From: an uncultured Lentisphaeraceae bacterium
GTDB lineage: Bacteria; Verrucomicrobiota; Kiritimatiellia; RFP12; UBA1067
Length of the DNA stretch: 64,000 nt
Direction of reading: 5' to 3'
Assembly (NCBI GenBank): GCA_964386385.1
Contig: CAYLRN010000001.1
Coordinates: 172,706 to 236,705, forward strand
Shown here: positions 1 to 64,000 of the stretch, piece after piece
How the letters are laid out: every line of letters starts with the position of its first letter
Position numbering within the stretch: the first letter of the stretch is position 1
Notes under the pieces: generated by a model
What the model was told of the DNA's origin: nothing
The model's database searches: none
Seen by the model: only the letters and a program-made list of their open reading frames with translations
Translations under genes and position numbers: made by a program

Positions 1-1000
1 TCTGGAGGGCCTGCCCCGCCTGCCCCTTCATCAGGTTGTCGATGATGGAGACGATGCGGAGCTTGCGGACGCGCGCGTCCACGGAAACGACGACGATGCA
101 GCGGTTCGTCCCGCGCACGCTCATCGTCCCCACGGCCGCCGTCGACGGGACCACACGGACGAACGGGCTGCCGGCGTAGTACTCGCGGTAGATCTCAAGC
201 GCCTCCTCCTCCGTGACGTCCCGCGTCAGGTCTCCGTAGAGCGTGGAGAGGATGCCGCGCGAAATCGGAAGCACCTGGGCGGTGAAAATCAGTTTCACGT
301 CCTCGCCGCCCTGAAGCGACAGTTCGCGCTCCACCTCGCACACGTGCTGATGCCCGGAAAGGCGGTACGCGTTCACCTGCTCCATGCGCTCCGGATAGTG
401 GAACTGCGCCTTGGGCTTCTTGCCGGCGCCGGAGACGCCGCTCTTGCAGTCGCAGACGATCGAGTGCGGCATGACGAGATGGCTCTTCATCGCGGGCGCC
501 AGGCCGAGGATGCAGCTTGTGGCGAAGCAGCCGGGATTGCCGACGAGACGCGCGTTCGCGATTTCGGCGCGATGCAGCTCCGGCATTCCGTAGACGTTCG
601 TGCCGAGAAGTTCGGGGGAGAGGTGCGACGGGTCGCGGCCGAGGCGCGTGGCGTAGTCCTCGTAGGCGGCGAGCGTCGTGAAGCGGAAGTCGCCGGAATA
701 GTCGATCACGCGCGCGCCCTTGTCGAGCTCGGCCCTAGCGTCGGCCATGCCGACGCGGTCCGGCGTCGAGAAGAACACCACGTCGAAAGCGCCCTGCGCC
801 GCAGGGTCGTCCGCCGCAAGAATCGGAAGGTCGCAGTATCCCGCAAGGTGCGGATACACGTCGGAAATCCTCTTGCCGGCGTCGTCCCGCGCCACCAGCG
901 CCCCGATTTCGGCGTTCGGATGGCGCAGCAGAAGGTCGATGATGCCGAGGCCGCCGTATCCGGTGGCGCCGACTACTTTAACTCTGATTTTCCTGTCCAT
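1..1000 (-). CDS. argC: N-acetyl-gamma-glutamyl-phosphate reductase (C-terminal end runs off the window start)
   Basis: Own translation of the minus strand from the ATG at 1000-998 gives MDRKIRVKVVGATGYGGLGIIDLLLRHPNAEIG... It has a GATGYxG NAD-binding N-terminus and the active-site stretch GNPGCFATS. The frame stays open to position 1. The ORF is absent from the track because it is truncated by the window edge. Confidence 0.9.
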   Translation of the reverse strand, partial: MDRKIRVKVVGATGYGGLGIIDLLLRHPNAEIGALVARDDAGKRISDVYPHLAGYCDLPILAADDPAAQGAFDVVFFSTPDRVGMADARAELDKGARVIDYSGDFRFTTLAAYEDYATRLGRDPSHLSPELLGTNVYGMPELHRAEIANARLVGNPGCFATSCILGLAPAMKSHLVMPHSIVCDCKSGVSGAGKKPKAQFHYPERMEQVNAYRLSGHQHVCEVERELSLQGGEDVKLIFTAQVLPISRGILSTLYGDLTRDVTEEEALEIYREYYAGSPFVRVVPSTAAVGTMSVRGTNRCIVVVSVDARVRKLRIVSIIDNLMKGQAGQALQ

Positions 1001-1085
1001 AGATTGGAGTATTCTAGCACACTTTGCGGCTTTAGTCTTTCCCATTGTGCGCCGGGATTCTGATGACGCCGTATGCGATTCTCCA

Positions 1086-1195
1086 TGGGAGGGACGCGCT
1101 CCTGCGCGTCCGCCAACGCGGCGGGGCGGGACGCCCCGCCCTACCATCGTGCCATTTCACCGGCAGAGGGCGGACGAGGATGTCCCCCCTCCCAT
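1086..1195. repeat. Intergenic GC-hairpin repeat cluster A (GGGAGGG/GGTAGGG-flanked stem-loops)
   Basis: TGGGAGG-GACGCGC-TCCT-GCGCGTC at 1086-1110. GGCGGGGC-GGGAC-GCCCCGCC-CTACC at 1120-1145. A degenerate third copy ends in CCCTCCCA near 1167-1195. Related units occur at about 3626-3773, 25894-26054 and 27447-27645. Confidence 0.8.
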
Positions 1196-1227
1196 GTGGG
1201 GCGTTCTTGTCCGCCATTCGCGAAATG

Positions 1228-1828
1228 TCAGTAGACCTCCCACAGCAGGGCAGACGCCAATTCCGCCTCCTCATGCGCGGAGACGCCGCTCTCGCCATTG
1301 CCCGGCGCACCTTTCGGACGGGATAGTCTCTTCATCGAGCCGTAGTAGCTGTATGGCGCACCGAAATACCGCTCCTTCTCCGCACCGCCGCACGGCCGCG
1401 TCTCGTTCGCGTCTTTTGCGGCAGAACGCCCATGTCGCCTCCATCTGCGCGTTCGCATTCGCGCCGTCCAGTTTGAACGCCAAAAGGCATTCCCTCGGCT
1501 CCTTGCGGTACTGCTTCAACTTGTCTTCCGCCGCAAGGCACTCCGTCATGTAGTGGCGGATCTGGTTGGACAGGATCACGTCGTATTCGGACGTTCCGTC
1601 TATCTTGAGCGAAGACAGTTCCGTGACTATAGAGACAATCAGGTCGTTGTACGACTTTTTCTTCTCGTGACCCTCGTCGCGCAGGGCCTTCACCGCGGCA
1701 AGCGCACACCATCCGAACGCATTGAGCGCCTTTTCGGAGTCAATGTTGAACAGCGCTTTCGCGAGGTAGTACGACGCGGTGAACTGCAATCGAAATGGCT
1801 CACCTCGCCGAAGATTTCTGCGATGCAC
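1228..1828 (-). pseudogene. Hypothetical protein, apparently frameshifted (or an assembly indel)
   Basis: ORF 1271..1828 reads plausibly (FTASYYLAKALFNIDSEKALNAFGWCALAAVKALRDEGHEKKKSYNDLIV...AQMEATWAFCRK) and then turns into Arg-rich junk. The overlapping ORF 1228..1458 becomes plausible exactly there (...DANETRPCGGAEKERYFGAPYSYYGSMKRL...LLWEVY*). I recognise no family. GC is locally lower. Confidence 0.35.
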
Positions 1829-2063
1829 CTAGGCAGCGTTCTGAACTGTCTCATTCTCTCTCCTTTTCCCCATGTACGTTCTGCGCTCCGCCCCGCGCGT
1901 CCCCGCCGTCGGCGGCCGCCCTCTCCGCCGCCGCCCTGGCGGCAGCGCCGAACTCGGCGGCCTGTGTTCGTGACAATTCCCCCCTCTTCCCTGGTCGCGC
2001 CGTTGTGTCCGACGGCGCGACCGTCGACTATCTTCTCGCCGACCGGCGGCAAGTTGCCGGCAA

Positions 2064-2087
2064 CTCAACCGCTTGACCGCTTAACCC
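2064..2087. repeat. Three tandem 8-bp units CTCAAccg/CTTGAccg/CTTAAccc (same word family as the array at 42077-42178)
   Basis: Direct reading of 2064-2087. The 11-mer GCTTGACCGCT is shared with 42159-42169. Confidence 0.6.
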
Positions 2088-2224
2088 AAAGGCCCACGGC
2101 CCATCCGTTCGCCCGGCCGGTCCAGCGCCTTGAGGACGAGGGCGCGGACGGCGGGCGCAAGCGCGTCCACCTTCGTGGCGGCGCACACGGCGGCGACCTC
2201 CGACTCCTTCAGCCGGACGTTCAC
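2081..2224 (-). CDS. Possible small ribbon-helix-helix (CopG/MobC-like) protein, GTG start
   Basis: Own translation gives (V/M)NVRLKESEVAAVCAATKVDALAPAVRALVLKALDRPGERMGRGPLG*. The strand-helix-helix pattern is typical of RHH proteins. It is below the size cutoff of the ORF track. The start is uncertain, and it could be a frameshifted continuation of the 2316..2609 ORF. Confidence 0.3.
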   Translation of the reverse strand: MNVRLKESEVAAVCAATKVDALAPAVRALVLKALDRPGERMGRGPLG

Positions 2225-2315
2225 CTGCCGCCATTCTTCTCCGCATGTGTCATTCGTGTCGTTGCTTTCCCTTTCGCTTCCCCTTATTCGCCTTGTTCGC
2301 TTTTCGGCGCATGCT

Positions 2316-2609
2316 TCAAATCGTCTCCGCCTTTACTGCGCCCCCTGCAACTGAACCGCGGACGGCGCGGGCGAAACCACCTCGTGTCCGAAAAAGATGG
2401 TTTCGTGCTTTTTCAATGTCCTCGGCAATTTTTCGATATTCGTCAGGCGTAAGCTGAACGTCCCGCGTTGCATGCCGAAGCGCAAGAATGTAAGCATCTT
2501 TGACGGTCATACTTTCATCTTGTCGAAAGCGCTTTGCCACTTTTGCATCGAGGTCGCGCTGAACACGAAGCGCCCTCTGAATGTTCCTAACGTCTGGCAT
2601 GTTGCTCAT
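2316..2609 (-). CDS. Small hypothetical protein, RHH/antitoxin-like
   Basis: 97-aa ORF with normal composition (MSNMPDVRNIQRALRVQRDLDAKVAKRFRQDESMTVKDAYILALRHATRDVQLTPDEYRKIAEDIEKA...). The N-terminal pattern resembles an RHH fold. The region is visibly lower in GC. The C-terminal tail looks less protein-like. Confidence 0.5.
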   Translation of the reverse strand: MSNMPDVRNIQRALRVQRDLDAKVAKRFRQDESMTVKDAYILALRHATRDVQLTPDEYRKIAEDIEKARNHLFRTRGGFARAVRGSVAGGAVKAETI

Positions 2610-2723
2610 CGCTCAATCTCCTTGCGGCGCGCGTTCCGCCGAGGCGCGGAAGGGCGCACTCGGTGGAAGAAGAAATGCCGCGCTTGTCTTTTCCGTTGGT
2701 TAGGCATCTACGTTCCTCACCGC

Positions 2724-3185
2724 TCACGCCATCGCCAATTCACGGCGAGTCCTGCGCCTTGTTGGAGCGGCGGCTTTCGGCACAGAGGCGGTCGCCTTGA
2801 GCCCAAGGGCAATGCCGTCCCAGATCGCGCTTCCGATCTGGTCGCCCCGCGCCCGTGCGACGACCGCGAGCGACTGTGCGACAAAGGCGGGGTTGCCGTC
2901 CTCAATGGCCGCGAGGATGAATTCCCCCTGCGCTTTCGGCGTTGTGAGGCTTTCCTCTGGCTTCCAGTCGTGGAGCTTCGGCCGCGCCGTGTCCTGCACG
3001 GCGAGTTCGGGATGCCGCGCAAGGTCACGCGCCGAGATGACATCAAGCGCATGGCGACCCGTCTTGCGGAAGTGGGCGCGGTCCGCCTCGACCTCCAGCC
3101 GTGCGCGGATGGAGCGCGCCGCGTCGATGTCGCATGCGTTCTCGGCCATGATGGCCTTCAGTGTTGGCAGTCTTGTCATGCTCAT
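2724..3185 (-). CDS. Putative addiction-module antidote protein (HigA/TIGR02684-like), partner of the upstream toxin
   Basis: The stretch ...LHDWKPEESLTTPKAQGEFILAAIEDGNPAFVAQSLAVVARARG... matches the conserved core of 'probable addiction module antidote' proteins. The gene starts 4 nt after the toxin ORF ends. The expected C-terminal HTH looks shortened or divergent. Confidence 0.6.
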   Translation of the reverse strand: MSMTRLPTLKAIMAENACDIDAARSIRARLEVEADRAHFRKTGRHALDVISARDLARHPELAVQDTARPKLHDWKPEESLTTPKAQGEFILAAIEDGNPAFVAQSLAVVARARGDQIGSAIWDGIALGLKATASVPKAAAPTRRRTRRELAMA

Positions 3186-3188
3186 GTG

Positions 3189-3482
3189 TCAACCTCCGAT
3201 GTGCAACTTTGAGTGAGACCCCGTGCGAACGAGGACGAGTTCGAGCCTCCCCTCGTCCTTCGAGTAGACGAGCAGCCAGTCCGGCCCGACATGGCATTCG
3301 CGATAGCCGCGCCAGCTGCCCGTGAGCGCGTGGTCGCGGTTGCGGGGCGGGAGGGCGATGTCTCCGGCAAGCAGCCGCACCACGAGTTCGAGCTTCTCAA
3401 GGTCGAGGCCGCTTTTCGCCGCCGCCTTGCAGTCGCGCTTGTACTGCGTCGTCTTGATGATGTCGTATTTGAGCGTTTCCAT
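3189..3482 (-). CDS. Type II toxin, RelE/YafQ family mRNA interferase
   Basis: 97 aa: METLKYDIIKTTQYKRDCKAAAKSGLDLEKLELVVRLLAGDIALPPRNRDHALTGSWRGYRECHVGPDWLLVYSKDEGRLELVLVRTGSHSKL. This is the characteristic YafQ/RelE layout (F/YKRD..K, DH.L.G.W.g.RECHi.pDwLLiY, L.RtGsHS.L). Confidence 0.85.
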   Translation of the reverse strand: METLKYDIIKTTQYKRDCKAAAKSGLDLEKLELVVRLLAGDIALPPRNRDHALTGSWRGYRECHVGPDWLLVYSKDEGRLELVLVRTGSHSKLHIGG

Positions 3483-3625
3483 CTGTCGTTCCCTTTCGCC
3501 GCCCCTTGGGGGCTTTGATGGTGCGTATTATAGCACAAGGTGGTTTCACCGCAACGGCCCAAACGTATTTTTACCGCGTTTTATTTTTCCCTCTACGCCC
3601 TCATCGGCGGCGGTGGTATAATCGG

Positions 3626-3773
3626 CAGGGCGAAGCGTCCCGCCCCGCCGTGTCCGCCATCGGGAGGGCGCGTGTCCTCACGCGCCGTGGGCGGAGCGGG
3701 AGGGACGCGCTTCTGCGCGTCCGCCGTCACGCACGATTCCATGTTTCGGTCGCGCAGAAGCGCGCCCCTCCCA
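3626..3773. repeat. Intergenic GC-hairpin repeat cluster B
   Basis: GGGAGG-GGCGCGTG-TCCT-CACGCGCC at 3662-3686. GGGAGG-GACGCGC-TTCT-GCGCGTC at 3698-3721. An inverted copy TCGCGC-AGAA-GCGCGC-CCCTCCCA at 3750-3773. A degenerate GGGCGaaGCGTCCCGCCCCGCC at about 3626-3649. Confidence 0.8.
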
Positions 3774-3796
3774 GGCATACGAGAATCTGCGAAGCG

Positions 3797-6700
3797 TCAG
3801 CGGAGGATCAGCAGCGTTCCGACGGCGGTGACGACGGAGATGCGGCCGTTCTCGAAGACGAGCGCGGAGTTCGGCGCAGCGCCAGAGACGGAACACGCAA
3901 GGTCCGCCGCGTCTGGCTCGTCGCCGGAGTACGCGAAGAGCGGGAATTTGGGCGGCAGCTTCACCGGACGGTCTGCCATCTGCACGACCGCGCCCTTCTC
4001 GGACTTGAACTTCGCAAGCGGGACGGGAGCGGACTGGCTGAAGCTCGCGCGCAGGACGCCGCCGCTCTGCAGCCACAGTTCGTCCAGCGCCTCCGGCGTC
4101 GCAGCCACCATGTCGAAGACGCCGCCGGCCGCGACGCCGAGCGTTCCGCGCACGGAACCGGCCACCGCCAGGCGCTGCCCGGCGGCCAGCGCGAAGGGCC
4201 GGTTCGTCGTCGTCGGCAGCACGAGGCTCGCGCCCGCCGCCACAGTGACGTTCGTCGCGGCGAGGCCGCACGCGCCCGAATCGCTCGCATGGGGGAACTG
4301 CGAGGGCGTCAGGATGCCGTACTTCGCAACCCAGGCGTCGGTCAGAGCCTTTACGGCCGCGTCGTCGATGAAGGAATCGTAGAGGCGCACCGCGGCGATC
4401 TCCCCCTTGTAGTTGAAGTCGCAGTTGCCGCTGCCGACAAGAACGCGCATTGCCTCGCGCGGCGTTCCGCCGGATCCGGCCGCCAAGAGGCGCATATGCG
4501 TGAAAACGCCGTCCACGACGATGCGCATGAGGCCGGTGTCAGTGTCGAAGGAGCAGACGGCGCAGTGAGGCTGGCCGTCGGCGAGGTCCCAGACGCGGCT
4601 GACAGTGGACTGGTCGCCGCGCGTAGACACGTTCTTTCCGCCGTAGCCGGCCATGACGCGGTTGCCCTCGCCCCAGAGACCCAGTCCCCAGTCCGCCCGG
4701 TTGCTGGTGGGAAGTTCCGCGCCGACCATAACTGACGACGCGAAGAAGTTGCGGTTCATGGTCACGGAATCAGGCATGTTTCCGTTCGTCGACGTGCGGA
4801 ATACGACCGCAGCCGTCCAGGCGACCTTGCCGGAGGCTGGCGAATCGCCGGCGGGGATGCCGAGGGAGGTGTTGTTTCCGTTGAAATAGACGGAGTTGTG
4901 TCCGTTGATCGCGCCCTTGCGCAGAACGGGTCCCTTCCAGGTGGAGGCGTAGGACGTGGCCGACAGGTCGCTTGTTCCCGTGATGCGCGTGACGTTCGCC
5001 TTGTTCGCCGTGCGCGTTCCATCCGTCGAAAGCCATTCCGTCACCTCCGCACCGTCGGCGACGTCGACGATCGAATCGGCGTCCCACGCGGCGGCGCCGT
5101 CGTCCGGAATTGCCGCGGGGACTTTCTCCCCCATCGGCGGAACGTCGCCCTGCGCCGAATCGTCATCCAGCTCTCCAACCGCGTAGACGCTCGCAGGCGC
5201 GCCGTACTTCCCGGCGAGTTCCACGCCGACGGCGGCCTTTTCGCTCCATGTCAGAGTCCTGCCGGGATAGAAGCGGATCTCGGCCAGCGCGCCCGTGAAC
5301 GCGAACTTGTACGGGGCGTCGGCGTCGGCAATGTTCTGGACGCCGAAGTAGATGTCCGCCGCGTTGCGCGGGCTGCGCGTCGTCTCGTCGAGGTCGACGG
5401 CCCTCTCGACGGTCTCGCCGTCGACGGAGAGCGTGAGCGTCCCGTCGCCGGCCATGGCGTAGATGGCAACGTGCGGCCGGCCGTCGGCGTAGCTGCGAGC
5501 CTTCGTGTAGACGCTGTAGTCCTTGTTGAGCTTGGCGACGCCGAAGCCGGCGCCGACATGTCCGTTCGCGCCGAAGACAAGCCCCCAGTCGTTCACGCAG
5601 CCCGGCTGTTCGCGTCCGAGAATGCCGGTCTCCATATACCACGAGTTGTCCCAGCCCAGGCCGGGCGTCGCAGTCTTGAAGACGACTGCCAGCGTCCAGT
5701 TGGTCTGCCCTGCGAGCGGATTTTCCTCCGCCACGACCTTGAGCGCGGAGTGGTCGAACACGACGCCCGGCCGGCCGTTGAACTCGTCGAGAGAGGCCTT
5801 GGGAACTGTCGTCGGATTCGACGAAAACGTCGGAACCACGGCAGTGCGCGAGGCAGTGGAGTCCGGCCATGCGACGACGTCGTCCCCGTCGGCAAGAGCC
5901 GCGACGGCGTCCTCCGCGCGCCAGGCTACGCATCCGGCGGCAGTCGCGGAAGAGGAGGAGGACATTGGCGCGCCCAGTATCTTGACCGTCCCCTCGTCGA
6001 CGGCGAGTTCGCCCGTGAACGCCGAGGCGTCCCCGAGGACGAGCGTGCCGGCCCCCTTCTTCGTGAGGACGCCGCATCCCTTGAGCGGGGCGCGCATGGC
6101 GAATCGGCGGTCCCGCGTGTCGACTGTCGCAGAGGCTCCGGAAGGGACGATCGTGTCGAGTTCGCTGAACGAGTCGGCCGTAGCCGCGAGCGTTCCGCCG
6201 CGCAGTTCGACGCGATACCAGGAGTCGGTCGTCGCGCCCGAGTTCCACCGCCCTTCAGTGGCCGAGAATCCGCGCGAACCGATTTCGAAGAGGCCGCCGG
6301 AGAGCGTGAACGTGCAGTAGCTGTTCGTGACGGGAATCTGGCGGTCGGCCCCGAACGTCGTCGCTCCGCCCAGCGCGACGCGCGGGACGCGCACGGCGCC
6401 GCCCGACTGGCGGTATGCGGCGGAGGGGGAGTTCACGACCGTTCCGTTGTCGCGCCTTGAGAACGCGAGGATCAGTCCGTCGTCGCCCGGCTGGCTGGAA
6501 GAGGTTTCGTCGACGGCAAGCGTTCCGCCCTTCACCGTGAAGTCGTGGGAGACGAGCTGGTGGCCGCCGCGGTCGCCCATCCAGAGCGTCCCCAGATTCG
6601 CCGTGCCGCCGTCCAGGACGAACTTCGGGTTGGCGTACCAGGTAGAAGAGCCGTTGCCCATGTAGAACGTCGTAGCGTCGAAGCGTCCGCCCGTCAGTTC

Positions 6701-7552
6701 GTAGAGCGAGTCGTACTTGCTGAAGCCGACCTGCGCCAGGACCGCCTTGACGTGTCCGCCGGACTGGCGGAACTCGCCGGAGTCGACGACGAAGACGCCG
6801 TTTGTGAAGACCGCGCCGTCGCCAAAGACCACCTTCGGCGCGCCCGGCTGCGTGAGAAGCAGATAGCTGCCTCCGCCACCCATGTTGACGACGACGCCGG
6901 GGAAGACGTCCTTCCAGTCCGCCTTGTCGGTGAACGTCAGTTCGAGCCGGGCGCTTCCGCTCCAGCGAAAGTCCTGCGCCCAGACGCCAGGTTTCGCCAG
7001 GCGCGCGACATTGTGTCCGCCGGACGCGAAGCGGTAGCCGAGCGTCCCCGCATAGGCCGGCGGCGCATTGTGGCAGGCCAGCACGGCGTTGGAGACTACG
7101 AGTTCGGAATTGCCGCCGATGGCGGCGTTGAAAAAGACCTTTGCCAGTCCGAAATCCCATGTCTGGTCCGCGGCCGTCGCCAGGCGGACGCTGAACGTGA
7201 GGTTGGAATCCGCCCCTGCGGCATGGCGGGCCGTCAGGCCGTCCGCGCCCAGGGCCAGCGTCGTCGTCGCGCCGGCCGCCGCGTTCGTGCCGACGACGAC
7301 GGCGCCGTTGGGGACGTTCGTGAGGACGAGGCCGCCTAACGCGAGGCTGGCGGAATTCGTCAGGGCAGCCATTCCCGGCCGCGCCGCGAAGTCGACCCAC
7401 GCGACGTCGTCCTCCCCCGGCAGGACACCGCCCGCCCAGTTCGCCGCGACGGCCATGTCCGCCGATTCCGCGCCGGAGAACCTTACGACCTCGCCCCGCG
7501 CCATCGCGAGAGCAAGCCCCATTGCGACTGCACAATACGCCGCCTTGACCAT
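3797..7552 (-). CDS. Giant secreted/surface protein with autotransporter-associated beta-strand repeats and two LamG (concanavalin-A-like) domains
   Basis: I place the start at ATG 7552, preceded by AAGGAGG, which gives the signal peptide MVKAAYCAVAMGLALAMA. The 131 Arg-rich codons upstream in the track ORF are rejected. PATR-like segment: KKGAGTLVLGDASAFTGELAVDEGTVKILG. LamG-type endings: LAEIRFYPGRTLTWSEKAAV..AGKYG and IAAVRLYDSFIDDAAVKALTDAWVAKYG. Confidence 0.8.
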   Translation of the reverse strand: MVKAAYCAVAMGLALAMARGEVVRFSGAESADMAVAANWAGGVLPGEDDVAWVDFAARPGMAALTNSASLALGGLVLTNVPNGAVVVGTNAAAGATTTLALGADGLTARHAAGADSNLTFSVRLATAADQTWDFGLAKVFFNAAIGGNSELVVSNAVLACHNAPPAYAGTLGYRFASGGHNVARLAKPGVWAQDFRWSGSARLELTFTDKADWKDVFPGVVVNMGGGGSYLLLTQPGAPKVVFGDGAVFTNGVFVVDSGEFRQSGGHVKAVLAQVGFSKYDSLYELTGGRFDATTFYMGNGSSTWYANPKFVLDGGTANLGTLWMGDRGGHQLVSHDFTVKGGTLAVDETSSSQPGDDGLILAFSRRDNGTVVNSPSAAYRQSGGAVRVPRVALGGATTFGADRQIPVTNSYCTFTLSGGLFEIGSRGFSATEGRWNSGATTDSWYRVELRGGTLAATADSFSELDTIVPSGASATVDTRDRRFAMRAPLKGCGVLTKKGAGTLVLGDASAFTGELAVDEGTVKILGAPMSSSSSATAAGCVAWRAEDAVAALADGDDVVAWPDSTASRTAVVPTFSSNPTTVPKASLDEFNGRPGVVFDHSALKVVAEENPLAGQTNWTLAVVFKTATPGLGWDNSWYMETGILGREQPGCVNDWGLVFGANGHVGAGFGVAKLNKDYSVYTKARSYADGRPHVAIYAMAGDGTLTLSVDGETVERAVDLDETTRSPRNAADIYFGVQNIADADAPYKFAFTGALAEIRFYPGRTLTWSEKAAVGVELAGKYGAPASVYAVGELDDDSAQGDVPPMGEKVPAAIPDDGAAAWDADSIVDVADGAEVTEWLSTDGTRTANKANVTRITGTSDLSATSYASTWKGPVLRKGAINGHNSVYFNGNNTSLGIPAGDSPASGKVAWTAAVVFRTSTNGNMPDSVTMNRNFFASSVMVGAELPTSNRADWGLGLWGEGNRVMAGYGGKNVSTRGDQSTVSRVWDLADGQPHCAVCSFDTDTGLMRIVVDGVFTHMRLLAAGSGGTPREAMRVLVGSGNCDFNYKGEIAAVRLYDSFIDDAAVKALTDAWVAKYGILTPSQFPHASDSGACGLAATNVTVAAGASLVLPTTTNRPFALAAGQRLAVAGSVRGTLGVAAGGVFDMVAATPEALDELWLQSGGVLRASFSQSAPVPLAKFKSEKGAVVQMADRPVKLPPKFPLFAYSGDEPDAADLACSVSGAAPNSALVFENGRISVVTAVGTLLILR

Positions 7553-7625
7553 TTCAAGCCTCCTTGCCAGAGAATGCCACCCGCCGCGCTTGGCGGAAAC
7601 TGCAGAGTCCGAATGCATATGAAGC

Positions 7626-7653
7626 ATTATATCCGTTTTTTTTTTCTCGTCAA
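7626..7653 (-). promoter_or_regulatory. Sigma70-type promoter TTGACG-N16-TATAAT whose spacer contains an A10 homopolymer
   Basis: The minus strand reads caaTTGACGag(A)10cggaTATAATgcttc. The -35 is at 7653-7648, the -10 at 7631-7626 and the T10 run on the plus strand at 7636-7645. It lies about 70 nt upstream of ATG 7552. Confidence 0.65.
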
Positions 7654-7677
7654 TTGCGTTCGCCATAAATGGGCGAT

Positions 7678-8526
7678 TTATGGGAGTCGGACGGCGACTT
7701 TCTTCGGCGGCATGACGTCGGGGAGACCGAGGGCCAGGTACTTCGCCCGCGCGTAGTCGTTGTACTCCAGCTCCACGCGAGCGTCCTTTGCGATGCCCAT
7801 CCCGTCGAGGTCGCGATGGCGCGCGGCAAGGTCTGCGCCGTCCGTCAGATTGGGAACGACGAGCAGGCGGACTTCCATTTTCGCCTTCGCCGCGACGAGC
7901 CGGGCGAGATTGCGCAGAATGAGCTCGTTTGATACGCCTGTGCATCGGCGATGGAGATCAGCGCCGTGCGCCTTGTAGTCGGGAAGCCACATGTCCGTCA
8001 CTGGAAGCATCGCCTCGATTGCGGCTGGCGGCGCGTGAAGCGACGTGTCCAGGCAGGTCCGCAATCCCGCCGCGCGGAAGCGCGCGAAGAGCTCCGCCGC
8101 CCATTCCCAGAAGAAGAGCGGTTCGCCGCCGGAGAGAGTGACGCCGCCGCCCGTCCGCTCGTAGAACGGCCTGTCTTCAAGCGCCAGCTCGACGATGCGC
8201 TCCATTGTCATCGGCTTCCCGTAGAACTTCAGCGCACCGGTCGGACACGTCGCCTCGTCGTTCGTGCAGACCTTGTGTCGAACGCACTTGTGCCGGAAGC
8301 GCGCCAACTGCGGCTTCGGGTCGATCGACTCCGGGTTGTGGCACCACAGGCATTTCAGCGGACACCCCTTGACGAAGAACGTCGTCCTCATCCCCGGGCC
8401 GTCCCATATTGCCATCCGCTTCACGTCGAGAAGCAGCGGCGTACGCAGCGGACGGCCGGCAGCGAACGCCGGCGCCAGAGCACATGACGCAACGCCTGCC
8501 AGGAATCCCTTGCGAGTCGTCTTCAT
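7678..8526 (-). CDS. Glycyl-radical enzyme activating protein (radical SAM) with a Tat-like N-terminal leader
   Basis: The core LLLDVKRMAIWDGPGMRTTFFVKGCPLKCLWCHNPE (CX3CX2C) is typical of PflA-family activases. ATG 8526-8524 overlaps the GRE stop (ATGA). The N-terminus is MKTTRKGFLAGVASCALAPAFAAG. The accessory ferredoxin-like Cys motifs look reduced (CVRHKVCTNDEATCP). Confidence 0.85.
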   Translation of the reverse strand: MKTTRKGFLAGVASCALAPAFAAGRPLRTPLLLDVKRMAIWDGPGMRTTFFVKGCPLKCLWCHNPESIDPKPQLARFRHKCVRHKVCTNDEATCPTGALKFYGKPMTMERIVELALEDRPFYERTGGGVTLSGGEPLFFWEWAAELFARFRAAGLRTCLDTSLHAPPAAIEAMLPVTDMWLPDYKAHGADLHRRCTGVSNELILRNLARLVAAKAKMEVRLLVVPNLTDGADLAARHRDLDGMGIAKDARVELEYNDYARAKYLALGLPDVMPPKKVAVRLP

Positions 8527-11393
8527 TGCGCGATTCCCTCCGCGCGCCGGATGTAGGCCTCCTGCTCCTTTCGCGGCATGTCGTTCCAGCGGACGTTCCA
8601 GCCGCACACGCGCACCTGCAGGTTCTCGTATTTTTCGGGCCGCCGCTGGGCGTCGCGCAGCGTCTCCACGTCCACGACGTTGAAATGGATCGCGCATCCG
8701 CCGTTCGCGAAATACGTCTGCACCAGCGCCTTCATCGCGTCAAGCCCCTTATCGCCTCCCACGGCGTACGGGAGAAGCATGACGTCGAGCGGGAAGTCGC
8801 CCGGCAGGTCGCGGGCGTCGAGGTGGGCGACGGATAGCAGAAGCGCCGTAACGCCCTCCGTGTCGGCGCCCATCGTGGGGGAGACGTTCTTGCTCATCTC
8901 CTCGCCGGCGCGGCGTCCGTCCGGCGTCGCGCCCGTGGCGCGGCCAAGGTCGATGAACTGCTTCGCGCAGTGTCCGCTCGCCTCGAACGCGCCGTTGCGC
9001 GAATTCGGGACGCCGTTCAGGCATTTAGCGTAGGCCTTGACGATTTCGTCGGCGAGATGGTTCGCCTCCGCGTCGTTGTTTCCCCACTTGCGCTTCGAGC
9101 GCTGCATCCTGAGGCGGAGGTCTTCACGCCCTTCCCAGTTCTTCGCCATCAGCGCGCCGAGTTCGGCAAGCGACATCTCACGGCGCTCGTAGACGATTTC
9201 CTCCACGGCGAGCAGCGCGTCGACCGCGGTGCCGAGGCCGGTCTGGAGGACGGAGGAGAAGTTGCCGCGCCGAGTGCCGTCGACGAATGCGTCCTTCCCG
9301 GTCATGACGCTGTATTCCGTGGCAAGCGAGAAGAGAAGGGACGGGTTGACTTCGGCAAGAGTCCTCTCCCACTCGAACGCGAGATTGCGGCTCTCGACGG
9401 TCGTCTCCGCAAGCCGCGCCAGGTAGGCCCGCCTGAACGCCGCGAAATCGGCGGCGGCGAAAGTCCCGTCCTTCGCGCGATCGAGCAGTTCCTCGACGAC
9501 CTTCAGCAGATTGACGTGGGAGATGCCGGTGCCGTTGTAGCCGTCCCTGAGGCCGAACTCGTAGCAGCCGGCGACGACCATCGCGCGGCAGTCCTCGTCA
9601 GTGCAGTCGCGTATCTTGCCCTTCAGCACGCGCGCCATCGGCTCTTCGCCGCAGAAGACGAGCGAACGGTGTCGGCGCGCCATGTCGAGGGCCTTACGCC
9701 AGACCCAGTCGGGGGTGGAGGCCGCCATCTTGAGCTGGACTTTCGGCGTCGGCAGGGCGAGTTCGTCGTGCACTTCAAGGAGAATGCGCGAGACCTCGTT
9801 GTACGCGCTCGTGCCGTCGGCGTTCGTGCCGCCGAAATAGACGGGCTGCCCCCAGTAGTTGTCGATCGACCCCCACTGCCACCAGAAGTGGCGGAGCTGT
9901 TCGCGGAACTCCGCCTCGGTCGTCCGCCCCGCCGCGATGTCTGCGCGGTAGTAGGGCGTAAGGAGGCGGTCGAGGTTGCCGAGGGAGCGGACCTGGAAGC
10001 TGTCGAAGTTCTCGCTCATCACCCAGTCGAGATAGATGAAGAGCAGGACGTCATAGGCCGTCCGCGGCGCGCCCGCGCGCAGGCGGCGCAGGGAATCGCG
10101 CTCCTTCTCGAGGCGGGAGACGCGCCGCGCATGAACCGCGCCGGGCGGGTCCGCCGCCTCGCTCCGCAGGGCAGCCAGACGACGCTCCGACTGGACGACG
10201 AGGCGGTCCAGATGGCGAAGGACGGCGTCTGCGGCCATGAGACGGCTTTCGTAGTAGGCGTTTCCGTCCTTCCAGTTCGCCAGCAGACGTTCCCGGAGGC
10301 CGGGGAAGCCGAGCGGCAGAATAGCGTCCCAGTCGGGGACGGAATGGTCGTAGTCCTTCCACATGTTCCAGCGTCCGGCCTTGCGCCCGGCATGGATCTT
10401 CGCCGGCACGTCCGGACACGTCCGGGCGTCCACCTCCCCGCTGCGCTGTCCCATGATGGAATTGAGAGGATGCCCGAACCTGTGCTTCGTCCAAAGCGCG
10501 TAGGCGGGAAACCAGTCAAGGGGCGAGACGTCTATCGCCGCGCGGTCGCAGCAGAACGCGAAGAGCTTAGCCTTTACGACGCTCCACGGCATTCTGCCCT
10601 TGCTCTCCTCCGCAAGCCTTGAGAGCGCCCCGCGCATCTCCTCGCGCTCAAGGCCGGTGGCGGGGTCTGCGACAGGGGTCCGCCACTTGAAGCGAAGGTA
10701 GTCCGCCTCGTTCGCGAACGGCGCGATCGTCCGTTCCTCGTACGGGGTCAGGACGACGTTGCGCAGACGTATCGCCACCCGTCCCTGCGGATAGGGCTGC
10801 GTCTGGAAGCCGATGCGTCCCGCGCGCGGAACTGTCACGAAGCAGCGGCTCACCTCCACTCCGTCCCACGAACACGCGACATCTCCCTCGACGCTGCGGA
10901 CGGCGAGGCGATGCCAGGCGCCGGGCGTCCGTCGCGCCGCTACGGCGCGGGGGATGCGATGGTAGCCGACTCCCGACATCGGACCCGACTGCGGCGTGGC
11001 GCCGACCATCAGCCCCGGCCATCCCCACAGGTCGCCGATGTCCGTCGTCTTCAACTGGAATTCAAGACCCGACGCCTGGTCGCCGTCGCCGACAAGAACG
11101 GCCAGCCCTCCGTCGCCGAACGAATCGTCGGCGTACTGTATTTCGGCCGTGAGCTTGAAATCGCGCCAGCGTTCCCTCGTCGTCAGGACGAGCGGCCTGG
11201 CGCCGTTCATGGTCAGGACGCCGTCCGCCAGGCTGAACGTCTCCGCGACGTCGGCGGCGGACTTCGCCATCGGGCAGTCGAAGTCCGCCAGCGTCCGCCC
11301 GGCGAACAGATCCACCGGCGGAAGCGCGGTCGGCGCGGCAAGTCCCGTCCATGCGGCAAGGACCCCGGCGGCGATGGCCATTTCAAGTTTCAT
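8523..11393 (-). CDS. Glycyl radical enzyme (PFL2/dehydratase-like) fused to an N-terminal signal-like leader and a DUF1080/3-keto-disaccharide-hydrolase-like domain
   Basis: AAGGAGG lies 6 nt upstream of ATG 11393. The C-terminal glycine loop is NLQVRVCGWNVRW and the Cys loop is VVAGCYEFG. The N-terminus is MKLEMAIAAGVLAAWTGLAAP, followed by DGVLTMNG...WRDFKLTAEIQY...GLEFQL...WHRLAVRSVEGDVACSWDGVEV...GRIGFQTQ...VAIRLRNVVL, the DUF1080 pattern. Confidence 0.85.
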   Translation of the reverse strand: MKLEMAIAAGVLAAWTGLAAPTALPPVDLFAGRTLADFDCPMAKSAADVAETFSLADGVLTMNGARPLVLTTRERWRDFKLTAEIQYADDSFGDGGLAVLVGDGDQASGLEFQLKTTDIGDLWGWPGLMVGATPQSGPMSGVGYHRIPRAVAARRTPGAWHRLAVRSVEGDVACSWDGVEVSRCFVTVPRAGRIGFQTQPYPQGRVAIRLRNVVLTPYEERTIAPFANEADYLRFKWRTPVADPATGLEREEMRGALSRLAEESKGRMPWSVVKAKLFAFCCDRAAIDVSPLDWFPAYALWTKHRFGHPLNSIMGQRSGEVDARTCPDVPAKIHAGRKAGRWNMWKDYDHSVPDWDAILPLGFPGLRERLLANWKDGNAYYESRLMAADAVLRHLDRLVVQSERRLAALRSEAADPPGAVHARRVSRLEKERDSLRRLRAGAPRTAYDVLLFIYLDWVMSENFDSFQVRSLGNLDRLLTPYYRADIAAGRTTEAEFREQLRHFWWQWGSIDNYWGQPVYFGGTNADGTSAYNEVSRILLEVHDELALPTPKVQLKMAASTPDWVWRKALDMARRHRSLVFCGEEPMARVLKGKIRDCTDEDCRAMVVAGCYEFGLRDGYNGTGISHVNLLKVVEELLDRAKDGTFAAADFAAFRRAYLARLAETTVESRNLAFEWERTLAEVNPSLLFSLATEYSVMTGKDAFVDGTRRGNFSSVLQTGLGTAVDALLAVEEIVYERREMSLAELGALMAKNWEGREDLRLRMQRSKRKWGNNDAEANHLADEIVKAYAKCLNGVPNSRNGAFEASGHCAKQFIDLGRATGATPDGRRAGEEMSKNVSPTMGADTEGVTALLLSVAHLDARDLPGDFPLDVMLLPYAVGGDKGLDAMKALVQTYFANGGCAIHFNVVDVETLRDAQRRPEKYENLQVRVCGWNVRWNDMPRKEQEAYIRRAEGIAQ

Positions 11394-11435
11394 GATACCT
11401 CCTTGAGTTCAATTGCCCCTGTGAATGGCGTTTCG

Positions 11436-14400
11436 TCAGAAAAGGCGGTTGGAGAGGAAGCAGGAGGCGACGACGTGGCCCTTGACGATGAATGTCGAGA
11501 CGGGGATGCGCATTCCGGTGAACTGCTTGAACCCCTGCAGCCACTGCCCCTTCAGCTCCAGTTCGAGGTCGCCCGTCTCGGCGCGGAACGAGACGACGCA
11601 CAGTTCGCGCGGCGAATAGCGGATTCCGGTGCCCAGGGCCTTCGAGACGGCCTCCTTCGCGCACCAGAAGCGGATGATGGCGCTTGGGGTGTCGACGGCG
11701 TTCATCGCCAGATCCTGCTCCTCCGGAAGGAAGACGCCGCGCGCGAATTCGTCGGAAAGATACCGGTCGAAGGCCTCCACGTCCACGCCGACATGGGCGT
11801 TGACCGCGACGGCGGCCATGATGAAGCGGGCGGTGTGGGCGATGGAGAGGTCGAAGTCGACGTCGCTGCGCATGTGGTGCAGCCACGGGCCCGTGACACG
11901 GGGCTTTCCGCTGGGGTCGGAATAGACCTGCACGTCGGCGTCGCTCCAGCGCGCCTGGTAGTATCTGTCCAGAAAGCGGCGGACCGCCTCCTTGGCGGCG
12001 ACGCGGCCGAAGAGCCATTCCGTCCGGCGCGCCACGCTGCCCTTCTCCTCCATCTCCGCGAACTCGTGGCGTTCGGTGCGTCCGAGGACGATGTGCGAGA
12101 GGGTCTTGAGCCAGAGTTCCTCGTTGCGTTCGAACATGGGGTAGTCGACGTCGGTCAGGACGGCGGTGGCCATCGCAAGGCCGGTCGCGCCCATGCGCTC
12201 CTCCGGGAGGGTGTGCGTCAGGTAGGTGCGCGCCGGTTCGAGGAGCATCTTTCGGTATTCGTCCGGCACGCGCTCGGTGTATTCCTCGTAGCCGCGCAGT
12301 TCCATGACAAGGTTTCCGTTGCCGTCGGAGACGAATATGTCGGAGATGAGGGACGTGGGGGTGACGCCGGTGTTGCGCAGATAGCAGTGCAGGCGGCGTC
12401 CGACGGGATGGGCGAGCGAGTGGAGGGAGAGGCCGCGGATGCGGAACGCATATGAAATCGCCCCGTGGAAGCGCTCGTGGCTGCGCCAGAGCTGGAAGCC
12501 GTCCGTGATCGCGGCCATGAGCTGCGGGTTGAGCACCCAGACCGGGACGGTCGTGTGGGACACCGCCCTGTCCGATTCTGGCACCTCAACTTCGTAGTCG
12601 AGCCCCGCCTCGCTCCATCGGTCCGCGCGGCGGATGCACTGCAGAAGCGAACCGGAGAAGAGCATGTCGGGATAGATGTCGCTCGTCTCCCAGTGGACGT
12701 CCCTCGGCGTAGTGCCGTGCTCCGGCGGCGTGAACGCCTCCGGCGGAAGGGGACCTTCGGAAAGGAGGAACGTCCCCTCCATCGCAGGCCACGTCCAGGC
12801 GGAACCGGGCGTGTCCTCGCGCACCTGGACGCGCACGGCGACGCGCGCGGAGGCGGAAGCCGCGACGCGCTCGGCCCGGACGAAGAGGCGGAGGCGGCCG
12901 TTCCTGAATGCGGCCATGCGCCGGCGCTGCAGGTCGTTCACCGCGACGACGTGGAGGCCCGGCGCCAGCTGCTGGGCGAGCTCTGCCATGATCTCCGCCG
13001 CGCCGACGAGCGTCAGCGCCGTAAACCCGCGAAGCGGCTCAAGCCCGGAGTCGGCGTGGTCGGGATGCGAGAGCTGCGACGTCCCGAGGGCGAAGTCGGC
13101 GAGGATCGGCTCCGCCTTGAGGTCGAACGTCTTCACCATCTCGATCGATATGCCCTGCTGGTGGGAGACGACGTCCATGTCTGAAATTAGCGGACACACG
13201 GCGCCGAAGCCGAACTGCTGTTCGCGGCGCCGCGCCTGGGCGGCGATGACGGCCGCGCGCACCGCGGCCCGGCTGCGGCGGTCCGACGCGCCGCCCATGG
13301 AGGGCGCAAGCGCGGAGACGGCCTGCGGCGGCGGGACGTCCACCGTCAGGGCGAGGCAGGGGAACTCGCGCGAAAGCGGCATCTCCGCCTCCATCCTGAC
13401 GTTGAGCGAGAGGGGCGACGAGAAGTCCAGAAGCCGGCATCTGCGCTGGCGGAAGAGAAGCGAGGGGTCGACGGCGGCGCCAAGGGCGGCGAGCTGGCCT
13501 ACGACGTGCATCAGCTGGACGAGGCCCACGCGGTGGATGGAGTCCGCCGCCATCACGACGCGCTCCTCTCCGCGCAGGACCTCGTCGGCAAGGCCGCAGC
13601 ACGTCCCGCGCGGGCCGACCTCCAGGAAGACGCGATAGCCGTCGGCGTACATTCTGCGAATCGTGTCCGCGAACATGACGGGCCGCACCCATTCCTCCGC
13701 CGCCTCGTCGCGCGCCTTGCGGACGCGGGGGTGGAGCGGTTCGGCGCGGCCGCACGAATAGACGGGGAACTGCGGCTTTTCGTCTATCCAGTTGGACGCG
13801 AACTTGCGCAGGAGCGGAAGCACCCCACGGCAGCCCGGCGTGTTGAACGGCCTGTCCACGGAAAGGCGGCGGACGCGCGCCCCGGCGGCGGAAAGGCGCT
13901 TCACGACGTCGGCGGCGCATTCCGGCGCGGCGGCGATTGTCATGTGGCGCGGGGAGAGGCGATACGCCACGCCGACCTTGTCAGGCGGGAACTCGCCCAA
14001 CGCGCGTTCCGTTTCGCCGGGGCTTGCAGAGACGACGGAGGCGAGGACGCACTTCGGAAGCCCCGAATGCCCCACCGCCGTGTTCACCACCTTGTACGTC
14101 TCCTGCAGGAATTTGAGCCGGTGCTTGCGCTCGAACTTCCCGAACATCCCGCTTGCGGCGAGGGCGCTCAAATCGCCTCCGGAAAAGCCCGTCGCCCCTT
14201 CCGGCACGATTCCGAGCGCGCGGAAGAGGCGCGTCAGCGCCATGTTGGCGGAATACGTGGAGACGACGGCCTCGGCGTAGCCGCCGGCCGCGAAGACGTC
14301 CGCGTCCCCGCGGTAGTACGGCGCCGGCGGGAATACGAACGACGACGGCTGGAAGGGGCCTGCGCCCTTCAGCGCGGCCTCGAGCTCGTCGAAGGGAAGA

Positions 14401-14819
14401 CGGCACTCGCGGAAGCGCACGGTGACGTCGCGAAGCATGTCGGGATAGAACGACATTGCGCCGGGATAGATGAACGCCAGCTTCCCGTCCGCGCCCTCGC
14501 CGAGGACGTGCCTGGAGAAGAAGTACGTCCCCGACTTGTCGCGCAGACGCTCCGTCTTCGCGTCGGCGATCCGCGCCGCGGCGGAGACGAGGCGGCCGCG
14601 CAGTTCCGGGACGTCGGAGACGACGAGCGCCAGAACCGCGGCCTTCTCGCCGTCAGCGAACCGGCGGGCGCACGTGTACGCGACGTCGCGCAGCTCCACG
14701 CCCGTGATCTGGTCGATGAACGACACAAGGCCGTTCACCTCGGACACAAGCCCATCCCTGTCCGCCGCGCCGAGCAGGACAAGTTCGCTTCCAAACCATT
14801 CGCTCAGGTCCGCGCTCAT
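11436..14819 (-). CDS. PKS-like multidomain protein: acyltransferase-like, PKS dehydratase-like, and C-terminal 4'-phosphopantetheinyl transferase domains
   Basis: AT-like region: IYPGAMSFYPDM, GFSGGDLSA (GxSxG), VDRPFNTP, FLEVGPRG. Hot-dog/DH-like region around ILADFALGTS...PLRGFTALTLVGAAEIMAE. PPTase motifs: GKPRV, FDLSIAHT, VGVDVEAF, FWCAKEAVSKALG. I see no ACP (DSL) motif. The ATGA-type overlap at 14816-14819 couples it to the upstream KS-like gene. Confidence 0.75.
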   Translation of the reverse strand: MSADLSEWFGSELVLLGAADRDGLVSEVNGLVSFIDQITGVELRDVAYTCARRFADGEKAAVLALVVSDVPELRGRLVSAAARIADAKTERLRDKSGTYFFSRHVLGEGADGKLAFIYPGAMSFYPDMLRDVTVRFRECRLPFDELEAALKGAGPFQPSSFVFPPAPYYRGDADVFAAGGYAEAVVSTYSANMALTRLFRALGIVPEGATGFSGGDLSALAASGMFGKFERKHRLKFLQETYKVVNTAVGHSGLPKCVLASVVSASPGETERALGEFPPDKVGVAYRLSPRHMTIAAAPECAADVVKRLSAAGARVRRLSVDRPFNTPGCRGVLPLLRKFASNWIDEKPQFPVYSCGRAEPLHPRVRKARDEAAEEWVRPVMFADTIRRMYADGYRVFLEVGPRGTCCGLADEVLRGEERVVMAADSIHRVGLVQLMHVVGQLAALGAAVDPSLLFRQRRCRLLDFSSPLSLNVRMEAEMPLSREFPCLALTVDVPPPQAVSALAPSMGGASDRRSRAAVRAAVIAAQARRREQQFGFGAVCPLISDMDVVSHQQGISIEMVKTFDLKAEPILADFALGTSQLSHPDHADSGLEPLRGFTALTLVGAAEIMAELAQQLAPGLHVVAVNDLQRRRMAAFRNGRLRLFVRAERVAASASARVAVRVQVREDTPGSAWTWPAMEGTFLLSEGPLPPEAFTPPEHGTTPRDVHWETSDIYPDMLFSGSLLQCIRRADRWSEAGLDYEVEVPESDRAVSHTTVPVWVLNPQLMAAITDGFQLWRSHERFHGAISYAFRIRGLSLHSLAHPVGRRLHCYLRNTGVTPTSLISDIFVSDGNGNLVMELRGYEEYTERVPDEYRKMLLEPARTYLTHTLPEERMGATGLAMATAVLTDVDYPMFERNEELWLKTLSHIVLGRTERHEFAEMEEKGSVARRTEWLFGRVAAKEAVRRFLDRYYQARWSDADVQVYSDPSGKPRVTGPWLHHMRSDVDFDLSIAHTARFIMAAVAVNAHVGVDVEAFDRYLSDEFARGVFLPEEQDLAMNAVDTPSAIIRFWCAKEAVSKALGTGIRYSPRELCVVSFRAETGDLELELKGQWLQGFKQFTGMRIPVSTFIVKGHVVASCFLSNRLF

Positions 14820-16186
14820 CGCCGTTCCTCGCCTTCTGGTTCCTCCTCAAGCACCACCGCCGCCTTTCGTCCGCCCAGGTCGGAGACAAGCACGACCGCG
14901 CGGCGCGGCGACGACGGGTCGCCCGTGATCCACGGCCGCGGCTCGTTCAGCAGGTACACCGACGAGTTCGCGCTGGAGAGCTGCGCAAGCGGCGTCGCCA
15001 CCGGCATCTGCGGCGGAAGGATACGCCGGCGCAGGGCGATCGCCGCCTTGAGCAGTCCCGCCGCCGCCTCGGCGCGGAAGCAGTGCCCCACGTTCCCTTT
15101 CACGGAGCCGATGCCGACGAGCGGCCCGCCGGGGCGGTGCTCGCCCCAGACGGACTGCACCGCCTCCACTTCCGCGGCGTCCATTTCGGGGATACCGCAC
15201 CCTTCCGCCTCGACGAGCCCGATCGAGTGGAGCGGCGCCGCCGCGCGCTCCGCCGCATCCGCCAGCACGTCGGCGGCGGAGAGCTCCCCGCAGGAGACAG
15301 ACCTGACGAGCGCGTATATGCGGTCGTTCGCGGCAAGCGCGTCCGACTCGCGCTTCAGGACGAAGAACGCGCCGCCCTCGCCGGGAATCGTGCCGTGGGC
15401 GGACCGGTCGAAGGGAGTCAGTTCGGAGTCCTTGGAGAAAAGAACTTCGCCGGAGACGCCCTGAAGGAAGGCTCTGCTGAGCGGCGGCGTCAGGGCCCCG
15501 GCCAGCGCGACGTCCGCCCGGCCGCTGCGAAGGTCGTCCATCGCGCCGCGCAGCGACGCGACGCCGCTGAGAAAGCCGCCGTCTATCGTCGTCGCCCCGC
15601 CGGAAAAGGAGCATTCGTGCGCTATCCACGAGGCTATCCTGTGCCCTGAACCGGAAAGGAAGCTGGCGGCGTTCGCCTCCGGGAGGGAGGAAAGCAGCTT
15701 CTGCCTTATGTTCTCGAACGATTCCTGCGGGGCGTTGCGGAAGAACCTGCCGATGATCTCCATCGTCTGGTCGATGAAGAACGTGTGGTCGAGCCAGTTG
15801 ACCGTGGAGGCGTTGAAAGGCGGCGCGTAGCCGAAGCGCACCGTGCCGCGGTGCAGTTCGCGCCCATGCGGACGCATCCCCGCATCGACAAGCGCGTCGA
15901 ACGCCAGCTGGACGGCGAAGTAGAGATCCTGGTTTTCGCCCTTGTTTATCTGGCGCGGGAAGTTCTGGTCGCCGGGGACGCAGGCGTAGAGCCGCCCGAG
16001 CGTCCCGCCGTGCGTCGGATACGGGCGGTTGAAGAGGTTCTTCGCGCCCGGCAGCAGCGCGGTGTCGAACCCAAGCGGCGCGATGCCGCTCTTCTGGTGC
16101 ATTATCTGCCGCCAGAAGACGCCCGGGTCCGCCGCCTGCGCGAAACGGCATGACACGCCCACGATTGCTATTGGAATGCTTTGCAC
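14816..16186 (-). CDS. Beta-ketoacyl synthase-like protein lacking the canonical active-site Cys
   Basis: KS fold: IPIAIVGVSCRF..., ...GSVKGNVGHCFRAEAAAGLLKA. At the DTACSSS position it reads DGGFLSG. At EAHGTG it reads EAEGCG. I prefer the GTG start at 16186 (MQSIPIAIVG), which has TATACT 6 nt upstream. The track's ATG at 16270 would overlap the purN promoter. Either start is possible. Confidence 0.75.
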   Translation of the reverse strand: MQSIPIAIVGVSCRFAQAADPGVFWRQIMHQKSGIAPLGFDTALLPGAKNLFNRPYPTHGGTLGRLYACVPGDQNFPRQINKGENQDLYFAVQLAFDALVDAGMRPHGRELHRGTVRFGYAPPFNASTVNWLDHTFFIDQTMEIIGRFFRNAPQESFENIRQKLLSSLPEANAASFLSGSGHRIASWIAHECSFSGGATTIDGGFLSGVASLRGAMDDLRSGRADVALAGALTPPLSRAFLQGVSGEVLFSKDSELTPFDRSAHGTIPGEGGAFFVLKRESDALAANDRIYALVRSVSCGELSAADVLADAAERAAAPLHSIGLVEAEGCGIPEMDAAEVEAVQSVWGEHRPGGPLVGIGSVKGNVGHCFRAEAAAGLLKAAIALRRRILPPQMPVATPLAQLSSANSSVYLLNEPRPWITGDPSSPRRAVVLVSDLGGRKAAVVLEEEPEGEERR

Positions 16187-16232
16187 GCCACCAGTATAGC
16201 AAAAACGACCGCCGTGTTGTAGACACCGGCAA

Positions 16233-16262
16233 TGGACAACAGGCGGCACGTTGTTGTACAAT
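16233..16262 (+). promoter_or_regulatory. Candidate purN promoter TGGACA-N18-TACAAT
   Basis: TGGACA at 16233-16238 and TACAAT at 16257-16262, followed by the RBS AAGGAG and ATG 16283. Confidence 0.45.
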
Positions 16263-16282
16263 AGCCGCATTCAAGGAGAACC

Positions 16283-16897
16283 ATGGCAACTCTAAAACTC
16301 GGAATACTCGGTTCGGGCTCGGGCTCGAACATGCAGTCGATCGTAGACGCGATCGAGGCGAAGAGCCTCGACGCCGAAATCAGGCTCGTCCTCGCCGACG
16401 TCCCGGACGCGAAGATACTCGAACGCGGACGGAGGCACGGCATGCCGTCCATGTACCTCGACTGCGCCCCGTGGAAGACGAAACTCGAAGGCCAGGCGGA
16501 AGATCGCTGTATCGACCTCCTGAGGGGGCACGGCTGCGACACCGTCGTCCTCGCCGGATTCATGCGCATCGTCAAGCCGAAACTCCTGGCGGCGTTCCCC
16601 ATGCGCGTCCTTAACGTCCACCCCGCCCTTCTCCCCGCGTTCCCGGGCGTCCACAGCTGGACGCAGGCGCTCGACTACGGATGCAAGGTGGCGGGCGTAA
16701 CCGTCCATTTCGTCGACGCCGGCACCGACTCGGGCCCGATAATCGTGCAGAAGGCCGTGCCCGTCCTTGAAGACGACACGCCGGAGACGCTCCACGCGCG
16801 AATCCAGGAGCAGGAGCATCTCGCGTTCCCGGAGGCCCTGCGCCTTCTGGCGGCCGGCCGCCTTTCCGTGGAGGGGCGCCGCGTCCGGATCAAATAG
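16283..16897 (+). CDS. purN: Phosphoribosylglycinamide formyltransferase
   Basis: MATLKLGILGSGSGSNMQSIVDAI..., VVLAGFMRIV, LNVHPALLPAFPG and VHFVDAGTDSGPIIVQ are classic PurN motifs. Confidence 0.9.
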   Translation: MATLKLGILGSGSGSNMQSIVDAIEAKSLDAEIRLVLADVPDAKILERGRRHGMPSMYLDCAPWKTKLEGQAEDRCIDLLRGHGCDTVVLAGFMRIVKPKLLAAFPMRVLNVHPALLPAFPGVHSWTQALDYGCKVAGVTVHFVDAGTDSGPIIVQKAVPVLEDDTPETLHARIQEQEHLAFPEALRLLAAGRLSVEGRRVRIK

Positions 16898-16951
16898 CCG
16901 TCCGCGCATCCGTGTTCCACAAGACAGGAAACTGAAGAAGAAGGAAGAACC

Positions 16952-18733
16952 ATGAACGGTGCAACGCTGCTGCTCATCGCCACTGCGTGTTTTCTCGTCG
17001 GCTACTTCATCTACTCGAAATTCGTCGGGCGGCTGCTCGGCGTAGACCCGTCGCGGCCTACGCCCGCCGTCTCGATGAACGACGGGGTGGACTACGTGCC
17101 GGCGCATCCCACGGTGCTGTTCGGACACCACTTCGCGGCAATCGCCGGCGCTGGGCCGATCGTCGGCCCCGTCCTCGCCGCCGAGTTCGGCTGGGCGAGC
17201 GTCGCGCTGTGGGTCGTCCTGGGATGCATATTCATAGGCGCCGCGCACGACATGATCTCGCTCTTCCTCTCCGTCCGCCACAAGGGCGAGTCGATCGGCA
17301 GCGTGATCGGCGACATCCTCGGCCGCCCCGGCCGCATCCTGTTCCTCCTCTTCAGCTGGTCCGCGCTCGTCCTCGTCGTCGCCGAGTTCACGCGGCAGAT
17401 CTCCGTGACGTTCGTACAGGACCCGTCCATCGCCTCCGCCTCCCTTCTCTTCATCGGAGAGGCAGTCCTCTTCGGCGTATGCGTGTACCGCCTGAAGATG
17501 AACGTCCTCGTCGCCTCGCTGATATTCGTCCCGGTCATGTTCGGCTTCGTCTGGCTTGGCGGCGTGATCCCGATCGACCTCATGAAGTGCCATGGCTTCA
17601 CTGCGGCGGAGTACTGCAGAGCCCTCGCCTCCGGCACACCGGTCCCGGCCGCGATGGCCGCGGCCGCGCAGAGCGCGCAGACGATATGGACGCTCGTACT
17701 CCTCGCCTACTGCTTCCTCGCCTCCACCCTGCCGGTGTGGCTTCTCCTCCAGCCCCGCGACTACCTCAACGCGTATCTCCTCTACGCGATGATGATCCTC
17801 GGCTTCCTCGGCGTCTTCGTAGCCCACCCGACGCTGCAGACGGACGCCTTCACCGGCCTTTCAGCAATCGGACGCTCCGGCAACCTGGAATACCTCTTCC
17901 CGTTCCTGTTCGTGACAGTCGCCTGCGGCGCCTGCTCCGGCTTCCATGCGCTCGTCGCGAGCGGAACGAGCGCGAAGCAGCTGGACAGCGAAAGGAGCAT
18001 CCGCCCAGTCGCCTACGGCGGAATGCTGCTTGAGGGCGTCCTCGCCGTGATCGCGCTCGTGGGCGTGGCGGGGTCGTTCGCAAGCCAGGCGGAATACGTG
18101 AAAACCCTCCAGGTCACGGAGCCGGTGAACGTGTTCGCATCGACAATCGCCGGCTTCGTCCAGAAGATGGGCTTCCCGGCGGAGACGGCGCGGTCGTTCA
18201 TGCTGCTCTCCGTGTCCGCGTTCCTCATGACGAGCGTCGACGCCGGAACGCGCCTTGCGCGGTTCTCGTGGCAGGAGTTCATCGCCGCCGCGGCGCCGGC
18301 GGAGGAGCGCAAGGAAAAGCCGAGCATCCTCTACCGCGTCTGCCACAACATGTACTTCGGCACGGGCGTCGTCATCGCGCTCGTCTGCGCCCTGCTCCTC
18401 GGCAGCCCGAAGGCGGCGAAGTCGCTCTGGACGATCTTCGCCAGCGCAAACCAGCTGCTCGCGGCCCTGACGCTTCTCACGGCCACGCTCTGGTTCGTCC
18501 GCAGCAAGAAGCCGTGCTGGATCACGCTCGTTCCGACGTGCTTCATGATGACCGTCAGCACGTACGCGCTCATATCCCTCTTCCGCGCGTCCATTGCCGG
18601 CGGGAACTGGACTGTCGTGGGCGCGACGGGATTCCTGATTCTCGTGGCGATCGCGCTGATCCTCTTCTCGCTCTCGTACGTCTACACGCACTTCGCGCCC
18701 GCCGCGAAGAAAGACGCAAACGGCGTCCGGTGA
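16952..18733 (+). CDS. cstA: Carbon starvation protein A (CstA family peptide/pyruvate transporter)
   Basis: 593-aa polytopic membrane protein. YVPAHPTVLFGHHFAAIAGAGPIVGPVLAAEFGW is the CstA signature region. Confidence 0.9.
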   Translation: MNGATLLLIATACFLVGYFIYSKFVGRLLGVDPSRPTPAVSMNDGVDYVPAHPTVLFGHHFAAIAGAGPIVGPVLAAEFGWASVALWVVLGCIFIGAAHDMISLFLSVRHKGESIGSVIGDILGRPGRILFLLFSWSALVLVVAEFTRQISVTFVQDPSIASASLLFIGEAVLFGVCVYRLKMNVLVASLIFVPVMFGFVWLGGVIPIDLMKCHGFTAAEYCRALASGTPVPAAMAAAAQSAQTIWTLVLLAYCFLASTLPVWLLLQPRDYLNAYLLYAMMILGFLGVFVAHPTLQTDAFTGLSAIGRSGNLEYLFPFLFVTVACGACSGFHALVASGTSAKQLDSERSIRPVAYGGMLLEGVLAVIALVGVAGSFASQAEYVKTLQVTEPVNVFASTIAGFVQKMGFPAETARSFMLLSVSAFLMTSVDAGTRLARFSWQEFIAAAAPAEERKEKPSILYRVCHNMYFGTGVVIALVCALLLGSPKAAKSLWTIFASANQLLAALTLLTATLWFVRSKKPCWITLVPTCFMMTVSTYALISLFRASIAGGNWTVVGATGFLILVAIALILFSLSYVYTHFAPAAKKDANGVR

Positions 18734-18755
18734 AAGACGGAAAGGAGACGACGGC

Positions 18756-21700
18756 ATGAAGACGAAACTCCACAGCATCGGCGCGATCGCCGCGCTTGCG
18801 GCGTGTGCCGCCGCGACGGCGGCTGGCGAAAGGCCGCCGATAACGGGCGACGACGCGAAGCGTCCATACGAAATGGTGTGGGCGAACCGCGTGAAGGACC
18901 TGCACGAGCCGTTCGCGCCGCTCACTGACGCGGCGGGCTGGACGGTCGAGGCGAAGAACGCGGTCGCGACGTTCGAGCGTTCGCGCGACCTCCTTCTCTT
19001 CGGCGACGGCACGTGTCGCCTCACGTACCGCGCCACCGGAGAGCGCCCGGTCGTCACGCTCCGCCCGCCGCAGCCGATTCCGGTGAAGGGCCCGTTCGAC
19101 GTCGTGACGTGCTGGGGCTACGGCAACAACCACAACGGCTACGCGCCCGACCCGTCCACGCCGTCCGTGACCGTCACGGCCAATTTCAAGGACGCGGACG
19201 GCAGACCGTTCGCCGTCAAACTGCTCCACGTCAACTACAAGGAGTGGTTCCAGGGATGGACGCGCCTGTCGCCGGAACTCGCCGAACGGGCGAAGCGCGG
19301 CGCAGCGCTCGTCTCGCTCTCCGTGACCGGAGGCGCCAACAGGGAAGACCGCGCAATCCACCTCAACAGCCTCTGCGCGTTCGTCGAAGAGCTAAAGCCC
19401 CTCTCCTTCGCGCCGCGCGCGAAGCGTCCGAACCGCGTCTTCCCCGACGCCCCCGCCGGAAACAACGTCGGAACGGGACTTCTCCCCTTCCCGAACACGC
19501 CGCTCGGCGCGACGCCGAAGACGCGCCCCGCGCCAGAACTTGAAATCCGGCTTCCATCGCAGGCGTCCGACTGGTCGGGTCTCGCGTTCCGCTGGAAAGG
19601 CGGCGACTGGCGGCGAGTGGCGGACGGCGGCGGCCTATGGTTCGCCGATCTGCCCGCCGGACGCGAAAGGGCGAGGGGCAGGAGCCGTCGCCGCGTGGAG
19701 ACGGAGACGAGCGTCGTCACGAACCGCGCCGCGCCGCTGGACGTCACGCTGACCGGACGCCTGGCGCCCGGCGGCGACTTCGTGCGCGCCCGCTTCCACG
19801 TGGAAGGACGCTCGCTCGTCGTGGACGTCGCGACGGACGCGAAGGACGTCCGCGAAGTCCGCTTCGGCGCCTGGGCCGATCCGCCCGCCGACGCGCAGTA
19901 CGTCCGCCTCCCATACTACTCCTACGGCAACTGGGGCGCCGCCGAGCGCCCTGGCGTAATCGCCACGGAACGGAACGGCTGTCCCCTCTTCCACGCGGCG
20001 ACGATGGACTGGACGCAGTCGAACGCAAGCACTCCCGTCGGCGGCTCGCTACGCTGGGACGGCGCGCTGGCCGCCAACGGCGGAACGCTCTACGCCGAAA
20101 AGACAGACGGAACGCGGAACGTCTGCCGCGAACGATTCATCTACAGCTTCTCGGACACGTTCGCCGACGTCCTCCCCAACGTCCCCAACCCGCCCAGCCC
20201 CTGGCGCCATGTCACCGGCACTGGCGTCTGGCGCGCGCACGGCGCCGGCAACCGCGAACGCGACAAGGCGTACTGGCGCGGAGTCCGCGCGCGCGGCCTC
20301 AAGCACGTCATTGTCACCGACCACGAGACCTGCTGGCGCGACGGCGACGAGAGCTTCACGTTCAGGACCGACCCCGCGCCCAAAAAGGGCGGCGACAGGG
20401 GAATGCACGACTACGCCCGCGTGATGATCGACGAACTCGGATTCGTCTACGGCCCCTACAACAACTTCACCGACTTCGCGCCGGTCAACGCGAACTGGCA
20501 TCCCGACCGCGTGTCGCGGCGCGCCGACGGCTCATTCCAGACCGCCTGGGTGCGCTGCTACGCGCCAAAGCCCGCATACGCCGTCGAGGCGTGCGCCGAG
20601 TTCACGCCGATAAACCAGAGGAAGTTCGGCTTCAACACCGCGTACTGCGACGTCCACACCGCAGTGACGCCGTGGAGCCGGACGGACTTCGACGCGCGCG
20701 TCCCCGGCGCCGGCGCGTTCGCCTCCACGTTCTACGCGTTCGGCGAGATAATGCTGATCCAGCGGACGAACTGGCGCGGACCCGTCTACTCCGAGGGCGG
20801 CTTCCACTGGATGTACTGCGGCCTCACGGACGGCAACTACGCGCAGGACCAGAGCTACAACATATCCGCCAACCCCTGGCTCGTCGACTTCGACCTCCTT
20901 CGCCTCCACCCGCTCGCCTGCAACTTCGGCATGGGCGACGTCGGAATGTTCTATCCCGGCAAGTCCGCGCCGAAGGACGCCGACGAGAAGGTCGACCGCT
21001 TCCTCGCCGCGACTGTGGCGTTCGGCCACCCGGGCTTTCTCGTCCATTCCCAGAAAATGGAGGACCGCAGCTACTTCATGGTGCAGGCCCTCGCCGCCCG
21101 CTACACGCAGGCCGAGGCCGCCGAGATCCGCTACTTCGACGCGCACGGCGTCGCCCACGACACGTCGCGCGCCGTCCTGAACGGCGCGTTCAGGCGCTCG
21201 CAGGTGGCGGTGACGTACACGGACGGCACGTTCGTCGCGGCGAACGGGTCGCGGACAGAGCCGATGAAACTGCCATGCGGCGTCTGGCTGCCGCCGAACG
21301 GCTACTGCGGATGGACGGCGGACGGCGCCGTATTCGTCTTCAGCGGCCTCGTCGACGGCCACCGCGTCGACTGCTCCGTCTCGCCCGAATACGTCTACAT
21401 GGACGGCCGCGGCGTCGAGACGAAGCTGCCGTGCGGCACGTGCAAGGGCGCGATCGCGCGCCTGCGCGAAAAGGACGCCGGTCTCTGGCCCTCGCCCTCA
21501 ATCGCAGACTTCGCCGCGCGCAGCGCTCCGCCCGCCGGCGCATTCAAGCCGCCCGCCGCGGCGGCGGACGGCGCAATGGAGCTTCCGCCGCTCTTCTGCG
21601 TGGCGATGGAACGTCGCGGACAGGAGATGGAGGAGGTGCAGCCCGAATCCGGCGCATACGCCGGCAAGGGCGGCATGGCAAGCGGCGGCGCATGGAAGAC

Positions 21701-22055
21701 CGGCCTCACCATGCACCCGCCATACCGCGGCGGCGCCGGGCGCGTCTTCGCGCAGTACAGCCTGTCCATGCCGCAGCGCCCAATGGCGTTCACGGCGCTA
21801 GTGGGCAAGGGCGACGGCAGCGACCTCGGCGATGGAATATTCTACTCCGTCGAGGTACTGGACGCGGACGGAAAGACCACGACCGTCGCGTCCGTCCACA
21901 TCGCCAGGCACCAGTGGCTGCCGATCGCGGCAGACCTTTCGCCGTGGGCAGGCAGACGGGTGAGACTGCGCCTTGTCGCCGACTGCGGCCCCGCCGGCAA
22001 CACGGCGGGCGACTGGGCGGCGTGGGCGGACCTCGCCCTCGCGCCCGCGAAATGA
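18756..22055 (+). CDS. Large secreted protein of unknown family, likely glycan-active, with a C-terminal NPCBM-like domain
   Basis: Signal peptide MKTKLHSIGAIAALAACAAATAAG. A central region rich in W/Y/D/H resembles a glycosidase. The C-terminal ~170 aa (...GLTMHPPYRGGAGRVFAQYSL...FTALVGKGDGSDLGDGIFYSVEVLDADGK...LSPWAGRRVRLRLVADCG...GDWAAWADLAL) fits the NPCBM/NEW2 pattern. It sits next to GH2, ROK and CE7 genes. Confidence 0.55.
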   Translation: MKTKLHSIGAIAALAACAAATAAGERPPITGDDAKRPYEMVWANRVKDLHEPFAPLTDAAGWTVEAKNAVATFERSRDLLLFGDGTCRLTYRATGERPVVTLRPPQPIPVKGPFDVVTCWGYGNNHNGYAPDPSTPSVTVTANFKDADGRPFAVKLLHVNYKEWFQGWTRLSPELAERAKRGAALVSLSVTGGANREDRAIHLNSLCAFVEELKPLSFAPRAKRPNRVFPDAPAGNNVGTGLLPFPNTPLGATPKTRPAPELEIRLPSQASDWSGLAFRWKGGDWRRVADGGGLWFADLPAGRERARGRSRRRVETETSVVTNRAAPLDVTLTGRLAPGGDFVRARFHVEGRSLVVDVATDAKDVREVRFGAWADPPADAQYVRLPYYSYGNWGAAERPGVIATERNGCPLFHAATMDWTQSNASTPVGGSLRWDGALAANGGTLYAEKTDGTRNVCRERFIYSFSDTFADVLPNVPNPPSPWRHVTGTGVWRAHGAGNRERDKAYWRGVRARGLKHVIVTDHETCWRDGDESFTFRTDPAPKKGGDRGMHDYARVMIDELGFVYGPYNNFTDFAPVNANWHPDRVSRRADGSFQTAWVRCYAPKPAYAVEACAEFTPINQRKFGFNTAYCDVHTAVTPWSRTDFDARVPGAGAFASTFYAFGEIMLIQRTNWRGPVYSEGGFHWMYCGLTDGNYAQDQSYNISANPWLVDFDLLRLHPLACNFGMGDVGMFYPGKSAPKDADEKVDRFLAATVAFGHPGFLVHSQKMEDRSYFMVQALAARYTQAEAAEIRYFDAHGVAHDTSRAVLNGAFRRSQVAVTYTDGTFVAANGSRTEPMKLPCGVWLPPNGYCGWTADGAVFVFSGLVDGHRVDCSVSPEYVYMDGRGVETKLPCGTCKGAIARLREKDAGLWPSPSIADFAARSAPPAGAFKPPAAAADGAMELPPLFCVAMERRGQEMEEVQPESGAYAGKGGMASGGAWKTGLTMHPPYRGGAGRVFAQYSLSMPQRPMAFTALVGKGDGSDLGDGIFYSVEVLDADGKTTTVASVHIARHQWLPIAADLSPWAGRRVRLRLVADCGPAGNTAGDWAAWADLALAPAK

Positions 22056-22109
22056 CGACGGCATTCAGAACGAACCGGTTTCACAGACAAACACACAGCG
22101 AGACTACTG

Positions 22110-24875
22110 ATGAAAAAGACAATGCTGGCATTCATGGCCATCTGCGCCACCGCCTTCGCGGGCGCCGCGACTGCGGACATCCCGCTGCCGGAGCACCCGC
22201 GTCCCGACTGGGAGCGCCCGCAGTGGATGAACCTCAACGGCACGTGGAAGTTCGCCTTCGACAAAAAGGACTGCGGCGTGAAGGACAAATGGTTCAACGC
22301 CGACGACAAGACGTTCGGCCAGACGATCTGCGTCCCCTTCCCCTGGGGCAGCAAGCTCTCCGGCGTCAAGGACGAGGCCGACATCGGCTGGTACCGCCGC
22401 GACGTCGTCGTCCCCGAATCGTGGAAGGGAAAACGCGTCTTCCTCGTCGTCGGCGCGTCCGACCACGACACCACCTGCTGGTTCGACGGCAGCCGCCTCG
22501 GCGAGCATTCCGGCGGCTACCTTCCCTTTGAATTCGAGCTGACCGACCACGTGAAGTGGGGAGAGGCGCAGAAGGTCACCCTCCGCGCATGGGACGCGCC
22601 CGGCGCGATGGCGCACCACGACTGGCGCCTCTTCGGAAAGCAGGGCTACGGCAACGCGCGCGGAGTGTGGCAGACCGTCTACCTGGAGGCGCGCGGCGCG
22701 GAGTTCATCGACTCGATCCGCTTCACGCCCGACGTCGCGAACGGCGCGGTGACGGCCGAGGTGAAACTCGCCGCCCCGGCGAAAAAACCGCTCCAGTTCG
22801 AGCTGCAGTTCAAGAAGGAGGACAGGCCAGAGCCGGCGAAGGCGTCGTTCGCGCCCGGCAAGATGGCGGCCACAATCAAGATTCCCCTTCCGGGCGCGAA
22901 GCTCTGGAACCTTGACAGCCCGTACCTCTACGAGGTGCACGCGGTGCTTTCAGGAGAGGGGACGCGAGACGAAGTCTCGGCGTACTTCGGAATGCGCGAA
23001 GTGTCCGTCGGCAAAACGCCCGGCCCCAACGGCCATCCGTACGTCACGCTCAACGGAAAGCCCATCTACCTCCAGCTTACCCTCGACCAGAGCTACCACC
23101 CGGACGGGTTCTACACGTTCCCGACCGACGAGTTCATGAAGAACGAGATCCTCATATCGAAGAACCTCGCCCTCTCCGGAAACCGCGTCCACATCAAGGT
23201 GGAAATCCCCCGCAAACTCTACTGGGCCGACAAGCTCGGACTCCTGATCATGGCCGACGTCCCGTGCGCGTGGGGTCCCGCCTCCGAGGCAATGTTCCGC
23301 GAACACTGGTTCTGCTTCGAGGACATGGTCAAGCGCGACTACAACCATCCCTCCATCTTCTCGTGGGTGCTCTTCAACGAGACGTGGGGGCTTTTCGCCG
23401 ACGGCGAGAACTGGGGCGGAAACCGCGCCAACCGCTACGCACCGTGGGTGCGCAGGAAAGTCGCGGAGGCCTACGCGAAGGCGAAGGCGCTTGACGCGAC
23501 ACGCCTTGTGGAGGACAACTCGCCCTGCAACCGCGACCACGTGGTGACCGACATCAACACCTGGCACAACTACCGCCCCGGATTCGACTGGGAGCGCACC
23601 GTCTCCTCCGTCTGCAACGAGACGTTCGCCGGCTCGAAGGCTAACTACATCGGCGGATTCGTCCAGGGCGCCGAGCCCATGTTCAACTCCGAATGCGGAA
23701 ACGTGTGGGGCTACCAGGGCTCTACGGGCGACGTCGACTGGAGCTGGGACTACCACATGATGATCAATGCCTTCCGCCGCCACCTGAAATGCGGTGGATG
23801 GCTCTACACGGAACACCACGACGTCATCAACGAATGGAACGGCTACGTCCGGTTCGACCGCACGGAGAAGTACACCGGCATCGAGGAGCTCTTCCCGGGA
23901 ATGTCGCTCAAGGACCTGCACGCGGACGCCTATCTTCCGCTTGACGTGGAACTCTGCCGCGAATTCAAGGCGGGCGAGACGTGGACGATGCCAGTGGACG
24001 TCTCGCTCACGACGGAGAAGTACGCCGGCCGCGCGCTTGACGTCCTCTGCCAGGTCCGCCACTGGAACGCCGCCGGAAAACTCGTCGAAGGGCCGGTCGC
24101 GAAGGTCAAGTCCTTCGTCGCCACGACATGGCAGAACGGCCGCGTCGCCGACGTGCCGGTGAAGCTCCCCGGTGAAACCGCCTGCGGAACGATCTGCTTC
24201 ACGCTCATGGACGGCGGCAAGCCAGTGGCGCGCAACTTCGCCTGCTTCGTGACGCGCGGCGAAAACGCCGGCGCGGTCTCCGTTCCGGCATCCGCATTCG
24301 CCAAGGCCGAATGGTCGCAGAAGCAGTGGAGCGCGATGGGCGGCGCGAAGGCGAACGGCGCCGGAAAGGGATTCTTCGAATACGAGTTCTCCGGCGTCCC
24401 GGCGGACAAGGCCGCCACTTTCCGCGCCGAAGTCGGCGCGAAGCGTCTGAACGGCAAGGACTCGAAGGACGTGGACAAGGGAGTCCGCGACCTCGACTGC
24501 ATGCTCGGCGGCGGCTTCGCCGACAGGTCGAAGAACCCGAACAGCTACCCAATGACGTGCACTGAAAAGTGGTCCTCCACCGTCAAGGTCTACGCAAACG
24601 GCGAACTCGTCAAGACGGTCGCCCTTCCGGACGACCCCGCCGACCACCGCGGCATTCTCTCCTGGTTCGCGCAGAAGCGTCCGTCCAAGGGCGCCGCCAC
24701 GCTCGACGAGGCGGGTTCGTACGGCTATCTCGTCGAGGCGGAAATCCCCGCCGCCATTGTCGCGAAGGGCGGCGGCAAGGTGACGATCCGGCTCGAGACG
24801 GAGAAGAACGGCATCGCCGTCTACGGCGCGAAGGCCGGACGCCTTCCGCTCGACCCGACAATCGCCGTCAAGTGA
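22110..24875 (+). CDS. Glycoside hydrolase family 2 (beta-galactosidase/beta-glucuronidase-like), secreted
   Basis: Signal peptide MKKTMLAFMAICATAFAGA. GH2 sugar-binding region: WYRRDVVVPESWKGKRVFLVVGASDHDTTCWFDGSRLGEHSGGYLPFEFELT. Acid/base region WVLFNETWG and nucleophile region FNSECGNVWG. Confidence 0.85.
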   Translation: MKKTMLAFMAICATAFAGAATADIPLPEHPRPDWERPQWMNLNGTWKFAFDKKDCGVKDKWFNADDKTFGQTICVPFPWGSKLSGVKDEADIGWYRRDVVVPESWKGKRVFLVVGASDHDTTCWFDGSRLGEHSGGYLPFEFELTDHVKWGEAQKVTLRAWDAPGAMAHHDWRLFGKQGYGNARGVWQTVYLEARGAEFIDSIRFTPDVANGAVTAEVKLAAPAKKPLQFELQFKKEDRPEPAKASFAPGKMAATIKIPLPGAKLWNLDSPYLYEVHAVLSGEGTRDEVSAYFGMREVSVGKTPGPNGHPYVTLNGKPIYLQLTLDQSYHPDGFYTFPTDEFMKNEILISKNLALSGNRVHIKVEIPRKLYWADKLGLLIMADVPCAWGPASEAMFREHWFCFEDMVKRDYNHPSIFSWVLFNETWGLFADGENWGGNRANRYAPWVRRKVAEAYAKAKALDATRLVEDNSPCNRDHVVTDINTWHNYRPGFDWERTVSSVCNETFAGSKANYIGGFVQGAEPMFNSECGNVWGYQGSTGDVDWSWDYHMMINAFRRHLKCGGWLYTEHHDVINEWNGYVRFDRTEKYTGIEELFPGMSLKDLHADAYLPLDVELCREFKAGETWTMPVDVSLTTEKYAGRALDVLCQVRHWNAAGKLVEGPVAKVKSFVATTWQNGRVADVPVKLPGETACGTICFTLMDGGKPVARNFACFVTRGENAGAVSVPASAFAKAEWSQKQWSAMGGAKANGAGKGFFEYEFSGVPADKAATFRAEVGAKRLNGKDSKDVDKGVRDLDCMLGGGFADRSKNPNSYPMTCTEKWSSTVKVYANGELVKTVALPDDPADHRGILSWFAQKRPSKGAATLDEAGSYGYLVEAEIPAAIVAKGGGKVTIRLETEKNGIAVYGAKAGRLPLDPTIAVK

Positions 24876-24887
24876 GAAGGAGGCAAT

Positions 24888-25835
24888 ATGCAGTATTCCG
24901 TTGGCCTTGACATCGGCGGCACGAAATGCGCCGTCTGCCTTGGCTCGGTGGGCGAGTCCGGCGTGGACGTTAAGTTCCGCGTCGAATTCCCCACCGCCGG
25001 CAAGACGTGGCAGGAAGTGCTTGCGATCTACACGGACAAGATCCAGGAACTTTCCAACCAGTACGAAATCGCCAACATCGGCATCTCCTGCGGCGGGCCG
25101 CTGGATTCAAGACGCGGACTCATACAAAGCCCGCCGAACCTCCCCGGATGGGACGACGTGCCGATCGTCCAGTACTTCAAGGACCAGTTCGACGTCCCCG
25201 TCCACGTGCAGAACGACGCGAACGCCTGCGCCCTCGCCGAGGCGAAGTTCGGCGCCGGGCGCGGCGCGCGCAACGTCGTCTTCATGACGTTCGGCACGGG
25301 CCTGGGCGCCGGGCTTGTCCTTGACGGCAAACTGTACTCCGGCACGAACGACAACGCGGGCGAGATCGGACACGTCCGCCTCGCCCCGCGCGGGCCGAAG
25401 GGCTACAACAAGGACGGCAGCGCCGAGGGCTTCTGCTCCGGCGCCGGCATCGCCCGCCTCGCCGGCATCCGCGCGCGTGAACTGGAAATGGAGTTCGCCA
25501 ATTCCGAAAGCGCAAAGAAAGCCCGCGCCGACGAACTGACGACGAAGGACATCTTCGGCTACGTTCGCTCCGGCGACCCCTTCTGCACCCGCGTCTTCAA
25601 GGAGAGCGCGGAAAAGCTGGGGCAGATCCTCGCCTTCACGATCGACGTCCTGAATCCGGAGGTCATCGTCCTCGGCGGAGTGTTCATGCGCAACGCAGAC
25701 CTCTTCATGCGCGAGCTCGAGCCGATTCTCGAACGCGAGGCCCTGCCCGGAGCGCTGAAGGTCTGCCGCATCGTCCCCGCCGGCATCGGCGAGAACATCG
25801 GCGACTACGCCGCCCTCGCCGTCGCGAACATGTAG
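24888..25835 (+). CDS. ROK family sugar kinase
   Basis: MQYSVGLDIGGTKCAV..., NDANACALAE and GTGLGAGLVLDGKLYSG..NAGEIGH are ROK motifs. The usual CxCGxxGC zinc motif is not evident. Confidence 0.8.
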   Translation: MQYSVGLDIGGTKCAVCLGSVGESGVDVKFRVEFPTAGKTWQEVLAIYTDKIQELSNQYEIANIGISCGGPLDSRRGLIQSPPNLPGWDDVPIVQYFKDQFDVPVHVQNDANACALAEAKFGAGRGARNVVFMTFGTGLGAGLVLDGKLYSGTNDNAGEIGHVRLAPRGPKGYNKDGSAEGFCSGAGIARLAGIRARELEMEFANSESAKKARADELTTKDIFGYVRSGDPFCTRVFKESAEKLGQILAFTIDVLNPEVIVLGGVFMRNADLFMRELEPILEREALPGALKVCRIVPAGIGENIGDYAALAVANM

Positions 25836-25893
25836 TCGCGTAAAATCGCGCGTGACATTCAAGGGAATATGCCGGCATTCGCCCCATCCTATT

Positions 25894-26054
25894 TGGGAGG
25901 GTCGCGCTCCTGCGCGACCGAGACACGAGCCTCCATGCGGCGGCGGACGCGCAGGAGCGCGTCCCTCCCGCTTTCGTCGCTGCCGCGACGCTCCCATCGT
26001 CCCGAACACCGTCCCGTCGGCGGGTTCTGCATTGCGCGACGGCCTCGTCGCGCC
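25894..26054. repeat. Intergenic GC-hairpin repeat cluster C
   Basis: TGGGAGG-GTCGCGC-TCCT-GCGCGAC at 25894-25918. An inverted copy GGACGCGC-AGGA-GCGCGTCC-CTCCC at 25945-25969. GCGCGACG-GCCT-CGTCGCGC at 26034-26053. Confidence 0.8.
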
Positions 26055-26116
26055 AATCTCCGAATCGGACCTTTGGTAAAACTTAAAGTCAACGCGCAAA
26101 GGAAAGGACATCTGAC

Positions 26117-27445
26117 ATGACACGCATTAAAGAAATGGCGCGCGGTCTCTTCGCCGCCGCCGCAATCGCGGTTGCGGCGGCGGTCTGCGGAGCGCCGCCG
26201 ACGTTCAAGATCGCCGCAAACCGGCCCGACTGCCTCTACGCCTGCGGCGAAAAGACGACCTTCACCGTGACCGCCGTCGACTCGAACGGCGTCCCCGTCA
26301 CGGCAGGAACGGTGGACGCGGTGGTTGACAACTTCGGCCCCAGACGCATCGGCGGACGCACCGTCGACCTGGCGAAGGAGAACCCCTTCCAGATTGGCGG
26401 CACGCTGAAGGAGCCCGGCTTTCTCCGCCTCCGCCTTTCCGCAAAAGGCGGAAAGCCCACCGTCTTCGGAGTCGGCTACGAACCGGTGCGTATCGTGAAG
26501 GGATCTCCGTCGCCTGCGGACTTCGATGCGTTCTGGTCGAACGCCGTCGCGCGCCTCGATGCGGAAGTCCCCGCAGATCCGCGCCTCGTCCTCCTCCCAG
26601 AACGGTCGAAGGGCGCGTTCGACTTCTGGCGCATCAGCTTCGCCACCTGGGGCGGAACGCGCGTCTACGGCTATCTGTCCATCCCAAAGGACGCCTCCGC
26701 GACAAGAAAGTATCCCGTCCGCTTCCAAGTGCCGGCGGCCGGCGAGGGCGGCTGGACGAACAACATGAACGGCGCCCCCGACGCCATCTGCATGCTAATC
26801 ACCGTCCACTGGTTCGAGCCGCCGTTCGACCTTGGCGAGCTCAAGGCGAAGCACGAGGAGCTCAGGCGCGAACTCAAGGCGAAGTACGGCAACCCGTCGT
26901 ATTCCAGGGCCGGCATCGACAAAAGCCGCGAAGAGTACTACTTCTACCGCGCCATTGTCGGCATAAACCGGGCGGTGGAATGGCTGGCGGCGCGTCCGGA
27001 GGTCGACCTGACCGACTTCACCTACTCCGGCACGTCGCAGGGCGGCGGATTCGGTTTCTATCTGCTGGGGTTGAGCAGCCGTTTCACGAAGGGAGTGATG
27101 TACGTGCCGGCGATCACCGACACGATGGGCTACCTGAAGGGCCGCCAGAGCGGATGGCCGCAGATCGTCGAAGGACAGACCTCGCCGGAGGCCCGCGCCG
27201 CCGCGGAGGCCAACGCCCCGTACTTCGACGGCGCGAACTTCGCCTCGCGCATCACCTGCCCCGTCAGAATGGTGGTGGGCTTTGCGGACACCACATGCGC
27301 CCCTTGCGCGGTCTACGCCGCCTTCAACGCCCTCGCCTCCAGGGACAAGGACATCCGCCACGGAATTGGCATGGGACACAACTGCGACTGGAAGTTCTAC
27401 CAGGAGTTCAGCGCCTGGCAGAAGGAACGCAATCCCGAACCCTGA
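26117..27445 (+). CDS. Acetyl xylan esterase / cephalosporin-C deacetylase family (CE7-like) serine esterase, secreted
   Basis: Signal-like N-terminus. FDAFW...YGYLSIPK... and the nucleophile elbow YSGTSQGGG fit the AXE1 family layout. Confidence 0.7.
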   Translation: MTRIKEMARGLFAAAAIAVAAAVCGAPPTFKIAANRPDCLYACGEKTTFTVTAVDSNGVPVTAGTVDAVVDNFGPRRIGGRTVDLAKENPFQIGGTLKEPGFLRLRLSAKGGKPTVFGVGYEPVRIVKGSPSPADFDAFWSNAVARLDAEVPADPRLVLLPERSKGAFDFWRISFATWGGTRVYGYLSIPKDASATRKYPVRFQVPAAGEGGWTNNMNGAPDAICMLITVHWFEPPFDLGELKAKHEELRRELKAKYGNPSYSRAGIDKSREEYYFYRAIVGINRAVEWLAARPEVDLTDFTYSGTSQGGGFGFYLLGLSSRFTKGVMYVPAITDTMGYLKGRQSGWPQIVEGQTSPEARAAAEANAPYFDGANFASRITCPVRMVVGFADTTCAPCAVYAAFNALASRDKDIRHGIGMGHNCDWKFYQEFSAWQKERNPEP

Positions 27446-27446
27446 C

Positions 27447-27727
27447 GGCGCGACGAGACGTCGCGCCCTACCTAGCCGCTGGAACGGACGCCATCCGGCG
27501 CGACGAGACGTCGCGCCCTACCAGACCGGCCAAAGGATCGCATTCGGTAGGGCGGGGCGTCCCGCCCCGCCGCATTGCCCACCATGTCCTCGGCGGGCAA
27601 ATGGAAATCATGCCATTGCGGTCGCGCAGGAGCGCGACCCTCCCATGCCGTCTCAAGCGGCGCAGCCAGATTGGGTCAAGTGGCGCGTACCTAGATCGTC
27701 TCAAGCGGCGCAGGCAGATCGGTTCAG
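27447..27727. repeat. Intergenic GC-hairpin repeat cluster D plus two ~31-bp direct repeats
   Basis: GGCGCGACG-AGA-CGTCGCGCC-CTACC occurs twice (27447-27472 and 27497-27522). GGTAGG-GGCGGGGC-GTCCC-GCCCCGCC at 27546-27571. GTCGCGC-AGGA-GCGCGAC-CCTCCCA at 27621-27645. CGTCTCAAGCGGCGCAG(C/G)CAGAT... is repeated at 27649 and 27697. The cluster lies between convergent genes. Confidence 0.85.
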
Positions 27728-28335
27728 ACGGCGCAACGGTGGATTATCGCGCGGCGGAGGGTAAGCGGGTCGGAGTAGGCTACGCCGGAATCTGCCGGGA
27801 GTCCGAACGCGAGTCGCGTAAGGCGGACCGGAGAAGCGGCGGACGGCCATTCGCGCAGGATTTCCGAAAGGAGGCCCGCGGTGGCGTCCCCTTCCATGTC
27901 GGTCGAAAGCGCAAGAAGGACTTCGCCAAACCCCTCCCTGGCGATGCGGTCCTTCAGTTCGGCGATGCGAAGCTTCTCGATGCCGGACCTGCGGGCGGGC
28001 GAGAGCTTGCCGCCGAGGACGTGGTAGCGGCCGTGGAAGACGCCGGCGGATTCGATCGTCACGATGTCCGCCGGGTCTTCCACTACGCAGACTGAATCGC
28101 CGTCCCGCGTCGCGTCCATGCAGAACGCGCACGGGTCGCGTCCGCGCACCGTGAACGCCCCGCAGCGGGAGCAGCAGACGACGTTCTCGCGGGCATCTGC
28201 AAGCGCGACAGCGAGCGGGTCCAGCAGACGCTCCGGCTCGCGCAGAAGCGCCAGTGCGGCGCGCCCTGCGCTCCTGCGACCGAGTCCCGGCAGACGCGCC
28301 AGGTTCTTCACGAGAATGTCGATTGGTTCGAGCAT
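27724..28335 (-). CDS. recR: Recombination protein RecR
   Basis: Start at ATG 28335 gives MLEPIDILVKNLARLPGLGRRSAGRAALALL. It has a C4 zinc finger (CSRCGAFT...CAFC) and a Toprim region (VCVVEDPADIVTIE). The 43-codon upstream extension in the track is rejected. Confidence 0.9.
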   Translation of the reverse strand: MLEPIDILVKNLARLPGLGRRSAGRAALALLREPERLLDPLAVALADARENVVCCSRCGAFTVRGRDPCAFCMDATRDGDSVCVVEDPADIVTIESAGVFHGRYHVLGGKLSPARRSGIEKLRIAELKDRIAREGFGEVLLALSTDMEGDATAGLLSEILREWPSAASPVRLTRLAFGLPADSGVAYSDPLTLRRAIIHRCAV

Positions 28336-28342
28336 CCTGCCG

Positions 28343-28702
28343 TCACTTGCCGCCGAGCAGATTGCCAAGCCCCGCAAGACCGGCCATGCCGCCGGACTGC
28401 ATCGCCTTCGCCATGTAGTCGGCCGCGTTCTTGCGGACGGTCTTGAGCGCGCCGTTGACGACATTGAAAAGCATCGTCTCGAAGCGGTCGGTCTTGCCGT
28501 TGACGACTTCCTTCCACGTCTCTTCGGAAATCTTGATGGAAACGATGGAAGAATCGCCGCGGGCGACGACTGTGATTCCGCCGTTCTCGTACGTCGCCTG
28601 CATCTGCTCGACTTCCGTCTGGAGGCGCTTGGCCTCGTTGCGCATCTGCATGACCTGTTTCATCTGGTCCTTGGCCTGTTTCATCTGGTCGAAAATGCCC
28701 AT
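28343..28702 (-). CDS. ybaB: Nucleoid-associated protein YbaB/EbfC
   Basis: 119 aa: MGIFDQMKQAKDQMKQVMQMRNEAKRLQTEVEQMQATYENGGITVVARGDSSIVSIKISEE... It forms the conserved ybaB-recR pair. Confidence 0.9.
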   Translation of the reverse strand: MGIFDQMKQAKDQMKQVMQMRNEAKRLQTEVEQMQATYENGGITVVARGDSSIVSIKISEETWKEVVNGKTDRFETMLFNVVNGALKTVRKNAADYMAKAMQSGGMAGLAGLGNLLGGK

Positions 28703-28750
28703 GTCAACTACCTCTTTCTTTTTTGTCTTTCAAATCTCAAATCAGTCGTT

Positions 28751-29101
28751 TCAAATCAGCCCGTTCTTCCGCGCCTTGTACGCCACGATCCGGGGGGTGG
28801 TCTTGAGCGCCCTGGCCGTTGCGGCGACGTTTCCATTGCACGACGCCAGCGCCTGCGAGAGAACCGCCCGCTCGAATGCGGCGACGGATTCCGCCCAGCT
28901 CTCTCCGCGCCATGTCCATGGAGAATGCGCCGTTCGACGCCGGCTCCACCTCCTGACCGCAAGCGGAAGGTCGTCGCGCTCGACGCAAAGCCCGAACGCG
29001 ACGAGTTCCGTTTCAATTCGCGCCCGCGTCTTCTCATCCTCGGACGGCCATGGGTACGAATCGAAAAGCGCGGCGGCGTCTTCAGACCAGTTTTTTGCCA
29101 C
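28751..29101 (-). CDS. Small DNA-binding protein with a Fis-type C-terminal HTH
   Basis: The C-terminus ERAVLSQALASCNGNVAATARALKTTPRIVAYKARKNGL matches the Fis/NtrC-type HTH. I do not recognise the N-terminal half. Confidence 0.5.
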   Translation of the reverse strand: MAKNWSEDAAALFDSYPWPSEDEKTRARIETELVAFGLCVERDDLPLAVRRWSRRRTAHSPWTWRGESWAESVAAFERAVLSQALASCNGNVAATARALKTTPRIVAYKARKNGLI

Positions 29102-29984
29102 TCAAAGCCTCGTAGGCCTTAACGTAGATGTCGTGCGTCCTGGAGACGACGTCGTCGGGGAGTTCCGGTCCCGGCGGCTGGTGGTTGAATGAAATGGAGT
29201 CAAGCCAGTCGCGGACGAACTGCTTGTCTAGCGAAGGCGGATTCGCGCCGGGGGCGTAGGATTCCTGCGGCCAGAAGCGAGAACTGTCGGGCGTGAGAAC
29301 CTCGTCGGCGAGGATGAGCGAGCCGTCGGCATCGCGTCCGAACTCGAACTTCGTGTCAGCGATGATGATTCCGTGTTCGCGCGCGTAGTCGGCGGCCTTG
29401 GTGTAAAGTCCGATCGTGGCGTCCTTCAGGGCTTTCGCCATGTCGACGCCGACAAGCTCCTCCGTCTGGCGGTAGTCGATCGCCTCGTCGTGGTCGCCGA
29501 TGGCGGCCTTCGTGGTGGGGGTGAAGAGAACTTCGTCGAGCTTGGAGGCGTTCTGGTAGCCGGTGCGGAGGGGCTGTCCGTTGACCGTGCCGCTCTTCTG
29601 GTATTCCTTCCAGCCGCTGCCGGTGAGATATCCGCGGGCGATGCATTCGACCGGCAGCATGTCGACCTTCCTGACGAGCATGGAGCGGCCGCGAAGGTCT
29701 TCCTTGACACGCTGGAGGAAGACGGGGTATTCGTCGACGTCGGCGGTGACGAGATGGTTCTTCATGCCGAGGAAGTCCATCCAGAAAAGTGAAAGCTGGT
29801 TGAGGACCTTGCCCTTGCCGGGGACGCCGGAGGGAAGGATGACGTCGAAGGCGCTTATGCGGTCCGTCACGACCATGAGCAGTTTGTCGCCGAGGTCGAA
29901 GACGTCGCGCACCTTTCCGCTGGCCGGCGGGGGGATGCCGGGAATCAGCGTTTCGAGCAATGCATGGTTTTTGTCGTATTTCAT
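29082..29984 (-). CDS. purC: Phosphoribosylaminoimidazole-succinocarboxamide synthase
   Basis: Start at ATG 29984 gives MKYDKNHALLETLIPG...GKVRDVFDLGDKLLMVVTDRISAFD...ADTKFEFG...LADEVLTPDSSRFW. The upstream 232 Arg-rich codons of the track ORF are rejected. Confidence 0.9.
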   Translation of the reverse strand: MKYDKNHALLETLIPGIPPPASGKVRDVFDLGDKLLMVVTDRISAFDVILPSGVPGKGKVLNQLSLFWMDFLGMKNHLVTADVDEYPVFLQRVKEDLRGRSMLVRKVDMLPVECIARGYLTGSGWKEYQKSGTVNGQPLRTGYQNASKLDEVLFTPTTKAAIGDHDEAIDYRQTEELVGVDMAKALKDATIGLYTKAADYAREHGIIIADTKFEFGRDADGSLILADEVLTPDSSRFWPQESYAPGANPPSLDKQFVRDWLDSISFNHQPPGPELPDDVVSRTHDIYVKAYEALSGKKLV

Positions 29985-30766
29985 CTGTCTGCTCCTAATG
30001 GAAAACTTTCCGGTGCCCTGCGTCCCTGCGCCGCGGGTGAGACGCTTCCTTCGAGAAGGCGAATGTCCGGCTCCGCCAGGTCGCGCCACTCGCCGGGGCG
30101 CATTTCGCGCGGGAGGCGCAGCGCGCCGATGGCGACGCGCTTGAGGGCGAGGACTTTCAGCCCGGCGGCGCGACACATGTTCCTGATCTGCCGCTTGCGC
30201 CCTTCGCGAAGGCGGAACTCCAGCAGCTGGACGCCGTTGCTCCACTCGTCCAGCAGATCCACCCGCGCGGGGCGGATGCGATAGCCGTCGGGCATTTCGA
30301 CGGCGGAGCGCAGGACGCGAAGACGGTCGTCGCCCCACCGTCCGGCGGTGCGGACGAGATACGTCTTCTCGTGCTCGAACCTGGGATGCGTCAGGCGGAA
30401 CGCCAGGTCGCCGTCGTTCGACATGAGAAGAAGCCCCTCGGAGTCCTGGTCGAGGCGTCCGACGGGGACGAGGCGCTCCGGGATTCGCCCCCTCACGACG
30501 TCCGCGACGGTGCGTCCGCCGAACGGGTCGTGCATCGTGGAGAGGACGCCGACGGGCTTGTAGAGCATGATCGTGCGCTTTCGCTCCGCGGCGGCGATGG
30601 GGCGTCCGTCGACCGAGATTTGCACCTTTTCGGGGTCGAAGCGGAGGTACGGCTCTCGGACGACCACGCCGTCCACGCACACCCGCCCGGCGGCGACGAG
30701 TTCCGCCGCATGGCGGCGTGACGCGACTCCGGCGTGGCTTAGGATGTTCTGGATCCGCTCTTCCAT
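29981..30766 (-). CDS. Pseudouridine synthase, RsuA/RluB family
   Basis: Start at ATG 30766 gives MEERIQNILSHAGVASRRHAAELVAAGRVCVDG (S4 domain). The catalytic region is VGRLDQDSEGLLLMSNDG, followed by REGRKRQIRNM. The stop overlaps the purC ATG (ATGA). Confidence 0.85.
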   Translation of the reverse strand: MEERIQNILSHAGVASRRHAAELVAAGRVCVDGVVVREPYLRFDPEKVQISVDGRPIAAAERKRTIMLYKPVGVLSTMHDPFGGRTVADVVRGRIPERLVPVGRLDQDSEGLLLMSNDGDLAFRLTHPRFEHEKTYLVRTAGRWGDDRLRVLRSAVEMPDGYRIRPARVDLLDEWSNGVQLLEFRLREGRKRQIRNMCRAAGLKVLALKRVAIGALRLPREMRPGEWRDLAEPDIRLLEGSVSPAAQGRRAPESFPLGADR

Positions 30767-31347
30767 CACTCGACGGTCCGGTACTTCTTCACGGCCTCGG
30801 CAAAGGCGGGGGTGTCCACGAAGCCGCAGGACTTGAATTCCGGGCAGAATCCGCGGTACACGCATTCGGGGACGCAGCACGCGGCGAGTTCAGGCTCCTG
30901 GCGGGCAAGTTCGTCGACGACGAGCCGCCATGCGGCGCGCGTCTCCGGCGAGGCCTGTGCGCAGAGGCGGCGGCGGCTGATGAACATGACCTCTGCGGCG
31001 TTCGCGAAGCACTCGTGCTCCACCGGGGCGTCCTGACGGGCGCCGGCGCGGTCTGCGCCGGTGCGGTCCGTCCGCTGCGTCGAGACAAAATGCTCTACGC
31101 CGAACTTGTGGCGGACGAAATGGACACTGACCCAGTACGGAAGGTTCGACCACTTCCAGTTCACAAGCAGTTTGCGAATTGGCGAGTGTTCGGCGAGAAG
31201 GATGCGCTTCTTCCAGCGGGAAGAAGGCTCCTTCTGCCCTTCCGGCATGCGGATTGTCGTCCGGGCGGCGTCGGCGACTCCGCGCCAGTCGCCGACGACC
31301 CGAAGGAATTTCAGCGTCGTCGGCGCCATTGCGCGGGAATCGGTCAT
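30766..31347 (-). CDS. ThyX-fold (FAD-dependent thymidylate synthase-like) protein with a Cys-rich C-terminus
   Basis: EHSPIRKLLVNWKWSNLPYWVSVHFVRHKFGVEHFVSTQRTD aligns by eye to the ThyX stretch HETPFEH..F.F.V.AP..V..Q..RHR..S.NE.SGRY. NAAEVMFISRRRLCAQASPETR aligns to NARSLMNFLNLR.D..AQ.EIR. The C-terminus is CCVPECVYRGFCPEFKSCG. Confidence 0.5.
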   Translation of the reverse strand: MTDSRAMAPTTLKFLRVVGDWRGVADAARTTIRMPEGQKEPSSRWKKRILLAEHSPIRKLLVNWKWSNLPYWVSVHFVRHKFGVEHFVSTQRTDRTGADRAGARQDAPVEHECFANAAEVMFISRRRLCAQASPETRAAWRLVVDELARQEPELAACCVPECVYRGFCPEFKSCGFVDTPAFAEAVKKYRTVE

Positions 31348-32156
31348 TTGCTGAAGTCGCCCATTGCGCGGAACTTGGCGTAGCGCCTGTCGACGAGCTC
31401 GTCGACGGGAATCTTCACGAGTTCGGCGATTGCGGCGAGGACGGCCTCCTTTACCGAAGCGGCGGCGGCGGCGTGGTCGGTCTGCGCACCGCCATCCGGC
31501 TCCTTCACGATTCCGTCGATTACGCCGAGCCTCTTCAGGTCGGGGGCGGTGATCTTCAGGGCCTCGGCGGCCTCCGGGGCCTTCGCGCCGTCGCGCCAGA
31601 GGATGCCGGCGCAGCCTTCGGGGGAGATGACGGAATAGACCGCGTTCTCCATCATGAGGATCCTGTCGCCGACGGCGATCGCGAGCGCGCCGCCGGAGCC
31701 GCCTTCGCCCGTGACGACGACGACGATCGGCGTCTTGAGGGCGGCGAAGAACTCAAGCGACTTGGCGATGGCCTCGGCCTGGCCGCGGGCCTCGGCGGTG
31801 TCGCCGGGGTATGCGCCAGGGGTGTCGACGAACGTCACGATCGGAAGGTGGAACTTCTCGGCGAGCTTCGCCAGGCGCATCGCCTTGCGGTAGCCGTCGG
31901 GGTTCGCCATTCCGAAGTTCGCCTCCAGGTTCTCCTCGACTGTGGCGCCCTTGTGGTGTCCCATGACGAGGCACTTGACGCCGTCGATCGTCGCGAGGCC
32001 GCATATGAGGCCGCGGTCGTCGTTCACGAGGCGGTCGCCATGCAGTTCCTCGAAGTCGGAGGCCATGTGGCTGATGAAGTCAAGCAGGTGCGGACGCTTC
32101 GGATCGCGGGCGAGCTTGACGTGGTCCATTGCGGTTTTCACAGCTTCAGCGGACAT
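31344..32156 (-). CDS. accA: Acetyl-CoA carboxylase carboxyltransferase subunit alpha (short N-terminus)
   Basis: LARDPKRPHLLDF...GMANPDGYRKAMRLAKLAEKFHLPIVTFVDTPGAYPG...GEGGSGGALAI...SVISPEGCAGILW. Confidence 0.9.
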   Translation of the reverse strand: MSAEAVKTAMDHVKLARDPKRPHLLDFISHMASDFEELHGDRLVNDDRGLICGLATIDGVKCLVMGHHKGATVEENLEANFGMANPDGYRKAMRLAKLAEKFHLPIVTFVDTPGAYPGDTAEARGQAEAIAKSLEFFAALKTPIVVVVTGEGGSGGALAIAVGDRILMMENAVYSVISPEGCAGILWRDGAKAPEAAEALKITAPDLKRLGVIDGIVKEPDGGAQTDHAAAAASVKEAVLAAIAELVKIPVDELVDRRYAKFRAMGDFSK

Positions 32157-32170
32157 TGCGGCAATCCTCC

Positions 32171-33001
32171 TTAGAATCCAAAGTAGTGCAGGACCTTCAC
32201 GATGAAGGGCTTGAGGTCCTTGCGCTCGACGATCTTGTCCACGAACCCGTGCGACAGCAGATACTCCGCCGTCTGGAAGTCGGGCGGAAGCTTCTGGTGG
32301 ATCGTGTTCTCGATCACGCGGCGGCCGGCGAAGCCGATCAGCGTCTTGGGTTCGGTTATGTTCACGTCGCCGAGCATCGCGAAGGACGCGGAGACGCCGC
32401 CGGTCGTCGGGTCGGTCATCACGCTGACGTAGGGAAGACCGGCGTCCTTGAGGCGGCCGATCGCGGCGGAGGTCTTCGCCATCTGCATGAGCGAAAGAAT
32501 GCCCTCGTGCATCCGGGCGCCGCCGGAGGCGGAGCAGATGACGAGCGGACGGCGTTCGGCGATCGCCTTCTCGCAGGCGCGAGCGATGCGCTCGCCGGTG
32601 CCGGTGCCGAGTGAGCCGCCCATGAACGCGAAGTCCATCACGCCGAGCATCACCGGGACGCCGCCCATTTCGGCCGTGCCCATGACGATCGACTCGGTCT
32701 CGCCGCTCTTGGCGATGACGCTCTCGACCTTCGCCTTGTAGGCGCCGGTGGCGTCGTGGAAGTCAAGATGGTCGGAATAGCTGACCTCGCGGAAGGTCTC
32801 CGCAAAGGACCCCTCATCGGCGAGCTGGGCGATTCGCGCCCGGGCGCCAAGACGTCCGTGGTAGTTGCACACGGGGCAGATGCAGTTGGCGCTCTTCCAC
32901 TCCGCCGTCGCGATGTAGCTTTTGCAGCGCGGACAGACCTGCCACAGCGCCTTTGTGGGCGGTATCTTCGCCGGTGTTTCGGCTTTTTCGAACCAGGCCA
33001 T
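32171..33001 (-). CDS. accD: Acetyl-CoA carboxylase carboxyltransferase subunit beta
   Basis: Start at ATG 33001 gives MAWFEKAETP..WQVCPRCKSYIATAEWKSANCICPVCNYH (zinc ribbon). Followed by MDFAFMGGSLGTGTGE and SASGGARMHEGILSLMQMAKT. Confidence 0.9.
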   Translation of the reverse strand: MAWFEKAETPAKIPPTKALWQVCPRCKSYIATAEWKSANCICPVCNYHGRLGARARIAQLADEGSFAETFREVSYSDHLDFHDATGAYKAKVESVIAKSGETESIVMGTAEMGGVPVMLGVMDFAFMGGSLGTGTGERIARACEKAIAERRPLVICSASGGARMHEGILSLMQMAKTSAAIGRLKDAGLPYVSVMTDPTTGGVSASFAMLGDVNITEPKTLIGFAGRRVIENTIHQKLPPDFQTAEYLLSHGFVDKIVERKDLKPFIVKVLHYFGF

Positions 33002-33017
33002 TCTACGTTCTCCTTTT

Positions 33018-33500
33018 CTAGGATTCAGATTTCTTGCGTTTCGCGTCGGCGAGGAAGCCGAACGCAATCAGAATCGCCGCCGCCAGGGTGATGAAGGAGT
33101 CGGCGACGTTGAAGACGGGGAAATGGTGGACGCCCCAGTGGAAGTCGAACATGTCCACCACGTGGCCGCGGAAGACTCGGTCCAGCAGATTGCCGACGAC
33201 CCCGGCGTAGAGCATCGTCTCCGCCGCCAGCCCCCAGCGTCCCGCCGGAAAGACGGCCCTGCGCTTCCATACGAGAACCGCCAGCACGGCGAACGCGAAA
33301 AGCGCAAGCGGCCAGACGTGTCCCTGAAGCATCCCCCACGCGCAGCCGCGGTTCTCGACGTAGGCGAGATTGAACAGTTCGGGAATCACGACGACTGGCT
33401 CCGCGCCCTTCAGGCAGACGACGGCGGCGGCCTTCGAGAGCTGGTCTGCGCAGACCAGCCCCAGCACGGCCGCGCCCATCGCCATGACGCCCCTGAGCAT
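33018..33500 (-). CDS. lspA: Lipoprotein signal peptidase (signal peptidase II)
   Basis: Start at ATG 33500. LVCADQLSKAAAV...FNLAYVENRGCAWGML...GNLLDRVFRGHVVDMFDFH...FPVFNVADSFI are LspA motifs. Confidence 0.85.
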   Translation of the reverse strand: MLRGVMAMGAAVLGLVCADQLSKAAAVVCLKGAEPVVVIPELFNLAYVENRGCAWGMLQGHVWPLALFAFAVLAVLVWKRRAVFPAGRWGLAAETMLYAGVVGNLLDRVFRGHVVDMFDFHWGVHHFPVFNVADSFITLAAAILIAFGFLADAKRKKSES

Positions 33501-33505
33501 CGCGC

Positions 33506-34183
33506 CTACCGCCGCCCTTCCATCTGGTTCTGGCATTCCATGCACGTGTGGGCGAAGGGAAGGTTGAGAAGGCGCGGCTTGCGTATTAGCTGACCGCACA
33601 CCTCGCAGATCCCGTACGTGCCGTCGTCGATGCGGTGGAGGGCCTCGTCGATCTTCTGGACGATCTTGTTCTGGGAATCGACCTGGCTGAGGTTCTGGAG
33701 GCGCATGAACGAATCGCTTCCGTCCTCGTCCTCGCTGCCGCGCTCGTCCGACTGCTCCAGCGCGTTCGCGCGCAGCGCGGTGGACTGCCCGATCGCGTCC
33801 TGTCGCAGGACTATGAGGCGCTTGCGGAATTCCGCCAGGTCGTCGTCCGAGAACTGCATAGTGGCCTTGCCGCGGGCGCGCGTCGTGGGGCGGCGCGTCA
33901 GCGTGACGGTGGACGTGGACGCCTTGCGCTCCTCCTCCTGCTCCTTCTGGCGGCGTTTCATCTGCTCCGCGAAGGAAAAGGCCATGTCCTTGTGCTGGTT
34001 CTCGAACGCAATCGACTCCTCCGGCTTCTTGGAGGACGTCTTCTTCACGTTGCTCACGATCGTTATCGGCTTCGGCGCGCCTTCGGGTCGGACGACGCGG
34101 ACTCCCGCCGCGGTCATCGCCTCAACGGGGGCGCTCTTCTCGCCCTTCGCCGCCTTCACGCTCTTCTTGGACACTTCGCCCAT
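33506..34183 (-). CDS. DksA/TraR family C4 zinc-finger protein with a long N-terminal extension
   Basis: The C-terminus KIDEALHRIDDGTYGICEVCGQLIRKPRLLNLPFAHTCMECQ carries the DksA-type CxxC-N17-CxxC motif. Confidence 0.8.
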   Translation of the reverse strand: MGEVSKKSVKAAKGEKSAPVEAMTAAGVRVVRPEGAPKPITIVSNVKKTSSKKPEESIAFENQHKDMAFSFAEQMKRRQKEQEEERKASTSTVTLTRRPTTRARGKATMQFSDDDLAEFRKRLIVLRQDAIGQSTALRANALEQSDERGSEDEDGSDSFMRLQNLSQVDSQNKIVQKIDEALHRIDDGTYGICEVCGQLIRKPRLLNLPFAHTCMECQNQMEGRR

Positions 34184-34229
34184 ATAGTCTGCATTCCTTT
34201 CGTGCCAATGTACAGCCAGGGGCCGCGGC

Positions 34230-36407
34230 TCAAACCGCCGGAGCCTTGATCCATTCCTTCATCTCGGCCGACAGCGGGGAGACCGACTTGACGACCGCCT
34301 TGGAAACCTTGCCTTCGGCGTCGGGAAGCTCGATCTCGTCGCCGGCCTTTCTGCCGACCATGTTCTGCGCAAGCCGCGTATTGCAGGAGATGACGCCGAG
34401 GTCGAGATAGTTGTCCCATTCGCCGAGGACGGTGTACGTCCTCTCCTCGCCGGAAGCGGTCACGATGACAACCGTCGTGCCGGGGCAGACGGTCTCGGAG
34501 ACGACGTCCGCGAAGTCGACGGCCTTGACCTCGTTGAGCTGCTTCTGGAGTTCGTCCTGCTTCTGGTGGAGGACGCGCTCCTCGTCCTTCGCGTACTGGT
34601 ATTCCGCGTTTTCGCTCAAGTCGCCGTAGCTCTTCGCGAACTGGATGCGCTTCGTGTTCTCCGGGATGTCCTTCGTGACGAGCTTTTCGTATTCCGCCTG
34701 GCGTTCGGCGTAGGAGCGGAGCGACGTGATGCGTTCGACCGTCTTCGCCGCGGTCTTCTTGATCTGGCGGGCCGCGAGTTCGGGGACGATCTTCGTCATG
34801 CGCACGACGATCATGTGGTGCGTGGACGGGTCCCACGCGATCGACGCCTGGAAGCGCTCGAAGAAGAGGGCCTGGTCGGCCGGCTTCAGGCGCTTGAACA
34901 TGTCCTCAAGCCACTTCTGGTCCGCGAAAAGGCGGCGGATCGTGTTCTGCATCCGCAGCGTCTCGCCCGTCTGCCTGCCCTCGCCAAGCGCGATGGCGTG
35001 GGTCAGGATGACGACGAGCGGCGGCAGGGACTCCCATTCCACGAAGTCGTTGTACCTGCCGATTACGTACGTCACGAGGGGGGCGGGGGCGTGCGGGGAC
35101 TTCAGGAGGTCGGCGGCGGCGTGCTCGCAGACGGAATCCTTCTTGAACGTGTCCAGGGTGGCGCAGAGCAGGGAATACGTCATCACCGCCAGATTGTCGA
35201 AGAGCTTCTGCTTGCGCCCGGCGCGCTCCTCCTCCGTGGAACCCATGGAGAGGAACGTCACGAAGCGCACCATGTCGCGGGCGGGCAGAACGCGCGCCGC
35301 GTCGAGATAGCGGTCTTCCGTCCACATGTAGTTGCGCGCCTTGGCGATGGTCTCCGGGTCGAAGCCAAGCCCGTCAAGGCAGAACGCGATGCGCAGATAG
35401 AGCGAATCGTCCACGCCGCGGACGCCCTTGAGCGCATAGCGGAGACGCTCGGCGATGCAGGCCTTCTGCTCGTCGCCGAGCTTAGCGAAATGCGCCTTGG
35501 CGGACTGGAGCTCGGCGACGGACGCGAAGATGGACTTGGGGTCGCACTCCTTCGCGAACGCCGAGAACCAGGTGTCGCCGTACGTCTCCTCCGAGGCCTT
35601 GAGCACGATCGGCTCGGCCCGGCGCGTGGGAATCGCGACGCACTTGTTCGTGCGCAGCTCGGCGCGCGCCTTCTCCCAGAAGGATTTCCACTTCGCCGCC
35701 TTGTCGCCCCGGTTCCTGCCGTTGTCCGGAAGGAGGCGGGCGAAGCCGTACTGGTTCACCAGCTCCTCGAGGCGCGAGACGGGCATGTTGCCGAAGCTCT
35801 CCAGCATGGCGACGACGAATTCGCCCGGCTTCTCCTTCATCTGCGCCTTGATGCGGTCGGGGTCGCCCTTCAGCATCAGGAGTATGTGGCCGTCGGGCGC
35901 GATGGAAAGCGTCTCGCAGGCGGCGTCGTACGTGAACTGGTGTCCGGGGCGGGTGGGGAAGTCCACGCTCACGCGACGGTAGAAGTCGTCGATCCTCCTG
36001 ACCTGGCCAAGCCCCCAGGCGCGGCTGAGGACGTAGGCCCCCGGGCGGAAGGAGACAAGACGCTCCAGGCGCTTGACAGGCTCGTTGAGGTCGGGCCGGA
36101 CGTCGAAGCCCACCGCGTCAATGAACGAAAGAAGCGTCCTGTCCTTCGTCGTGCGCTTCAGGGCGTCCCTGACCCCGGCGCCGCTCAGGCAGGAGTTAAG
36201 CAGCCTGCCGCAGCCGGACACGGCCTTGAACGCGCCGTCGAAGTCGCCGGCCTCCCCCATCGCCGCAAGCAGCGCGGCGGCGTTCGCCTCCCCCTTGCTG
36301 GGAGGCAGACTGGAAATCAACTTGACGACCTCATCCACCGGACACGGCGTGACCGAAAGCTTCGTGCCAATCTCGGCTTCAATCTCCTCAACGGACTTCT
36401 TATCCAT
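34230..36407 (-). CDS. greA: Long-form GreA/GreB-family transcript cleavage factor (~725 aa, large N-terminal extension)
   Basis: The C-terminal ~150 aa is ...KRIQFAKSYGDLSENAEYQYAKDEERVLHQKQDELQKQL...PGTTVVIVTASGEERTYTVLGEWD...ISCNTRLAQNMVGRKAGDEIEL, which is canonical GreA. The start at ATG 36407 is supported by the promoter at 36442-36470, whose -10 element covers the alternative ATG at 36443. Confidence 0.8.
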   Translation of the reverse strand: MDKKSVEEIEAEIGTKLSVTPCPVDEVVKLISSLPPSKGEANAAALLAAMGEAGDFDGAFKAVSGCGRLLNSCLSGAGVRDALKRTTKDRTLLSFIDAVGFDVRPDLNEPVKRLERLVSFRPGAYVLSRAWGLGQVRRIDDFYRRVSVDFPTRPGHQFTYDAACETLSIAPDGHILLMLKGDPDRIKAQMKEKPGEFVVAMLESFGNMPVSRLEELVNQYGFARLLPDNGRNRGDKAAKWKSFWEKARAELRTNKCVAIPTRRAEPIVLKASEETYGDTWFSAFAKECDPKSIFASVAELQSAKAHFAKLGDEQKACIAERLRYALKGVRGVDDSLYLRIAFCLDGLGFDPETIAKARNYMWTEDRYLDAARVLPARDMVRFVTFLSMGSTEEERAGRKQKLFDNLAVMTYSLLCATLDTFKKDSVCEHAAADLLKSPHAPAPLVTYVIGRYNDFVEWESLPPLVVILTHAIALGEGRQTGETLRMQNTIRRLFADQKWLEDMFKRLKPADQALFFERFQASIAWDPSTHHMIVVRMTKIVPELAARQIKKTAAKTVERITSLRSYAERQAEYEKLVTKDIPENTKRIQFAKSYGDLSENAEYQYAKDEERVLHQKQDELQKQLNEVKAVDFADVVSETVCPGTTVVIVTASGEERTYTVLGEWDNYLDLGVISCNTRLAQNMVGRKAGDEIELPDAEGKVSKAVVKSVSPLSAEMKEWIKAPAV

Positions 36408-36441
36408 AACTGCCTTTTTCTGGTTGAAAAACGTAAGGGGC

Positions 36442-36470
36442 ATTTTATCAAATCCACTCCGCTTGTGCAA
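36442..36470 (-). promoter_or_regulatory. Promoter TTGCAC-N17-TAAAAT upstream of the long greA
   Basis: The minus strand reads TTGCACaagcggagtggatttgaTAAAAT. This leaves a leader of about 27 nt with the RBS AAAAAGG before ATG 36407. Confidence 0.55.
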
Positions 36471-36616
36471 CCTTGCAACGTCTTGGAGGCTTCCCGTTTT
36501 TTCACGGCCGGCAAGTCCATCTCGCGGCAACTCCCCGTTTCCGGCTTTCAGGGAGAGACAACCGCCCGCGGATTCAATGAAGCCCGTGGGTGATGGCGGC
36601 GCGGAAAATGAAGAGG

Positions 36617-36656
36617 GGCAGAACCACCGCATTTATATGAATGCGGTGGTTCTGCC
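36617..36656. terminator. Perfect 17-bp inverted repeat with a 6-nt loop (terminator or protein-binding palindrome)
   Basis: GGCAGAACCACCGCATT-TATATG-AATGCGGTGGTTCTGCC. It lies 117 nt downstream of the LamG gene stop (36773) and upstream of the greA promoter. No clean U-tract follows it on the minus strand (CCCCTCTTCATTTTCC). Confidence 0.5.
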
Positions 36657-36772
36657 GTTCGCTATGAATGCGGAGATTCGCCACTCAAGCCGTGCGGGAC
36701 GGCGAAAGGAAGTTCGCGTACTGAAGCCGCATGGTACGGCAAAAGCGCAGGAATGGCGACTGCGGATTCGCG

Positions 36773-39700
36773 TCACCTGAACTGGATGAGCGTTCCGAGA
36801 TGGAGCCAGCGCACCTCGTCGAGCACCGAGAAGCCGACGTCGCCGACGACCGAGAGGTCGTGCACGGCGTTCCCGTTCGCGACGCCATCGCGAAGGCCGT
36901 CCGAACCGGCGTCGAGCGGCCACCAGCCGAGCAGCCCAGACTCCGTGCCTTCCGGAGGACGTCCGCAGTGGCGGGCGACCTCGCCGGGCGTCAGCGCCCG
37001 GTCCCAGAGCGTGACCTGCGAGAGCGTTCCCTTGACCGAGAAGCCGCCTACGCAGTGTCCGCCGATGCGTAGGCTGTACCAGTCCGTGGCGGGATTGACG
37101 AAATTCTCCGCGCCGTCGGCGGAATCCACCAGCCGCCCGTCAAGGTAGAGCCGCGCCTCTGACCGGCCCAGGTCGTGCGTGAAGGCCAGCTGGTGCCAGC
37201 GGCCGGAATTGCGGACGGCGGAGGCGTCGAAGCCCAGCTCAAGCATGTTGTTGTCGAAGTCGCGCGTCTGGACACTGATCTTGAAGAACGAACTGTCCGT
37301 CCTGCTTGCGTTCGCGAAGCAGCAGAACCCCGGCGTCCTGTTGCCCAAGGCGCCCTTCGAGACGATTGCGCCGTAAAGTTCGTCGTCCAGCCCGCGCCCG
37401 CCGACGTCCAGGTCGCGAAACCACACGGTGAACGAGAAGTTCGTGAGCGACGGCCCCCACCCGGCGTTCAGGCAGGACGGCCCGTACGATCCCGTGAGAT
37501 GCGGAACGCCGGCCGAGCCGCCGGGGCCTGCAAGGAACGCCGCGCCCTCGGCGGAGGGATAAAACGCGCCGACGACGAGGTCGTACATCCCCGCCACGCC
37601 GTCGGCCTTGCGTTCGCATGGGATGAACTTGCGCGCGAGCGTCCCGTCCTGCCAGATCGCCGCGGCGTGGAGGCGTCCCCATCCAGACGCTTTCGGCCCA
37701 GCCTTCAGCAGGCTTATCTGCGCCGTGGACGTCCCCGTCATGGGATAGTCCAGCGCGGCAGACTTCGTTCCGTCCACGTAGAACGCGCCGCCCCTCGCGT
37801 CGAGCGTCAGGCGGGCCCGCGTGCCTGAAACGGCCACCACGGGCGACGACGGGGCGTTCCACCCCAGTGCGTCCTCAAGGCCGGCGTCCATGCAGCGGCT
37901 CACCCAGCGCATGTTGTTCAGCGACGTGAAGGCCTCGAAGAAAAACGCCCCGGCGGGAACGTCCGCCTCCGCGCAGTCGCGCGCGCCGACGACATGGCGG
38001 TTCAGGGTGGCGCTGACGTTGTACGGCGTGAAGTCGACCGTCGCCGTCGTCCCGGGCGTCGCGTACACGCACGTCGCTATGGACTGCGCGCCCGTGGCGA
38101 CGACGTAGTCGAGGGCCGCGTATCCGTCGGGAAGTTCCGAAACGTCGAGGTACGCGCCGCGCTCGAACGCATCCGAACCGGCGGCGTTCACGTGGAACGC
38201 GCCCGTGACGCGGTCGTACAGGCCCGCGGCGCCGTCCGTGATGCGCTCGAACGGCGCGAGGTCGCGCACAAGGACGTCTCCCTCGTAGATCTTCCAGCCG
38301 TAGACGCGAAGCCCGTAGTACGTGAACGGCGTGAGCAGTCCGTTCGCCGCGCACGACCCGCAGAGGGCAAGGGAGTTCACGGAGTGCGTAGTCGTCTTCA
38401 CGGCGGCATGCGTCGACTGGACGCCGAACGAGACCGCTCCGGAGGCGGCGTCCACCTCGAACGCGCCGCGGGACGTGCGGTTCTGGACGTCCCAGCTGTA
38501 GATGTCCGCCCCCGACGCATACGATCTGTCCATCCAGAGGAACAGCTGGTTGTCCTGAAAGTCGTAGCCGCCGAAGTTAACAGTCATGCAAACGACGCCG
38601 TCCGGCTCCGCGCAGCCGAAGAATGACGCGCCTTTGACGCCGTTGACAGGCTTGCGGTTTGCGGGGCTGCCGACGAACTGGATGTCGCCCGCAATGCGCG
38701 TGGAGGGATTGGGGCAGTAGCCCAGGTCGAAGCACTGCGTGCCGGTGGACGCGACGTACTCGACCGGGCGCAGCGCGCCGGCGGGCGTGACGGTGAACTC
38801 CTTCGTGACGGCCCATCCCGCGCGCTCGCCAAGGCCGGTCACGGTCACGGTGCCGGCACCAGGCGCGGCGTTGTCCGCATACGACAGTTCGTAGTCCGTC
38901 CCCTCCTCCAGCGGCAGTTCCGTGACGGGGTCGACTACGCGGGGCTTCGGACGGCACGGGTTCGCGCCGTCATACACCTGGTCCGGCACGGGGCGGACGA
39001 CGAACGAAGCGTTCTCTCCTAGGAAGCGGGCGCGGTCAAGCGTCGCGTTGCGGTCTCTCTCGTATGGCGTGAGGGCGCGGTCGTAGACCCGGATGGCGTG
39101 GACGCGGACGTCGGCGCGCGGGTTAGAGAAGAACGCGAACTTCGCCCCCCAGTCCTCGGAGTACGAATCCATCGCGAAGTCTGAGAGGGCGATGGCCTCG
39201 CCGTCGCAGAAGAAGGCGCTTGTAGCGGTGTTCGTGCCGTAGGTGAGGGAAAAGACGTGGACCTCCGCCGTCGTCATGTCCTCCGGCTGCCAGTGCCATA
39301 TCCGCCTCTTGGACGCGCTTTCGGGGAAGAAGGCGTAGAAGCCGTTGTCCTTGTCCCTGCGATAGCCGAAGCTTCCGCGCGGAGTGTCGGCAACCGTCTG
39401 CAGGTTGTAGTAGTTGTCGGAGAACTTCCAGGCGACGTTCTGCATGACGACCTCGACCGTGAACGCCCCGGCGTCGGGTCCTGTCGACAGACCCGCCAGG
39501 GCCGCCATCTCCGTCGTGTCCACGCCGGCCGTCTTGTCCGGCTTCGCGAGCGAGAGAAAGGCGTTCGCCTCGGCGGCGACAAGACTCGTGGCGGGAATGG
39601 CGAGGTCGTTGCCGTTCCCTGAAAGGTCTTTCCAGACCGTCGGCGAATCGGAGTGCGAGCGGACGCCGTCCACAATCGCGTTGTCTATGCCGTCCCAGTG

Positions 39701-39847
39701 CGCGACGAGGCCGTTCGTGACGTAGGCGTCCGACCCGAACTCGCCGGCGGAAGCCGCCGTCCCCAACGCAAGCGCCGCCATGAACGCCGCCACCGGACGC
39801 GCCATGCGCCCACTTCCCATCGACCTCGACCGATCTATCGATTTCAT
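36773..39847 (-). CDS. Giant secreted LamG-domain (concanavalin-A-like lectin) protein
   Basis: AAAGGAG RBS before ATG 39847. Signal-like N-terminus MKSIDRSRSMGSGRMARPVAAFMAALALGTAASA. N-terminal LamG-like start: LVAHWDGIDN...VWKDLSGNGNDL. C-terminal LamG: WHQLAFTHDLGRSEARLYLDGRLV...LSQVTLWDRALTPGEVARH. Confidence 0.8.
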   Translation of the reverse strand: MKSIDRSRSMGSGRMARPVAAFMAALALGTAASAGEFGSDAYVTNGLVAHWDGIDNAIVDGVRSHSDSPTVWKDLSGNGNDLAIPATSLVAAEANAFLSLAKPDKTAGVDTTEMAALAGLSTGPDAGAFTVEVVMQNVAWKFSDNYYNLQTVADTPRGSFGYRRDKDNGFYAFFPESASKRRIWHWQPEDMTTAEVHVFSLTYGTNTATSAFFCDGEAIALSDFAMDSYSEDWGAKFAFFSNPRADVRVHAIRVYDRALTPYERDRNATLDRARFLGENASFVVRPVPDQVYDGANPCRPKPRVVDPVTELPLEEGTDYELSYADNAAPGAGTVTVTGLGERAGWAVTKEFTVTPAGALRPVEYVASTGTQCFDLGYCPNPSTRIAGDIQFVGSPANRKPVNGVKGASFFGCAEPDGVVCMTVNFGGYDFQDNQLFLWMDRSYASGADIYSWDVQNRTSRGAFEVDAASGAVSFGVQSTHAAVKTTTHSVNSLALCGSCAANGLLTPFTYYGLRVYGWKIYEGDVLVRDLAPFERITDGAAGLYDRVTGAFHVNAAGSDAFERGAYLDVSELPDGYAALDYVVATGAQSIATCVYATPGTTATVDFTPYNVSATLNRHVVGARDCAEADVPAGAFFFEAFTSLNNMRWVSRCMDAGLEDALGWNAPSSPVVAVSGTRARLTLDARGGAFYVDGTKSAALDYPMTGTSTAQISLLKAGPKASGWGRLHAAAIWQDGTLARKFIPCERKADGVAGMYDLVVGAFYPSAEGAAFLAGPGGSAGVPHLTGSYGPSCLNAGWGPSLTNFSFTVWFRDLDVGGRGLDDELYGAIVSKGALGNRTPGFCCFANASRTDSSFFKISVQTRDFDNNMLELGFDASAVRNSGRWHQLAFTHDLGRSEARLYLDGRLVDSADGAENFVNPATDWYSLRIGGHCVGGFSVKGTLSQVTLWDRALTPGEVARHCGRPPEGTESGLLGWWPLDAGSDGLRDGVANGNAVHDLSVVGDVGFSVLDEVRWLHLGTLIQFR

Positions 39848-39932
39848 CCGCGTCTCCTTTCAGCGTGGAGGTGAAAGCGCCCGCCGCGCGCGGCGCAGCG
39901 CAACCAAAGACAACATTCGATTATTGCGGTGA

Positions 39933-39958
39933 ATTATATGCTTTTTTTTTCCTGTCAA
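39933..39958 (-). promoter_or_regulatory. Promoter-like TTGACA-N14-TATAAT with an A9 homopolymer in the spacer
   Basis: The minus strand reads cccaTTGACAgg(A)9gcaTATAATtc. The T9 run on the plus strand is at 39942-39950. It has the same architecture as 7626-7653 but the spacer is 2 nt shorter. Confidence 0.55.
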
Positions 39959-40019
39959 TGGCGCTGGCCGCTTTTATTTCGTCCGCCGGCGAAATAGGCA
40001 GCGGATTTCCGCGCCCATG

Positions 40020-40048
40020 TTGACGCGGGGAAAACGGCGTGGTAGAAT
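40020..40048 (+). promoter_or_regulatory. Promoter TTGACG-N17-(TGg)TAGAAT placed 7 nt before ATG 40056 (leaderless transcript predicted)
   Basis: TTGACG at 40020-40025, a 17-nt spacer, then TAGAAT at 40043-40048 preceded by TG. There is no room for an RBS before the ATG at 40056. Confidence 0.6.
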
Positions 40049-40055
40049 GGTCTGC

Positions 40056-42080
40056 ATGAATCGGCGACTGAAAATACCGTACGGCATAAAGGACTTCAAG
40101 CGGATACGCGAAGAAGGCTACTACTACGTCGACAAGACGGCGTACGTCCGGCGGATGGAGGAGCGCGACAGCTTCGTCTTCTTCGCGCGCCCCAGGCGCA
40201 TGGGCAAGTCCCTCTTCGTCGAGACGCTCCGCCGCTACTACGACGTCAACGAAAAGGGCAACTTCAGGAAGCTGTTCGGGGGGCTTGACATCGGCGAGAA
40301 CCCCACCGAGAACGCGAACAGGTACCAGGTGCTCGCGCTCGACTTTTCGCTGGTCGCCGCCAGTTCCGAGCGGACCCTCGAGCAGGCGTTCGACGCATAC
40401 ATGGACGTCTGCCTCGACCGATTCTTCGTCCGCTATCCGAACTGCTATCCGCCGGAGGACAGGCCGGCGTTCGCCGCGCTCACCCCGGAGGCGAAGTTCG
40501 CCTACCTCTCGCAGACCGCGAATGAGCGCGGAGCGCAGATCTATCTTGTCATCGACGAATACGACAACTTCACGAACACGATGCTGCGCAGCGAGGCGAA
40601 CAGGGACTACCGCGCCGTCACGCACGGCGCCGGGTTCTACCGCGGCTGGTTCAAGAAGTTCAAGGAGGCCTGCTCGCGCATATTCATGACAGGCGTCTCG
40701 CCCGTGACGATGGACGACCTCACGAGCGGCTTCAACATCGCCGCCAACCTCACCCAGCTCCCCGCGTTCAACGCGATGGCGGGCTTCTCCGAGGCCGAGG
40801 TCGTGAAGATGTACTCCGACTTCAAGGGCGTCGGCGAGTTCACGGACGGCGACCCCGCCGAAATCGTGAAGTCCATCAAGCCGTGGTACGACGGCTACTG
40901 CTTCTCGACGGCGAAGATAGGGAAGGAATGCGTGTTCAACAGCGACATGGCCCTCTACTACCTGAAGTCGCTCGTGGACGACGGACGGCCGCCGGAGAAC
41001 ATGGTGGACGCCAACGTCAGGACCGACTACGAGAAGCTGAAGATCATCGCCGAGATTCAAAGGCAGCACAGGTACTGCGCAGGGACAGGCTCCTGTGCGG
41101 TGCAGGACTCTGATGTCCAAGACGGCGCAATGGCTTCCGCGCCCGCTTCCGCAGCCGCAGGGCAGGCCACTGCGCCGGCAGCCGCACAGGCGCTTGCATC
41201 AGGGTTCCGCACCGCATCTGGCGCTGCGGTGGCGGATGCTTTCCATGTGCCTCCGCTGGCGCCTGCGGCGGCAGATGAGCCGGCCATTGCACCGTCTTTG
41301 CCATCAGAGTTCCGTACCACATCAGATGCCGCAGAAAACGCCGCGCTCGACAGCGTGGACGTGCTGCCGGTCACGGAGCGGCTGGCGGCGACCGGCGAAA
41401 TCTCCTTCGACCTCGTGGAGAGCTTCCCCGCGGACAGGATATCCGACCTCGCGAACTTCCACTCGCTCTTCCACTACTACGGCATCGTGTCGATGCAGGG
41501 AAGGCGCAGGGGGAGCACCGTGTTCCGCATCCCCAACGTCTGCGTCCGCCGCCAGCTCTTCGACTACCTCCGCGACACCTACCACAGGACGCGGGCTCCG
41601 GACTGGATCGAGTGGTCGCATCTCGCATCGGCTTTCGCCTACGACGGCGACTGGAAGCCGTTCCTCAGGCGCCTTGCGCGGGACTACGCGGAGACCACGC
41701 CCGTTCGCGGCGGCCTCCAGGGCGAGATCCGCGTACAGGGCTACATGCAGGCGGAGTTCGGACACCTCAAGTTCTATCTCCTCGCGCCGGAGATGGAGCT
41801 TTCCCGCGGCTTCTGCGACTTCTGCCTCTTCCCGGAGAGGGTCCACTACGGCGACGCCTCGCACAGCTATCTCATCGAACTGAAGTACGCGAAGGCTGAG
41901 GCCTCGGACGAGGACATGGCCGGTCTGGTCGCGGAGGCGAAGGCGCAGCTTGCGAAGTACCGCGCCGACCGCTCCGTCCCGTCCCTCGCGCGCGGCACGA
42001 CCCTGCACCAGATCGTCTACGTCTTCCGCGGGACGGTTCTGCATACTCTGGAGCAATTCAGTTGCGAACAAATGGCTTAA
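40056..42080 (+). CDS. AAA-ATPase-like / PD-(D/E)XK nuclease family protein (PDDEXK_9, DUF1703-type), paralog 1
   Basis: MNRRLKIPYGIKDFKRIREEGYYYVDKTAYVRRMEE..FVFFARPRRMGKSLFVETL...YLVIDEYDNF...IFMTGVSPVTMDDLTSGFNIA. The C-terminal nuclease-like part is FCDFCLFPER...SYLIELKYAK. It contains an in-frame Ala-rich insert of about 92 aa at 41070-41346 that is absent from paralog 2. Confidence 0.8.
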   Translation: MNRRLKIPYGIKDFKRIREEGYYYVDKTAYVRRMEERDSFVFFARPRRMGKSLFVETLRRYYDVNEKGNFRKLFGGLDIGENPTENANRYQVLALDFSLVAASSERTLEQAFDAYMDVCLDRFFVRYPNCYPPEDRPAFAALTPEAKFAYLSQTANERGAQIYLVIDEYDNFTNTMLRSEANRDYRAVTHGAGFYRGWFKKFKEACSRIFMTGVSPVTMDDLTSGFNIAANLTQLPAFNAMAGFSEAEVVKMYSDFKGVGEFTDGDPAEIVKSIKPWYDGYCFSTAKIGKECVFNSDMALYYLKSLVDDGRPPENMVDANVRTDYEKLKIIAEIQRQHRYCAGTGSCAVQDSDVQDGAMASAPASAAAGQATAPAAAQALASGFRTASGAAVADAFHVPPLAPAAADEPAIAPSLPSEFRTTSDAAENAALDSVDVLPVTERLAATGEISFDLVESFPADRISDLANFHSLFHYYGIVSMQGRRRGSTVFRIPNVCVRRQLFDYLRDTYHRTRAPDWIEWSHLASAFAYDGDWKPFLRRLARDYAETTPVRGGLQGEIRVQGYMQAEFGHLKFYLLAPEMELSRGFCDFCLFPERVHYGDASHSYLIELKYAKAEASDEDMAGLVAEAKAQLAKYRADRSVPSLARGTTLHQIVYVFRGTVLHTLEQFSCEQMA

Positions 42081-42178
42081 GTGTTTAAGCGTTCAAGTGG
42101 TTAAGTTTTTCCTGCGCTCCATGGCAGAACCTGGCACTCGCAAACTTGACCACTTGACGCTTGACCGCTAAATCTTGA
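42077..42178. repeat. 8-bp-periodic TTAAG/TCAAG array forming an imperfect inverted repeat
   Basis: The left arm is TTAAGtgt TTAAGcgt TCAAGtgg TTAAG at 42077-42105 and overlaps the TAA stop. After a 39-nt spacer, the right arm is CTTGAcca CTTGAcgc TTGAccgc...CTTGA at 42145-42178. The arms pair over about 19 bp with one bulge and one mismatch. Confidence 0.7.
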
Positions 42179-42207
42179 TCGACGCGCCCCATGTCAAAGA
42201 TAGGGGG

Positions 42208-42236
42208 TTGTCTTTTGCCGTTCTTTTTGCTAAAAT
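42208..42236 (+). promoter_or_regulatory. Promoter TTGTCT-N17-TAAAAT upstream of purM
   Basis: TTGTCT at 42208-42213 and TAAAAT at 42231-42236. The RBS AAGGAG at 42274-42279 precedes the GTG start at 42287. Confidence 0.5.
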
Positions 42237-42286
42237 GTCCGCAATTCCCCCATATTGGGGATTGAATGAACCAAGGAGAATGAACC

Positions 42287-43351
42287 GTGAACAGTTCCGC
42301 ATCCGCTTCGAAGTCCGCCTACGCGGCCGCCGGCGTGAACATCGACAGCAAAATGGAGGCTCTCAAGGCGATTAAGACCATGGTTGGGACGACGAAGACG
42401 CCCAACGTCGTCGGGGGGATAGGGTCGTTTGGGGGGCTTTGCAAGCTGCCGTCCGGAAGCGGCAAGGACACGCTTCTGGTGGCCTCGTCCGACGGAGTTG
42501 GAACGAAGCTGAAGGTGGCCGTGATGATGAAGAAGCACGACACCGTGGGACAGGACATCGTGAACCACTGCGTGAACGACATTCTCGTGCAGGGCGCAAG
42601 GCCTCTCTTCTTCATGGACTACGTCGGCACGTCGAAGTTCGACGGGCCTGTCTTCAAGCAGATCGTCGCCGGCCTCTGCAAGGCCTGCAGAGAGAACAAC
42701 ATGGCGCTTCTCGGCGGCGAGACCGCCGAACTTCCGGGTCTCTACCCCGCGGGCGAATACGACCTCACGGGCACAATCGTCGGCACGGTCTCGAAGAAGG
42801 AAGTCATAACGGGCAAGTCCATCCGCGCCGGGGACGTCGTGATCGGACTTCCCTCCGGCGGCCTTCAGACGAACGGCTACTCCCTCGCCCGCCGCGTGTT
42901 CTTCGACATCTGCCAGATGTCGCCGCAGGACAAGCTTCCCGGCACGAACCAGACGGTCGGCAGCGCCCTTCTCGCCGTCCACAAGAGCTTCCTCAAGCCC
43001 GTCGCCAAGCTGCTCGACTCCAAGGTCAAGGTCAACGGCATGGCGCACATCACGGGCGGCGGCTTCCAGGACAACATTCCGCGCGTCCTCCCCGAATCGG
43101 TCGTCTGCGAGATCGACCGCACTTCCTGGACTGTCCCGACCGTCTTCAACTTCATCGAACGCCAGGGCAAGGTCGACCACGACGAGATGTACCGCGTCTT
43201 CAACATGGGCGTCGGCTTCGTAATCGTCCTGCCGGAAGACCAGCTGCCACGCGTCAAGACGCTCTTCCGCAACATGCGCCAGACGTGGAAGCTGATCGGC
43301 GCCATCCGCAAGCGCAAGGGCGACGAGCCGCAGGTCGCGTTCTCGAAGTAA
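42287..43351 (+). CDS. purM: Phosphoribosylformylglycinamidine cyclo-ligase (AIR synthetase)
   Basis: GIGSFGGLCKL...LVASSDGVGTKLKVA...GQDIVNHCVNDILVQGARPLFFMDY...GGETAELPG...HITGGGF. The start codon is GTG. Confidence 0.9.
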   Translation: MNSSASASKSAYAAAGVNIDSKMEALKAIKTMVGTTKTPNVVGGIGSFGGLCKLPSGSGKDTLLVASSDGVGTKLKVAVMMKKHDTVGQDIVNHCVNDILVQGARPLFFMDYVGTSKFDGPVFKQIVAGLCKACRENNMALLGGETAELPGLYPAGEYDLTGTIVGTVSKKEVITGKSIRAGDVVIGLPSGGLQTNGYSLARRVFFDICQMSPQDKLPGTNQTVGSALLAVHKSFLKPVAKLLDSKVKVNGMAHITGGGFQDNIPRVLPESVVCEIDRTSWTVPTVFNFIERQGKVDHDEMYRVFNMGVGFVIVLPEDQLPRVKTLFRNMRQTWKLIGAIRKRKGDEPQVAFSK

Positions 43352-43406
43352 AGGCCAGCCGCCTTGCGAACCCGCCTTGGCGCGGGCAGGTTGAAAATCC
43401 CTCTCT

Positions 43407-44525
43407 TCAGTCGCCCGGCTGGAGGGAGGGATTCACGTCTATGGCAAGCGCGGCGTCTCCGCAGACGTTCTGCCGGTAGAACGCAAGGCCGGCGATCATC
43501 GCGGCGTTGTCGCCGCAGTTCTTCGGAGCGGCGAGAAGAAGCGGAACGCGGGCGCTTTTGGCGACCTCCGCGAGGCGCGCGCGGAGGCGTCCGTTCAGGG
43601 AGACGCCGCCGCCGACGACGAGCGCCTTGCAGTCCCGACGGGCGAGCGCGGCCGCCGTCCTGTCCGCCAGCGTCCCGACAATCGCCTCCTGGTACGCCGC
43701 CACAAGCGCGGCCTTTTCCGCGTCGTTCGCGGGGGGAGTCTTCTTCACGTGGTAGAGAAGCGACGTCTTGAGGCCGGAGAACGAGACGCACAGGTCCGCG
43801 TCAAGGCCGGCGAGCGCGGCCGTGCCGGGGCGCGGACGCCCCTTCGGGAAGCGCGGCATTCCGTCGCGCAGGCGGATTCTTTCGGGATAGCGCAGGGCGG
43901 AAAGGGCCGCGGCGTCCGAATAGTCCGAAACGCCGTTCCAGAACCCCTTGGCCCAGCGGTCCACGACGGGGCCGCCCGGATAGCCCATACCAAGCAGTTT
44001 CGCGGCCTTGTCGAAAGCCTCTCCCGCCGCGTCGTCGAGGGTCTGGCCGATGACCACATAGCGTCCGTATTCGGGGACGTCGATCCAGGTGGTGTGTCCG
44101 CCGCTGACGACAAGCCCGAGTGCGGGCACGGTCTCCTCCGGCGCGATCCCGGGCGTCGCGCCCGAATCGTACAGGAAAGGCGTGTGGAGATGCGCCTCAA
44201 GGTGGTTTACGCCAATCAGGGGAACGCCCATGGACATTGCAAGTCCCTTCGCGGCGTTAAGGCCGACAAGCAGGGAACTGGCAAGTCCGGGGCCGTAAGT
44301 CACTGCGACGGCGTCTATGCCCCCCTTCCAGGCGGCCATCGCCTCGGAGACGACTTCGCCGATCTTCTCTATGTGCGCACGGCTCGCCACCTCCGGCACT
44401 ACGCCGCCGTACGGGCGGTGGAGGGGAATCTGCGTGTAGACCACGCTGCTGAGGACCTCGCGTCCGTCGCGCACGATGGCGCAGGCGGTCTCGTCGCAAC
44501 TGCTCTCTATTCCAAGAATCGTCAT
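43407..44525 (-). CDS. tsaD: tRNA N6-adenosine threonylcarbamoyltransferase
   Basis: MTILGIESSCDETACAIV...GGVVPEVASRAHIE...GPGLASSLLVG...NHLEAHL...VSGGHT. Confidence 0.9.
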   Translation of the reverse strand: MTILGIESSCDETACAIVRDGREVLSSVVYTQIPLHRPYGGVVPEVASRAHIEKIGEVVSEAMAAWKGGIDAVAVTYGPGLASSLLVGLNAAKGLAMSMGVPLIGVNHLEAHLHTPFLYDSGATPGIAPEETVPALGLVVSGGHTTWIDVPEYGRYVVIGQTLDDAAGEAFDKAAKLLGMGYPGGPVVDRWAKGFWNGVSDYSDAAALSALRYPERIRLRDGMPRFPKGRPRPGTAALAGLDADLCVSFSGLKTSLLYHVKKTPPANDAEKAALVAAYQEAIVGTLADRTAAALARRDCKALVVGGGVSLNGRLRARLAEVAKSARVPLLLAAPKNCGDNAAMIAGLAFYRQNVCGDAALAIDVNPSLQPGD

Positions 44526-44544
44526 TTCCGCTTCCTACGCTCCG

Positions 44545-45381
44545 CTACCAGAACTTCCACCACGCCTTGCGCACAGGCTCCACCCCGCCGGCCTCCTGGT
44601 ACAACTCCTTCGCCCGCTCCGCGCCCGCCATGTCCGGATCCACCAGCTGCTCGTGCTCGTGGAACTCGAACGCGGCGGGAATGCTCCAGAAGACCGTGCG
44701 CACGAACGCGCGCTGCGTCAGGCGGTGCAGCACGACGACCTCTCCGGACGGAAGTATGGAAATCTTCGGCCTCGTTATCCGCAGAAACGGGCCGAGGTCG
44801 GTCGTCTGCCAGCTGCGCGACGACGAACCCGCGTCGCGCGCCTTGAGAAACAGATGCTCCACGCGGCCGCGTCCCCAGTGGCAGAGCTCGAACTCCCGCT
44901 TAAGTCCGTCATGCCCCTCGAACATCTGCAATGCCCCGCCGAGGCGAAGGCCGGGGACGACGGTGAACGACTTGAGGGAGCTCTCGTAGCGCATTCCGGC
45001 GTGGACGAGGACGGCGCGCGCAAGGTAGCGCGTCGTCTCGCCAAGCGGGAAATGGTCGGCGAAGAAGGTCTCCAGCTTCTGCCCTTCGCCGGACAGAAGC
45101 GCGAACGGCGCCACGAAGGTCCTGTCGCCGCTTTCATAGCGATGGCGGTCGTGCGCGCGCCAGAGTTCAAGCACGACCCTGTCGGGAGAATCGGGCCTGC
45201 GCGCGTCTATGACGTCGGCCGACGCGTTCGCGACGTCCACGATGGCGCGGATGCGTTCGCCGACGACGAACTCCTGCTCGTCGAACTTAAGCTGCACGGT
45301 GATTTCCGTCAGCGGCGGCGCGGCGAAGCAGCGCACGGCCATTGCGGCCAGCGTGAAAAGTGCAAGTGCATTCATCTTCAT
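44545..45381 (-). CDS. Secreted hypothetical protein
   Basis: Signal peptide MKMNALALFTLAAMAVRCFAAP. The composition is normal and I recognise no family. The start overlaps the stop of the upstream MBL gene (45378-45381). Confidence 0.6.
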   Translation of the reverse strand: MKMNALALFTLAAMAVRCFAAPPLTEITVQLKFDEQEFVVGERIRAIVDVANASADVIDARRPDSPDRVVLELWRAHDRHRYESGDRTFVAPFALLSGEGQKLETFFADHFPLGETTRYLARAVLVHAGMRYESSLKSFTVVPGLRLGGALQMFEGHDGLKREFELCHWGRGRVEHLFLKARDAGSSSRSWQTTDLGPFLRITRPKISILPSGEVVVLHRLTQRAFVRTVFWSIPAAFEFHEHEQLVDPDMAGAERAKELYQEAGGVEPVRKAWWKFW

Positions 45382-46184
45382 GACTGCGTTCCTTTCTGCG
45401 CATTTCCAAGGCGAATCTCAAGGCCGTCGTATGCCAGTCTCACGTGCCTTGGCAGTTTCTTCGAGAACTCCGCATGGACGACGTCGTGGCACATGTGCGT
45501 CAGGTACGTCCTGCGCGGCTTCAGCTGCGCGATTTCCTCCAGCGCCCGTTCAAGGTTCATGTGGGTGGGATGCTCGCGTTCGCGAAGGCAGTCCAGAACG
45601 AGAACGTCGAGGTCGCGCATCTTCGTCTTCGTGGAGGGCGGAATCTCCGCGCAGTCCGGCATGTAGACAAGACGGCTGCCGGATTCCTCTATCAGGTATC
45701 CGTTCGTCCTGGGGCCGTGGACGACGGGAAGCGGAGTGAGAACCGCAGAGCCGATCTGGAATCTGCCGGAGACCGGTGTGAAGCGTATCATAGGACGATA
45801 CAGCCCAAGCGGATTCGGCTTGTCCGTTATGTACGGGAATATGCGGCGAACGTCCATGAGCGTCTCGTCCGCCGCATAGCACGGCATGACGGCATGGCCG
45901 TTCAGGGTGTTGAAGCGGCGGACGTCGTCGAACCCGGCGAGATGGTCCATGTGGGCGTGCGTCAGGACTACGGCGTCCACCTTCCTCACGCCGCACTCGA
46001 TGCAGGCGATGCGGAACTCCGGCGGCGTGTCGATGACGAACGCCGCAGAGCCGGCGCGGACGTAGACGCCGGAACGGCGGCGTCTGTCACGCGGGTCCTG
46101 CGACGCGCACGCGGGGCAGCGGCAGCCGATCTGCGGGATTCCGACCGACGTGCCGGTGCCAAGGAATTTCAATCGAAGAGACAA
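45378..46184 (-). CDS. MBL-fold metallo-hydrolase (PhnP-like)
   Basis: LKFLGTGTSVGIPQIGCRCPAC...VVLTHAHMDHLAGFDDVR carries the HxHxDH motif. Confidence 0.8.
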   Translation of the reverse strand: MSLRLKFLGTGTSVGIPQIGCRCPACASQDPRDRRRRSGVYVRAGSAAFVIDTPPEFRIACIECGVRKVDAVVLTHAHMDHLAGFDDVRRFNTLNGHAVMPCYAADETLMDVRRIFPYITDKPNPLGLYRPMIRFTPVSGRFQIGSAVLTPLPVVHGPRTNGYLIEESGSRLVYMPDCAEIPPSTKTKMRDLDVLVLDCLREREHPTHMNLERALEEIAQLKPRRTYLTHMCHDVVHAEFSKKLPRHVRLAYDGLEIRLGNAQKGTQS

Positions 46185-46215
46185 CTCAAGTCCAATCGTC
46201 CCCTTCAGGGCGGCT

Positions 46216-47085
46216 TTACAAGTCCTTGTAGAGCGTGAATGCGTCCTTCGCCGTCATGTTCTCGTGGACGACGGCGGAAATCGCCTTCATCATCGCAAGG
46301 GGCTTCTCGCTCTGGAACACGTTGCGCCCCATGTCCACGCCAGCGGCGCCGGCCTGAATTGCACGGTAGGCGAGTTCAAGGGCCTGCTCTTCGGGGAGCT
46401 TCTTTCCGCCGGCGATCACGATCGGCACGGGGCACTGCGCGACGACGGTCTCGAAGCCCTCCTCCGTGTAGTACGTCTTGACGAAAGCCGCGCCGTTCTC
46501 GGCGCAGACGCGCGTGGCGAGGCGGAAGTAGCGCGCGTCGCGCGCCATGTCCTTGCCGACGGCAGTCACGCCGAGGACGGGGATGCCGTACTTTTCGCCG
46601 ACGTCCACGGCATGGACGAGATTCTGCGTGGTGACCTGCTCGCTTGCCTTGTCGCCGCAGGCGACCATGACGGCCATCGCGCTTGCGTTGAGGCGGACGA
46701 CGTCCTCCGGGTCGTAGACGCGGTTGAGGTTGAGCTCGGTGAGAATCGTCGTGCCGCCGTCGGCGCGGAGGCAGATCGGCTTGCTCGTCGCGGCGGGGAC
46801 GACCGAGCGGAGCATTCCGCGGGTGCACATCAGGCAGTCGGCGTACTCGATGAGGGGGTTTATCGTCAGGTCCACGCGCTCAAGCCCGCTCGTGGGGCCC
46901 ATGATGAATCCGTGGTCGCACGCCAGCATGACCGTGCGCCCCGTCTTCGGGTTGAAGATGCGGGCGAGGCGGTTCTTCACGCCCCAGCCGCGGTTCTCCG
47001 CGCCCTTCAGGAAAAACAGCTCGTTCGTCTGCGGCCTGTCGAAACCATACGCCGCCGCTTCCTTGAAACCTTCCATGTCAGCCAT
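46216..47085 (-). CDS. lsrF: LsrF-like class I aldolase/thiolase (DhnA/FbaB family)
   Basis: Collinear by eye with E. coli LsrF along the whole length: RLARIFNPKTGRTVMLACDHGF..GPTSGLERVD, LMCTRGMLRSVVP, GVTAVGKDMARDARYFRLATR, KTYYTEEGFETVVAQCPVPIVIAGGKKLPE and GVDMGRNVFQS. The actual substrate is not established. Confidence 0.8.
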   Translation of the reverse strand: MADMEGFKEAAAYGFDRPQTNELFFLKGAENRGWGVKNRLARIFNPKTGRTVMLACDHGFIMGPTSGLERVDLTINPLIEYADCLMCTRGMLRSVVPAATSKPICLRADGGTTILTELNLNRVYDPEDVVRLNASAMAVMVACGDKASEQVTTQNLVHAVDVGEKYGIPVLGVTAVGKDMARDARYFRLATRVCAENGAAFVKTYYTEEGFETVVAQCPVPIVIAGGKKLPEEQALELAYRAIQAGAAGVDMGRNVFQSEKPLAMMKAISAVVHENMTAKDAFTLYKDL

Positions 47086-47127
47086 TTCAACGCTCCTTGC
47101 TTCTTGTCAAATCTCCTGCCGGACCGC

Positions 47128-47736
47128 TCACCAGCACTTGGCAAAGCACTCCCACATGTCGGCGTGGGACGCGGCGCCGGCGTCGATCGTGCCGATGGAA
47201 CGCTCGCCTAGGTTCTTCGCGCGTCCGAACTTGGCCCGCATCTGCGCCGTCGCCTCGCATCCCGCCCTGGCGGCCTTGGCGGCCGCGTTGACCATGGACG
47301 AGATTCCGAGCCTGGCATTGGCCTTCAGCGCCTCGACCGCGGGGATGAGCGCGTCCATGAAGGTCTTGTCGCCGACTCTCGCGTCCGTCGCAAGGTAGAG
47401 CTCCTCAAGTCCGGCGGCAAAGACGTCCGCAAGCCCCTGGGAGTTCAGGTCCGTGACGCCAGAGGCGGTAAAATCGCGCATGCCCTCGAAGAACGCGGCG
47501 TAGAGCGAACTCGTCGACCCGCTCACGTTCTTCTCAAGGAGGACCGCAATGTCGAGGAAGAGATACTTGAACTCCGGGTTGGAGGCGGATGCAATCGTCT
47601 TCAGGGCGGCGACGATGGCCTCGCCATGGTCGCCGTCGCCGCCGGCCGCCGCGTCAAGCGCGGAATACTCCTTTTCGCGGGCGGCAAGCGTTTCCGCCGC
47701 CAGCTTCCAGGCCTGCATGAATCTCTCGGTTGTCAT
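47128..47736 (-). CDS. dhaL: DAK2-domain protein (dihydroxyacetone kinase subunit L-like)
   Basis: LDAAAGGDGDHGEAIV...GSTSSLYAAFF...GDKTFMDALIPAVEAL fits the DhaL/DAK2 pattern. No DhaK or DhaM is present in the window. Confidence 0.75.
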   Translation of the reverse strand: MTTERFMQAWKLAAETLAAREKEYSALDAAAGGDGDHGEAIVAALKTIASASNPEFKYLFLDIAVLLEKNVSGSTSSLYAAFFEGMRDFTASGVTDLNSQGLADVFAAGLEELYLATDARVGDKTFMDALIPAVEALKANARLGISSMVNAAAKAARAGCEATAQMRAKFGRAKNLGERSIGTIDAGAASHADMWECFAKCW

Positions 47737-47833
47737 TTTGCGCTCCTTGCGTCAAACTCGTTGAAGATGGACGTGATTGTAGCACAGACGGCGGCCGACG
47801 TCCAGCGGCCGCGCCCGCAGCAGCCCGGCTCGA

Positions 47834-48787
47834 TCAGGTGAAGAAGACCTCTTCGCCGTGGAACATGAAGTTCCCGCCGACGACGTACTCCATCGCCGTC
47901 GGGGAGAACCGGTCCTGAACGGTGATGTGGAGGTGTCCGGCGAGGATTGCCTTGAGCAGCGGCTGCTTCCTGAGCGCGGCGATGAAGTCGCGCGTGACGG
48001 GGTCGTCGTGCTGCTTCTTGCAGTCGCCGCGGAAATCCGGGAGCGGGCCGCCGGCGAACTTCCTGTCGGACTTCCAGAACTTGTCGTTCGCGCGCCAGAT
48101 GGAGTCCGTGTAGAACGGCACATGCTGGCAGAGGACGATTGGCAGCCCCTTCTTCACCTCGCCGTTGAACAGTTCGACCTGGGTCGGCGTGACGTAGCCG
48201 TAGACGGAATCCATGGAGACGAAGTTGACGCCGTTGACGACCTGGGACGCGAAGTGGATGCCGAACGGATACGCCTTCTGGATGCGCTCGGCGGTTGCGG
48301 CCTTGTTGGCCTCCGTGGGCGTCTCCTTGTCAAGCCACATCGACTGCGAGTACTCGTGGTTGCCCATCGAGCCGAACATCGCCCCGCCGAAGTACTTCTT
48401 CACGAGGTCGAAGTTCTTCTCGCTCTGCCAGTCGATCATGTCGCCGGTATGGATGACGTAGTCGACGTTCTTCTTCGCCCATTCGAGCGAATCGCGAAGA
48501 GCCTCCTCCTGGCGGCCGCCGAACGTCTTCGTGCGGATTTCCTTCAGCTTCTGCTTCTTCCCGCCCTCGTTTGGATAGGCGTCGGTGAGATGCGTGTCGG
48601 AGATGTGGAGGACGGAAAAGGGCTTCTTCAGTCCGACGTGGACGTGGTTGTAGGCGAGGACGAGGCGCTCGAAGCGTCCGCGGGCCGGGAAGACAGCAGG
48701 GTTGTCGGCGAACGACGGAAGGGCCGCCGCAGCGGCAAGTCCGCCGAGGGAGGCGAGGAAAGTTCTTCTGTCTACGTTTGCGCTCAT
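47834..48787 (-). CDS. Tat-exported metallophosphoesterase
   Basis: Tat leader MSANVDRRTFLASLGGLAAAAALPSFA. Calcineurin-like motifs: HISDTHL, HTGDMID, GNHE. Confidence 0.8.
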   Translation of the reverse strand: MSANVDRRTFLASLGGLAAAAALPSFADNPAVFPARGRFERLVLAYNHVHVGLKKPFSVLHISDTHLTDAYPNEGGKKQKLKEIRTKTFGGRQEEALRDSLEWAKKNVDYVIHTGDMIDWQSEKNFDLVKKYFGGAMFGSMGNHEYSQSMWLDKETPTEANKAATAERIQKAYPFGIHFASQVVNGVNFVSMDSVYGYVTPTQVELFNGEVKKGLPIVLCQHVPFYTDSIWRANDKFWKSDRKFAGGPLPDFRGDCKKQHDDPVTRDFIAALRKQPLLKAILAGHLHITVQDRFSPTAMEYVVGGNFMFHGEEVFFT

Positions 48788-48871
48788 GATGGTTTCTCCT
48801 TCTTCTGTTGAATCATCTGACGGCGTTTCCGCCGAGATTGCCTCCGTTGGCGGCGTCCGCCTCCGAGCGGG

Positions 48872-49738
48872 CTATGCGCCGCCGCATTCGCCTGAAAGCG
48901 TCGCGATCGTCCACGTGCGCCCGCACATGTGGCACGTGACGTCGAGCGTCTGCGGAAGCCGGTCCCGCTCTTCCGGCGGGAGGGCCGCGATGACGTCCTT
49001 GGCGCGTTCCGGGCTGCAGCGGCAGGCGAACGAAAGCGGCGTCGTTTCGCGAACCTCCGCGCGCGGGAGGCCGATCTTCTTCAGGATTGTCCTGACGGAC
49101 GCCGATGCGCCCGCGATCGCCTTCTGCGCCTCGCCTGACGCGAAGAGCTCCGCCACGCGGGCGAACGCCGCAGCGTCTCCGTCTGGAGGGCACTCCGCCT
49201 GGACGCCGCGCGCGAAGACGGGCGCGCCGTCGTCGCCCGCCACGCCGGCCACGGCGTTGACGACGCGCCGCTGCATGGAATTGGCGTAGTACTCGTCCAG
49301 TCCATGCGCCACGGCGCCGGTCTTTCCGATGGCGGTGGCAACGGTGCCGGAGGAAAGGAGTTCGCCCGGCACGGAACGGATGACCTGGAACGTCGCGGAC
49401 TCGCCGAAGATGGCGGAATCGGCGAAACGGCCCAGTCCGTCGAAGTCGTCAAGGACCTTCCTGTTGGTGTACCCGCGCAGCGTGCCGGAATTCGTGGCCT
49501 CAACGAGAAAGCCGCCGATGGGGCCTGGGCATGACATCTTCAGCGTGACCGTCTCGTCCGCGCGCGAGCATTCCGCGCCGAGGAGCGAGACGGCGGCAAG
49601 CGCCCGGGCCAGGCACGTGGAGGCCGCAGGGCCGGAAAGGTGTCCGCGCGCAAGCGCGACGGCGGCCGAAGTGCAGTCGACCGCGACGACCGCGATTCGC
49701 GACGCGGGGTCGTAGATTCTGATTGTCTCGTCCATCAT
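48872..49738 (-). CDS. hslO: Redox-regulated chaperone Hsp33
   Basis: The C-terminal zinc centre is FACRCSPER...VTCHMCGR (CxC...CxxC). The N-terminal Hsp33 fold is collinear. The ATG overlaps the upstream stop (ATGA at 49735-49738). Confidence 0.85.
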   Translation of the reverse strand: MMDETIRIYDPASRIAVVAVDCTSAAVALARGHLSGPAASTCLARALAAVSLLGAECSRADETVTLKMSCPGPIGGFLVEATNSGTLRGYTNRKVLDDFDGLGRFADSAIFGESATFQVIRSVPGELLSSGTVATAIGKTGAVAHGLDEYYANSMQRRVVNAVAGVAGDDGAPVFARGVQAECPPDGDAAAFARVAELFASGEAQKAIAGASASVRTILKKIGLPRAEVRETTPLSFACRCSPERAKDVIAALPPEERDRLPQTLDVTCHMCGRTWTIATLSGECGGA

Positions 49739-51945
49739 TCTCCTTCACCCTCCTCTTCGATGAAGCGCACGGTGGCGTCCTCAAGCGCGCTCATCACGTT
49801 CGCCGCGTTCTCGTCCTCCAGTTCGCGGATGTCGTCGAAGCGGAACCCGCCGTCCGGATGCAGGACGAAGCCCATGAACGCCTGCCGGAACGAATCGAGG
49901 CGCCTGGCCTGGCGTTCAAGCGCCCAGAGGGCGAAGCGCCACTTCGGCAGGAATCCGAAGCGCGTGGGAAGGCCGGGGTCGAACGACTCGAAGCTGTCGC
50001 GCCGCACGGTGAACTGCCATTCCATCGCGCGCGTCCGGAAGGCGAAGCCGGCGAAGAAGCGCTCGGCGAGTTCCACGACCGGGACGCACGGATGGGCCGC
50101 CGCGTATTCCGCGAGATGGCGCGCGTACGTGCCGACGTAGAAGTCGCGTATCGCGGAGAGGTTGCGCTCGGTCAGCGAGACGTCAGGCCATCCGAGCGTT
50201 CCGCGTATGGAGCAGCAGGCGACGCCCTGCGGCATGGGGCGGCCCGCGTTCACGTCGTAGTCGAAGCGGTATATCTCCTTGCCGACGCCGTAGATGGGGG
50301 TCTTCGTGGCGGCGTCGAACTTCTTCATCGCCATGTTCTGCGCGGCCGCGTCGCCCATCACGAACGCCAGGGCGAGGACGACCTGCGGGTCCTCGCCCGC
50401 GTCGGCGCCGCCGAACTCGCCGGCCACCTGGAAGTACGTCGCAGGGAGGTCGACGAGCGGCTCTCCCTCGCAGCGCGTCCGGACGATGTAGTCGTACATT
50501 CGTCTGGCGCCGTTTTCGCGGCGGCGCAGGAGACGGTATTCAGGCAGCGAGACGCCGAGCGCCTTGAACGCCTGGGCGCGGGAGACGACGTAGCTTCCGT
50601 AGCCGGTGCCGGTGTGGGAGAGGCGCTTCTCGACCATTGACGCGACGAGCGGTCGCTGGTTCGTCTTGTAGACAATCTCCCGCGTCTTGCCCATGCCGAT
50701 CCGGCGCGTCTCGTCCTCTGCGTCCGCGTCGTCCGTGCGCAGCTCGTAGACGTTGGCGTACTCCACCTGCTCGTCCTCGCTCATTAGGCCGCGTATGTTG
50801 GCGAGAAGCGTCTCCGTCCGCGCGTCCGCGCCGGGGTGGAACGCCGGACGCCCGTCAGAAAAGGTCGCGCCCGGCAGGGCCGTCCGGCGGTCGTCGAACG
50901 CGGGAGTTGCGCCTTCGCCCATGCCGGAGTAGATCTCGCCGGTGAGGTGCATGTAGAGGATTTCGACGAAGTCCTTCGATGCGTCATCGGCCAGTTCCGC
51001 CCGCGTGAGGAGAGACTTGCAAAGGGCGTCAAGCTCGTCTATCTTGGCGGCGGCCTCGTCCTGCGATATCCGCCCAAGCGCGATTCGCGCCATGAGCGTC
51101 TCCAGTTCCGGGATCAGACGCTCGTGGGCCGCGCCGCGCAGCATTCCGAAGAACTCGACCTCGTGGTGTCCGAAGCACTTCGGCTGGCGCAGGAAGGAAG
51201 TGGAATGACCCTCGAAGACGGCGGTGAGCTCATGGAGCGCGGCGCAGAACGCGGAGTAGTCCGAACGCGCCCATCCGGCGAAGTCGTGGAAGTCGGGATA
51301 GGAGAGGAAATGGACGCCACGCGCGGCATGGTAGTACAGGAGGCGGGTTGAAATGCGCTTCCGGCTTGCGGCGATGGCGACGGACATTTCGCGCGCGGTC
51401 CAGACGAGCGGCTTGACGCGCCACTCCTGGCCCAGGGCGCGGTAATGCTCGAGCGTCTGCACGTTGCGGTCCGCCATCAGCACGTTCTCCATCGAGAAGC
51501 GGAGAGTCTGGACGAGCCAGGCGTCGAGCCGCACAAGGCGGCGGCAGGGGACCTCCCGCTGGGAGATCTCCAGCTTCCCGTCGACGACGTTGGCGCAGAG
51601 GACGTCGTACGTCATCACGTCGCCGCGCTTTTGCGGCGAAAGGCGGCAGAGGTCCCAGAAGTGTCCCTGCAGAAGCGGCAGCGCGGCGACGGAGTGGTTG
51701 CCGGTGGTGACGGTCATTACGTGTCCGCGAGCGCCGTGGACGAGCTTCGCCTTCTCGACGAGCAGGACGGACGCATGGGCGTCGAGGTCCGTCCAAACGC
51801 CGTTTTCGAAGACGAACGTGTCGTCGCCGAGGTCGTATCCGGTGAAACGCCTCGTCCGCCCCATCGCGCGCGTGACGACGCATGTGGCGCGTCGTTCGGC
51901 ATCGCGGCGGATGCGGGAGAGGAGGTGTTTCACGGACGACTTCAC
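49735..51945 (-). CDS. Conserved-looking hypothetical protein (736 aa) with possible AceK-like/atypical kinase motifs in the C-terminal half
   Basis: The composition is normal throughout. By-eye similarities to AceK: GMGKTREIVYKT (compare GIRGMVMLVF..VFKVIKD), YIVRTRCEGEPLVDL (compare YIERRMVPLNIWL) and MGDAAAQNMAMKKFD...GKEIYRFDYD (compare PGDMLFKNFGV..GRVVFYDYDE). The functional call is tentative. Confidence 0.55.
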   Translation of the reverse strand: MKSSVKHLLSRIRRDAERRATCVVTRAMGRTRRFTGYDLGDDTFVFENGVWTDLDAHASVLLVEKAKLVHGARGHVMTVTTGNHSVAALPLLQGHFWDLCRLSPQKRGDVMTYDVLCANVVDGKLEISQREVPCRRLVRLDAWLVQTLRFSMENVLMADRNVQTLEHYRALGQEWRVKPLVWTAREMSVAIAASRKRISTRLLYYHAARGVHFLSYPDFHDFAGWARSDYSAFCAALHELTAVFEGHSTSFLRQPKCFGHHEVEFFGMLRGAAHERLIPELETLMARIALGRISQDEAAAKIDELDALCKSLLTRAELADDASKDFVEILYMHLTGEIYSGMGEGATPAFDDRRTALPGATFSDGRPAFHPGADARTETLLANIRGLMSEDEQVEYANVYELRTDDADAEDETRRIGMGKTREIVYKTNQRPLVASMVEKRLSHTGTGYGSYVVSRAQAFKALGVSLPEYRLLRRRENGARRMYDYIVRTRCEGEPLVDLPATYFQVAGEFGGADAGEDPQVVLALAFVMGDAAAQNMAMKKFDAATKTPIYGVGKEIYRFDYDVNAGRPMPQGVACCSIRGTLGWPDVSLTERNLSAIRDFYVGTYARHLAEYAAAHPCVPVVELAERFFAGFAFRTRAMEWQFTVRRDSFESFDPGLPTRFGFLPKWRFALWALERQARRLDSFRQAFMGFVLHPDGGFRFDDIRELEDENAANVMSALEDATVRFIEEEGEGE

Positions 51946-51949
51946 GGAA

Positions 51950-53788
51950 TCACTCCTCGTGGCCGCGGCAATGCCCGCCGTGGACGGTGAAATGCCCGTG
52001 GCGGATCTCCTCGCGGGCGATCAGGTCTTCGGCGAAAGCGCCGACGGCGTCAAGGTCAGCCTCGTCCGCCGCCTCAAGGAGGTTCGAGAGCGCGCGCGGG
52101 ACATGGCGTTCGAACTGCGTCTGCCCGACGGAGGCGAGGCGGCCGAACGCGCCGAGCGCCTGGACGAGGCGCTGCACGGCGGCGAGATGAAGATGCTCGA
52201 CCGGCAGCAGGCGCGCCAGCGCCTTTCGCTCCTTCTCGCCGAGCGGGACGTACGGGTCGTAGAGAAGCGAGGCGAGGTCGTACGCGGCGGGCCCTAGCCT
52301 CATTCCCTGGAAGTCGATGAACGCCATCGTGCCGTCCGCGCGGAAGAGGACGTTGGAACTCTGGAAGTCGCGGTGGACGAGAACCGGGCGCGCGCGGGAA
52401 AGGGTTTCCGCAACCTGCTCCAGCTCGGCGCGGACGGCGTCCGGCATCGCGTCGTAGGCGAAGCGCTCCTTCACGCAGTGCGCCTCGAAGAGGTCGCGCT
52501 CCCACTTGTACAAGTCCGGCCCGAACGGCGGCTCAAGCGCGGCCTCCGCCGCAAGCACGGCCTCCGTGCCGCGCTCCTGCATTGCAGCAAGAGCCTTCAC
52601 GACGGGGCGGTAGAGCTCCACAAGCTTCGCTCCCTTCTTCGTGGCGCGCTCCTCAAGCGACCCGCCGGAGACGTCCTCAAGCGCAAGCGCCTTCGCGTCC
52701 GGCAGGTCGGCCAGCACGTTCGGCACGGGGACGCCGGCGGACGCCAGAAGCCGCGCGTGCGAGGCGTAGCGCGCGTTCTCCTGACGCTTCGCGTCGTCGT
52801 ACTCGACGGCGACCGCGCGCTCGTCGCCGTGGACGAACCGCCAGAACGTCCGGTCGCTGCCGCGCTCGCCGATGAACTCCGCGGCGACGTCCCCCGGCTT
52901 CCATCCAAGCGCCTGCGCCAGGGCGGACAGCCTGGAGTCCCCCGTCTGGTCCACGCCGACAAGCGCGGCGCGCTCGAACGCGCCGCCTATCATCCCGCCA
53001 GTGACGACGCATCCGGCGAGGTCGGCGGAATCAAGCAGCTTGACGCCGTCGAAAAGCACGTTGGGATTCTCCTCGAACCTGTCGGGGTCGAACGCGGCGT
53101 GGATTTCAAGGTAGCGCTCAAGCGTGCCGGCGTCGCCCCAGTACGAATCGTCCTGAACGCTTCCGACGACGAAGCGTCCCTTCATCGCGGCCTTCTCGTA
53201 GGCGGAGACGATCGTCGAAAAGCCGCTCGGCGGAAGCTCGTCCATCACCGACGGCGAGAGAAGCGCACAGCCGCAGTACGTGTACGTGCCGTGGTCGCCG
53301 GGGACGTCGCTCCTCCAGTTGCAGACACGCCCTTCCGGGTCGGCCTCGACCGTGCGCGGGCCCAGGACGTCTGAAAGCCAGCAGCCGGCGAAGCGTCCGC
53401 TGCGCTCGAAAGCGTCCGCAATCGGCTGGGGATCAAGCCCGTGCGCCACTATGTCGCCGTTCACGAGCCAGAAGTCGTCGCCGCCGATCCATTCGCGGAG
53501 CGGGTTCAGGACGCCGCCAGTCCCGAGGATCTCCTCTTCGGACGACACGCGGACCTTCGCCGCGCCCTTGCGGCTTCCGGCGAACTCGCGTATCTTCTCC
53601 GCCTGCCAGTGCGCGTTGACGGCGACCTCCTCCACGCCCCACGATTCGAGCATCGCGATGATGCGCTCGAGCATCGGAACGCCCCAGACCGGCAGGAGCG
53701 GCTTCGGGGCGACGAGCGTGAGCGGACGCAGGCGCGTCCCCAGTCCCGCCGCCAGGACGACGGCCTTTTTCACTTCGGACGCCTTCAT
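51950..53788 (-). CDS. Fusion of a MurU-like sugar-1-phosphate nucleotidyltransferase (N-terminal) and an AmgK-like anomeric sugar kinase (C-terminal)
   Basis: Start at ATG 53788, overlapping the folB stop (ATGA). N-terminal half: KKAVVLAAGLGTRLRPLTLVAPKPLLPV...LVNGDIV...WGDAGTLERY. C-terminal half: SDRTFWRF..., KRQENARYASHARLLASAGVPVPNV, VLVHRDFQSSNVLF...FIDFQGMRLGPAAYDLASLLYDPY. The C-terminal half is collinear by eye with Pseudomonas AmgK. Confidence 0.7.
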   Translation of the reverse strand: MKASEVKKAVVLAAGLGTRLRPLTLVAPKPLLPVWGVPMLERIIAMLESWGVEEVAVNAHWQAEKIREFAGSRKGAAKVRVSSEEEILGTGGVLNPLREWIGGDDFWLVNGDIVAHGLDPQPIADAFERSGRFAGCWLSDVLGPRTVEADPEGRVCNWRSDVPGDHGTYTYCGCALLSPSVMDELPPSGFSTIVSAYEKAAMKGRFVVGSVQDDSYWGDAGTLERYLEIHAAFDPDRFEENPNVLFDGVKLLDSADLAGCVVTGGMIGGAFERAALVGVDQTGDSRLSALAQALGWKPGDVAAEFIGERGSDRTFWRFVHGDERAVAVEYDDAKRQENARYASHARLLASAGVPVPNVLADLPDAKALALEDVSGGSLEERATKKGAKLVELYRPVVKALAAMQERGTEAVLAAEAALEPPFGPDLYKWERDLFEAHCVKERFAYDAMPDAVRAELEQVAETLSRARPVLVHRDFQSSNVLFRADGTMAFIDFQGMRLGPAAYDLASLLYDPYVPLGEKERKALARLLPVEHLHLAAVQRLVQALGAFGRLASVGQTQFERHVPRALSNLLEAADEADLDAVGAFAEDLIAREEIRHGHFTVHGGHCRGHEE

Positions 53789-54135
53789 GCGGTCCTCGCA
53801 ATCCTGACTTCGGCGCTCTGGACGCCGGGGACTCCGCCGAACTTCTTCACGGAGACGGTGACGCCCTCCACGCGCGGATAGGCCAGGCACATGTCCGCCA
53901 CGACGTCCGCCGCGCGCTCCAGAAGCCTGCACTTCGCGCGCTCCAGGGCCTCGCGGATGTCGTTGGACAGCGCCGCGTAGTCGACGGTGTCCTCAAGCGA
54001 ATCGGACATCGCCGCGTCGCTGAGGTCCGCCGAGAGCGCGACGTCCACCAGCACGCGCTGCGGACGGACCCGCTCGTCCGAACGCTCGCCCAGGATGCAG
54101 ACCACTTCGATTCCGTTGATGCGTATCGCGTCCAT
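53785..54135 (-). CDS. folB: Dihydroneopterin aldolase
   Basis: Start at ATG 54135 gives MDAIRINGIEVVCILGERSDERVRPQRVLVDVALSADL...SDSLEDTVDYAAL, a typical FolB. Confidence 0.8.
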   Translation of the reverse strand: MDAIRINGIEVVCILGERSDERVRPQRVLVDVALSADLSDAAMSDSLEDTVDYAALSNDIREALERAKCRLLERAADVVADMCLAYPRVEGVTVSVKKFGGVPGVQSAEVRIARTA

Positions 54136-54143
54136 GCGCCGCC

Positions 54144-54953
54144 TCACTTCCACTGCATCCGCTGGCGCGGCATGTGCCGCTTCGGCTCCTCCAGCTGGAG
54201 CGCGTACCACTGCTCGCCGATTCCGGAGTTGTTGAAATGCGCCACGCGGTTGTTCGCAAGCACGTCGCGGTTCGCCTTGAGATACTGGTTGTCGCTCTTC
54301 TCAAGCGCGCGGACGAGCGCCCGGTGCGCCTCGTCTATCTCGTTGCGCTTGACGAGGACCCACGAATACGCCGCGGCGAGAAGGACGTTCTGGTTGTAGC
54401 GGAGACGCGCCGCCGCCCTGTCATAGACCTTCTTTATCGCGGCTGACGGCTCGTTGCGCATATACATCCGCGCGATCTTCATCGCCGCCATCGTCGGATC
54501 CATGAAAATCGCCTTTGGCATGAGTTCGTCGACCTTCTCGAAGTCCGGGATCATCCAGTAGAGCTGGAACTGCATCGTGGCGATCTGCCGGCCCATCATC
54601 GGAATCCAGCGGCGGAATGGATCGAGGGCCGCGGTCTTCTCAAGCGCGGCCTTCACCGCCGCCTTGCGGTCGCGCGCAAGCTCGGCCTCGGCTGTCTGGA
54701 CAGAACTCGGCGGACGTATCCGCCACATGGCGAGCTTCGCCTGCATCTGCTTCTGCCCCTCCGCCATCGCGTTCTGCACGTCCGCCATCACGGCGCCCAT
54801 GCGCTTCTTCATCCTGAGACCAATCGCGACGTTCACCGCGATGAACGCGAGAACTCCGAAGAAGACGCTCCATCCCGGCCCGAAGACGCCTGGAAGACCC
54901 AGCCCAAGACCGACGACAAGACCGGCAAAGACGGCAATGAAAACAGAGTACAT
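54144..54953 (-). CDS. Membrane-anchored hypothetical protein (two N-terminal TM helices plus a helical repeat region)
   Basis: Start at ATG 54953 with the RBS AGGAAAAGGAAAAT. The sequence is MYSVFIAVFAGLVVGLGLGLPGVFGPGWSVFFGVLAFIAVNVAIGL... I reject the upstream 153 Arg-rich codons of the track ORF. Confidence 0.6.
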   Translation of the reverse strand: MYSVFIAVFAGLVVGLGLGLPGVFGPGWSVFFGVLAFIAVNVAIGLRMKKRMGAVMADVQNAMAEGQKQMQAKLAMWRIRPPSSVQTAEAELARDRKAAVKAALEKTAALDPFRRWIPMMGRQIATMQFQLYWMIPDFEKVDELMPKAIFMDPTMAAMKIARMYMRNEPSAAIKKVYDRAAARLRYNQNVLLAAAYSWVLVKRNEIDEAHRALVRALEKSDNQYLKANRDVLANNRVAHFNNSGIGEQWYALQLEEPKRHMPRQRMQWK

Positions 54954-55012
54954 ATTTTCCTTTTCCTGATTGAAATCCCTGAATGAAAACACGGCGCGGG
55001 ACGAGACGGCGG

Positions 55013-55696
55013 CTAGCCCCTGCCGCCGAACGAGGCGGGCCCGGCGGCCATTGCGGCCGGGTCGAGCTCCGACAGACTGGAGACGACCATCTCGCATCCG
55101 GCGAAGTCCGTCTCCACAAGATCGTTGCCGCGGACGCCCACGACGCGCATCCCGGCGGCGACGCCCGCCTTCACGCCGTCCGTGGAGTCCTCCACGACGA
55201 CGCACTCCCCCGGCGCGACGCCAAGGCGTGAGGCGGCCAGCAGATAGCCCTCCGGATCGGGCTTGCCGCGCGAACAGTCCTCGCATCCGACGACGAAGCG
55301 AACGTCGCCCGCCCCGCCGCATATGCGCACCATCTTCTCGATCTCGGATACGGGCGAACCCGACACGATGGCGCATGGGGCGATGCCGGCGGCCGCGTGG
55401 AGGAACTTCCAAGCGGCCGGGATGGCCATCGCCGACGGGTCGGGGACAAGCCGCGCGAAATGGCGGCGCACGGCCGCGACGTCCTCTTCCAGCGTGGTGG
55501 GCGGCAGTGACGGGAACGCATTGCGCAGCGAGACGCGAATGTCGAGCCAGCTGTGGCCGGAGACGATCGGGGCCAGGAACTCGAACGACGTCTTCTGCCC
55601 GCGGTCCGCCAGCCAGTCCACCATCGCCAACGCCCAGAAGCGCTCCGAATCGATCAGAGTGCCGTCAAGGTCGAAGAGGAATGCCGCCGGCCTCAT
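55013..55696 (-). CDS. HAD-superfamily hydrolase (beta-phosphoglucomutase-like subfamily IA)
   Basis: Start at ATG 55696 gives [18 protein letters not shown] (DxDGT). Also VSGS, RGKPDPEGY and VVEDSTDGVKAGVAAGM. Confidence 0.8.
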   Translation of the reverse strand: MRPAAFLFDLDGTLIDSERFWALAMVDWLADRGQKTSFEFLAPIVSGHSWLDIRVSLRNAFPSLPPTTLEEDVAAVRRHFARLVPDPSAMAIPAAWKFLHAAAGIAPCAIVSGSPVSEIEKMVRICGGAGDVRFVVGCEDCSRGKPDPEGYLLAASRLGVAPGECVVVEDSTDGVKAGVAAGMRVVGVRGNDLVETDFAGCEMVVSSLSELDPAAMAAGPASFGGRG

Positions 55697-56232
55697 CACT
55701 TCTTTCCGTGGTACTTGGCGCAGTCGCACTTCTTGAACTTCCTGCCGCTTCCGCACGGGCAGGGGTCGTTGCGGCCGATCTTCGGCTCCTCGCGGCGGAC
55801 GGACGCGACGGGGGCCGGTTGCTCGATCTCGCCGTCGATGAAACGCCATTCGCCGTCGATTTTCTTGAAGACGGCCGTCTCGTGATGGTCGCACGCCTTG
55901 CCGTTCGTGGTGTAGTGGGCGACGAACTCCACGACGCCTTCCGCGTCGGCGGCGCCGCCCTTCTCCGTGCGGACGACGTCGATGCCGCCCCACTCCGCCT
56001 GCCGCGACCACTCGCGCGCGCTGTTCGCGTCGAACTCGGCGCGAACCTCCGGGCCGGAGGACTTGTAGAGATACTGCACGTCGCCAACCGCATACGCGGT
56101 ATAGCGCGCCCGCATCAGTTCCTCGGCCGTGGCGGCCTGACGCCCTCCGGAGAGGACGACGCCGCAGCATTCACCGTAAATCTTGCCCGACCTGCAGGGG
56201 CAAAGGTCTCCATTGTTTTTCATGGGCTGCAT
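55696..56232 (-). CDS. ychJ: YchJ-family protein with two SEC-C zinc motifs (UPF0225)
   Basis: N-terminal [14 protein letters not shown] and C-terminal [14 protein letters not shown] flank an NTF2-like core ([20 protein letters not shown]). The start is at 56232 or 56223. Confidence 0.8.
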
Positions 56233-56276
56233 TCTACCAAAAAGAGGGCGAGTAGTGAACTGGTGAATTGCCGGCC

Positions 56277-57074
56277 TCAGCGGCCGGACAGGGCGGACGA
56301 CGCGGGCAGAATCCGCGTCGTGTAGCGCGTCTTTTCCCAAGGCGTCCCCTTAGGCGTGATACATTTGATGGCGGCCTTCCACATGCGGCCGTCAAGCTGG
56401 AGGACGCCGACGGCGGTGTCCTCCTTCACGTTCTCGACGGACGACAGGTCGGCGGGAGCGACGAGCGTGAGCGACGGCACGGACTTCCCGTTCGTGGAGT
56501 TCCTGCCGGCGTAGCAGCCGAAGTAGAAGCGCCCGTTCGCGTAGTCCGCGGTCTGAATCCCCAGATTCGTCCAGCCGCTGCGCAGCACGTGGCGGTCGAC
56601 GAAGCGGAAATCGGGCGTGTACTCGTAGACGTAGTTCACGTCGTGCGTAGGCGGAAGGCCGCCGACCACGAAGAAATGCCCGTCCTTGTACGTCATGCCG
56701 CCCGCGCCGTGGCGCAGTTCCGGGACCTTCCAGCGCCTGACGAAGGAGAGGTCGTCCGCATTGTAGGCGTAGACCCAGCTGTCCGCCTTGTCCTCCGTGT
56801 TGAACTGCCCATGGTTGACGGCGACGTACACCTTGCCGTCGACGACGCAGAGGTCGCCGTGGTGGGTCTTGAGCCCTTTGGCGACGGCGAGCAGCTTTCC
56901 GTTCAGGTCGGTCCGCGCAAGTTCGACCGTATGCGACCACCAGACGTTCGTGCCGTCGGTGCAGACGCCCTGGAGATGGGGCGGCCATTCGCCTTCGCTC
57001 AGGATTTCGTTCTGCGGCGCCGCGCCGAACGCCAGTCCGCGGATGAGGGCGATTGCCAGCAGCGATTTCTTCAT
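56277..57074 (-). CDS. Secreted hypothetical protein, beta-propeller-like
   Basis: Signal peptide [20 protein letters not shown]. It has repeated strand-rich segments and I recognise no family. Confidence 0.6.
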
Positions 57075-57167
57075 GTCGGTCCTTTCATGTGCGATGTCGA
57101 TTCATATGCGATGCAGATGTGCCGCACATTCTACCACGTTTCGGCGCGGCATAGAATCCGCCGAATG

Positions 57168-57176
57168 TGCTATAAT
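57168..57176 (+). promoter_or_regulatory. Extended -10 element TGcTATAAT placed 6 nt before ATG 57183 (leaderless transcript predicted)
   Basis: tgTGcTATAATggcgccATG. A second TAGAAT box lies at 57152-57157. The -35 element is weak. Confidence 0.5.
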
Positions 57177-57182
57177 GGCGCC

Positions 57183-58943
57183 ATGAGACAGGAGCAGATA
57201 CCATACGGCGTCAAGGACTTCAGGCGGATTCGCATGGAGGGTCGCTACTACGTGGACAAGACTGCGTACATTCGGGAACTGGAGAGGCGCGCGGACTTCC
57301 TCTTCTTCGTACGCCCGCGCCGCTTCGGCAAATCCCTCCTCTGCGAGACGCTGCGCTGCTACTACGACGTCGCGGAGAAGGAGAATTTCGAAAGGCTCTT
57401 CGGCGGACTGGACATAGGCCGGAATCCGACCGACCAGCGGAATCGCTACTTCGTCCTGTCGCTCGACTTCTCCCGCGTCAACGCCTGCATAGGCGCGACG
57501 TGGGCGGACAAGTTCGAGTCGTACATGGACACGGCGGTCTGGAACGCCATAGAAAACCACAGGTCGCAGCTCTCCGCCATCACCGACGTCGACGGACTCC
57601 TGCGGACGCCGGGAGCGGAGACGAAGTACAGCCGCCTCGTGGAATTCGTCCATCGCCTCGGCCTCGGCGTCTACGTGATTGTGGACGAGTACGACAACTT
57701 CACGAACGAGATCGTCTCCACCGTGGGGAAGGACCCCTACAAGGAGATGACGCACGGGTCCGGTTTCTACCGCGGGTGGTTCAAGCAGTTCAAGGCGACG
57801 TGCGACCGCATCTTCATGACCGGCGTCTCGCCCGTGACGATGGACGACCTCACGAGCGGGTTCAACATCGCGACGAACATCTCGCAGGAGCCCGAGTTCA
57901 ACGCGATGGTCGGGTTCACGGCGGACGAGACGCGCCGCCTCTTCGAGGACTTCCAGGGGACGAGACTTTTCACCGACGCGGCGGGGACGCACCTCGCGAC
58001 GGTCAAGGCCTGGTACGACAGCTACTGCTTCTCGAAGCCACTGGCGGGACGCGAGACGCTGTACAACTGCGACATGGCGCTCTACTACCTGTCCAAGCTC
58101 GTCGCCACCGGCGCCGCGCCGGAGAACCTCGTCGACGCGAACATCCGGAGCGACTGGAAGAAGCTCTCGGCGATCCTCGCCGCGCAGCGCCACGCGGAGA
58201 CGTTCGACGGCGTCCTGCCGCTCACGGAGGAGCTGGCCGACAGGGGCGAGGTCTCCTTCGCGCTCGTGGACAGCTTCCCGATAGAGGGGATTCTCAAGGA
58301 GGAGAACTTCAAGTCGCTCTACTACTACTACGGAATCGTCACCATGTCGCGCTTCGTGCGCGGCGACCTCCAGTTCCGCGTCCCGAACGAGTGCGTCCGG
58401 CGGCAGATCTTCGACTACATGCGCGACGAGTACGCGAAGCGCCCCAACGCCGTCGACACATCCGAGTTCACGGAGCGCTTCGACGCCTTCGCGTGGGACG
58501 GCAAATGGCGGGAGTTCCTGACGTACCTCGCGGAGAAGTACCGCGACAACGGCTCGCCCCGCGACGGCATATGCGGCGAGGCGCGGATCAACGGCTACCT
58601 CCGCGCGTACCTCACGATGAAGAGCGTCTACGTGGTGAAGCCCGAGCTGTCGCATCCGTGCGGCTACTCCGACTACGCGCTCTTTCCTAACAGGTCGCTG
58701 CCGGATGGAAGCGTTCCGGAGCAGAGCTACCTCATCGAGATGAAGCACTCGAAGGCGGACGCACCCGACTCGGAGATTGCGACGAAGCACGAGGAGGCAC
58801 TGGCGCAGCTGCGCGCGTATGCGGCAGACCCGGCGGTGGCCGCCCTCGCCGGCGGCACCCCCGTCCACTTCATCTGCTACGAGTTCCGCGGACGCGAGCT
58901 TGTGCGCCTCGAGGAAATCCCCGTCTCCGAACTGATGGCGTAG
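57183..58943 (+). CDS. AAA-ATPase-like / PD-(D/E)XK nuclease family protein (PDDEXK_9), paralog 2
   Basis: MRQEQIPYGVKDFRRIRMEGRYYVDKTAYIRELERRADFLFFVRPRRFGKSLLCETL...VIVDEYDNF...IFMTGVSPVTMDDLTSGFNIA...YSDYALFPNR...SYLIEMKHSK. It is collinear with 40056..42080. The 305-codon upstream extension in the track is rejected because it is antisense to a real gene. Confidence 0.8.
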   Translation: MRQEQIPYGVKDFRRIRMEGRYYVDKTAYIRELERRADFLFFVRPRRFGKSLLCETLRCYYDVAEKENFERLFGGLDIGRNPTDQRNRYFVLSLDFSRVNACIGATWADKFESYMDTAVWNAIENHRSQLSAITDVDGLLRTPGAETKYSRLVEFVHRLGLGVYVIVDEYDNFTNEIVSTVGKDPYKEMTHGSGFYRGWFKQFKATCDRIFMTGVSPVTMDDLTSGFNIATNISQEPEFNAMVGFTADETRRLFEDFQGTRLFTDAAGTHLATVKAWYDSYCFSKPLAGRETLYNCDMALYYLSKLVATGAAPENLVDANIRSDWKKLSAILAAQRHAETFDGVLPLTEELADRGEVSFALVDSFPIEGILKEENFKSLYYYYGIVTMSRFVRGDLQFRVPNECVRRQIFDYMRDEYAKRPNAVDTSEFTERFDAFAWDGKWREFLTYLAEKYRDNGSPRDGICGEARINGYLRAYLTMKSVYVVKPELSHPCGYSDYALFPNRSLPDGSVPEQSYLIEMKHSKADAPDSEIATKHEEALAQLRAYAADPAVAALAGGTPVHFICYEFRGRELVRLEEIPVSELMA

Positions 58944-58958
58944 CCGCGCGGGAAAACG

Positions 58959-61900
58959 TCAGGAGCGCGTCGTCGTCTTGACGATCCTGTCCGCGCAGCC
59001 GACTTCCTTCATGACGGACTTGAATAGTTCGCTGTCGTCATGGCTTCTGGAGGACGGCATCTGCGGAACGTGCCGCGCGAACGCAAGCCGGAGAAGTTCC
59101 TCAAGCCTGCGGCGGGCGTCGTCCGCCTCCAGCGGCAGATACAGCTGCAGCGGAGACTTCTTGCCGCACATCATCACGGAGACAAAGCGCTTTCCTGATG
59201 CGTGGCCGACGACATGGCGGACCCATGTCTCCATTTTCACGCTGTCGTATATCTCGTCGCCCGGCGAAAAGGCGAATGCGTAGGAACGCATGCCGTTCCT
59301 GGTCTCCGCATCGACGAAACGCATCCTGCCGTCGATTCTGACGGCGTGTCCGTCGAGCGGAATTTCCACGACCACGCCCTCGTCCGGCGCCGCCTCGCAC
59401 TGCGCACAAAGCGAGAGCACGGTATCGCCGGGAACGCCGTATTCGTCCTGGAGCGACTGCTCTTTCTTTGGGAAGGCGATTTTCAGACTGCGGTATTTCT
59501 CGGCGTCCACGTCCGACGCGCATTCGAGAATCGCGTTTGCGACTTCGCCGGCGTTCGGGCCGCGCCCCTTTTCCACGATGCGCATCGACATTTCACCGAG
59601 TTCGACGGACGACGGTTCGCCCGCGAACAGAAGCCGCCTCTTTTCCGCGTTGGAGATCTTCACGTTGAAAGGCTCGTCGTCTTCAAGAACGTCGTACGCC
59701 GGATTGTCCATGCGCGCATGAAGGCGTCTTGTCCAGAGAAAGTATGACGGATTGGCGAAAAAGGCCGCCAGGTCGTCAAGCCCGACCGCCGTCGGCGCGG
59801 ATTCGGCGCATTCAAACGCCGCGACGCCGTCTTTCGCCTCGCCGTTCTCTCCGCCGGCGAACAGCGCCGCCGCAATCTCGTAGTCGGCGGGAGAATACGA
59901 CGGCGGCAGCGCGGCGGCCTTGCCATCGTCCGCCGTGAAACGGCAAATGCTGTACGACTGGAGAGGATGCACGAACTCGACCATGCCGCCCTTCCCGCAT
60001 TCACGCCGCTCGTATGCAAACCAGTCCCGCAAATCCGAAAACGGGACGGCCGGCGGAATCTCGGCATTGGAGCGGACGTCGCGTCCGACGTAGCTGAACG
60101 CCAGACGCCCCCTTGCGCCGAGCGCGGCCTTCAGAAGCGCAAAGGCGTCGCGCTCGCGCGGCGACACGTCGAAAAGCGTGGGGCGGCGACCGATGACGTC
60201 GAATGACGGACGATACTCCTTCCGCGGGAACGAGCCGTCGTTCAGCCCGCAGATCCAGACGAAGCGGGCCGGAACGGCGGAGGCGTTCTTGAGCGGCGCG
60301 AACTTGACGGAATCGCAGCGCGTCCAGCCGCGCCTCTGCGGCACGACGATGGCGTCGAGGACGGCCTTGCAGACCACGTCGCCCGGCAGCCTCCACTTGC
60401 CGCCCTCTCCGCATATCGCCTCCGCGCGTTCCGCAGACGACAGTGAGGAATCTATCGCCTTGCGCAGCGCGGCCGTTTCGCGCATCGTCTCCTCGCCGTC
60501 GGCGTAGATTTCGTCGACGACGCGAAGCAGGCGTTCGCGCCACTCGGAAATGGAACGCCCTTCGCGCAGAAGACGGCGAACGCCCTTCAGCGTCCGGATG
60601 AAACGCCAAAGGCGGTACGCAAGCGCGGCGCGGTCGTCCTCGACGTGTCCGCAGGGAAGCAGCCTTCCGATTCCCGGCACTGAGACCGTCGCGTCCTCGT
60701 CCTCGCGCGGGCCGATAAGCGCGTCCAGCGCAAGCCTGTCCAGACCGCGCCGCCACGTGAAAGGCAGCGCCTCGACGGACTTCTCGCCGCCGATTGCGTC
60801 ATGCACGTCATCGTCGTCAAGCCCCCAGTGCACGTTGGCGCGGGCGGCCATGTCGCGCAGGACGTCCACCCCTTCCGCGTCGACGTCGAACCTGGCCCTG
60901 ACGGACGGGACGCCGAGGAGGGAGAAGACGGCGTTGACGGTCAGGCGCCCGTCCCGCAGCGCAAGCAGTTCGGAAAAGGAATGGACGATCGGGGAATCGG
61001 ATTCAAGCCCGCCGTCGAGGGAGACCGGAATCGCGGAATCGCCGCCCTCGCCGAAAACCGATTCGACGAGAGGAGCATACGAATTCCAGTCGGCGCAGAG
61101 GATCCGGACGTCATGCGGGCGCGCATCGGGGTTCTCGCGCATGAACCGGTGAATGCCGTCGCGAATCGCCTCCAGTTCCCGCCTTGGAGAATGGCAGACG
61201 TGCGTTTCGGCGGGAGCGGAGAGTTCGCGAAGCGCGGAAAAGTCCGCCTCCGGCCCGCCATCGTCGCCGATCCATTCGGGCTCGTTTATCGGAAAGTCCA
61301 GCTCTGCCGAAAGAACGCCGCGCGCCCCGGTGGCGAGCGCGCCGAGCAGCCGGTCGTCCGCCGTGTCGAACATCGCATCGGGAGAGGAGTCCGGCAGCTC
61401 TGCGCCGCTAGCGAGACAGGACTTCATCCTTTGCGCCAGTTCCCTGACGGCAGTGCGTTTAGTGTGATTGTCAAGCCAGTATTCACGCGACGGATTGAAC
61501 GACCAGAACCTGACGGGGACGACGCGCGAAATCTGCACGAGCATCTGGAGATACGGCAGCGGGGCCGCCGCAATGTCGAACACGTGCACGGACTCGTACC
61601 TGCGGAATCCGTTTTCGAACGCCAGTGAAAGGTCTGCATCGTCCGACAGCGCGTCCGCGTAGTCGGCCGCATACGTGTCGCCCGACTGCTCCACGAGCAT
61701 CCGATAGAGAAGAGACTGCCAGCCCGGCGCCTCGTTCCCGCAAATGCCGCGCTCCCATCTGCAGAGCATCTGATGGCGGCTTGCGAGATAGTCGTCGAAG
61801 AGCGCGGCAATGCGGCAGGAGAGGGCGAAGCGACGGCGGGCGACGCCTCCCCTGTCGGCCTCGACGTACGACGTCAGTTCGGAGAACGCCGGATCGCCGG

Positions 61901-62240
61901 CGTTCCTCTCCAGAAGCGCGAAGATGCGCCACGCCATGACGTCGCGGGCGTACGGATGGTCCGCCGCCCTGCGCAGTCCGCGCGCCCGGCCGCACTGCGC
62001 GGCAAGCCAGTCGTTCACGAATTCGGCGATTGGAATGAAATCGACGTTGGCAAGGACGCCGCATCCGCCCGCCCCCGTGACGAAAAACGACTGCAGATAG
62101 TCACGCGAGGCCGGGTCGCCGACGACGACGCACGTCCTGGCGAACGGGTCGCCCGACCTGCCGCGCGATGCGAACAGCCTCTCCGCAAGCGCCTCGATTC
62201 TGTCGCTCCAGTAGACCCGCAGGTCGAATTCCGCTTCCAT
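58959..62240 (-). CDS. recC: Exodeoxyribonuclease V gamma subunit-like protein (RecC family)
   Basis: Start at ATG 62240 gives MEAEFDLRVYWSDRIEALAERLF...DPFARTCVVVGDPASRDYLQSFF...GVLANVDFIPIAEFVNDWL. This parallels the E. coli RecC N-terminus (LRVYHSNRLDVL...DPF...ILVQS.GMAQWLQ...GIAANIDFPLP..FIW). The size (~1090 aa) fits. No recB or recD is adjacent. Confidence 0.75.
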   Translation of the reverse strand: MEAEFDLRVYWSDRIEALAERLFASRGRSGDPFARTCVVVGDPASRDYLQSFFVTGAGGCGVLANVDFIPIAEFVNDWLAAQCGRARGLRRAADHPYARDVMAWRIFALLERNAGDPAFSELTSYVEADRGGVARRRFALSCRIAALFDDYLASRHQMLCRWERGICGNEAPGWQSLLYRMLVEQSGDTYAADYADALSDDADLSLAFENGFRRYESVHVFDIAAAPLPYLQMLVQISRVVPVRFWSFNPSREYWLDNHTKRTAVRELAQRMKSCLASGAELPDSSPDAMFDTADDRLLGALATGARGVLSAELDFPINEPEWIGDDGGPEADFSALRELSAPAETHVCHSPRRELEAIRDGIHRFMRENPDARPHDVRILCADWNSYAPLVESVFGEGGDSAIPVSLDGGLESDSPIVHSFSELLALRDGRLTVNAVFSLLGVPSVRARFDVDAEGVDVLRDMAARANVHWGLDDDDVHDAIGGEKSVEALPFTWRRGLDRLALDALIGPREDEDATVSVPGIGRLLPCGHVEDDRAALAYRLWRFIRTLKGVRRLLREGRSISEWRERLLRVVDEIYADGEETMRETAALRKAIDSSLSSAERAEAICGEGGKWRLPGDVVCKAVLDAIVVPQRRGWTRCDSVKFAPLKNASAVPARFVWICGLNDGSFPRKEYRPSFDVIGRRPTLFDVSPRERDAFALLKAALGARGRLAFSYVGRDVRSNAEIPPAVPFSDLRDWFAYERRECGKGGMVEFVHPLQSYSICRFTADDGKAAALPPSYSPADYEIAAALFAGGENGEAKDGVAAFECAESAPTAVGLDDLAAFFANPSYFLWTRRLHARMDNPAYDVLEDDEPFNVKISNAEKRRLLFAGEPSSVELGEMSMRIVEKGRGPNAGEVANAILECASDVDAEKYRSLKIAFPKKEQSLQDEYGVPGDTVLSLCAQCEAAPDEGVVVEIPLDGHAVRIDGRMRFVDAETRNGMRSYAFAFSPGDEIYDSVKMETWVRHVVGHASGKRFVSVMMCGKKSPLQLYLPLEADDARRRLEELLRLAFARHVPQMPSSRSHDDSELFKSVMKEVGCADRIVKTTTRS

Positions 62241-62254
62241 CCGCTTCCCCTTCC

Positions 62255-62749
62255 CTATGCCGCGTCCCCGAAGAGCGCCGTCGCGCCGCGAACGAACCAG
62301 CATGCGTCAAGGGCGAGGACTGCCATCTTGGCCAGCGTCCCGAAAAGGAATCCGAGAAATCCACCAACTCCCCCGCGAAAGGCCTGCGACACTCCGCGCC
62401 CTGCGACCAGTTCCCCAAGCATCGCGCCAAGGAACGGCCCCAGCAATATTCCGAGCGGAAAGAAGAACGCGCCGACAAGCGTTCCGACGAAACACCCTAC
62501 AGTTCCCCAGCGCGAGCAGTTGAACTTCTTCGCGGCCATGGACGGAAGCGCGTAGTCGAGCGCGAACGCGACGGCGGCGGCCGCGCCGGCAATAGTCAGC
62601 TGCGAAGTTGAAAGCGCGGCCGATGTCGGACAAAGGCAGAGCAGCGCGGCGAAGCCCGCGACGACGCCCGGCAGAACGGGAACGACGCATCCGACGAACC
62701 CCACCAGAAGCAGGACCGCTCCAAGAACTGTCAGCGCGACGTCGGTCAT
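62255..62749 (-). CDS. DUF456-family small membrane protein
   Basis: Start at ATG 62749, overlapping the upstream stop (ATGA). It has four hydrophobic helices: MTDVALTVLGAVLLLVGFVGCVVPVLPGVVAGFAALL...GPFLGAMLGELVAG. Confidence 0.7.
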   Translation of the reverse strand: MTDVALTVLGAVLLLVGFVGCVVPVLPGVVAGFAALLCLCPTSAALSTSQLTIAGAAAAVAFALDYALPSMAAKKFNCSRWGTVGCFVGTLVGAFFFPLGILLGPFLGAMLGELVAGRGVSQAFRGGVGGFLGFLFGTLAKMAVLALDACWFVRGATALFGDAA

Positions 62750-63957
62750 GGATTCGCGCCGTAGAGCATCAGCCCGCCATACGTCCAGTTCGGATTCGGC
62801 ATTCCCGGAAAGTTCGCCCGGTCCATCGTCAGCATCACGTACTTGAACGGAAATCCGTCCGGCAGCTCCGCGATGCAGGGCCAGACCCGGCCGTTGCGGC
62901 AGACGTCGTCCCACGGCGGGAAGTCCATCTCAAGCGTCCCCCTCAACTTCAGGTGCGGATATTCGTAGACGTGTATCGCGCGGTCGGCGCTGCCGCTGAA
63001 GCAGTGGCGGACGCCGTCGATCCACGCGATCGTCGTCCCGGTGGAGTCGCGCTCGACGGGGCCGGCGACGTTCACGAACACGCCGTCCCACTCGCGCGAT
63101 TCAAGCATCGAGGCGCGAATGCCCTTTGGGGTGAACTCCGAGACGAAAAGACGCCAGCGCTTAGCCGCCTCGTCCCAGGTGGCGCACGGGTCTTCGTTCA
63201 TGCCCTTCAGGCCGAGCGATTTCGCCCGCATCACGGAAAGCCCGTGAAGAGGGGACTTCTCGCTCCACGCGACGTTGAGGCCGCCCTCGGCGCGACGGTT
63301 GAGTCCGTCCGTCCCCGTCGAGAAGTTGCTTGCGTAGCATTTCCAGAAGCCGTCCTTCTCGTCGAAGAAGATATGGCTCGCCAGGTCGTTGCGCAGTTTC
63401 CCATCATCGTAGTCGAAGAGAATCGCCCCTTCAAGGCGAACGTCGAAGAGCGACGGGTCGAAACTGGCTACGGCCTGGAACGCGCCATATGCGCGAGCGC
63501 TGAACGTGAAGAATACGCGGTCGTTCTCCATGTAGACGTGGTTCTGGCGGTCGCGGCAGACGAAGCGGACGTCCGCCTGCCCGATTCCGGCCGTGAGCGA
63601 AGCGGATGCGTCGACGACGTTCGTCGAGACGCAGAACTTCAGCCTCCCCATGTTCGAGCGCAGGGACGGGTCGAAGCCCTTGTCCAGCTCGGCAATGCGC
63701 AGAAGAGACGTCTTGCCGTCCTTCGTCGCGAACACCGCCGAACGCATCCGGCACGTCATGAGCACGGAAAGGTCGAACGGCGGAGGCGGAAGCCCCTTCG
63801 TCTTCCCGTCCACTCCGAAGCGCATGGCGACGTCGCCGTCCTTCGCCGCGAACGCGATCTCGGCCGGAAGCGAATCGACGCGGGCGCGGTAGTGCGCGGC
63901 AGGCCAGTATCCGCCGACGACGCGCAGGCCGGCGTTCGTAAGTACCGGATGCATCAC
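62746..63957 (-). CDS. Hypothetical protein, possibly a beta-propeller glycosidase-like fold
   Basis: 403 aa with normal composition and no signal peptide. I recognise no family with confidence. Confidence 0.55.
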   Translation of the reverse strand: MMHPVLTNAGLRVVGGYWPAAHYRARVDSLPAEIAFAAKDGDVAMRFGVDGKTKGLPPPPFDLSVLMTCRMRSAVFATKDGKTSLLRIAELDKGFDPSLRSNMGRLKFCVSTNVVDASASLTAGIGQADVRFVCRDRQNHVYMENDRVFFTFSARAYGAFQAVASFDPSLFDVRLEGAILFDYDDGKLRNDLASHIFFDEKDGFWKCYASNFSTGTDGLNRRAEGGLNVAWSEKSPLHGLSVMRAKSLGLKGMNEDPCATWDEAAKRWRLFVSEFTPKGIRASMLESREWDGVFVNVAGPVERDSTGTTIAWIDGVRHCFSGSADRAIHVYEYPHLKLRGTLEMDFPPWDDVCRNGRVWPCIAELPDGFPFKYVMLTMDRANFPGMPNPNWTYGGLMLYGANP

Positions 63958-64000
63958 CGACGCGGCTACGGCGGTGTCCGGCCTGTACTCGCACAGCGTC

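Follow-up and report, generated by a model that had tools for sequence, protein, structure and literature searches.

Repeat-mediated phase variation is textbook knowledge for pathogens of the genera Neisseria, Haemophilus, Bordetella, Mycoplasma, Campylobacter and Helicobacter. In the vlp promoters of Mycoplasma hyorhinis, a poly-A tract reportedly lies between the -35 and -10 elements, and its length is said to set whether the gene is ON or OFF. Promoter repeats are also found at fim of Bordetella pertussis (poly-C) and hif of Haemophilus influenzae (TA repeats in the spacer), and Neisseria meningitidis carries promoter homopolymers at porA (poly-G) and opc (poly-C). To our knowledge, there is virtually no description of repeat-mediated phase variation in PVC-group commensals with high GC, and a full-text literature search returned no paper combining Kiritimatiellae with phase variation. 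An effect of a single base has been described for the poly-A tract of N. meningitidis nspA, where 5A versus 6A corresponds to low versus high expression (PMC6389960).

Here we analysed a 64-kb stretch of DNA (the window) from a Kiritimatiellae bacterium, named as such after the source names on homologues, in which two promoters, A and B, have an uninterrupted poly-A run in the spacer. This they share with the M. hyorhinis vlp promoters, as well as the occurrence of several surface-protein genes each with its own tract length; the slippage by which vlp lengths change is also what we propose for the window promoters. Unlike vlp, where the genome is AT-rich and ~17–20 A make up nearly the whole spacer, the present DNA is 65% GC and the runs are A7–A12 with fixed purine and linker bases beside them. 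Moreover, locus A shows long-term conservation of one length, and the effect of tract length, ON/OFF in Mycoplasma, would here be a graded one. The likeness to nspA lies in a single-base change in a promoter homopolymer, an outer-surface protein as the product and a graded effect, the last being demonstrated in Neisseria and proposed here. The Neisseria tracts differ in being shorter or made of G/C, and they come from a pathogen with experimental proof, whereas our evidence is comparative and concerns an uncultured commensal. As in fim and hif, which serve surface structures, the distance between promoter elements depends on a simple-sequence repeat; unlike here, those systems use other repeat types, involve an activator (BvgA at fim) and are experimentally proven. 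What we describe is a known kind of element in a phylum for which we found no such report, and not a new mechanism.

Two probable promoters with poly-A spacers

Both promoters lie on the minus strand of the window. Their parts and the genes that they precede are as follows.

7648..7653, minus strand: -35 hexamer of promoter A, TTGACG (from the sequence and the promoter scan; conservation among orthologues begins here)
7632..7647, minus strand: 16-nt spacer of promoter A, consisting of AG (7647-7646), A10 (7645-7636) and CGGA (7635-7632)
7636..7645, minus strand: A10 homopolymer (T10 on the plus strand), the slippage-prone element and the window's longest homopolymer
7626..7631, minus strand: -10 hexamer of promoter A, TATAAT (from the sequence and the promoter scan; invariant in all A orthologues)
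7553..7619, minus strand: predicted 5' UTR of gene A, with the transcription start placed ~7 nt past the -10 hexamer
7597..7580, minus strand: conserved GC hairpin in the gene A 5' UTR (predicted fold)
7564..7559, minus strand: Shine-Dalgarno sequence AGGAGG of gene A, preceding the ATG
3797..7552, minus strand: gene A, encoding a secreted protein (1251 aa) that has a signal-peptide-like N-terminus, contains a PATR repeat and bears GTLLILR as its C-terminal motif
39953..39958, minus strand: -35 hexamer of promoter B, TTGACA (from the sequence)
39939..39952, minus strand: 14-nt spacer of promoter B, consisting of GG, A9 (39950-39942) and GCA
39933..39938, minus strand: -10 hexamer of promoter B, TATAAT (from the sequence)
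36773..39847, minus strand: gene B, a 1024-aa secreted LamG protein (Laminin_G_3) with a signal-peptide-like N-terminus and the C-terminal motif GTLIQFR

Promoter A (minus strand, 7653..7626) reads TTGACG-AG-AAAAAAAAAA-CGGA-TATAAT, with an A10 run and a 16-nt spacer between TTGACG and TATAAT, and thus agrees letter by letter with the layout given in a preliminary description of this DNA. Its hexamers match the consensus at 11 of 12 positions, and a consensus promoter scan itself picked 7653..7626. The promoter stands 73 nt upstream of the start codon of gene A, which begins at 7552 and not at 7551. The second site that had been pointed out, at 39933-39958 with A9 and a 14-nt spacer, was likewise found upstream of LamG gene B: on the minus strand, 39958..39933 reads TTGACA-GG-AAAAAAAAA-GCA-TATAAT, with 12/12 consensus matches, 85 nt upstream of a start codon that has a Shine-Dalgarno sequence. 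Around B and its orthologues, a search by eye for alternative hexamers that would bring the spacer to 17 nt yielded only poor ones (TATACA or TATATA), without the T at -7. Both A10 and A9 are uninterrupted repeats of about 8 nt or more between the -35 and -10 elements.

Gene A had been said to encode a giant LamG/PATR protein. The size (1251 aa), the signal-peptide-like N-terminus and one matched PATR repeat (TIGR02601) bear this out, and LamG was found only in homologues of gene A. The 1382-aa ORF reported by the ORF finder was discarded as an upstream over-extension of gene A, the true ATG being preceded by AGGAGG. Searching for exact matches to the gene A protein, to P0001 and to the activase upstream gave nothing, and homologues were used instead. 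Both proteins A and B have signal-peptide-like N-termini, as secreted or surface products would, and a surface location is predicted on this basis. Upstream of gene A, the window holds a glycyl-radical enzyme and its radical-SAM activase (7678..11393); upstream of gene B, it holds a divergent AAA-ATPase/PDDEXK gene. The gene A 5' UTR contains GCGCGGCGGG, which is common to locus B. The hairpin in this UTR is no more stable than shuffled sequences (z = +0.5 to +0.7), and its identification as a known riboswitch or leader was rejected, given the lack of an Rfam match and a folding energy like that of shuffles.

The GC content of the window is 62–69% (~65%), and on its plus strand T10 (7636-7645) and T9 (39942-39950) are, in all 64 kb, the sole homopolymers to exceed 6 nt. 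The pattern TTGACNNNAAAAAAA matched twice in the window, compared with 0.08 matches expected, and none of 100 shuffles reached two; for A8 runs, two loci were observed versus 0.36 expected window matches. We also considered the T-run as an intrinsic terminator on the plus strand and rejected this, as the terminator scan was blank at 7626-7653 and both neighbouring genes lie on the minus strand.

Conservation of the promoter regions

We next compared the two loci with each other and locus A with its relatives. BLASTP found no significant similarity between proteins A and B, and duplication of the promoter along with its gene was rejected on this ground; since the two genes are not sequence paralogues, the shared upstream architecture was not simply copied with a gene. 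Orthologues of gene A with 78–81% amino-acid identity were located in Logan assemblies (L002–L004; homologous proteins P0002–P0007). There the gene follows a 1127-aa acyltransferase/ACPS gene, while in the window the glycyl-radical enzyme and activase stand between. Despite this difference in the upstream gene, conservation sets in a few nucleotides ahead of TTGAC and extends as far as the start codon. The 28-nt core of promoter A is identical at 27/28 positions in the orthologues, and the 104 nt from the -35 element to the start codon are 84–88% identical between the window and L002–L004, compared with 70–72% at the 4-fold sites of gene A.

A functional core promoter and 5' UTR are expected to look like this, with a conservation boundary at the -35 element and more conservation than at synonymous sites. 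Judging from these comparisons, we are confident that the promoters at A and B are real, and both sites very probably serve as sigma-70-type promoters for genes of secreted or surface proteins. The promoter reading in the preliminary description is hence upheld, with hexamers close to consensus and a core conserved from the -35 element onward. Set against a spacer of 17 ± 1 bp, promoter A has 16 nt, promoter B 14 nt and the B orthologues 19–21 nt.

A probable promoter class of gut and rumen Kiritimatiellae

A scan of GTDB, with one genome per species and the pattern ATTGACNNGAAAAAAAAN{2,8}TATAAT, returned 101 loci (L005–L105) with one match each. Seventy of them lie in low-GC genomes, mostly Firmicutes, and are ordinary sigma-A promoters. 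Their spacers measure 16–18 nt in 62/70 and 17 nt in 43/70 cases, and this internal control indicates that the scan pattern is not biased toward short spacers. The remaining 31 matches are in high-GC contigs, and 24 of these 31 represent a Kiritimatiellae-type cassette, 13 of them within group II introns and 11 outside introns. All 24 conform to the consensus ATTGACAGG-A(8-12)-N3-4-TATAAT, and their sources are gut or rumen MAGs labelled Kiritimatiellae, Lentisphaeria or "Lentisphaeraceae", or evidently mis-binned contigs.

The non-intron cassettes (L006, L014, L039, L044, L047, L051, L062, L068, L079, L088 and L094) have a 4-nt linker and 15–18-nt spacers and, where downstream sequence is available, precede signal-peptide proteins of 638 to >1600 aa. 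Several can occur in one MAG with different run lengths, as in L006 (A11), L044 (A9), L062 (A10) and L079 (A9). Window promoter B shares 36/39 nt with the L079 cassette, from GCCATTGACAGG-An through TATAATT.ACCGCA. In ~249 kb of such DNA, 30 of the 34 A/T runs of at least 8 nt fall inside the motif, a proportion that is biased because the loci were selected for the motif. The mode of the TTGAC-TATAAT distance in the cassette class is 15, and the distribution is not centred on 17.

The low-GC sigma-70/sigma-A promoters contain the same string, ATTGACnnG-A8/9-...-TATAAT. In these Firmicutes matches, however, the A-run is unremarkable in AT-rich DNA, the linker is 6–7 nt long and the 17-nt spacer predominates (43/70), whereas the Kiritimatiellae run is a compositional outlier with a 3–4-nt linker and a 14–18-nt spacer. 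By sequence comparison, both window promoters belong to a promoter class that is typical of gut and rumen Kiritimatiellae and is found upstream of large signal-peptide proteins. Its layout is TTGAC(A/G), followed by a few purines, A7–12 without interruption, 3–4 nt and TATAAT.

Length variation of the poly-A run

Comparing tract length among related strains, a check proposed at the outset, gave A9 versus A10 at an A orthologue and A10, A11, A12 and an added GA at a B orthologue, which refutes invariance. These differences were read from per-sample short-read assembly consensus (Logan), in which a 1-nt miscall in A10 is possible at low coverage; for the +2 and +GA changes, an assembly artefact is improbable.

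At locus A, two contigs encoding the same protein P0051 (L123 from SRR33036526 and L124 from SRR33036527) show a single difference over 4947 nt, A10 versus A9 in the promoter run, so that the promoter has a 16-nt spacer in L123 and a 15-nt spacer in L124. The variant allele was thus seen in 1/3 contigs read, out of 5 similar places. Scanning JGI metagenomes with the locus-A pattern TTGACGAGAAAAAAN{0,12}GGATATAAT added no further samples and returned only 4 unrelated AT-rich contigs. Over longer distances, the consensus is A10 with a 16-nt spacer in the window, L002, L003 and L004, four lineages that are 70–72% identical at 4-fold sites. A 65%-identical homologue (L110) reads TTGACA-GCGAG-A7-TGGC-TATAAT and keeps the 16 nt with A7 and three extra bases; a 45% homologue (L111) has A4 only. 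Given A10 and 16 nt in four diverged lineages and 16 nt with A7 in L110, the spacing at locus A appears to be under stabilising selection on long time-scales and not to drift freely.

At locus B, the Logan contig L001 has the same A9 spacer as the window, possibly from the same reads and hence possibly not an independent observation. Locus B of the window is contained in run SRR10277277. An 82% orthologue (L112) reads TTGACG-GGGGAG-A10-GTA-TATAAT, with a 19-nt spacer, and the B-orthologue spacers in general are made up of GGGGAG or GGAGAG, A10–12 and GTA, giving 19–21 nt. The TTGAC-to-TATAAT distance in B and its orthologues is therefore 14, 19, 19, 20 or 21 nt, and never 16–18. A B orthologue of 80% identity, P0010, is encoded as an identical protein in 17 contigs, of which 10 were read. 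Across 3.5 kb these 10 contigs differ in 3 SNP columns versus 4 indel columns, the indels all falling in repeats no more than 130 nt upstream. The promoter run is A10 in 8/10, A11 in 1/10 and A12 in 1/10, and one contig shows a change from (GA)2 to (GA)3 adjoining the run; variant repeat alleles at B are in the minority (3/10 contigs). Four repeat states occur inside one SNP haplotype, from which it follows that repeat mutation outpaces substitution. At the level of assemblies, the repeat in orthologous promoters of sister lineages varies faster than point mutations. Two upstream T9/T10 runs in the P0010 contigs, the first of which follows a terminator-like hairpin, vary too, which makes the instability a property of long runs in general and not of the promoter in particular.

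A two-base difference also separates the apparently orthologous promoters of two MAG species, L062 (A10, 16 nt) and L094 (A12, 18 nt). Taken at assembly level, the A-run is shown to be the one part of the cassette that gains and loses bases, both between near-clonal strains and between orthologous or paralogous copies.

Interpretation of the variable spacer

In E. coli, consensus promoters peak in activity with spacers of 16–18 bp, remain high at 15–19 bp and drop outside this range (PMC8695583). We propose that strand slippage at the A-run would shift the -35/-10 distance in 1–2-bp steps and so change promoter strength. With near-consensus hexamers, this would probably produce heritable, reversible variants with graded expression in the population, in the manner of a 'volume control', and not a clean ON/OFF response; with a tolerance of 15–19 bp as in E. 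coli, one-base steps near 16 nt at locus A would give graded changes and not a switch. At this locus, 16 nt would be the selected, presumably active state, held in mutation-selection balance around an optimum, with shorter alleles such as A9 as minority variants. Promoter B at 14 nt and its orthologues at 19–21 nt would lie on the margins of the active range or outside it. All states seen at locus B would accordingly be off-optimum, suggesting low basal expression, and high expression might need rare length variants or an additional factor. We put the probability that the slippage-prone promoter spacer produces expression variants at roughly 0.55, on comparative grounds.

The main rival, which we consider somewhat unlikely, sees in the A-tract a structural element of a constitutive strong promoter, namely a rigid, AT-rich and easily melted spacer, with length polymorphism as deleterious noise or assembly error. 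It would fit the retention of run purity, A10 and 16-nt spacing across lineages ~30% diverged at synonymous sites, and the 16 nt that L110 holds with a less mutable A7. In all A and B copies found by homology, moreover, the non-template strand of the run is the A-rich one, and a purine stretch (GACGAG, GACAGG or GACGGGAGAG) stands before it, features of orientation and composition that mutability alone does not require; the equal instability of the upstream T-runs and the minority status of the variant alleles (1/3 contigs read at A, 3/10 at B) point the same way. Yet a need for AT-richness would allow interruptions, and no run is interrupted in any of the orthologues identified through protein homology. 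Nor is there a single optimum, as spacers in the class span 14–21 nt and differ between orthologous copies (L062 versus L094, window B versus L112), and the genes encode large secreted proteins, a class usually under variable expression. The A10 consensus in four diverged lineages is explained equally well by mutation-selection balance.

The preliminary description had proposed phase variation, with two loci captured in different switch states. Tract length indeed varies among near-identical strains, but ON/OFF behaviour is not borne out, as A10 is kept and the hexamers would tolerate 15–19 bp. A classical contingency locus, in which one tract length is active and A and B are independent switches in different states, appears improbable to us. 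The architecture at A and B matches the repeat-in-spacer phase variation of other bacteria, near-clonal samples are polymorphic in length, and there are several secreted-protein genes per genome with a cassette and differing run lengths. Against it, near-consensus hexamers tolerate 15–19 bp in E. coli and may do so here, four lineages have A10 as their fixed consensus, and promoter B and its orthologues are never at 16–18 nt, so that a simple switch would leave B OFF everywhere. The contrast between 16 and 14 nt that had suggested different switch states is also mostly one of non-repeat bases (AG and CGGA versus GG and GCA), with a single A differing. It would be more surprising still if the promoter were independent of spacing, its core being the A-tract plus TATAAT and TTGAC a separate site (for a regulator or a lineage-specific sigma/RNAP contact) whose distance floats. 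The A-run does always end 3–4 nt upstream of TATAAT while the distance to TTGAC ranges over 13–21 nt, and B orthologues under clear purifying selection carry 19–21 nt. However, the constant 3–4-nt linker follows trivially from a length change confined to the run, conservation starts at TTGAC, and the compensation seen at locus A (A7 plus 3 nt in L110) indicates that the TTGAC-TATAAT distance matters.

Should tract length tune expression, as the graded expression-variant reading proposes, it could be read straight from the sequence as a simple marker of how heterogeneous surface proteins are in Kiritimatiellae of gut and rumen, and would offer a first way into the promoter architecture of an uncultured lineage.

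Group II intron copies of the motif

In 13 of the high-GC scan matches, the motif is preceded by an ORF for a group II intron RT/maturase, and the TGA stop of this ORF falls within ATTGAC. The motif in these copies sits in domain IV, directly after the stop codon of the maturase, and domain V lies ~55 nt further downstream. Rfam places RF00029 (domains V–VI) just downstream of the motif and RF02005 upstream, and confirmed the introns L037, L045, L049, L055, L061, L073, L074, L090 and L096. The intron copies have 13–15-nt spacers and A8–A10 runs, the A-run being the sole run of at least 5 in the intron, and their TATAAT forms part of a small palindrome, which shows covariation from one intron subgroup to another. 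The motif may be an outward promoter carried by the intron or a coincidence of RNA structure.

The window gave no Rfam match at the gathering threshold, and A and B are therefore not associated with introns. An origin of the window promoters as intron remnants was rejected as well, both for this reason and because intron similarity is confined to a 27-nt core. One could imagine a phylum-specific contingency system in which many large secreted-protein genes each have a portable TTGACAGG-A(n)-N3-4-TATAAT, poly-A length sets expression gene by gene, and introns have spread part of the copies as a tunable outward-facing promoter; we give this idea little credence.

Twelve of the high-GC matches at first appeared to form a 'leader peptide' family, MATGKALNGKPYAGNPHVRFDEGEVA, which was rejected when the 'leader' proved to be translated domain V. 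As a warning to others, ORF callers translate domain V of group II introns and join it to downstream genes as what looks like a conserved 'leader peptide' (GKPYAGNPHVRFDEGEVA) but is spurious.

Cassette strings within group II introns

In one family of Kiritimatiellae group II introns, we found the string ATTGACAGG-A(8-10)-N3-4-TATAAT within domain IV. The loci concerned, each from a GTDB species genome and matching the cassette pattern, are L037, L045, L049, L054, L055, L059, L061, L073, L074, L081, L082, L090 and L096, of which one serves as an example:

L073, minus strand: motif at 1814, domain V at 1897-1985

The ATTGAC of this intron string contains the TGA stop of the maturase, and domain V begins ~55 nt downstream of the string. 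An apparently conserved 'leader' (GKPYAGNPHVRFDEGEVA...PRRGSLLY) proved spurious, being domain V as translated by ORF finding and fused to unrelated downstream genes. The string carried in domain IV might act as an outward promoter. The high-GC contigs L051, L014, L081 and L082, which carry the Kiritimatiellae cassette or intron, were placed in bins labelled Clostridiales bacterium CCNA10 (71% GC), Limosilactobacillus gorillae, Clostridia and Bacteroidales; this placement probably reflects binning contamination.

A C-terminal motif shared by secreted proteins

Proteins A and B end in a common short motif, roughly T-[LV]-[LI]-[IVQ]-[LFV]-R:

3797-3820: C-terminus of protein A, …GTLLILR
36773-36796: C-terminus of protein B, …GTLIQFR

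The motif also terminates secreted proteins encoded 3' of the cassette or of introns in other MAGs (L051, L074, L088, L090 and L096), where the variant endings are …GTVLILR, …GTLLIFR, …HTLLIFR, …GTLLVVR and …QMVIIVR. The shared motif may be a lineage-specific sorting signal.

Further homopolymers and the 5' UTR hairpin

Long homopolymers also occur outside the promoter motif, both in the ten contigs from different samples that encode an identical B-orthologue protein (L113-L122) and at three cassette loci:

L113-L122, some 100-150 nt 5' of the B-orthologue start: a pair of T9 runs after a terminator-like hairpin (CGTCCACG...CGTGGACG)
L062, 4715-4745: C20 then A11
L062, 4828-4839: G12
L047, 6751-6805: G44, at the contig end
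L068, 1238-1250: C13

The upstream T9 runs vary in length too, being T9 or T10 across L113-L122 samples with identical coding sequence, and in these contigs all runs of at least 9 nt were length-variable. The G44 run at the contig end of L047 is probably a sequencing artefact.

The 5' UTRs of genes A and B have in common a small GC hairpin around GCGCGGCGGG:

7580-7597, minus strand: hairpin in the 5' UTR of gene A
39877-39901, minus strand: hairpin in the 5' UTR of gene B

Orthologues retain this hairpin, and L002 (an A-orthologue locus) and L113 show G-U or compensatory changes in it. The hairpin was no more stable than shuffled sequence and had no Rfam match.

Genomic neighbourhoods of genes A and B

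Upstream of gene A lie the following features:

7663-7683, minus strand: perfect 8-bp inverted repeat, CCATAAAT-cgccc-ATTTATGG
7678-11393, minus strand: glycyl-radical enzyme (956 aa) and radical-SAM activase
11436-14819: acyltransferase/ACPS gene, 1127 aa

The glycyl-radical enzyme, whose N-terminal 3-keto-disaccharide hydrolase domain is unusual, and its activase sit between the acyltransferase/ACPS gene and gene A. Since the acyltransferase gene is immediately 5' of the gene A orthologue in L002-L004, the pair looks to have been inserted or lost. The inverted repeat, located just 5' of promoter A, shares bases with the TAA stop codon of the activase gene and is not present in the orthologues, where the upstream gene differs.

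Gene B is flanked by:

34230-36632, minus strand: 800-aa protein with C-terminal GreA/GreB domains, next after gene B
40017-42080, plus strand: AAA-ATPase_like and PDDEXK_9 protein, divergent neighbour of promoter B

A DksA/TraR zinc-finger protein comes after the GreA/GreB-domain protein, and the synteny of gene B with these two is kept in the orthologous contigs L001 (a Logan contig with the window's B locus) and L112, loci for which HTH_GRAD is also listed. L001 ends 237 nt upstream of gene B, within the AAA-ATPase_like/PDDEXK_9 ORF, a break that may indicate repeated sequence there. A 1033-aa Kiritimatiellae homologue of protein B (P0036; cluster of 129 member sequences) shares 31% identity across 51% of B and carries the annotation 'sigma-70 family sigma factor' (Pfam Sigma70_r4_2). 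This annotation, together with the similarity to B, suggests that P0036 may join a B-like domain to an ECF-type sigma region.

Follow-up and report, generated by a model that had tools for sequence, protein, structure and literature searches.

Predicted export leaders on a C-x-E glycyl radical enzyme and its activase in a Kiritimatiellae-type bacterium

Results

The gene pair and its features

The window analysed in this study is a stretch of 64,000 nucleotides from an uncultured Lentisphaeraceae bacterium (contig CAYLRN010000001.1). Two overlapping genes on its minus strand encode a glycyl radical enzyme (GRE) and a radical SAM activase, with the following features.

8523..11393, minus strand: GRE gene, 956 aa plus TGA stop (signal peptide, DUF1080 domain, glycyl radical enzyme core)
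11398..11404, minus strand: Shine-Dalgarno sequence AAGGAGG, 5 nt upstream of the GRE ATG (11393), read from the sequence
11337..11393, minus strand: predicted Sec-type signal peptide, aa 1-19, MKLEMAIAAGVLAAWTGLA, cleavage likely after G-L-A (hydropathy, ortholog comparison)
10740..11315, minus strand: DUF1080 / 3-keto-disaccharide-hydrolase-type beta-sandwich, aa 27-218 (PF06439, Foldseek, P0241 alignment)
8526..10712, minus strand: GRE catalytic core, aa 228-956 (Pfam, alignment, Foldseek)
8976-10364, minus strand: Pfam PFL-like match, aa 344-806 of the GRE (E 4e-56)
9552..9578, minus strand: Cys loop VVAGCYEFG, aa 606-614, with C610 as thiyl radical site and E612 as general base (C-x-E motif)
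8583..8894, minus strand: glycine radical domain, aa 834-937 (PF01228 Gly_radical, E 4e-22)
8586-8624, minus strand: glycine loop NLQVRVCGWNVRW, aa 924-936, including G931 (conservation)
8536..8541, minus strand: ribosome-binding site GGAGGG, about 9 nt upstream of the activase ATG, read from the sequence
8523..8526, minus strand: ATGA overlap of GRE stop and activase start, translational coupling, read from the sequence
7678..8526, minus strand: GRE-activating enzyme gene, radical SAM, 282 aa plus stop (TIGR02494, PF04055, PF13353, PFL-AE alignment)
8455..8526, minus strand: twin-arginine-like leader, aa 1-24, MKTTRKGFLAGVASCALAPAFAAG (ortholog comparison)
8500-8517, minus strand: T-R-K-G-F-L motif of this leader, followed by an A-F-A / A-A-G cleavage-type c-region
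8341..8364, minus strand: radical SAM cluster motif CPLKCLWC (C55, C59, C62), aligning to the CX3CX2C of PFL-AE
8221..8319, minus strand: shortened ferredoxin-like insert, aa 70-102, C-x2-H-x2-C-x6-C-P (activase alignments)

Analysis of the open reading frame at 8523-11393 identified it, on motif and profile evidence, as a divergent C-x-E GRE. Both hallmarks named in a preliminary description of this DNA, the Cys loop and the glycine loop, were found, together with Pfam PFL-like and Gly_radical matches. An alignment of 28 sequences shows no variation at G609-C610-Y611-E612, and a larger one with 74 homologs shows almost none; R928-V929-C930-G931-W932 are likewise nearly invariant (74 homologs). 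A protein search found 579 homologs of the GRE, and family members of about 750 aa align to its core with 55-73% identity. Foldseek comparison of the core gave TM scores of 0.77-0.83 against GD 1r8w, PflD 8yjo/8id0, PD 5i2g and HypD 6vxc. Among solved structures, the closest are 1,2-eliminases together with PflD and YbiW, isomerases that act on sugars, and the earlier assignment to the C-x-E class, which defines the eliminases and isomerases among GREs (PMC13450708), proved correct.

The domain behind the GRE leader, earlier read as DUF1080, was recovered by the proposed profile search: PF06439 (3keto-disac_hyd/DUF1080) matches aa 27-200 with 36.8 bits (gathering cut-off 26.8). The structure prediction of the fusion, also proposed there, is an AlphaFold2 model of the full-length protein (pLDDT 87.8), in which an N-terminal helix (aa 2-15) and a beta-sandwich accompany a GRE barrel of high confidence. 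When the N-domain was modelled alone, Foldseek matched it to the DUF1080 structures 3u1x, 3hbk and 3osd (BT2157) and to the 3-keto-glycoside eliminase/hydratases 8v31, 8rr2 and 9fbe. BT2157 acts on 3-keto-disaccharides and carries a signal peptide (PMC8121099). A stand-alone secreted DUF1080 protein, P0241, is 37% identical to the DUF1080 domain of the GRE.

The activase matches TIGR02494 with 214.5 bits (cut-off 174) and aligns to PFL-AE 3c8f, relative to which the insert amounts to 33 aa; its CPLKCLWC motif and its ATG overlapping the GRE stop as ATGA are present as described earlier. Activases of the window clade have lost one auxiliary cluster motif: the insert of Lentisphaeria sister activases is about 27 aa longer and holds two Cx2Cx2Cx3C motifs, whereas a single auxiliary-cluster motif is left in the window activase. 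Canonical activase HMMs match the window activase from residue ~30-34 onward only, and its leader is therefore an add-on to the conserved enzyme.

Translation starts and the fusion

Wrong start codons, a chimeric join or both could in principle create the leaders and the DUF1080 fusion. Long spurious reading frames do occur in high-GC DNA, such as a 339-aa extension of the activase frame to 8697, and several database homologs are clearly mis-started. Against this origin, strong ribosome-binding sites precede both leader starts, that of the GRE (AAGGAGG) supporting translation from the leader-containing ATG, and leaders are conserved in hundreds of orthologs, the comparison that had been proposed for the start codons. 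In the activase, the stretch read from M1 to codon 27 (CTG) contains no ATG, GTG or TTG, and a conserved TPLLLD segment lies upstream of M38. The DUF1080-GRE architecture is kept in five independent sequences with 59-82% identity (protein clusters P0001-P0004 and the MAG locus L029), and this shared architecture indicates that the fusion is not an assembly chimera. At another locus (L169) the P0241 gene lies directly upstream of a family GRE with a 4-nt overlap that couples the two translationally; by sequence comparison this pair is the unfused state and shows how the fusion arose. An artefactual origin is largely refuted and has next to no probability.

The hydrophobic leader attributed to the GRE in the preliminary description was found. 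Its core has a Kyte-Doolittle value of 2.3, and it resembles in style the leaders of the GH2 and AXE1 proteins of the same window. Its sequence varies among orthologs and P0241, with conservation from VDLxAGRTLADFDC onward, and it was modelled as a detached low-confidence helix. Its n-region is weakly basic (MKLEM), which counts against export.

Leaders across the family

By sequence, the window pair belongs to a large clade, so far uncharacterised, whose more than 570 genome loci come from Kiritimatiellae and from related MAGs of gut and rumen; most of the data are from MAGs and short metagenome contigs. Among the closest 120 GREs, about 93 have a Sec- or Tat-type leader (about 59 Sec-type, 34 Tat-type) and about 12 are truly leaderless, as assigned by regex and hydropathy rules with a few visibly wrong automatic calls (e.g. 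L057, L005). Tat-type GRE leaders pass TIGR01409 (cut-off 16.7), with scores of 23.0 for P0005 and 17.4 for P0098, and proline-rich linkers such as AFG/RGESWVPKPPPPPP follow many leaders. Relatives of 45% identity or less, including the Lentisphaeria sister clade, are all leaderless and start at the conserved core.

A twin-arginine-like leader, defined as [ST]-R-[RK]-x-F-[ILVM] plus an h-region, occurs in all 120 of the closest activases (R-K in 79, R-R in 40, R-G in one), with a constant distance of 38 aa to DGPG in 103 of 119. Leaderless family activases start MKTPLMLDTKRM. The Tat-like character proposed earlier for the activase leader was borne out by the T-R-K-G-F-L motif and its family-wide occurrence, but not by profiles: the R-K leader of the window activase has no match to the Tat-signal HMMs TIGR01409 and PF10518. 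In E. coli, R-K works poorly as a Tat motif. Of two R-R orthologs, P0123 falls just under the cut-offs (TIGR01409 16.2, cut-off 16.7; PF10518 20.0, cut-off 22.7) and P0124 does not match the Tat-signal HMMs. The window phosphoesterase leader, cited in the preliminary description as a clear Tat leader, passes PF10518.

Leader types covary among GRE and activase genes that share a strand and are neighbours or lie no more than about 1 kb apart. Sec-type GREs accompany Tat-type activases in 16-17 pairs (14, plus two at about 1 kb), Tat-type GREs accompany leaderless activases in 11-12 pairs (8, plus 3), both partners are leaderless in 25 pairs and both have Tat-type leaders in none (Fisher p = 8e-8, uncorrected for phylogeny). 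A neighbour-joining tree of activase cores has at least five separate leaderless groups among the Tat-bearing ones, and the leader of the partner switches along with them. Two new loci, both taken as prospective tests, obey the rule: L164 encodes two R-R GREs along with an activase of 250 aa that begins MKIPLMLD, and L166 pairs a Sec-type GRE with an activase that begins MGEISRKEFLE. Two pairs (L003, L016) break it, with a leaderless GRE and a Tat-type activase. Such covariation is expected if activation requires a GRE that is already folded and an activase that carries its Fe-S clusters to come together, be it ahead of Tat export or following Sec export; at the sequence level it is as real translocation predicts.

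Discussion

Competing accounts of the leaders

Our analysis favours, with a probability of roughly 0.6, a coupled two-gene operon of a Kiritimatiellae-type anaerobe that encodes a member of an uncharacterised C-x-E GRE clade acting in the envelope on glycan-derived substrates. An envelope-located radical enzyme of this kind had been suggested earlier, and family-wide leaders, their covariation and the fusions to glycoside hydrolase (GH) and carbohydrate esterase (CE) modules all argue for it. In these fusions, GRE modules follow GH78, GH5, GH2, GH43, AXE1, SASA, tannase/feruloyl esterase or beta-lactamase-type esterase modules behind a single leader; in the tannase-GRE fusion of L119 the leader precedes an ordinary secreted esterase module. 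Genes near family pairs include GH2, GH28, GH109-like proteins, esterases, AraC regulators, a sugar kinase and a sugar transporter.

Both proteins would also reach the periplasm if the GRE were activated folded in the cytoplasm and the complex left through Tat on the activase leader, the hydrophobic N-terminus of the GRE being unused by Sec and later cleaved or kept as an anchor. Having at most one Tat leader per pair fits this route. Hitchhiker Tat systems with one leader per pair include HybO/HybC and DmsA/DmsB. The two rule-breaking pairs have exactly this layout, SAM and reductant would no longer be needed outside the cytoplasm, and ATGA coupling would yield 1:1 synthesis. However, GREs of Tat-type activases would then need no leader, yet a classic hydrophobic, AxA-terminated one is present in 17 of the 19 pairs of this kind, and multidomain GREs such as that of L119 place it ahead of a module that is ordinarily secreted. 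The GRE dimer plus activase would moreover exceed 240 kDa, a large cargo for Tat. We consider this route unlikely.

Retention in the cytoplasm, where the pair would act on imported sugars while the N-termini serve as cytoplasmic-side membrane tethers or as partner- or chaperone-binding tags like the vestigial Tat-like N-terminus of NarG, appears quite unlikely. It agrees with the cytoplasmic or BMC-enclosed location of all characterised GREs and activases (PMC13450708), with the unusual conservation of the activase leader in sequence and spacing, with the predominance of R-K and its failure against Tat HMMs, and with the sugar kinase and transporter at some loci. It leaves unexplained the Sec/Tat-complementary covariation, the proline-rich linkers and the fusion of GREs behind GH/CE modules and DUF1080, whose stand-alone forms have signal peptides (PMC8121099). 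In addition, R-R alternates with R-K in an otherwise canonical S/T-R-R-x-F-L context, and an N-in signal anchor would put the catalytic domains outside the cytoplasm anyway.

Very improbable is the use of the leaders as encapsulation peptides for a BMC (a new GRM type) or another internal PVC compartment. PVC bacteria include some lineages with unusual compartments, which lends the idea some support. N-terminal extensions also often target GRE eliminases and activases to BMCs (PMC13450708). Against it, a search of the family loci (1.86 Mb) and the window found no BMC-H (PduA-like) homolog, and no small shell-like gene recurred next to family pairs. The leaders have a basic n-region, a hydrophobic core and AxA, unlike an amphipathic encapsulation helix, and the GH/CE fusion partners are not BMC cargo.

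Proposed export and catalysis

Under the favoured envelope location, the GRE precursor would leave unfolded via Sec on its cleavable leader and, once in the periplasm, fold into an enzyme of two domains, DUF1080 and GRE. The activase would acquire its [4Fe-4S] clusters in the cytoplasm and, because this loading must occur there, would be exported folded by Tat on the T-R-K-G-F-L leader, after which it would place the radical on G931. We know of no source of SAM or low-potential reductant outside the cytoplasm, which counts against periplasmic activation, and no conserved transporter or periplasmic ferredoxin gene was found among the neighbour genes of family loci. A largely speculative possibility is that SAM and the electron travel with the activase, which would be exported folded, SAM-loaded and reduced, and fire once; by analogy this may be the simplest solution. 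Gfo, which Tat exports folded with tightly bound NADP, is a precedent, and BT2158, the dehydrogenase partner of BT2157, has a putative Tat signal, and transport with bound NAD(P), on the model of Gfo, has been suggested for it (PMC8121099). In sister pairs the GRE has the Tat leader and the activase none, so activation would take place in the cytoplasm and the GRE would then be exported folded with its radical.

Our reading of the chemistry and substrate of the GRE draws solely on its motif class, on the modules fused to family GREs and on nearby genes. The C-x-E GREs PflD and YbiW cleave the pyranose C1-O bond after hydrogen abstraction at C2 (PMC13450708). By analogy with these enzymes and GD, the radical would move from G931 to C610, the thiyl radical would take hydrogen from a sugar carbinol carbon, E612 would deprotonate the hydroxyl, and the ketyl radical would expel the neighbouring C-O substituent to give a keto-deoxy sugar or glycoside. 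The DUF1080 family includes proven 3-keto-glycoside 1,2-lyase/hydratases, and the fused domain may then cleave or hydrate the keto product, or else hold the glycan.

The literature searched and the June 2026 GRE field review contain no description of export, periplasmic location or signal peptides for GREs, consistent with the earlier view of the architecture as undescribed. In this gut-type Kiritimatiellae bacterium, an oxygen-sensitive radical enzyme and its activating partner carry predicted export signals and lie amid modules that degrade sugars. This arrangement suggests that the envelope, and not the cytoplasm alone as generally assumed, is a site of radical chemistry, here directed at the breakdown of plant glycans.

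Identity of the gene pair

Analysis of the window revealed two coupled genes on the reverse strand:

8523-11393, reverse strand: glycyl radical enzyme (GRE), 956 amino acids; PFL-like domain at residues 344-806 (E 4e-56), Gly_radical domain at residues 834-937 (E 4e-22)
7678-8526, reverse strand: GRE-activating enzyme (activase), 282 amino acids; TIGR02494 at 214.5 bits (cut-off 174), with the motif CPLKCLWC

The start codon of the activase overlaps the stop codon of the GRE as ATGA at 8523-8526, exactly as the preliminary description had read it. The sequence AAGGAGG lies 5 nt ahead of the leader-containing ATG of the GRE, and GGAGGG lies about 9 nt ahead of the leader-containing ATG of the activase. 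A longer activase ORF of 339 amino acids was rejected, its extra part being the end of the GRE gene read out of frame.

The earlier assignment of the larger protein as a GRE with a glycine loop and a C-x-E Cys loop is borne out by its match to PF01228 (Gly_radical, E 4e-22) and by its motifs. The glycine loop, QVRVCGWNVRW, fits the pattern RVxG[FWY], with G931 nearly invariant, and the Cys loop, G609-C610-Y611-E612, carries the C-x-E motif with tyrosine as its middle residue and is invariant in the family. The C-x-E motif on the Cys loop defines GRE eliminases and isomerases (PMC13450708). A structure prediction of the fusion, which the preliminary description had proposed, gave an AlphaFold2 model with a pLDDT of 87.8 (above 90 in the GRE core) and a 10-stranded alpha/beta barrel with the Cys loop at its centre. 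Foldseek matched this model to more than 40 solved GREs (probability 1.00, TM 0.77-0.83), the best superpositions being glycerol dehydratase 1r8w, PflD 8yjo/8id0 (TM 0.83, rmsd 3.9), propanediol dehydratase and HypD; identity to the closest solved structures is about 20-25%. None of the NCBIfam equivalogs (HypD, CutC, PflD/YbiW-type, HpsG/HpfG, GD, PFL) came near its cut-off, with best scores of 130-236 bits against cut-offs of 678-1150 (for example PFL2-3, 236 against 678; HypD, 210 against 1100). The activase has the CX3CX2C radical SAM motif (CPLKCLWC) and scores above the TIGR02494 cut-off, as PFLE_PFLC-type enzymes do. All defining features tested place the two proteins in the GRE and GRE-activase superfamilies and in the C-x-E class, outside every named equivalog.

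The activase is distinguished by its auxiliary-cluster insert. At 8221-8319 (activase residues 70-102) the insert keeps only C-x2-H-x2-C-x6-C-P and is about 27 amino acids shorter than in the Lentisphaeria sister activases, so that one of the two Cx2Cx2Cx3C auxiliary-cluster motifs typical of the activase subfamily is absent from the window activase. Comparison of the window and seven Kiritimatiellae-clade loci (L005, L006, L015, L022, L023, L036, L039) with five Lentisphaeria loci (L048, L049, L054, L062, L072) revealed that all Kiritimatiellae-clade activases, leader-bearing and leaderless alike, have lost about 27 amino acids of the ferredoxin-like insert, one Cx2Cx2Cx3C motif and about 20 C-terminal residues. 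The motif that remains in this clade is C-x2-[C/H]-x2-C-x6-C-P, the window activase having histidine at the second position.

DUF1080 domain and origin of the fusion

A DUF1080 domain had been proposed for residues ~25-220 of the GRE, and both the profile and the fold agree with this. PF06439 (formerly DUF1080, 3keto-disac_hyd) matches residues 27-200 at 36.8 bits (gathering cut-off 26.8), and the domain modelled alone (pLDDT 78) is a concanavalin-like beta-sandwich that Foldseek matches best to DUF1080 structures, BT2157 and the AL2/BT2 hydratases among them. It is a true member of the DUF1080 family, about 15% identical to solved DUF1080 enzymes.

The DUF1080-GRE fusion is common to four protein clusters, P0001-P0004 (59-82% identical), and the P0057 cluster has a SASA esterase in the place of DUF1080. 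Other homologs are about 740-770 amino acids long and align to residues ~220-956 of the window GRE only. When the window DUF1080 domain alone was used as query, a single match was found, P0241, a stand-alone protein of 231 amino acids that is 37% identical to the window domain and carries a signal peptide of its own and, right after it, the VDLLAGRTLADFDC also present in the window GRE. At its locus, L169, this DUF1080 gene immediately precedes a family GRE and overlaps it by 4 nt, and this unfused arrangement makes the origin of the fusion visible. In P0008 (781 amino acids) the signal peptide is followed by only the last DUF1080 strand (...PYGKDKVTIRLRNVVLTPYEERPLDLF) and then by the GRE core; this protein appears to have arisen from the fusion by deletion.

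Size, range and annotation of the family

Searched against 5.8 billion proteins, the window GRE had 579 matches. More than 571 family loci were found in the scan of species-representative genomes, and a scan of metagenomes added 80. Nearly all genome loci are from Kiritimatiellae/Kiritimatiellia, 'Verrucomicrobia' MAGs and Lentisphaeria/Victivallales; rumen and gut are the source of most of these loci, most family sequences derive from MAGs, and several genomes have multiple GRE paralogs. The NCBI name of one member is 'hypothetical protein'. Metagenome-based estimates of GRE function miss the family, since its annotation is only 'hypothetical' or 'PFL-like'. One member, P0105 (811 amino acids), has an insertion of tandem copies of about 18 amino acids (GCQPVKTQRTGWQPVPPV...) at residues ~395-470, in a surface region that separates the Cys loop from the subsequent helices.

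Leaders on GREs and activases

Leaders were classed as Sec-type, Tat-type or none by rules (regular expressions and hydropathy type), with the calls for L057, L005 and L103 corrected by eye. The window GRE begins MKLEM-AIAAGVLAAWTGLA with A at the following position; by our own heuristic its hydrophobic core has a KD of 2.3, G-L-A stands at -3 to -1 and the net charge of the n-region is about +1. The n-regions of its orthologs are clearer. Sec-type leaders are present in about 59 of the 120 closest GREs and Tat-type leaders in 34 (28 with R-R and 6 with R-K at the twin position); about 12 are truly leaderless. A proline-rich linker comes after many of the Sec-type leaders (for example ...LAFG/RGESWVPKPPPPPP), and the Tat-type leaders carry motifs such as TRRGFL, SRRSFL and TRKRFL.

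The Tat-like leader that had been described for the activase is conserved among orthologs, and in the window protein itself the Tat profiles do not recognise it. The window leader consists of T-R-K-G-F-L, an h-region and A-F-A, and matched neither PF10518 nor TIGR01409. Comparison of orthologs, advised earlier for settling the activase start, found the leader in 120 of the 120 closest activases, in the form M..[ST]-R-[RK]-x-F-[ILVM], an alanine-rich h-region and an AxA-like end, followed by G-R-x-x-K-T-P-L-M-L-D. The twin position is R-K in 79, R-R in 40 and R-G in one, so the R-K form that the Tat profiles leave unrecognised in the window is the majority form; the distance from the motif to DGPG is exactly 38 residues in 103 of 119. 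The R-R activase ortholog P0123 scored 20.0 on PF10518 (cut-off 22.7) and 16.2 on TIGR01409 (cut-off 16.7), and another, P0124, matched neither profile. Two Tat-type GRE leaders exceed the TIGR01409 cut-off of 16.7 (P0005, 23.0; P0098, 17.4). As a positive control, the phosphoesterase-like protein at 47834-48787 (reverse strand; leader MSANVDRRTFLASLGGLAAAAALPSFA, DRRTFLASLGG...) scored 24.1 bits on PF10518 against the cut-off of 22.7, in agreement with the clear Tat leader noted for it before; from this leader the organism appears to use Tat.

Canonical activase models match the window protein only from residue ~30-34, which marks the leader as an add-on. Every representative at or below 45% identity, including the Lentisphaeria sister clade and Oligosphaera ethanolica DSM 24202, is about 720-750 amino acids long and begins right at the conserved core; the leaders are thus a derived trait of one clade.

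Covariation of GRE and activase leaders

GRE and activase cores were anchored by HMM or motif in 163 sequences, and the stretch between the preceding stop and the core was classified. HMM-anchored stop-to-stop segments were used, as greedy longest-ORF calls in high-GC loci gave opposite-strand shadow ORFs.

Leader classes of GRE/activase pairs (same strand, adjacent unless a distance is given)
Sec-type GRE, Tat-type activase: 14 pairs, including the window; 2 more at about 1 kb
Tat-type GRE, leaderless activase (start MKTPLMLDTKRM): 8 pairs; 3 more, one at a contig edge (L111) and two at 488 nt
Tat-type GRE, Tat-type activase: 0 pairs
Leaderless GRE, leaderless activase: 25 pairs
Leaderless GRE, Tat-type activase: 2 pairs (L003, L016), exceptions to the rule
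Sec-type GRE, leaderless activase: 1 pair (L057), a miscalled Lentisphaeria gene that is really leaderless in both partners

Fisher's exact test on the exported classes gave p = 8e-8, a value uncorrected for phylogeny. Leaderless activases form at least five separate groups, nested among Tat-bearing ones, in a quick neighbour-joining tree of the activase cores, and with each of these groups the leader type of the partner GRE switches as well; one GRE subclade, 'DTTWWDPYV', contains both layouts. The rule was also tried on subclades that had previously been unsampled, and both loci conform: L164 combines two R-R GREs and a lipoprotein-like esterase with a 250-residue activase beginning MKIPLMLDTKRL, and L166 has a Sec-type GRE and a 278-residue activase beginning MGEISRKEFLEASTAFAVSPLLSATGR. 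The two exceptions, L003 and L016, could be hitchhiker-type pairs, or their activase could serve another GRE elsewhere in the genome.

Activation requires a folded GRE, and the Fe-S clusters of the activase are loaded in the cytoplasm. A folded GRE leaving through Tat can therefore be activated first and its activase can stay in the cytoplasm, while a GRE leaving unfolded through Sec must be followed by its activase, which is possible only through Tat. As far as leader sequences can tell, the Sec/Tat complementarity is the pattern that real translocation would predict.

Glycan-related fusions and neighbouring genes

Analysis of relatives of the window GRE revealed carbohydrate-active modules at the position that DUF1080 occupies in the window.

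Modules found between leader and GRE core
GH78 alpha-L-rhamnosidase: L101; P0324 (its GRE is only 33% identical to the window GRE)
GH5: L121, L066
GH2 mannosidase-like module: P0247
GH43: P0276
AXE1: L108, P0243, P0245
SASA plus AXE1: L155
SASA: P0057
Tannase/feruloyl esterase: L119
Beta-lactamase-type esterase: L017

Genes neighbouring the relatives encode GH2, GH28/pectate-lyase-fold, GH109-like GFO/IDH/MocA, BD-FAE and GDSL esterases, AraC, a PfkB kinase and a sugar transporter. Apart from the activase, no consistently conserved gene was found beside the GRE in the family loci, and a search near the pairs for a SAM transporter, a periplasmic ferredoxin/flavodoxin or a small subunit found nothing recurrent but AraC regulators, esterases and secreted proteins. 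A PnuC-like NMN_transporter-family gene lies beside the activase in L001 (CBDRPA010000047.1, 15222-15896); it is not an obvious SAM exporter candidate, and is of no help here because the L001 pair is a Tat-type GRE with a leaderless activase, the type that would be activated in the cytoplasm.

Two loci illustrate the genes around family pairs. At 5001-12247 of L164 (contig k141_1372147), one operon encodes a Tat-type GRE, a lipoprotein-like BD-FAE esterase, a second Tat-type GRE, a leaderless activase, a PfkB sugar kinase and a sugar transporter; the two exported GREs apparently share this single cytoplasmic activase, and the product may be imported and phosphorylated. At 1-14247 of L166 (scaffold_1285), a pair of Sec-type GRE and Tat-type activase lies inside a pectin-type cluster with genes for GH2, a BD-FAE esterase, DUF4838, an LRR protein, a GH28/pectate-lyase-fold protein, a GH109-like GFO/IDH/MocA oxidoreductase and an FAD oxidoreductase.

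The window itself holds the following genes around the pair:

3797-7945, reverse strand: ORF of 1382 amino acids with a PATR autotransporter-type repeat, sharing 268 nt with the 3' end of the activase gene in a different frame
11436-16270, reverse strand: protein of 1127 amino acids with acyltransferase, PKS-dehydratase-like and 4'-phosphopantetheinyl transferase domains, 42 nt upstream of the GRE, and next to it a ketosynthase of 484 amino acids
22110-27445: GH2 gene (leader MKKTMLAFMAICATAFAGA), ROK-family kinase gene and AXE1 acetyl-xylan-esterase gene (leader ...LFAAAAIAVAAAVCGA)

The GH2/ROK/AXE1 carbohydrate cluster is 11-16 kb from the GRE and has signal peptides like the putative one of the GRE. 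The 1127-residue protein and the ketosynthase form a PKS- or PUFA-synthase-like cluster without evident link to the GRE pair. The real start of the 1382-residue ORF is probably the internal, signal-peptide-like MVKAAYCAVAMGLALAMARGE, in which case a giant secreted protein would be encoded downstream of the pair; PATR or LamG-type giants similarly flank relatives (L163; cluster cl15).

GREs and radical SAM activases are textbook enzymes of the cytoplasm or of microcompartments, requiring SAM, a low-potential reductant and anoxia, and a purely cytoplasmic enzyme pair is a less probable reading of the window genes. It leaves both the covariation of the leaders and the CAZyme fusions unexplained. 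A radical enzyme that is located in the envelope and acts on glycan-derived material, the reading preferred in the preliminary description, is the best-supported explanation, and we put its probability at about 60%.

Comparison with known systems

The window GRE resembles PflD/YbiW and the GRE 1,2-eliminases (B12-independent glycerol dehydratase, propanediol dehydratase, HypD) in its 10-stranded barrel, glycine loop and C-x-E loop, and like GRE eliminases and isomerases it has a dedicated TIGR02494-type activase encoded next to it. Unlike these enzymes, to which it is about 20% identical, it has tyrosine in the middle of C-x-E, a predicted N-terminal signal peptide and a DUF1080 domain, and unlike their partners its activase has a Tat-like leader and a single auxiliary-cluster motif; the known enzymes work in the cytoplasm, on small metabolites or sugar phosphates. 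PflD and YbiW, whose substrates are 1,5-anhydromannitol-6-P and 1,5-anhydroglucitol-6-P, abstract hydrogen at C2 and then cleave C1-O5, so the C-x-E class is able to cleave a C-O bond at pyranose C1 (PMC13450708).

In glycyl radical enzyme microcompartments (GRMs), N-terminal extensions on GRE eliminase and activase target a compartment away from cytoplasmic SAM and reductant (PMC13450708). The window pair is similar to GRM1-6 and GRMguf in that both partners have N-terminal extensions and the same question of activase supply arises; it differs in having no shell genes, in extensions that are of the signal-peptide type rather than encapsulation helices, and in the proposed compartment, the periplasm or envelope. 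Targeting to a bacterial microcompartment was rejected, as tblastn with PduA found no shell homolog in 1.86 Mb of family loci and the window.

The DUF1080 domain leads to the 3-keto-glycoside pathway of Bacteroides (BT2156-BT2160) and Alistipes (AL). BT2157, a DUF1080 protein with a signal peptide, hydrolyses 3-keto-trehalose, and its partner BT2158, a GFO/IDH/MocA dehydrogenase, has a putative Tat signal and is proposed to carry tightly bound NAD(P), like Gfo (PMC8121099). Gfo is exported as a folded protein with non-covalent NADP through Tat, according to Halbig et al. 1999 as cited in PMC8121099. Shared with this pathway are a DUF1080 domain with a signal peptide (putative in the window GRE), the proposed periplasmic formation of a keto-sugar that enables elimination of the glycosidic bond, the proposed Tat export of a cofactor-loaded partner (established for the related Gfo) and a GH109-like GFO/IDH/MocA gene, found beside the family pair in L166. 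In the window, however, the partner of DUF1080 is a GRE and not an NAD-dependent dehydrogenase.

The activase is an Fe-S protein with a putative twin-arginine-type leader, and each pair has at most one Tat leader, features shared with Tat redox enzymes (Gfo; HybO/HybC, DmsA/DmsB). The last two are hitchhiker Tat pairs, and the main rival of the proposal that the window GRE leaves by Sec, the activase leaves by Tat and the radical is installed in the periplasm is built on the same principle: both proteins would reach the periplasm, but activation would be cytoplasmic and the pair would be co-exported through Tat. The single Tat leader per pair fits such co-export; unlike the partner in hitchhiker pairs, however, the window GRE has its own Sec-type leader instead of none.

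The view that this architecture had not been described agrees with our literature searches, though the DUF1080-GRE fusion recurs in P0001-P0004. No report was found in the literature of a radical SAM enzyme or GRE as Tat substrate, or of an export signal on a GRE or its activase, also when Kiritimatiellae, Lentisphaerae and CAZyme contexts were searched. In the June 2026 review of the GRE superfamily the terms 'periplasm', 'signal peptide', 'secret', 'export' and 'extracellular' are all absent, and the bacterial microcompartment is the only compartment discussed.

Proposed mechanism and implications

In the envelope reading, the C-x-E GRE would make a keto-(deoxy)glycoside or directly expel a substituent on the neighbouring carbon, and the DUF1080 domain would act as lyase or hydratase after the GRE product is formed. 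Taken together, the DUF1080 keto-sugar literature and the PflD/YbiW chemistry suggest that such a sequence is chemically coherent. We speculate that the window activase might be exported pre-loaded with SAM and an electron and fire once, because Gfo (and, as proposed, BT2158) offers a precedent and the coupling of the two genes is translational and 1:1.

A wider reading, which we offer only tentatively and hold to be rather unlikely, is that the whole GRE clade consists of extracytoplasmic carbohydrate-active modules, radical enzymes that cleave or dehydrate glycans, fused to GH and CE domains, deployed like glycoside hydrolases and matured by two interchangeable routes. In the first route the GRE would be activated in the cytoplasm and the folded, radical-bearing enzyme would then pass through Tat; in the second, a Sec-exported GRE would be activated in the periplasm by a Tat-exported activase carrying its clusters and possibly SAM and an electron. 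If this is true, the clade would be an anoxic functional counterpart, in strict anaerobes, of the oxidative enzymes that attack polysaccharides, and would provide the first case of radical SAM chemistry outside the cytoplasm.

The Sec/Tat complementarity of GRE and activase constitutes a natural experiment on the time of folding relative to membrane translocation. If the leaders are functional, a sharp question is how a glycyl radical is installed or maintained outside the cytoplasm, and the DUF1080 3-keto-glycoside pathway would be tied to a redox-neutral radical route. A large gut and rumen family of Kiritimatiellae would then bring radical chemistry into the periplasm and wire it into modular glycan-degrading proteins, which would constitute a new catalytic principle for anaerobic polysaccharide breakdown in rumen and gut.

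Follow-up and report, generated by a model that had tools for sequence, protein, structure and literature searches.

The 'Type M' secondary-lipid clusters contain a PfaBC homologue with a phosphopantetheinyl transferase (PPTase) domain (PMC3098273, PMC13291983), and the iterative polyketide synthase (PKS) RerA/RerB of Rhodococcus likewise possesses a PPTase domain (PMC11563203). In gammaproteobacterial PUFA synthases, PfaB combines a pseudo-ketosynthase (KS') with an acyltransferase (AT) (PMC12895367). Here we analyse a pair of adjacent genes located in a 64-kb stretch of DNA (hereafter, the window) from a gut bacterium of the Kiritimatiellia. The preliminary description of this pair, made by eye, had read it as an apparently intact PPTase joined to an apparently non-catalytic scaffold of ketosynthase (KS), AT and dehydratase (DH) domains, with no carrier protein, and this reading was found to hold family-wide.

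Organization of the gene pair

Both open reading frames (ORFs) are present on the minus strand of the window, and every motif quoted in the preliminary description was literally found in them. The features of the pair are as follows.

14816–16270, minus strand: KS0, a stand-alone pseudo-ketosynthase of the type I PKS/Pfa type (484 aa as drawn)
14816–14819, minus strand: ATGA overlap of the KS0 stop and the AT0-DH0-PPT start (4 nt, from the ORF coordinates)
11436–14819, minus strand: AT0-DH0-PPT gene (1127 aa)
14505–14819, minus strand: KS-AT linker domain (aa 1–105 of the 1127-aa protein)
13485–14504, minus strand: AT0, a pseudo-acyltransferase (aa 106–445; Pfam PF00698, PDB alignments, AF2 and Foldseek)
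13185–13484, minus strand: post-AT linker (aa 446–545; a disordered stretch and one long helix in the AF2 model)
12210–13184, minus strand: DH0, a pseudo-dehydratase of probable double hot-dog fold (aa 546–870)
11439–12182, minus strand: PPTase domain made of two AcpS-like halves (aa 880–1127)

The ATGA overlap couples KS0 and AT0-DH0-PPT translationally, and an equally tight junction is found in most related loci. The KS0 gene as drawn is probably too long at its 5' end, since its homologues measure 452–467 aa, residues 1–29 have a pLDDT of only ∼30 in the AF2 model and a purN promoter-like site lies within the overextended stretch; the true start is probably ∼60–85 nt downstream of position 16270. 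The KS-AT linker, which opens the larger protein, should dock the separate KS0 protein. Precomputed annotations of homologues match this linker to CurL-like_PKS_C and RhiE-like linkers, NCBIfam aligns it with PfaA and PKS positions from ∼450–480 onward, and in Foldseek searches the region aligns with KS-AT didomains.

Three domains with missing catalytic residues

Profile and structural comparisons show that the folds of KS and AT are kept, as is probably that of DH, and that the catalytic Cys-His-His, Ser-His and His-Asp are lacking. In KS0, Pfam recognizes the N- and C-terminal thiolase-fold domains (PF00109, 82.5 bits; PF02801, 70.7 bits), and the AF2 model (pLDDT 83, pTM 0.82) matches PKS KS domains with a TM-score of ∼0.75 (Foldseek), SalC being among its structural neighbours. 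HMMER alignment to the solved structures 7zma and 6riw places DGGFLS at DTACS, with Phe233 in the position of the Cys, and EAEGCG at EAHGTG, with Glu356 replacing the first His, whereas Lys391 and the second His, His396, are retained in KGNVGH (aligned with KSNIGH). The triad of a condensing ketosynthase is thus reduced to His396, its sole remaining catalytic His, exactly as had been read by eye from DGGFLSG, EAEGCG and KGNVGH.

AT0 matches Acyl_transf_1 (PF00698) with 41.6 bits (cutoff 32.7), and its fold matches PKS AT domains with target TM-scores of up to 0.79 (Foldseek). In alignments to PDB structures GFSGGD stands at GHSxGE, with Phe-Ser at His-Ser, GAMSF occupies the place of the GQGSQ oxyanion motif, and RPFNTP corresponds to HAFHSP, with Asn326 instead of the catalytic His; the substitutions proposed earlier (GFSGG, PGAMSF, PFNT) are thereby borne out. 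The domain lacks the Ser-His dyad and the GQGSQ motif of malonyl/acyl transferases, though the window retains Ser213. An invariant loop of low AF2 confidence (aa 150–178, F.PSSF.FPPAPYYR.DADVF) sits beside the former active site of AT.

DH0 scores below the cutoff for PS-DH (PF14765; 19.9 bits against 23.7), but it aligns over its full length with relatives that score above it, and Foldseek aligns the model through AT into the DH of KS-AT-DH PKS/FAS structures over ∼880–950 columns. When DH0 is aligned with relatives whose active sites are intact, Phe576 falls on the His of (D/H)HTxG and an Ala on the Asp of LLDAxGQ; the catalytic His (HxxxG) and Asp (DxxxQ/H) of PKS-type dehydratases are both absent. 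As to the DH motif LADFALG, the preliminary description was right about the change of His to Phe, but the pattern it gave exceeds the matched string by one character. The by-eye register held in profile, pairwise and structure-based alignments, none of which restored the catalytic residues.

An intact PPTase and a deleted carrier protein

The PPTase domain is shown by its sequence to keep every metal-binding and catalytic motif and to be the most conserved part of the gene pair. It scores above the cutoffs for ACPS (PF01648, 52.1 bits; cutoff 25) and TIGR00556 (NCBIfam, 51.2 bits; cutoff 45.35), and contains intact GKP (971–973), SIAHT (992–996), GVDVE (1011–1015) and WCAKEAVSKALG (1052–1063) motifs, as they had looked at the outset. 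GKP, SIAHT, GVDVE and WCAKEAVSKALG are invariant among 121 family members, and so are D1013, E1015, K1055, E1056 and H995 (121 sequences, all 89 loci). The Mg2+-binding and catalytic residues of GxDxE and (W/F)xxKE(A/S)xxK are all present. GVDVE1011–1015 and WCAKEAVSK1052–1060 align to the corresponding motifs of the fungal FAS PPT domain and of AcpS, and in profile searches against the PDB the best values were obtained for the PPT domain of fungal FAS alpha (4v58, E = 3.6e-9) and for AcpS (1e-8 to 1e-7). Residues ∼893–1006 and 1010–1108 each align to AcpS, forming two tandem halves in one chain, the first of which bears GKP and SIAH (992–995); the AF2 model likewise has two alpha/beta lobes, as is typical of Sfp-type enzymes.

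Neither protein has a PP-binding match in Pfam or NCBIfam, and searches of six-frame ORFs with seven ACP queries found no ACP in the 64-kb window or in 86 related loci; the same search did recover the ACPs at both loci of active relatives. In the AF2 model no four-helix bundle is seen between AT and DH, where pLDDT is below 50 for aa 473–518 and a helix spans 515–538. The post-AT linker occupies the position held by the ACP in relatives P0263, P0265, P0268 and P0320. These comparisons show that the ACP was deleted from the lineage of the gene pair, and the missing carrier protein of the preliminary description is a genuine absence from the regions searched.

Distribution and selection

The gene pair is a conserved family and not a one-off. 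At 90% identity, full-length intact ORFs fall into more than 120 sequence clusters; they occur in the genomes of at least 133 species, almost all of them Kiritimatiellia MAGs, many from guts; divergence reaches down to 34% identity with the architecture unchanged. Across the family the dead positions either vary or hold a fixed non-catalytic residue, whereas those of the PPTase are invariant. The KS Cys column (233) is hypervariable (A/V/I/M/S/T/F) and the column of the first KS His holds Asp in 109 of 121 members. Ala, Val or Gly occupies the AT Ser column (213) in most of the 121 sequences (A74/V26/S20), the AT His column is Asn in all 121, and the DH His column (576) contains F, Y or A. The suggestion that the pair might be a divergent module that is still active is therefore unsupported.

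Purifying selection on the dead domains is strong (dN/dS ∼0.05). Relative to L089, a relative with 93% nucleotide identity, dN/dS is 0.052 for AT0, 0.044 for DH0 and 0.028 for PPT, and for the C-terminus of KS0 it equals 0 (dS 0.30). Mean pairwise identity is highest for PPT (0.69), followed by KS0 (0.63), DH0 (0.59), AT0 (0.58) and the linkers (0.53–0.55). Constraint of this order (dN/dS ∼0.05) on three dead domains exceeds the evident needs of a passive scaffold, and the better conservation of KS0 compared with AT0 or DH0 goes beyond them as well.

Genomic neighbourhood

KS0 adjoins its partner gene in 71 of the 78 assessable loci; the remaining seven have room upstream, yet no adjacent KS0. 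Other neighbours are variable housekeeping genes that differ between genera (ispH, mazG, purH, dapF, kdsB, murG-like); amid them, the two genes move together as a unit. Of the basal and intermediate loci 14 were assessable, and panB lies directly upstream on the same strand in 12 of them, a link lost in the gut crown clade to which the window belongs. The product of panB catalyses the first step towards pantothenate and, through it, CoA/4'-phosphopantetheine. Behind the pair, 31 crown loci have a short KamA-family radical SAM gene, which may hint at an unrecognized function.

In the window, the pair is adjoined by genes for a glycyl-radical enzyme (8523–11393) and its activase (7678–8697). L089 lacks precisely the segment 7658–11433 and is collinear with the window to either side of it (93% and 83% nucleotide identity). 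The two genes are missing from a 98%-identical relative, and neither was found beside the pair at any of the 88 loci other than that of the window. They represent a strain-level indel unrelated to the pair, and the biosynthetic cluster implied by the preliminary description dissolves with them.

Origin from active synthases

There are 732 representatives with a match below E = 1e-30. Of the 150 that were listed, the more distant ones nearly all retain GHS...H and the His of DH. Distant relatives with the layout KS + AT-(ACP)-DH-PPTase have lost none of the catalytic residues and possess a PUFA-type ACP, which in the active relatives is either integrated, with the PUFA motif LGIDSIKRVEILG, or encoded by a stand-alone gene directly after. 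KS0 scores best against PfaA and PfaC. The features of a Pfa synthase, a LGIDSIKRVEIL-type carrier motif together with active KS, AT and DH, are absent here and present in the distant relatives; the pair therefore descends from the Pfa family without being a member of it, which accords with the Pfa/secondary-lipid origin suggested at first. In a tree rooted on the active loci, the KS Cys, the DH His and the ACP were lost first, while AT H-S-H was still intact (L078, L079, L081); the AT His went next, followed by the first His of KS and the Ser of AT.

Possible function of the gene pair

With catalytic residues lost, selection strong and an intact PPTase fused to the dead domains, a lipid megasynthase appears to have been converted into a cofactor-attaching enzyme. 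Judging from sequence comparisons, we consider it somewhat probable that the pair is the domesticated remnant of a Pfa-like module, serving as an in-trans holo-carrier-protein synthase, probably in a housekeeping capacity. The ancestor would have been a Pfa-type (PUFA/secondary-lipid) synthase module of the layout KS + AT-(ACP)-DH-PPTase. A KS0 dimer and two LD-AT0-DH0-PPT chains would assemble like a type I PKS core in which the PPTase would be the only catalytic domain; with CoA and Mg2+ it would attach 4'-phosphopantetheine in trans to one or more free-standing carrier proteins encoded elsewhere. The dead domains, all from ACP-binding enzymes, would provide a scaffold for oligomerization and carrier-protein docking; of the options initially offered, 'scaffold' fits best. 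The most likely target would be AcpP of type II fatty-acid synthesis, which would make the pair the general holo-ACP synthase of this Kiritimatiellia lineage. It may even be the only one, although the check for a separate acpS or sfp gene, which covered ∼1.2 Mb of loci around the gene, is a weak test of this. An accD-like carboxyltransferase is encoded within the window, consistent with malonyl-CoA and fatty-acid synthesis and so with a need for holo-ACP. Single Sfp-type PPTases serving primary metabolism are known, for example PcpS of Pseudomonas aeruginosa and those of cyanobacteria. The panB gene upstream of basal and intermediate loci also speaks for this reading, whereas the high constraint on the dead domains, the invariant loop at aa 150–178, the seven loci with no KS0 alongside, the loss of panB in the gut crown clade and the KamA-family gene count against it.

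A bolder proposal, to which we assign a low probability, is that the triple pseudo-enzyme, far from being a passive scaffold, is a new kind of regulatory or chaperoning machine that gates phosphopantetheinylation. The remodelled KS, AT and DH pockets and the invariant loop at aa 150–178 would then sense the status of acyl-ACP, acyl-CoA or CoA, or else bind apo-AcpP, and pantothenate/CoA supply would be coupled to the activation of fatty-acid synthesis. In another version, the PPTase would act on a non-canonical target without a recognizable ACP fold. Also rather unlikely, if slightly less so, is that the dead domains have acquired new chemistry or sense ligands (CoA, acyl-CoA, acyl-ACP), catalysing a reaction or regulating the PPTase by lipid/CoA status. 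The dN/dS of ∼0.05, the new residues fixed at old sites (Asp where KS had its first His, Asn-Thr where AT had His-Ser), the invariant loop beside the former AT active site and the precedent of re-purposed KS folds, with SalC among the structural neighbours, all speak for it, but the would-be nucleophile positions KS 233, AT 213 and DH 576 vary freely among hydrophobic or small residues and no new invariant polar cluster was identified.

Participation in a secondary-lipid or polyketide pathway seems to us about as improbable as a gating machine. KS0 would there be a chain-length factor or gatekeeper, AT0-DH0 would mediate docking and the PPTase would prime a dedicated ACP, with the active KS, ACP and reductases encoded elsewhere in the genome. 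Such a role would suit the Pfa-like ancestry, the strong selection on the dead domains, the intact AT Ser-His dyad of basal members and the established non-catalytic KS partners, CLF and the KS' of PfaB (PMC12895367). However, no ACP, active KS, KR, ER or thioesterase was found within 8–10 kb in 86 loci or in the 64-kb window, the neighbours are housekeeping genes that differ between genera, and AT and DH are dead too, so that no acyl chemistry is left to assist. A common pathway with the glycyl-radical enzyme and its activase is very improbable: although the same strand, a 42-nt gap and the lack of a terminator-like site between them mean that the genes are probably co-transcribed in this strain, the glycyl-radical enzyme has an AAGGAGG ribosome-binding site of its own, and the absence of these genes from L089 and from beside the pair at the other loci effectively refutes the connection. 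Still less credence can be given to a functionless, decaying relic whose PPTase motifs persist only for want of time; the progressive loss of catalytic residues along the tree would agree with it, but the many intact ORFs, the dN/dS of 0.03–0.05 and the constancy of architecture effectively refute it.

Comparison with known systems

The closest counterparts of the holo-carrier-protein synthase proposed here are uncharacterized KS + AT-(ACP)-DH-PPTase synthases of many phyla (Anaerolineae P0268, loci L004 and L005), which resemble the 'Type M' clusters. They share with the pair the domain order, a split or fused KS, a KS gene directly upstream, the PPTase motif type (hShxH/SIAH) and 28–33% identity over the full length. 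Unlike the window's family, they keep Cys-His-His, GHSxG...H and the DH His-Asp, have a PUFA-type ACP, internal or in the next gene, and are accompanied by SDRs, a phosphodiesterase-family gene and PfaDA-like megasynthases. The enediyne PKSE (KS-AT-ACP-KR-DH-PPTase) and RerA/RerB are also iterative type I PKSs with a C-terminal PPTase integrated after DH, without which their own ACP would not be primed. The window's family has no ACP, no KR, three dead domains and a separate KS protein. With KR and ACP missing, PKSE is not the closest architecture, contrary to what had been implied, and no enediyne cassette was found near the pair.

PfaB, as here, keeps a KS-fold domain without Cys-His-His as a scaffold beside AT, and the basal L078, L079 and L081 are in exactly this state, with a dead KS and an intact AT dyad. 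However, the AT of PfaB is active within a complete synthase, while here AT is dead and DH0 and the PPTase are attached; moreover, the KS' of PfaB is poorly conserved (43% between DHA producers, PMC12895367), compared with a mean pairwise identity of 0.63 for KS0. Among solved structures, the C-terminal PPT of fungal FAS alpha and AcpS are the best matches, with GxDxE and (W/F)xAKEAxxK aligned. The fungal PPT is similarly integrated on a megasynthase but, unlike here, belongs to an active FAS and primes an ACP that is part of its own polypeptide. AcpS, of 120 aa, forms a homotrimer; in the pair, two AcpS-like halves are joined in one chain, an arrangement shared with Sfp-type enzymes. PcpS of P. 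aeruginosa and cyanobacterial Sppt (cf. PMC5605751) are free-standing proteins of ∼230–250 aa without a 1300-aa pseudo-PKS appendage, but the role inferred for the pair would be like theirs, that of a two-lobed PPTase supplying holo-ACP.

Organization of the KS0/AT0-DH0-PPT locus

The GC content of the window is 62–69%, and real genes were told apart by third-position GC. The gene for the stand-alone pseudo-ketosynthase (KS0) and that for the large protein, which joins a pseudo-acyltransferase (AT0) and a pseudo-dehydratase (DH0) to a C-terminal PPTase (PPT), form a pair set among the following genes:

14816-16270, minus strand: KS-like protein (KS0), 484 aa
11436-14819, minus strand: large protein (AT0-DH0-PPT), 1127 aa; ATGA overlap with the KS0 gene
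8523-11393, minus strand: glycyl-radical enzyme (GRE), 956 aa
7678-8697, minus strand: radical-SAM activase of the GRE
3797-7945, minus strand: giant PATR-repeat (autotransporter-repeat) protein, ORF as drawn; 3' of the activase gene
5' of the pair, divergent, plus strand: purN-like formyltransferase gene and cstA

Two ORFs considered as upstream genes of the cluster (16292-17827 and 17861-19057, both minus strand) were discarded because they are shadow ORFs of the purN-like gene and cstA, the real plus-strand genes there. An accD-like gene is also present in the window. The first 20–30 codons of KS0 as annotated (16186-16270, minus strand) are probably not translated; KS0 homologues begin ∼20–30 residues downstream of the annotated start, the AF2 model has a pLDDT of ∼30 over residues 1–29, and the annotated 5' stretch contains a sigma-70-like site of the divergent purN-like gene (TGGACA-18-TACAAT; 16233-16262, plus strand). 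An ATG at 16270 would leave an intergenic gap of just 12 nt. The PATR ORF was drawn from an ATG within the activase gene; its true start probably lies near 7540-7600, a position that fits both a 1248-aa orthologue in locus L089, which carries a close relative of the pair, and a strong promoter-like site at 7653-7626 (TTGACG-16-TATAAT).

Inactivated domains and the PPTase

Pfam recognized the N- and C-terminal KS domains in KS0, and Acyl_transf_1, ACPS and, below threshold, PS-DH in the large protein. The best partial NCBIfam matches, to models of PfaA and of type I PKS, all fell far short of the cutoffs; therefore, no curated family exists for the proteins of the pair. Both AF2 models are of good confidence; Foldseek matched that of the large protein (pLDDT 81.7) to KS-AT-DH structures of PKS and FAS, and that of KS0 (pLDDT 83.3, pTM 0.82) to PKS KS domains. 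The KS and AT folds of the pair are retained, as probably is the DH fold, and the catalytic residues of the three domains are gone, as is the ACP.

The preliminary description had read by eye a series of substituted catalytic motifs next to an apparently intact PPTase, and every motif that it quoted was found in the two proteins. Its register was borne out by alignment to solved KS domains (DTACS/DGGFLS, EAHGTG/EAEGCG and KSNIGH/KGNVGH) and to solved ATs (GHSxGE/GFSGGD, GQGSQ/GAMSF and HAFHSP/RPFNTP). In alignments with catalytically intact relatives, the DH His is likewise lost, being replaced by Phe576, and the Asp of LLDAxGQ is changed to Ala. A 6-residue insertion, PDHADS (aa 586–591; ∼13047-13064, minus strand), occupies a low-confidence DH0 loop just past the former HxxxG; it is found in the window protein and its 98% identical relative and is missing in all other aligned family members. 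The PPTase motifs are intact, with Pfam and TIGRFAM scores over the cutoffs. Both halves of the PPT domain are AcpS-like. Its profile matches AcpS as well as the PPT domain of the fungal FAS alpha subunit, and in these alignments the GxDxE and KEA motifs line up.

The absence of a carrier protein, also claimed in that description, was upheld. Pfam and NCBIfam scans retrieved no ACP, nor did any of seven ACP queries hit a six-frame ORF (minimum length 45 aa) of the window. In the AF2 model, the segment between AT and DH consists of a disordered stretch and one long helix, with no carrier protein. A hidden ACP is excluded at the sensitivity of the scans, the AF2 model and the ACP queries, the last of which covered the window and 88 loci.

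Descent from a Pfa-like module

An exhaustive HMMER search over 1.84 billion representatives yielded 732 proteins at E <1e-30. Among the matches listed beyond ∼32% identity, nearly all possess GHSxG, the His of both the AT and the DH, and the PPT residues. Many distant relatives are 1600–1990 aa long, with a fused and strongly scoring KS, and some have a PP-binding domain between AT and DH; their ACPs bear the PUFA-synthase motif LGIDSIKRVEILG. Two loci encode active relatives. L005 contains genes for a KS, an AT-DH-PPT protein, a 103-aa weak ACP, a phosphodiesterase-family protein and two SDRs, and L004 combines a gene set of this type with a 2781-aa PfaD/PfaA-like megasynthase. Both loci resemble secondary-lipid clusters in which the PfaBC homologue bears a PPTase domain (PMC3098273; PMC13291983). 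KS0 is 30–34% identical to the active KS partners encoded in the same upstream position.

Catalytic states were mapped on a neighbour-joining tree built from 83 full-length proteins, with L004 and L005 at the root. The deepest PVC clade (L078, L079, L081) already lacks an ACP, the KS Cys and the DH His but keeps the AT His-Ser...His. Next comes a clade (L049 to L064) with Phe-Ser...Asn in the AT and both KS His residues retained. The window belongs to the gut crown clade, whose members have Asp or Glu in place of the first KS His and mostly Ala or Gly in place of the AT Ser. Across all three clades, no member possesses a KS nucleophile and all possess the PPT residues. Since intermediates with a dead KS and DH and a live AT (by residues), and then with a dead AT, are still extant, the order of loss can be read directly in living sequences.

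On sequence evidence, the pair descends from an active Pfa-like KS plus AT-ACP-DH-PPT module. Of the Pfa- or enediyne-PKSE-like module suggested earlier as one option, Pfa-like descent is supported by the active relatives and their PUFA-type ACPs, and identity with a PKSE is ruled out by the lack of both a KR and an ACP.

Conservation and selection

There were 482 matches for the large protein and 660 for KS0, with more than 120 full-length clusters each (49–98% and 57–99% identity, respectively); the named family members are Kiritimatiellia MAGs. The large protein is encoded in at least 133 species-representative genomes, the best 80 of which are mostly Kiritimatiellia-type MAGs, many of them from rumen, horse and human gut, along with environmental MAGs.

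Residue columns were counted over 121 sequences. The KS Cys column contains A/V/I/M/S/T/F, and 109 sequences have Asp at the first KS His; the KS Lys and the second His are retained. The AT Ser column contains Ala (74), Val (26) or Ser (20), every one of the 121 sequences has Asn at the AT His, and the DH His column is F/Y/A. The PPT motifs GKP, IAHT, GxDxE and WCAKEAxSKALG are invariant. Comparison with the L089 relative (98% protein and 93% DNA identity) gave dN/dS values of 0.052 for AT0, 0.044 for DH0, 0.030 for the post-AT linker, 0.028 for PPT and 0 (dS 0.30) for the C-terminal 165 codons of KS0. Averaged over all pairs of family members, identity is 0.69 for PPT, 0.63 for KS0, 0.59 for DH0, 0.58 for AT0 and 0.53–0.55 for the linkers. 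Purifying selection is strong across the whole pair; the PPTase is by its residues intact and the most conserved part, and these substitution patterns indicate that the dead KS, AT and DH domains are not in decay.

A loop, KGAGPFQPSSFVFPPAPYYRGDADVFAAG (aa 150–178; ∼14286-14372, minus strand), ranks with the best-conserved parts of the large protein and has invariant F156, P158, F161, F163, P164, P165, Y169, R170, D172, A173 and D174. The AF2 pLDDT falls below 50 at aa 162–173, and the loop is a candidate interaction motif.

Genomic neighbourhood of the pair

KS0 lies directly upstream of the large-protein gene in 71 of the 78 assessable loci. Apart from KS0, no neighbour is conserved throughout; those encountered include ispH, mazG, purH, dapF, asd, kdsB, a murG-like gene and ribosomal protein genes. 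Two associations hold clade-wide and were surveyed by targeted tblastn. Of 14 basal and intermediate loci that could be assessed, 12 (L049, L051, L055, L056, L057, L061, L063, L064, L076, L078, L079 and L081) have panB (ketopantoate hydroxymethyltransferase) immediately 5' of KS0 in the same orientation, ending 0–100 nt before KS0; this linkage is gone in the gut crown clade. The setting of the pair is core-genome-like, and ancestrally the pair was linked to pantothenate synthesis.

In 31 crown-clade loci, a short gene (∼260 aa) of the KamA/EpmB radical SAM family is found 0–130 nt 3' of the AT0-DH0-PPT gene, at times overlapping its stop codon (for example L002:13299-14081; also L030, L082, L024, L027, L046 and L048); the window lacks this gene. 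The encoded protein lacks the first 75–100 residues of KamA-family models and scores below every family cutoff. It may serve to modify EF-P or be a genuine partner; more speculatively, it might be an aminomutase supplying a beta-amino acid for pantothenate.

A 1099-aa protein without Pfam or NCBIfam match is encoded ∼2.5 kb from the pair (18756-22055, plus strand). Its 55% identical homologue lies ∼3 kb 3' of the pair in a distant locus (L055:14338-18060), which could reflect residual synteny or coincidence.

The glycyl-radical enzyme cassette and other genes

The GRE and its activase adjoin the pair in the window and in none of the 88 other loci. Relative to the collinear L089, where the neighbouring PPTase gene is 98% identical at the protein level, they form a clean 3.8-kb indel (7658-11433). 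Given this precise indel and their absence from all other loci, the two were rejected as partners of the pair and are outside the KS0/AT0-DH0-PPT system. In the window they are probably co-transcribed with it, because no site resembling a terminator was detected and the GRE gene has its own ribosome-binding site. The GRE displays the glycyl motif RVCGWN and the Cys loop GCYE, and its closest solved relatives are dehydratase-type enzymes (PFL2/PflD/YbiW). Its N-terminus carries a 3-keto-disaccharide hydrolase domain (DUF1080, lectin-like; aa 27–200).

Other genes observed in the window are:

2724-3188, minus strand: 154-aa ORF without family match, following the toxin gene
3189-3527, minus strand: YafQ/ParE-type toxin gene
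34230-36632, minus strand: 800-aa protein matching no family over its N-terminal 640 aa; GreA/GreB N and C domains are confined to the final 160 residues
40017-42080, plus strand: predicted AAA-ATPase (PF09820) with PD-(D/E)XK nuclease (PDDEXK_9)
56268-58943, plus strand: paralogue of the preceding, with a 300-aa N-terminal extension

Proposed function and comparison with known systems

That a putatively live PPTase is carried on dead KS, AT and DH domains we regard as very probable. The assembly would keep a dimeric PKS architecture, and its sole chemistry would be phosphopantetheinyl transfer, now necessarily in trans. The likeliest client would be AcpP of type II fatty-acid synthesis, making the protein a general holo-ACP synthase. 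Taken as a whole, a domesticated Pfa-like module whose PPTase acts in trans on AcpP in this capacity is the account towards which we lean. A housekeeping role, possibly as the sole PPTase, is put forward tentatively. Searches with E. coli AcpS, Sfp and the PPT domain of the large protein as queries, confined to the regions around the gene, revealed no separate AcpS/Sfp gene, a result of little weight. The degree of constraint on the dead domains, the invariant low-confidence loop and the KamA-like neighbour hint at more than passive scaffolding.

If confirmed, the pair would be a clear natural case of an entire PKS/FAS module (KS, AT and DH) turned pseudo-enzyme and held by strong selection over hundreds of species' worth of divergence, the integrated PPTase being its only surviving chemistry. 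Should it be a housekeeping holo-ACP synthase, an essential function of primary metabolism would have been captured by a secondary-metabolism megasynthase, and gut and rumen Kiritimatiellia would possess a lineage-specific essential target. Automated annotation names the proteins 'polyketide synthase' and '4'-phosphopantetheinyl transferase superfamily protein', which could lead genome-mining surveys to score a biosynthetic gene cluster in these genomes; the supposed cluster almost certainly yields no polyketide.

Sole Sfp-type PPTases serving primary metabolism exist. We found no literature description of this architecture or of Kiritimatiellia PPTases, nor of a complete KS-AT-DH set in which the ACP is deleted, all three domains are conserved pseudo-enzymes and the PPTase survives, and NCBIfam holds no curated model covering the pseudo-KS/AT/DH plus PPTase architecture. 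Separate elements of it are familiar: integrated PPTases already occur in PKSE, RerB, some PfaC/PfaBC proteins and the fungal FAS alpha subunit, and PfaB likewise keeps a pseudo-KS beside an AT.
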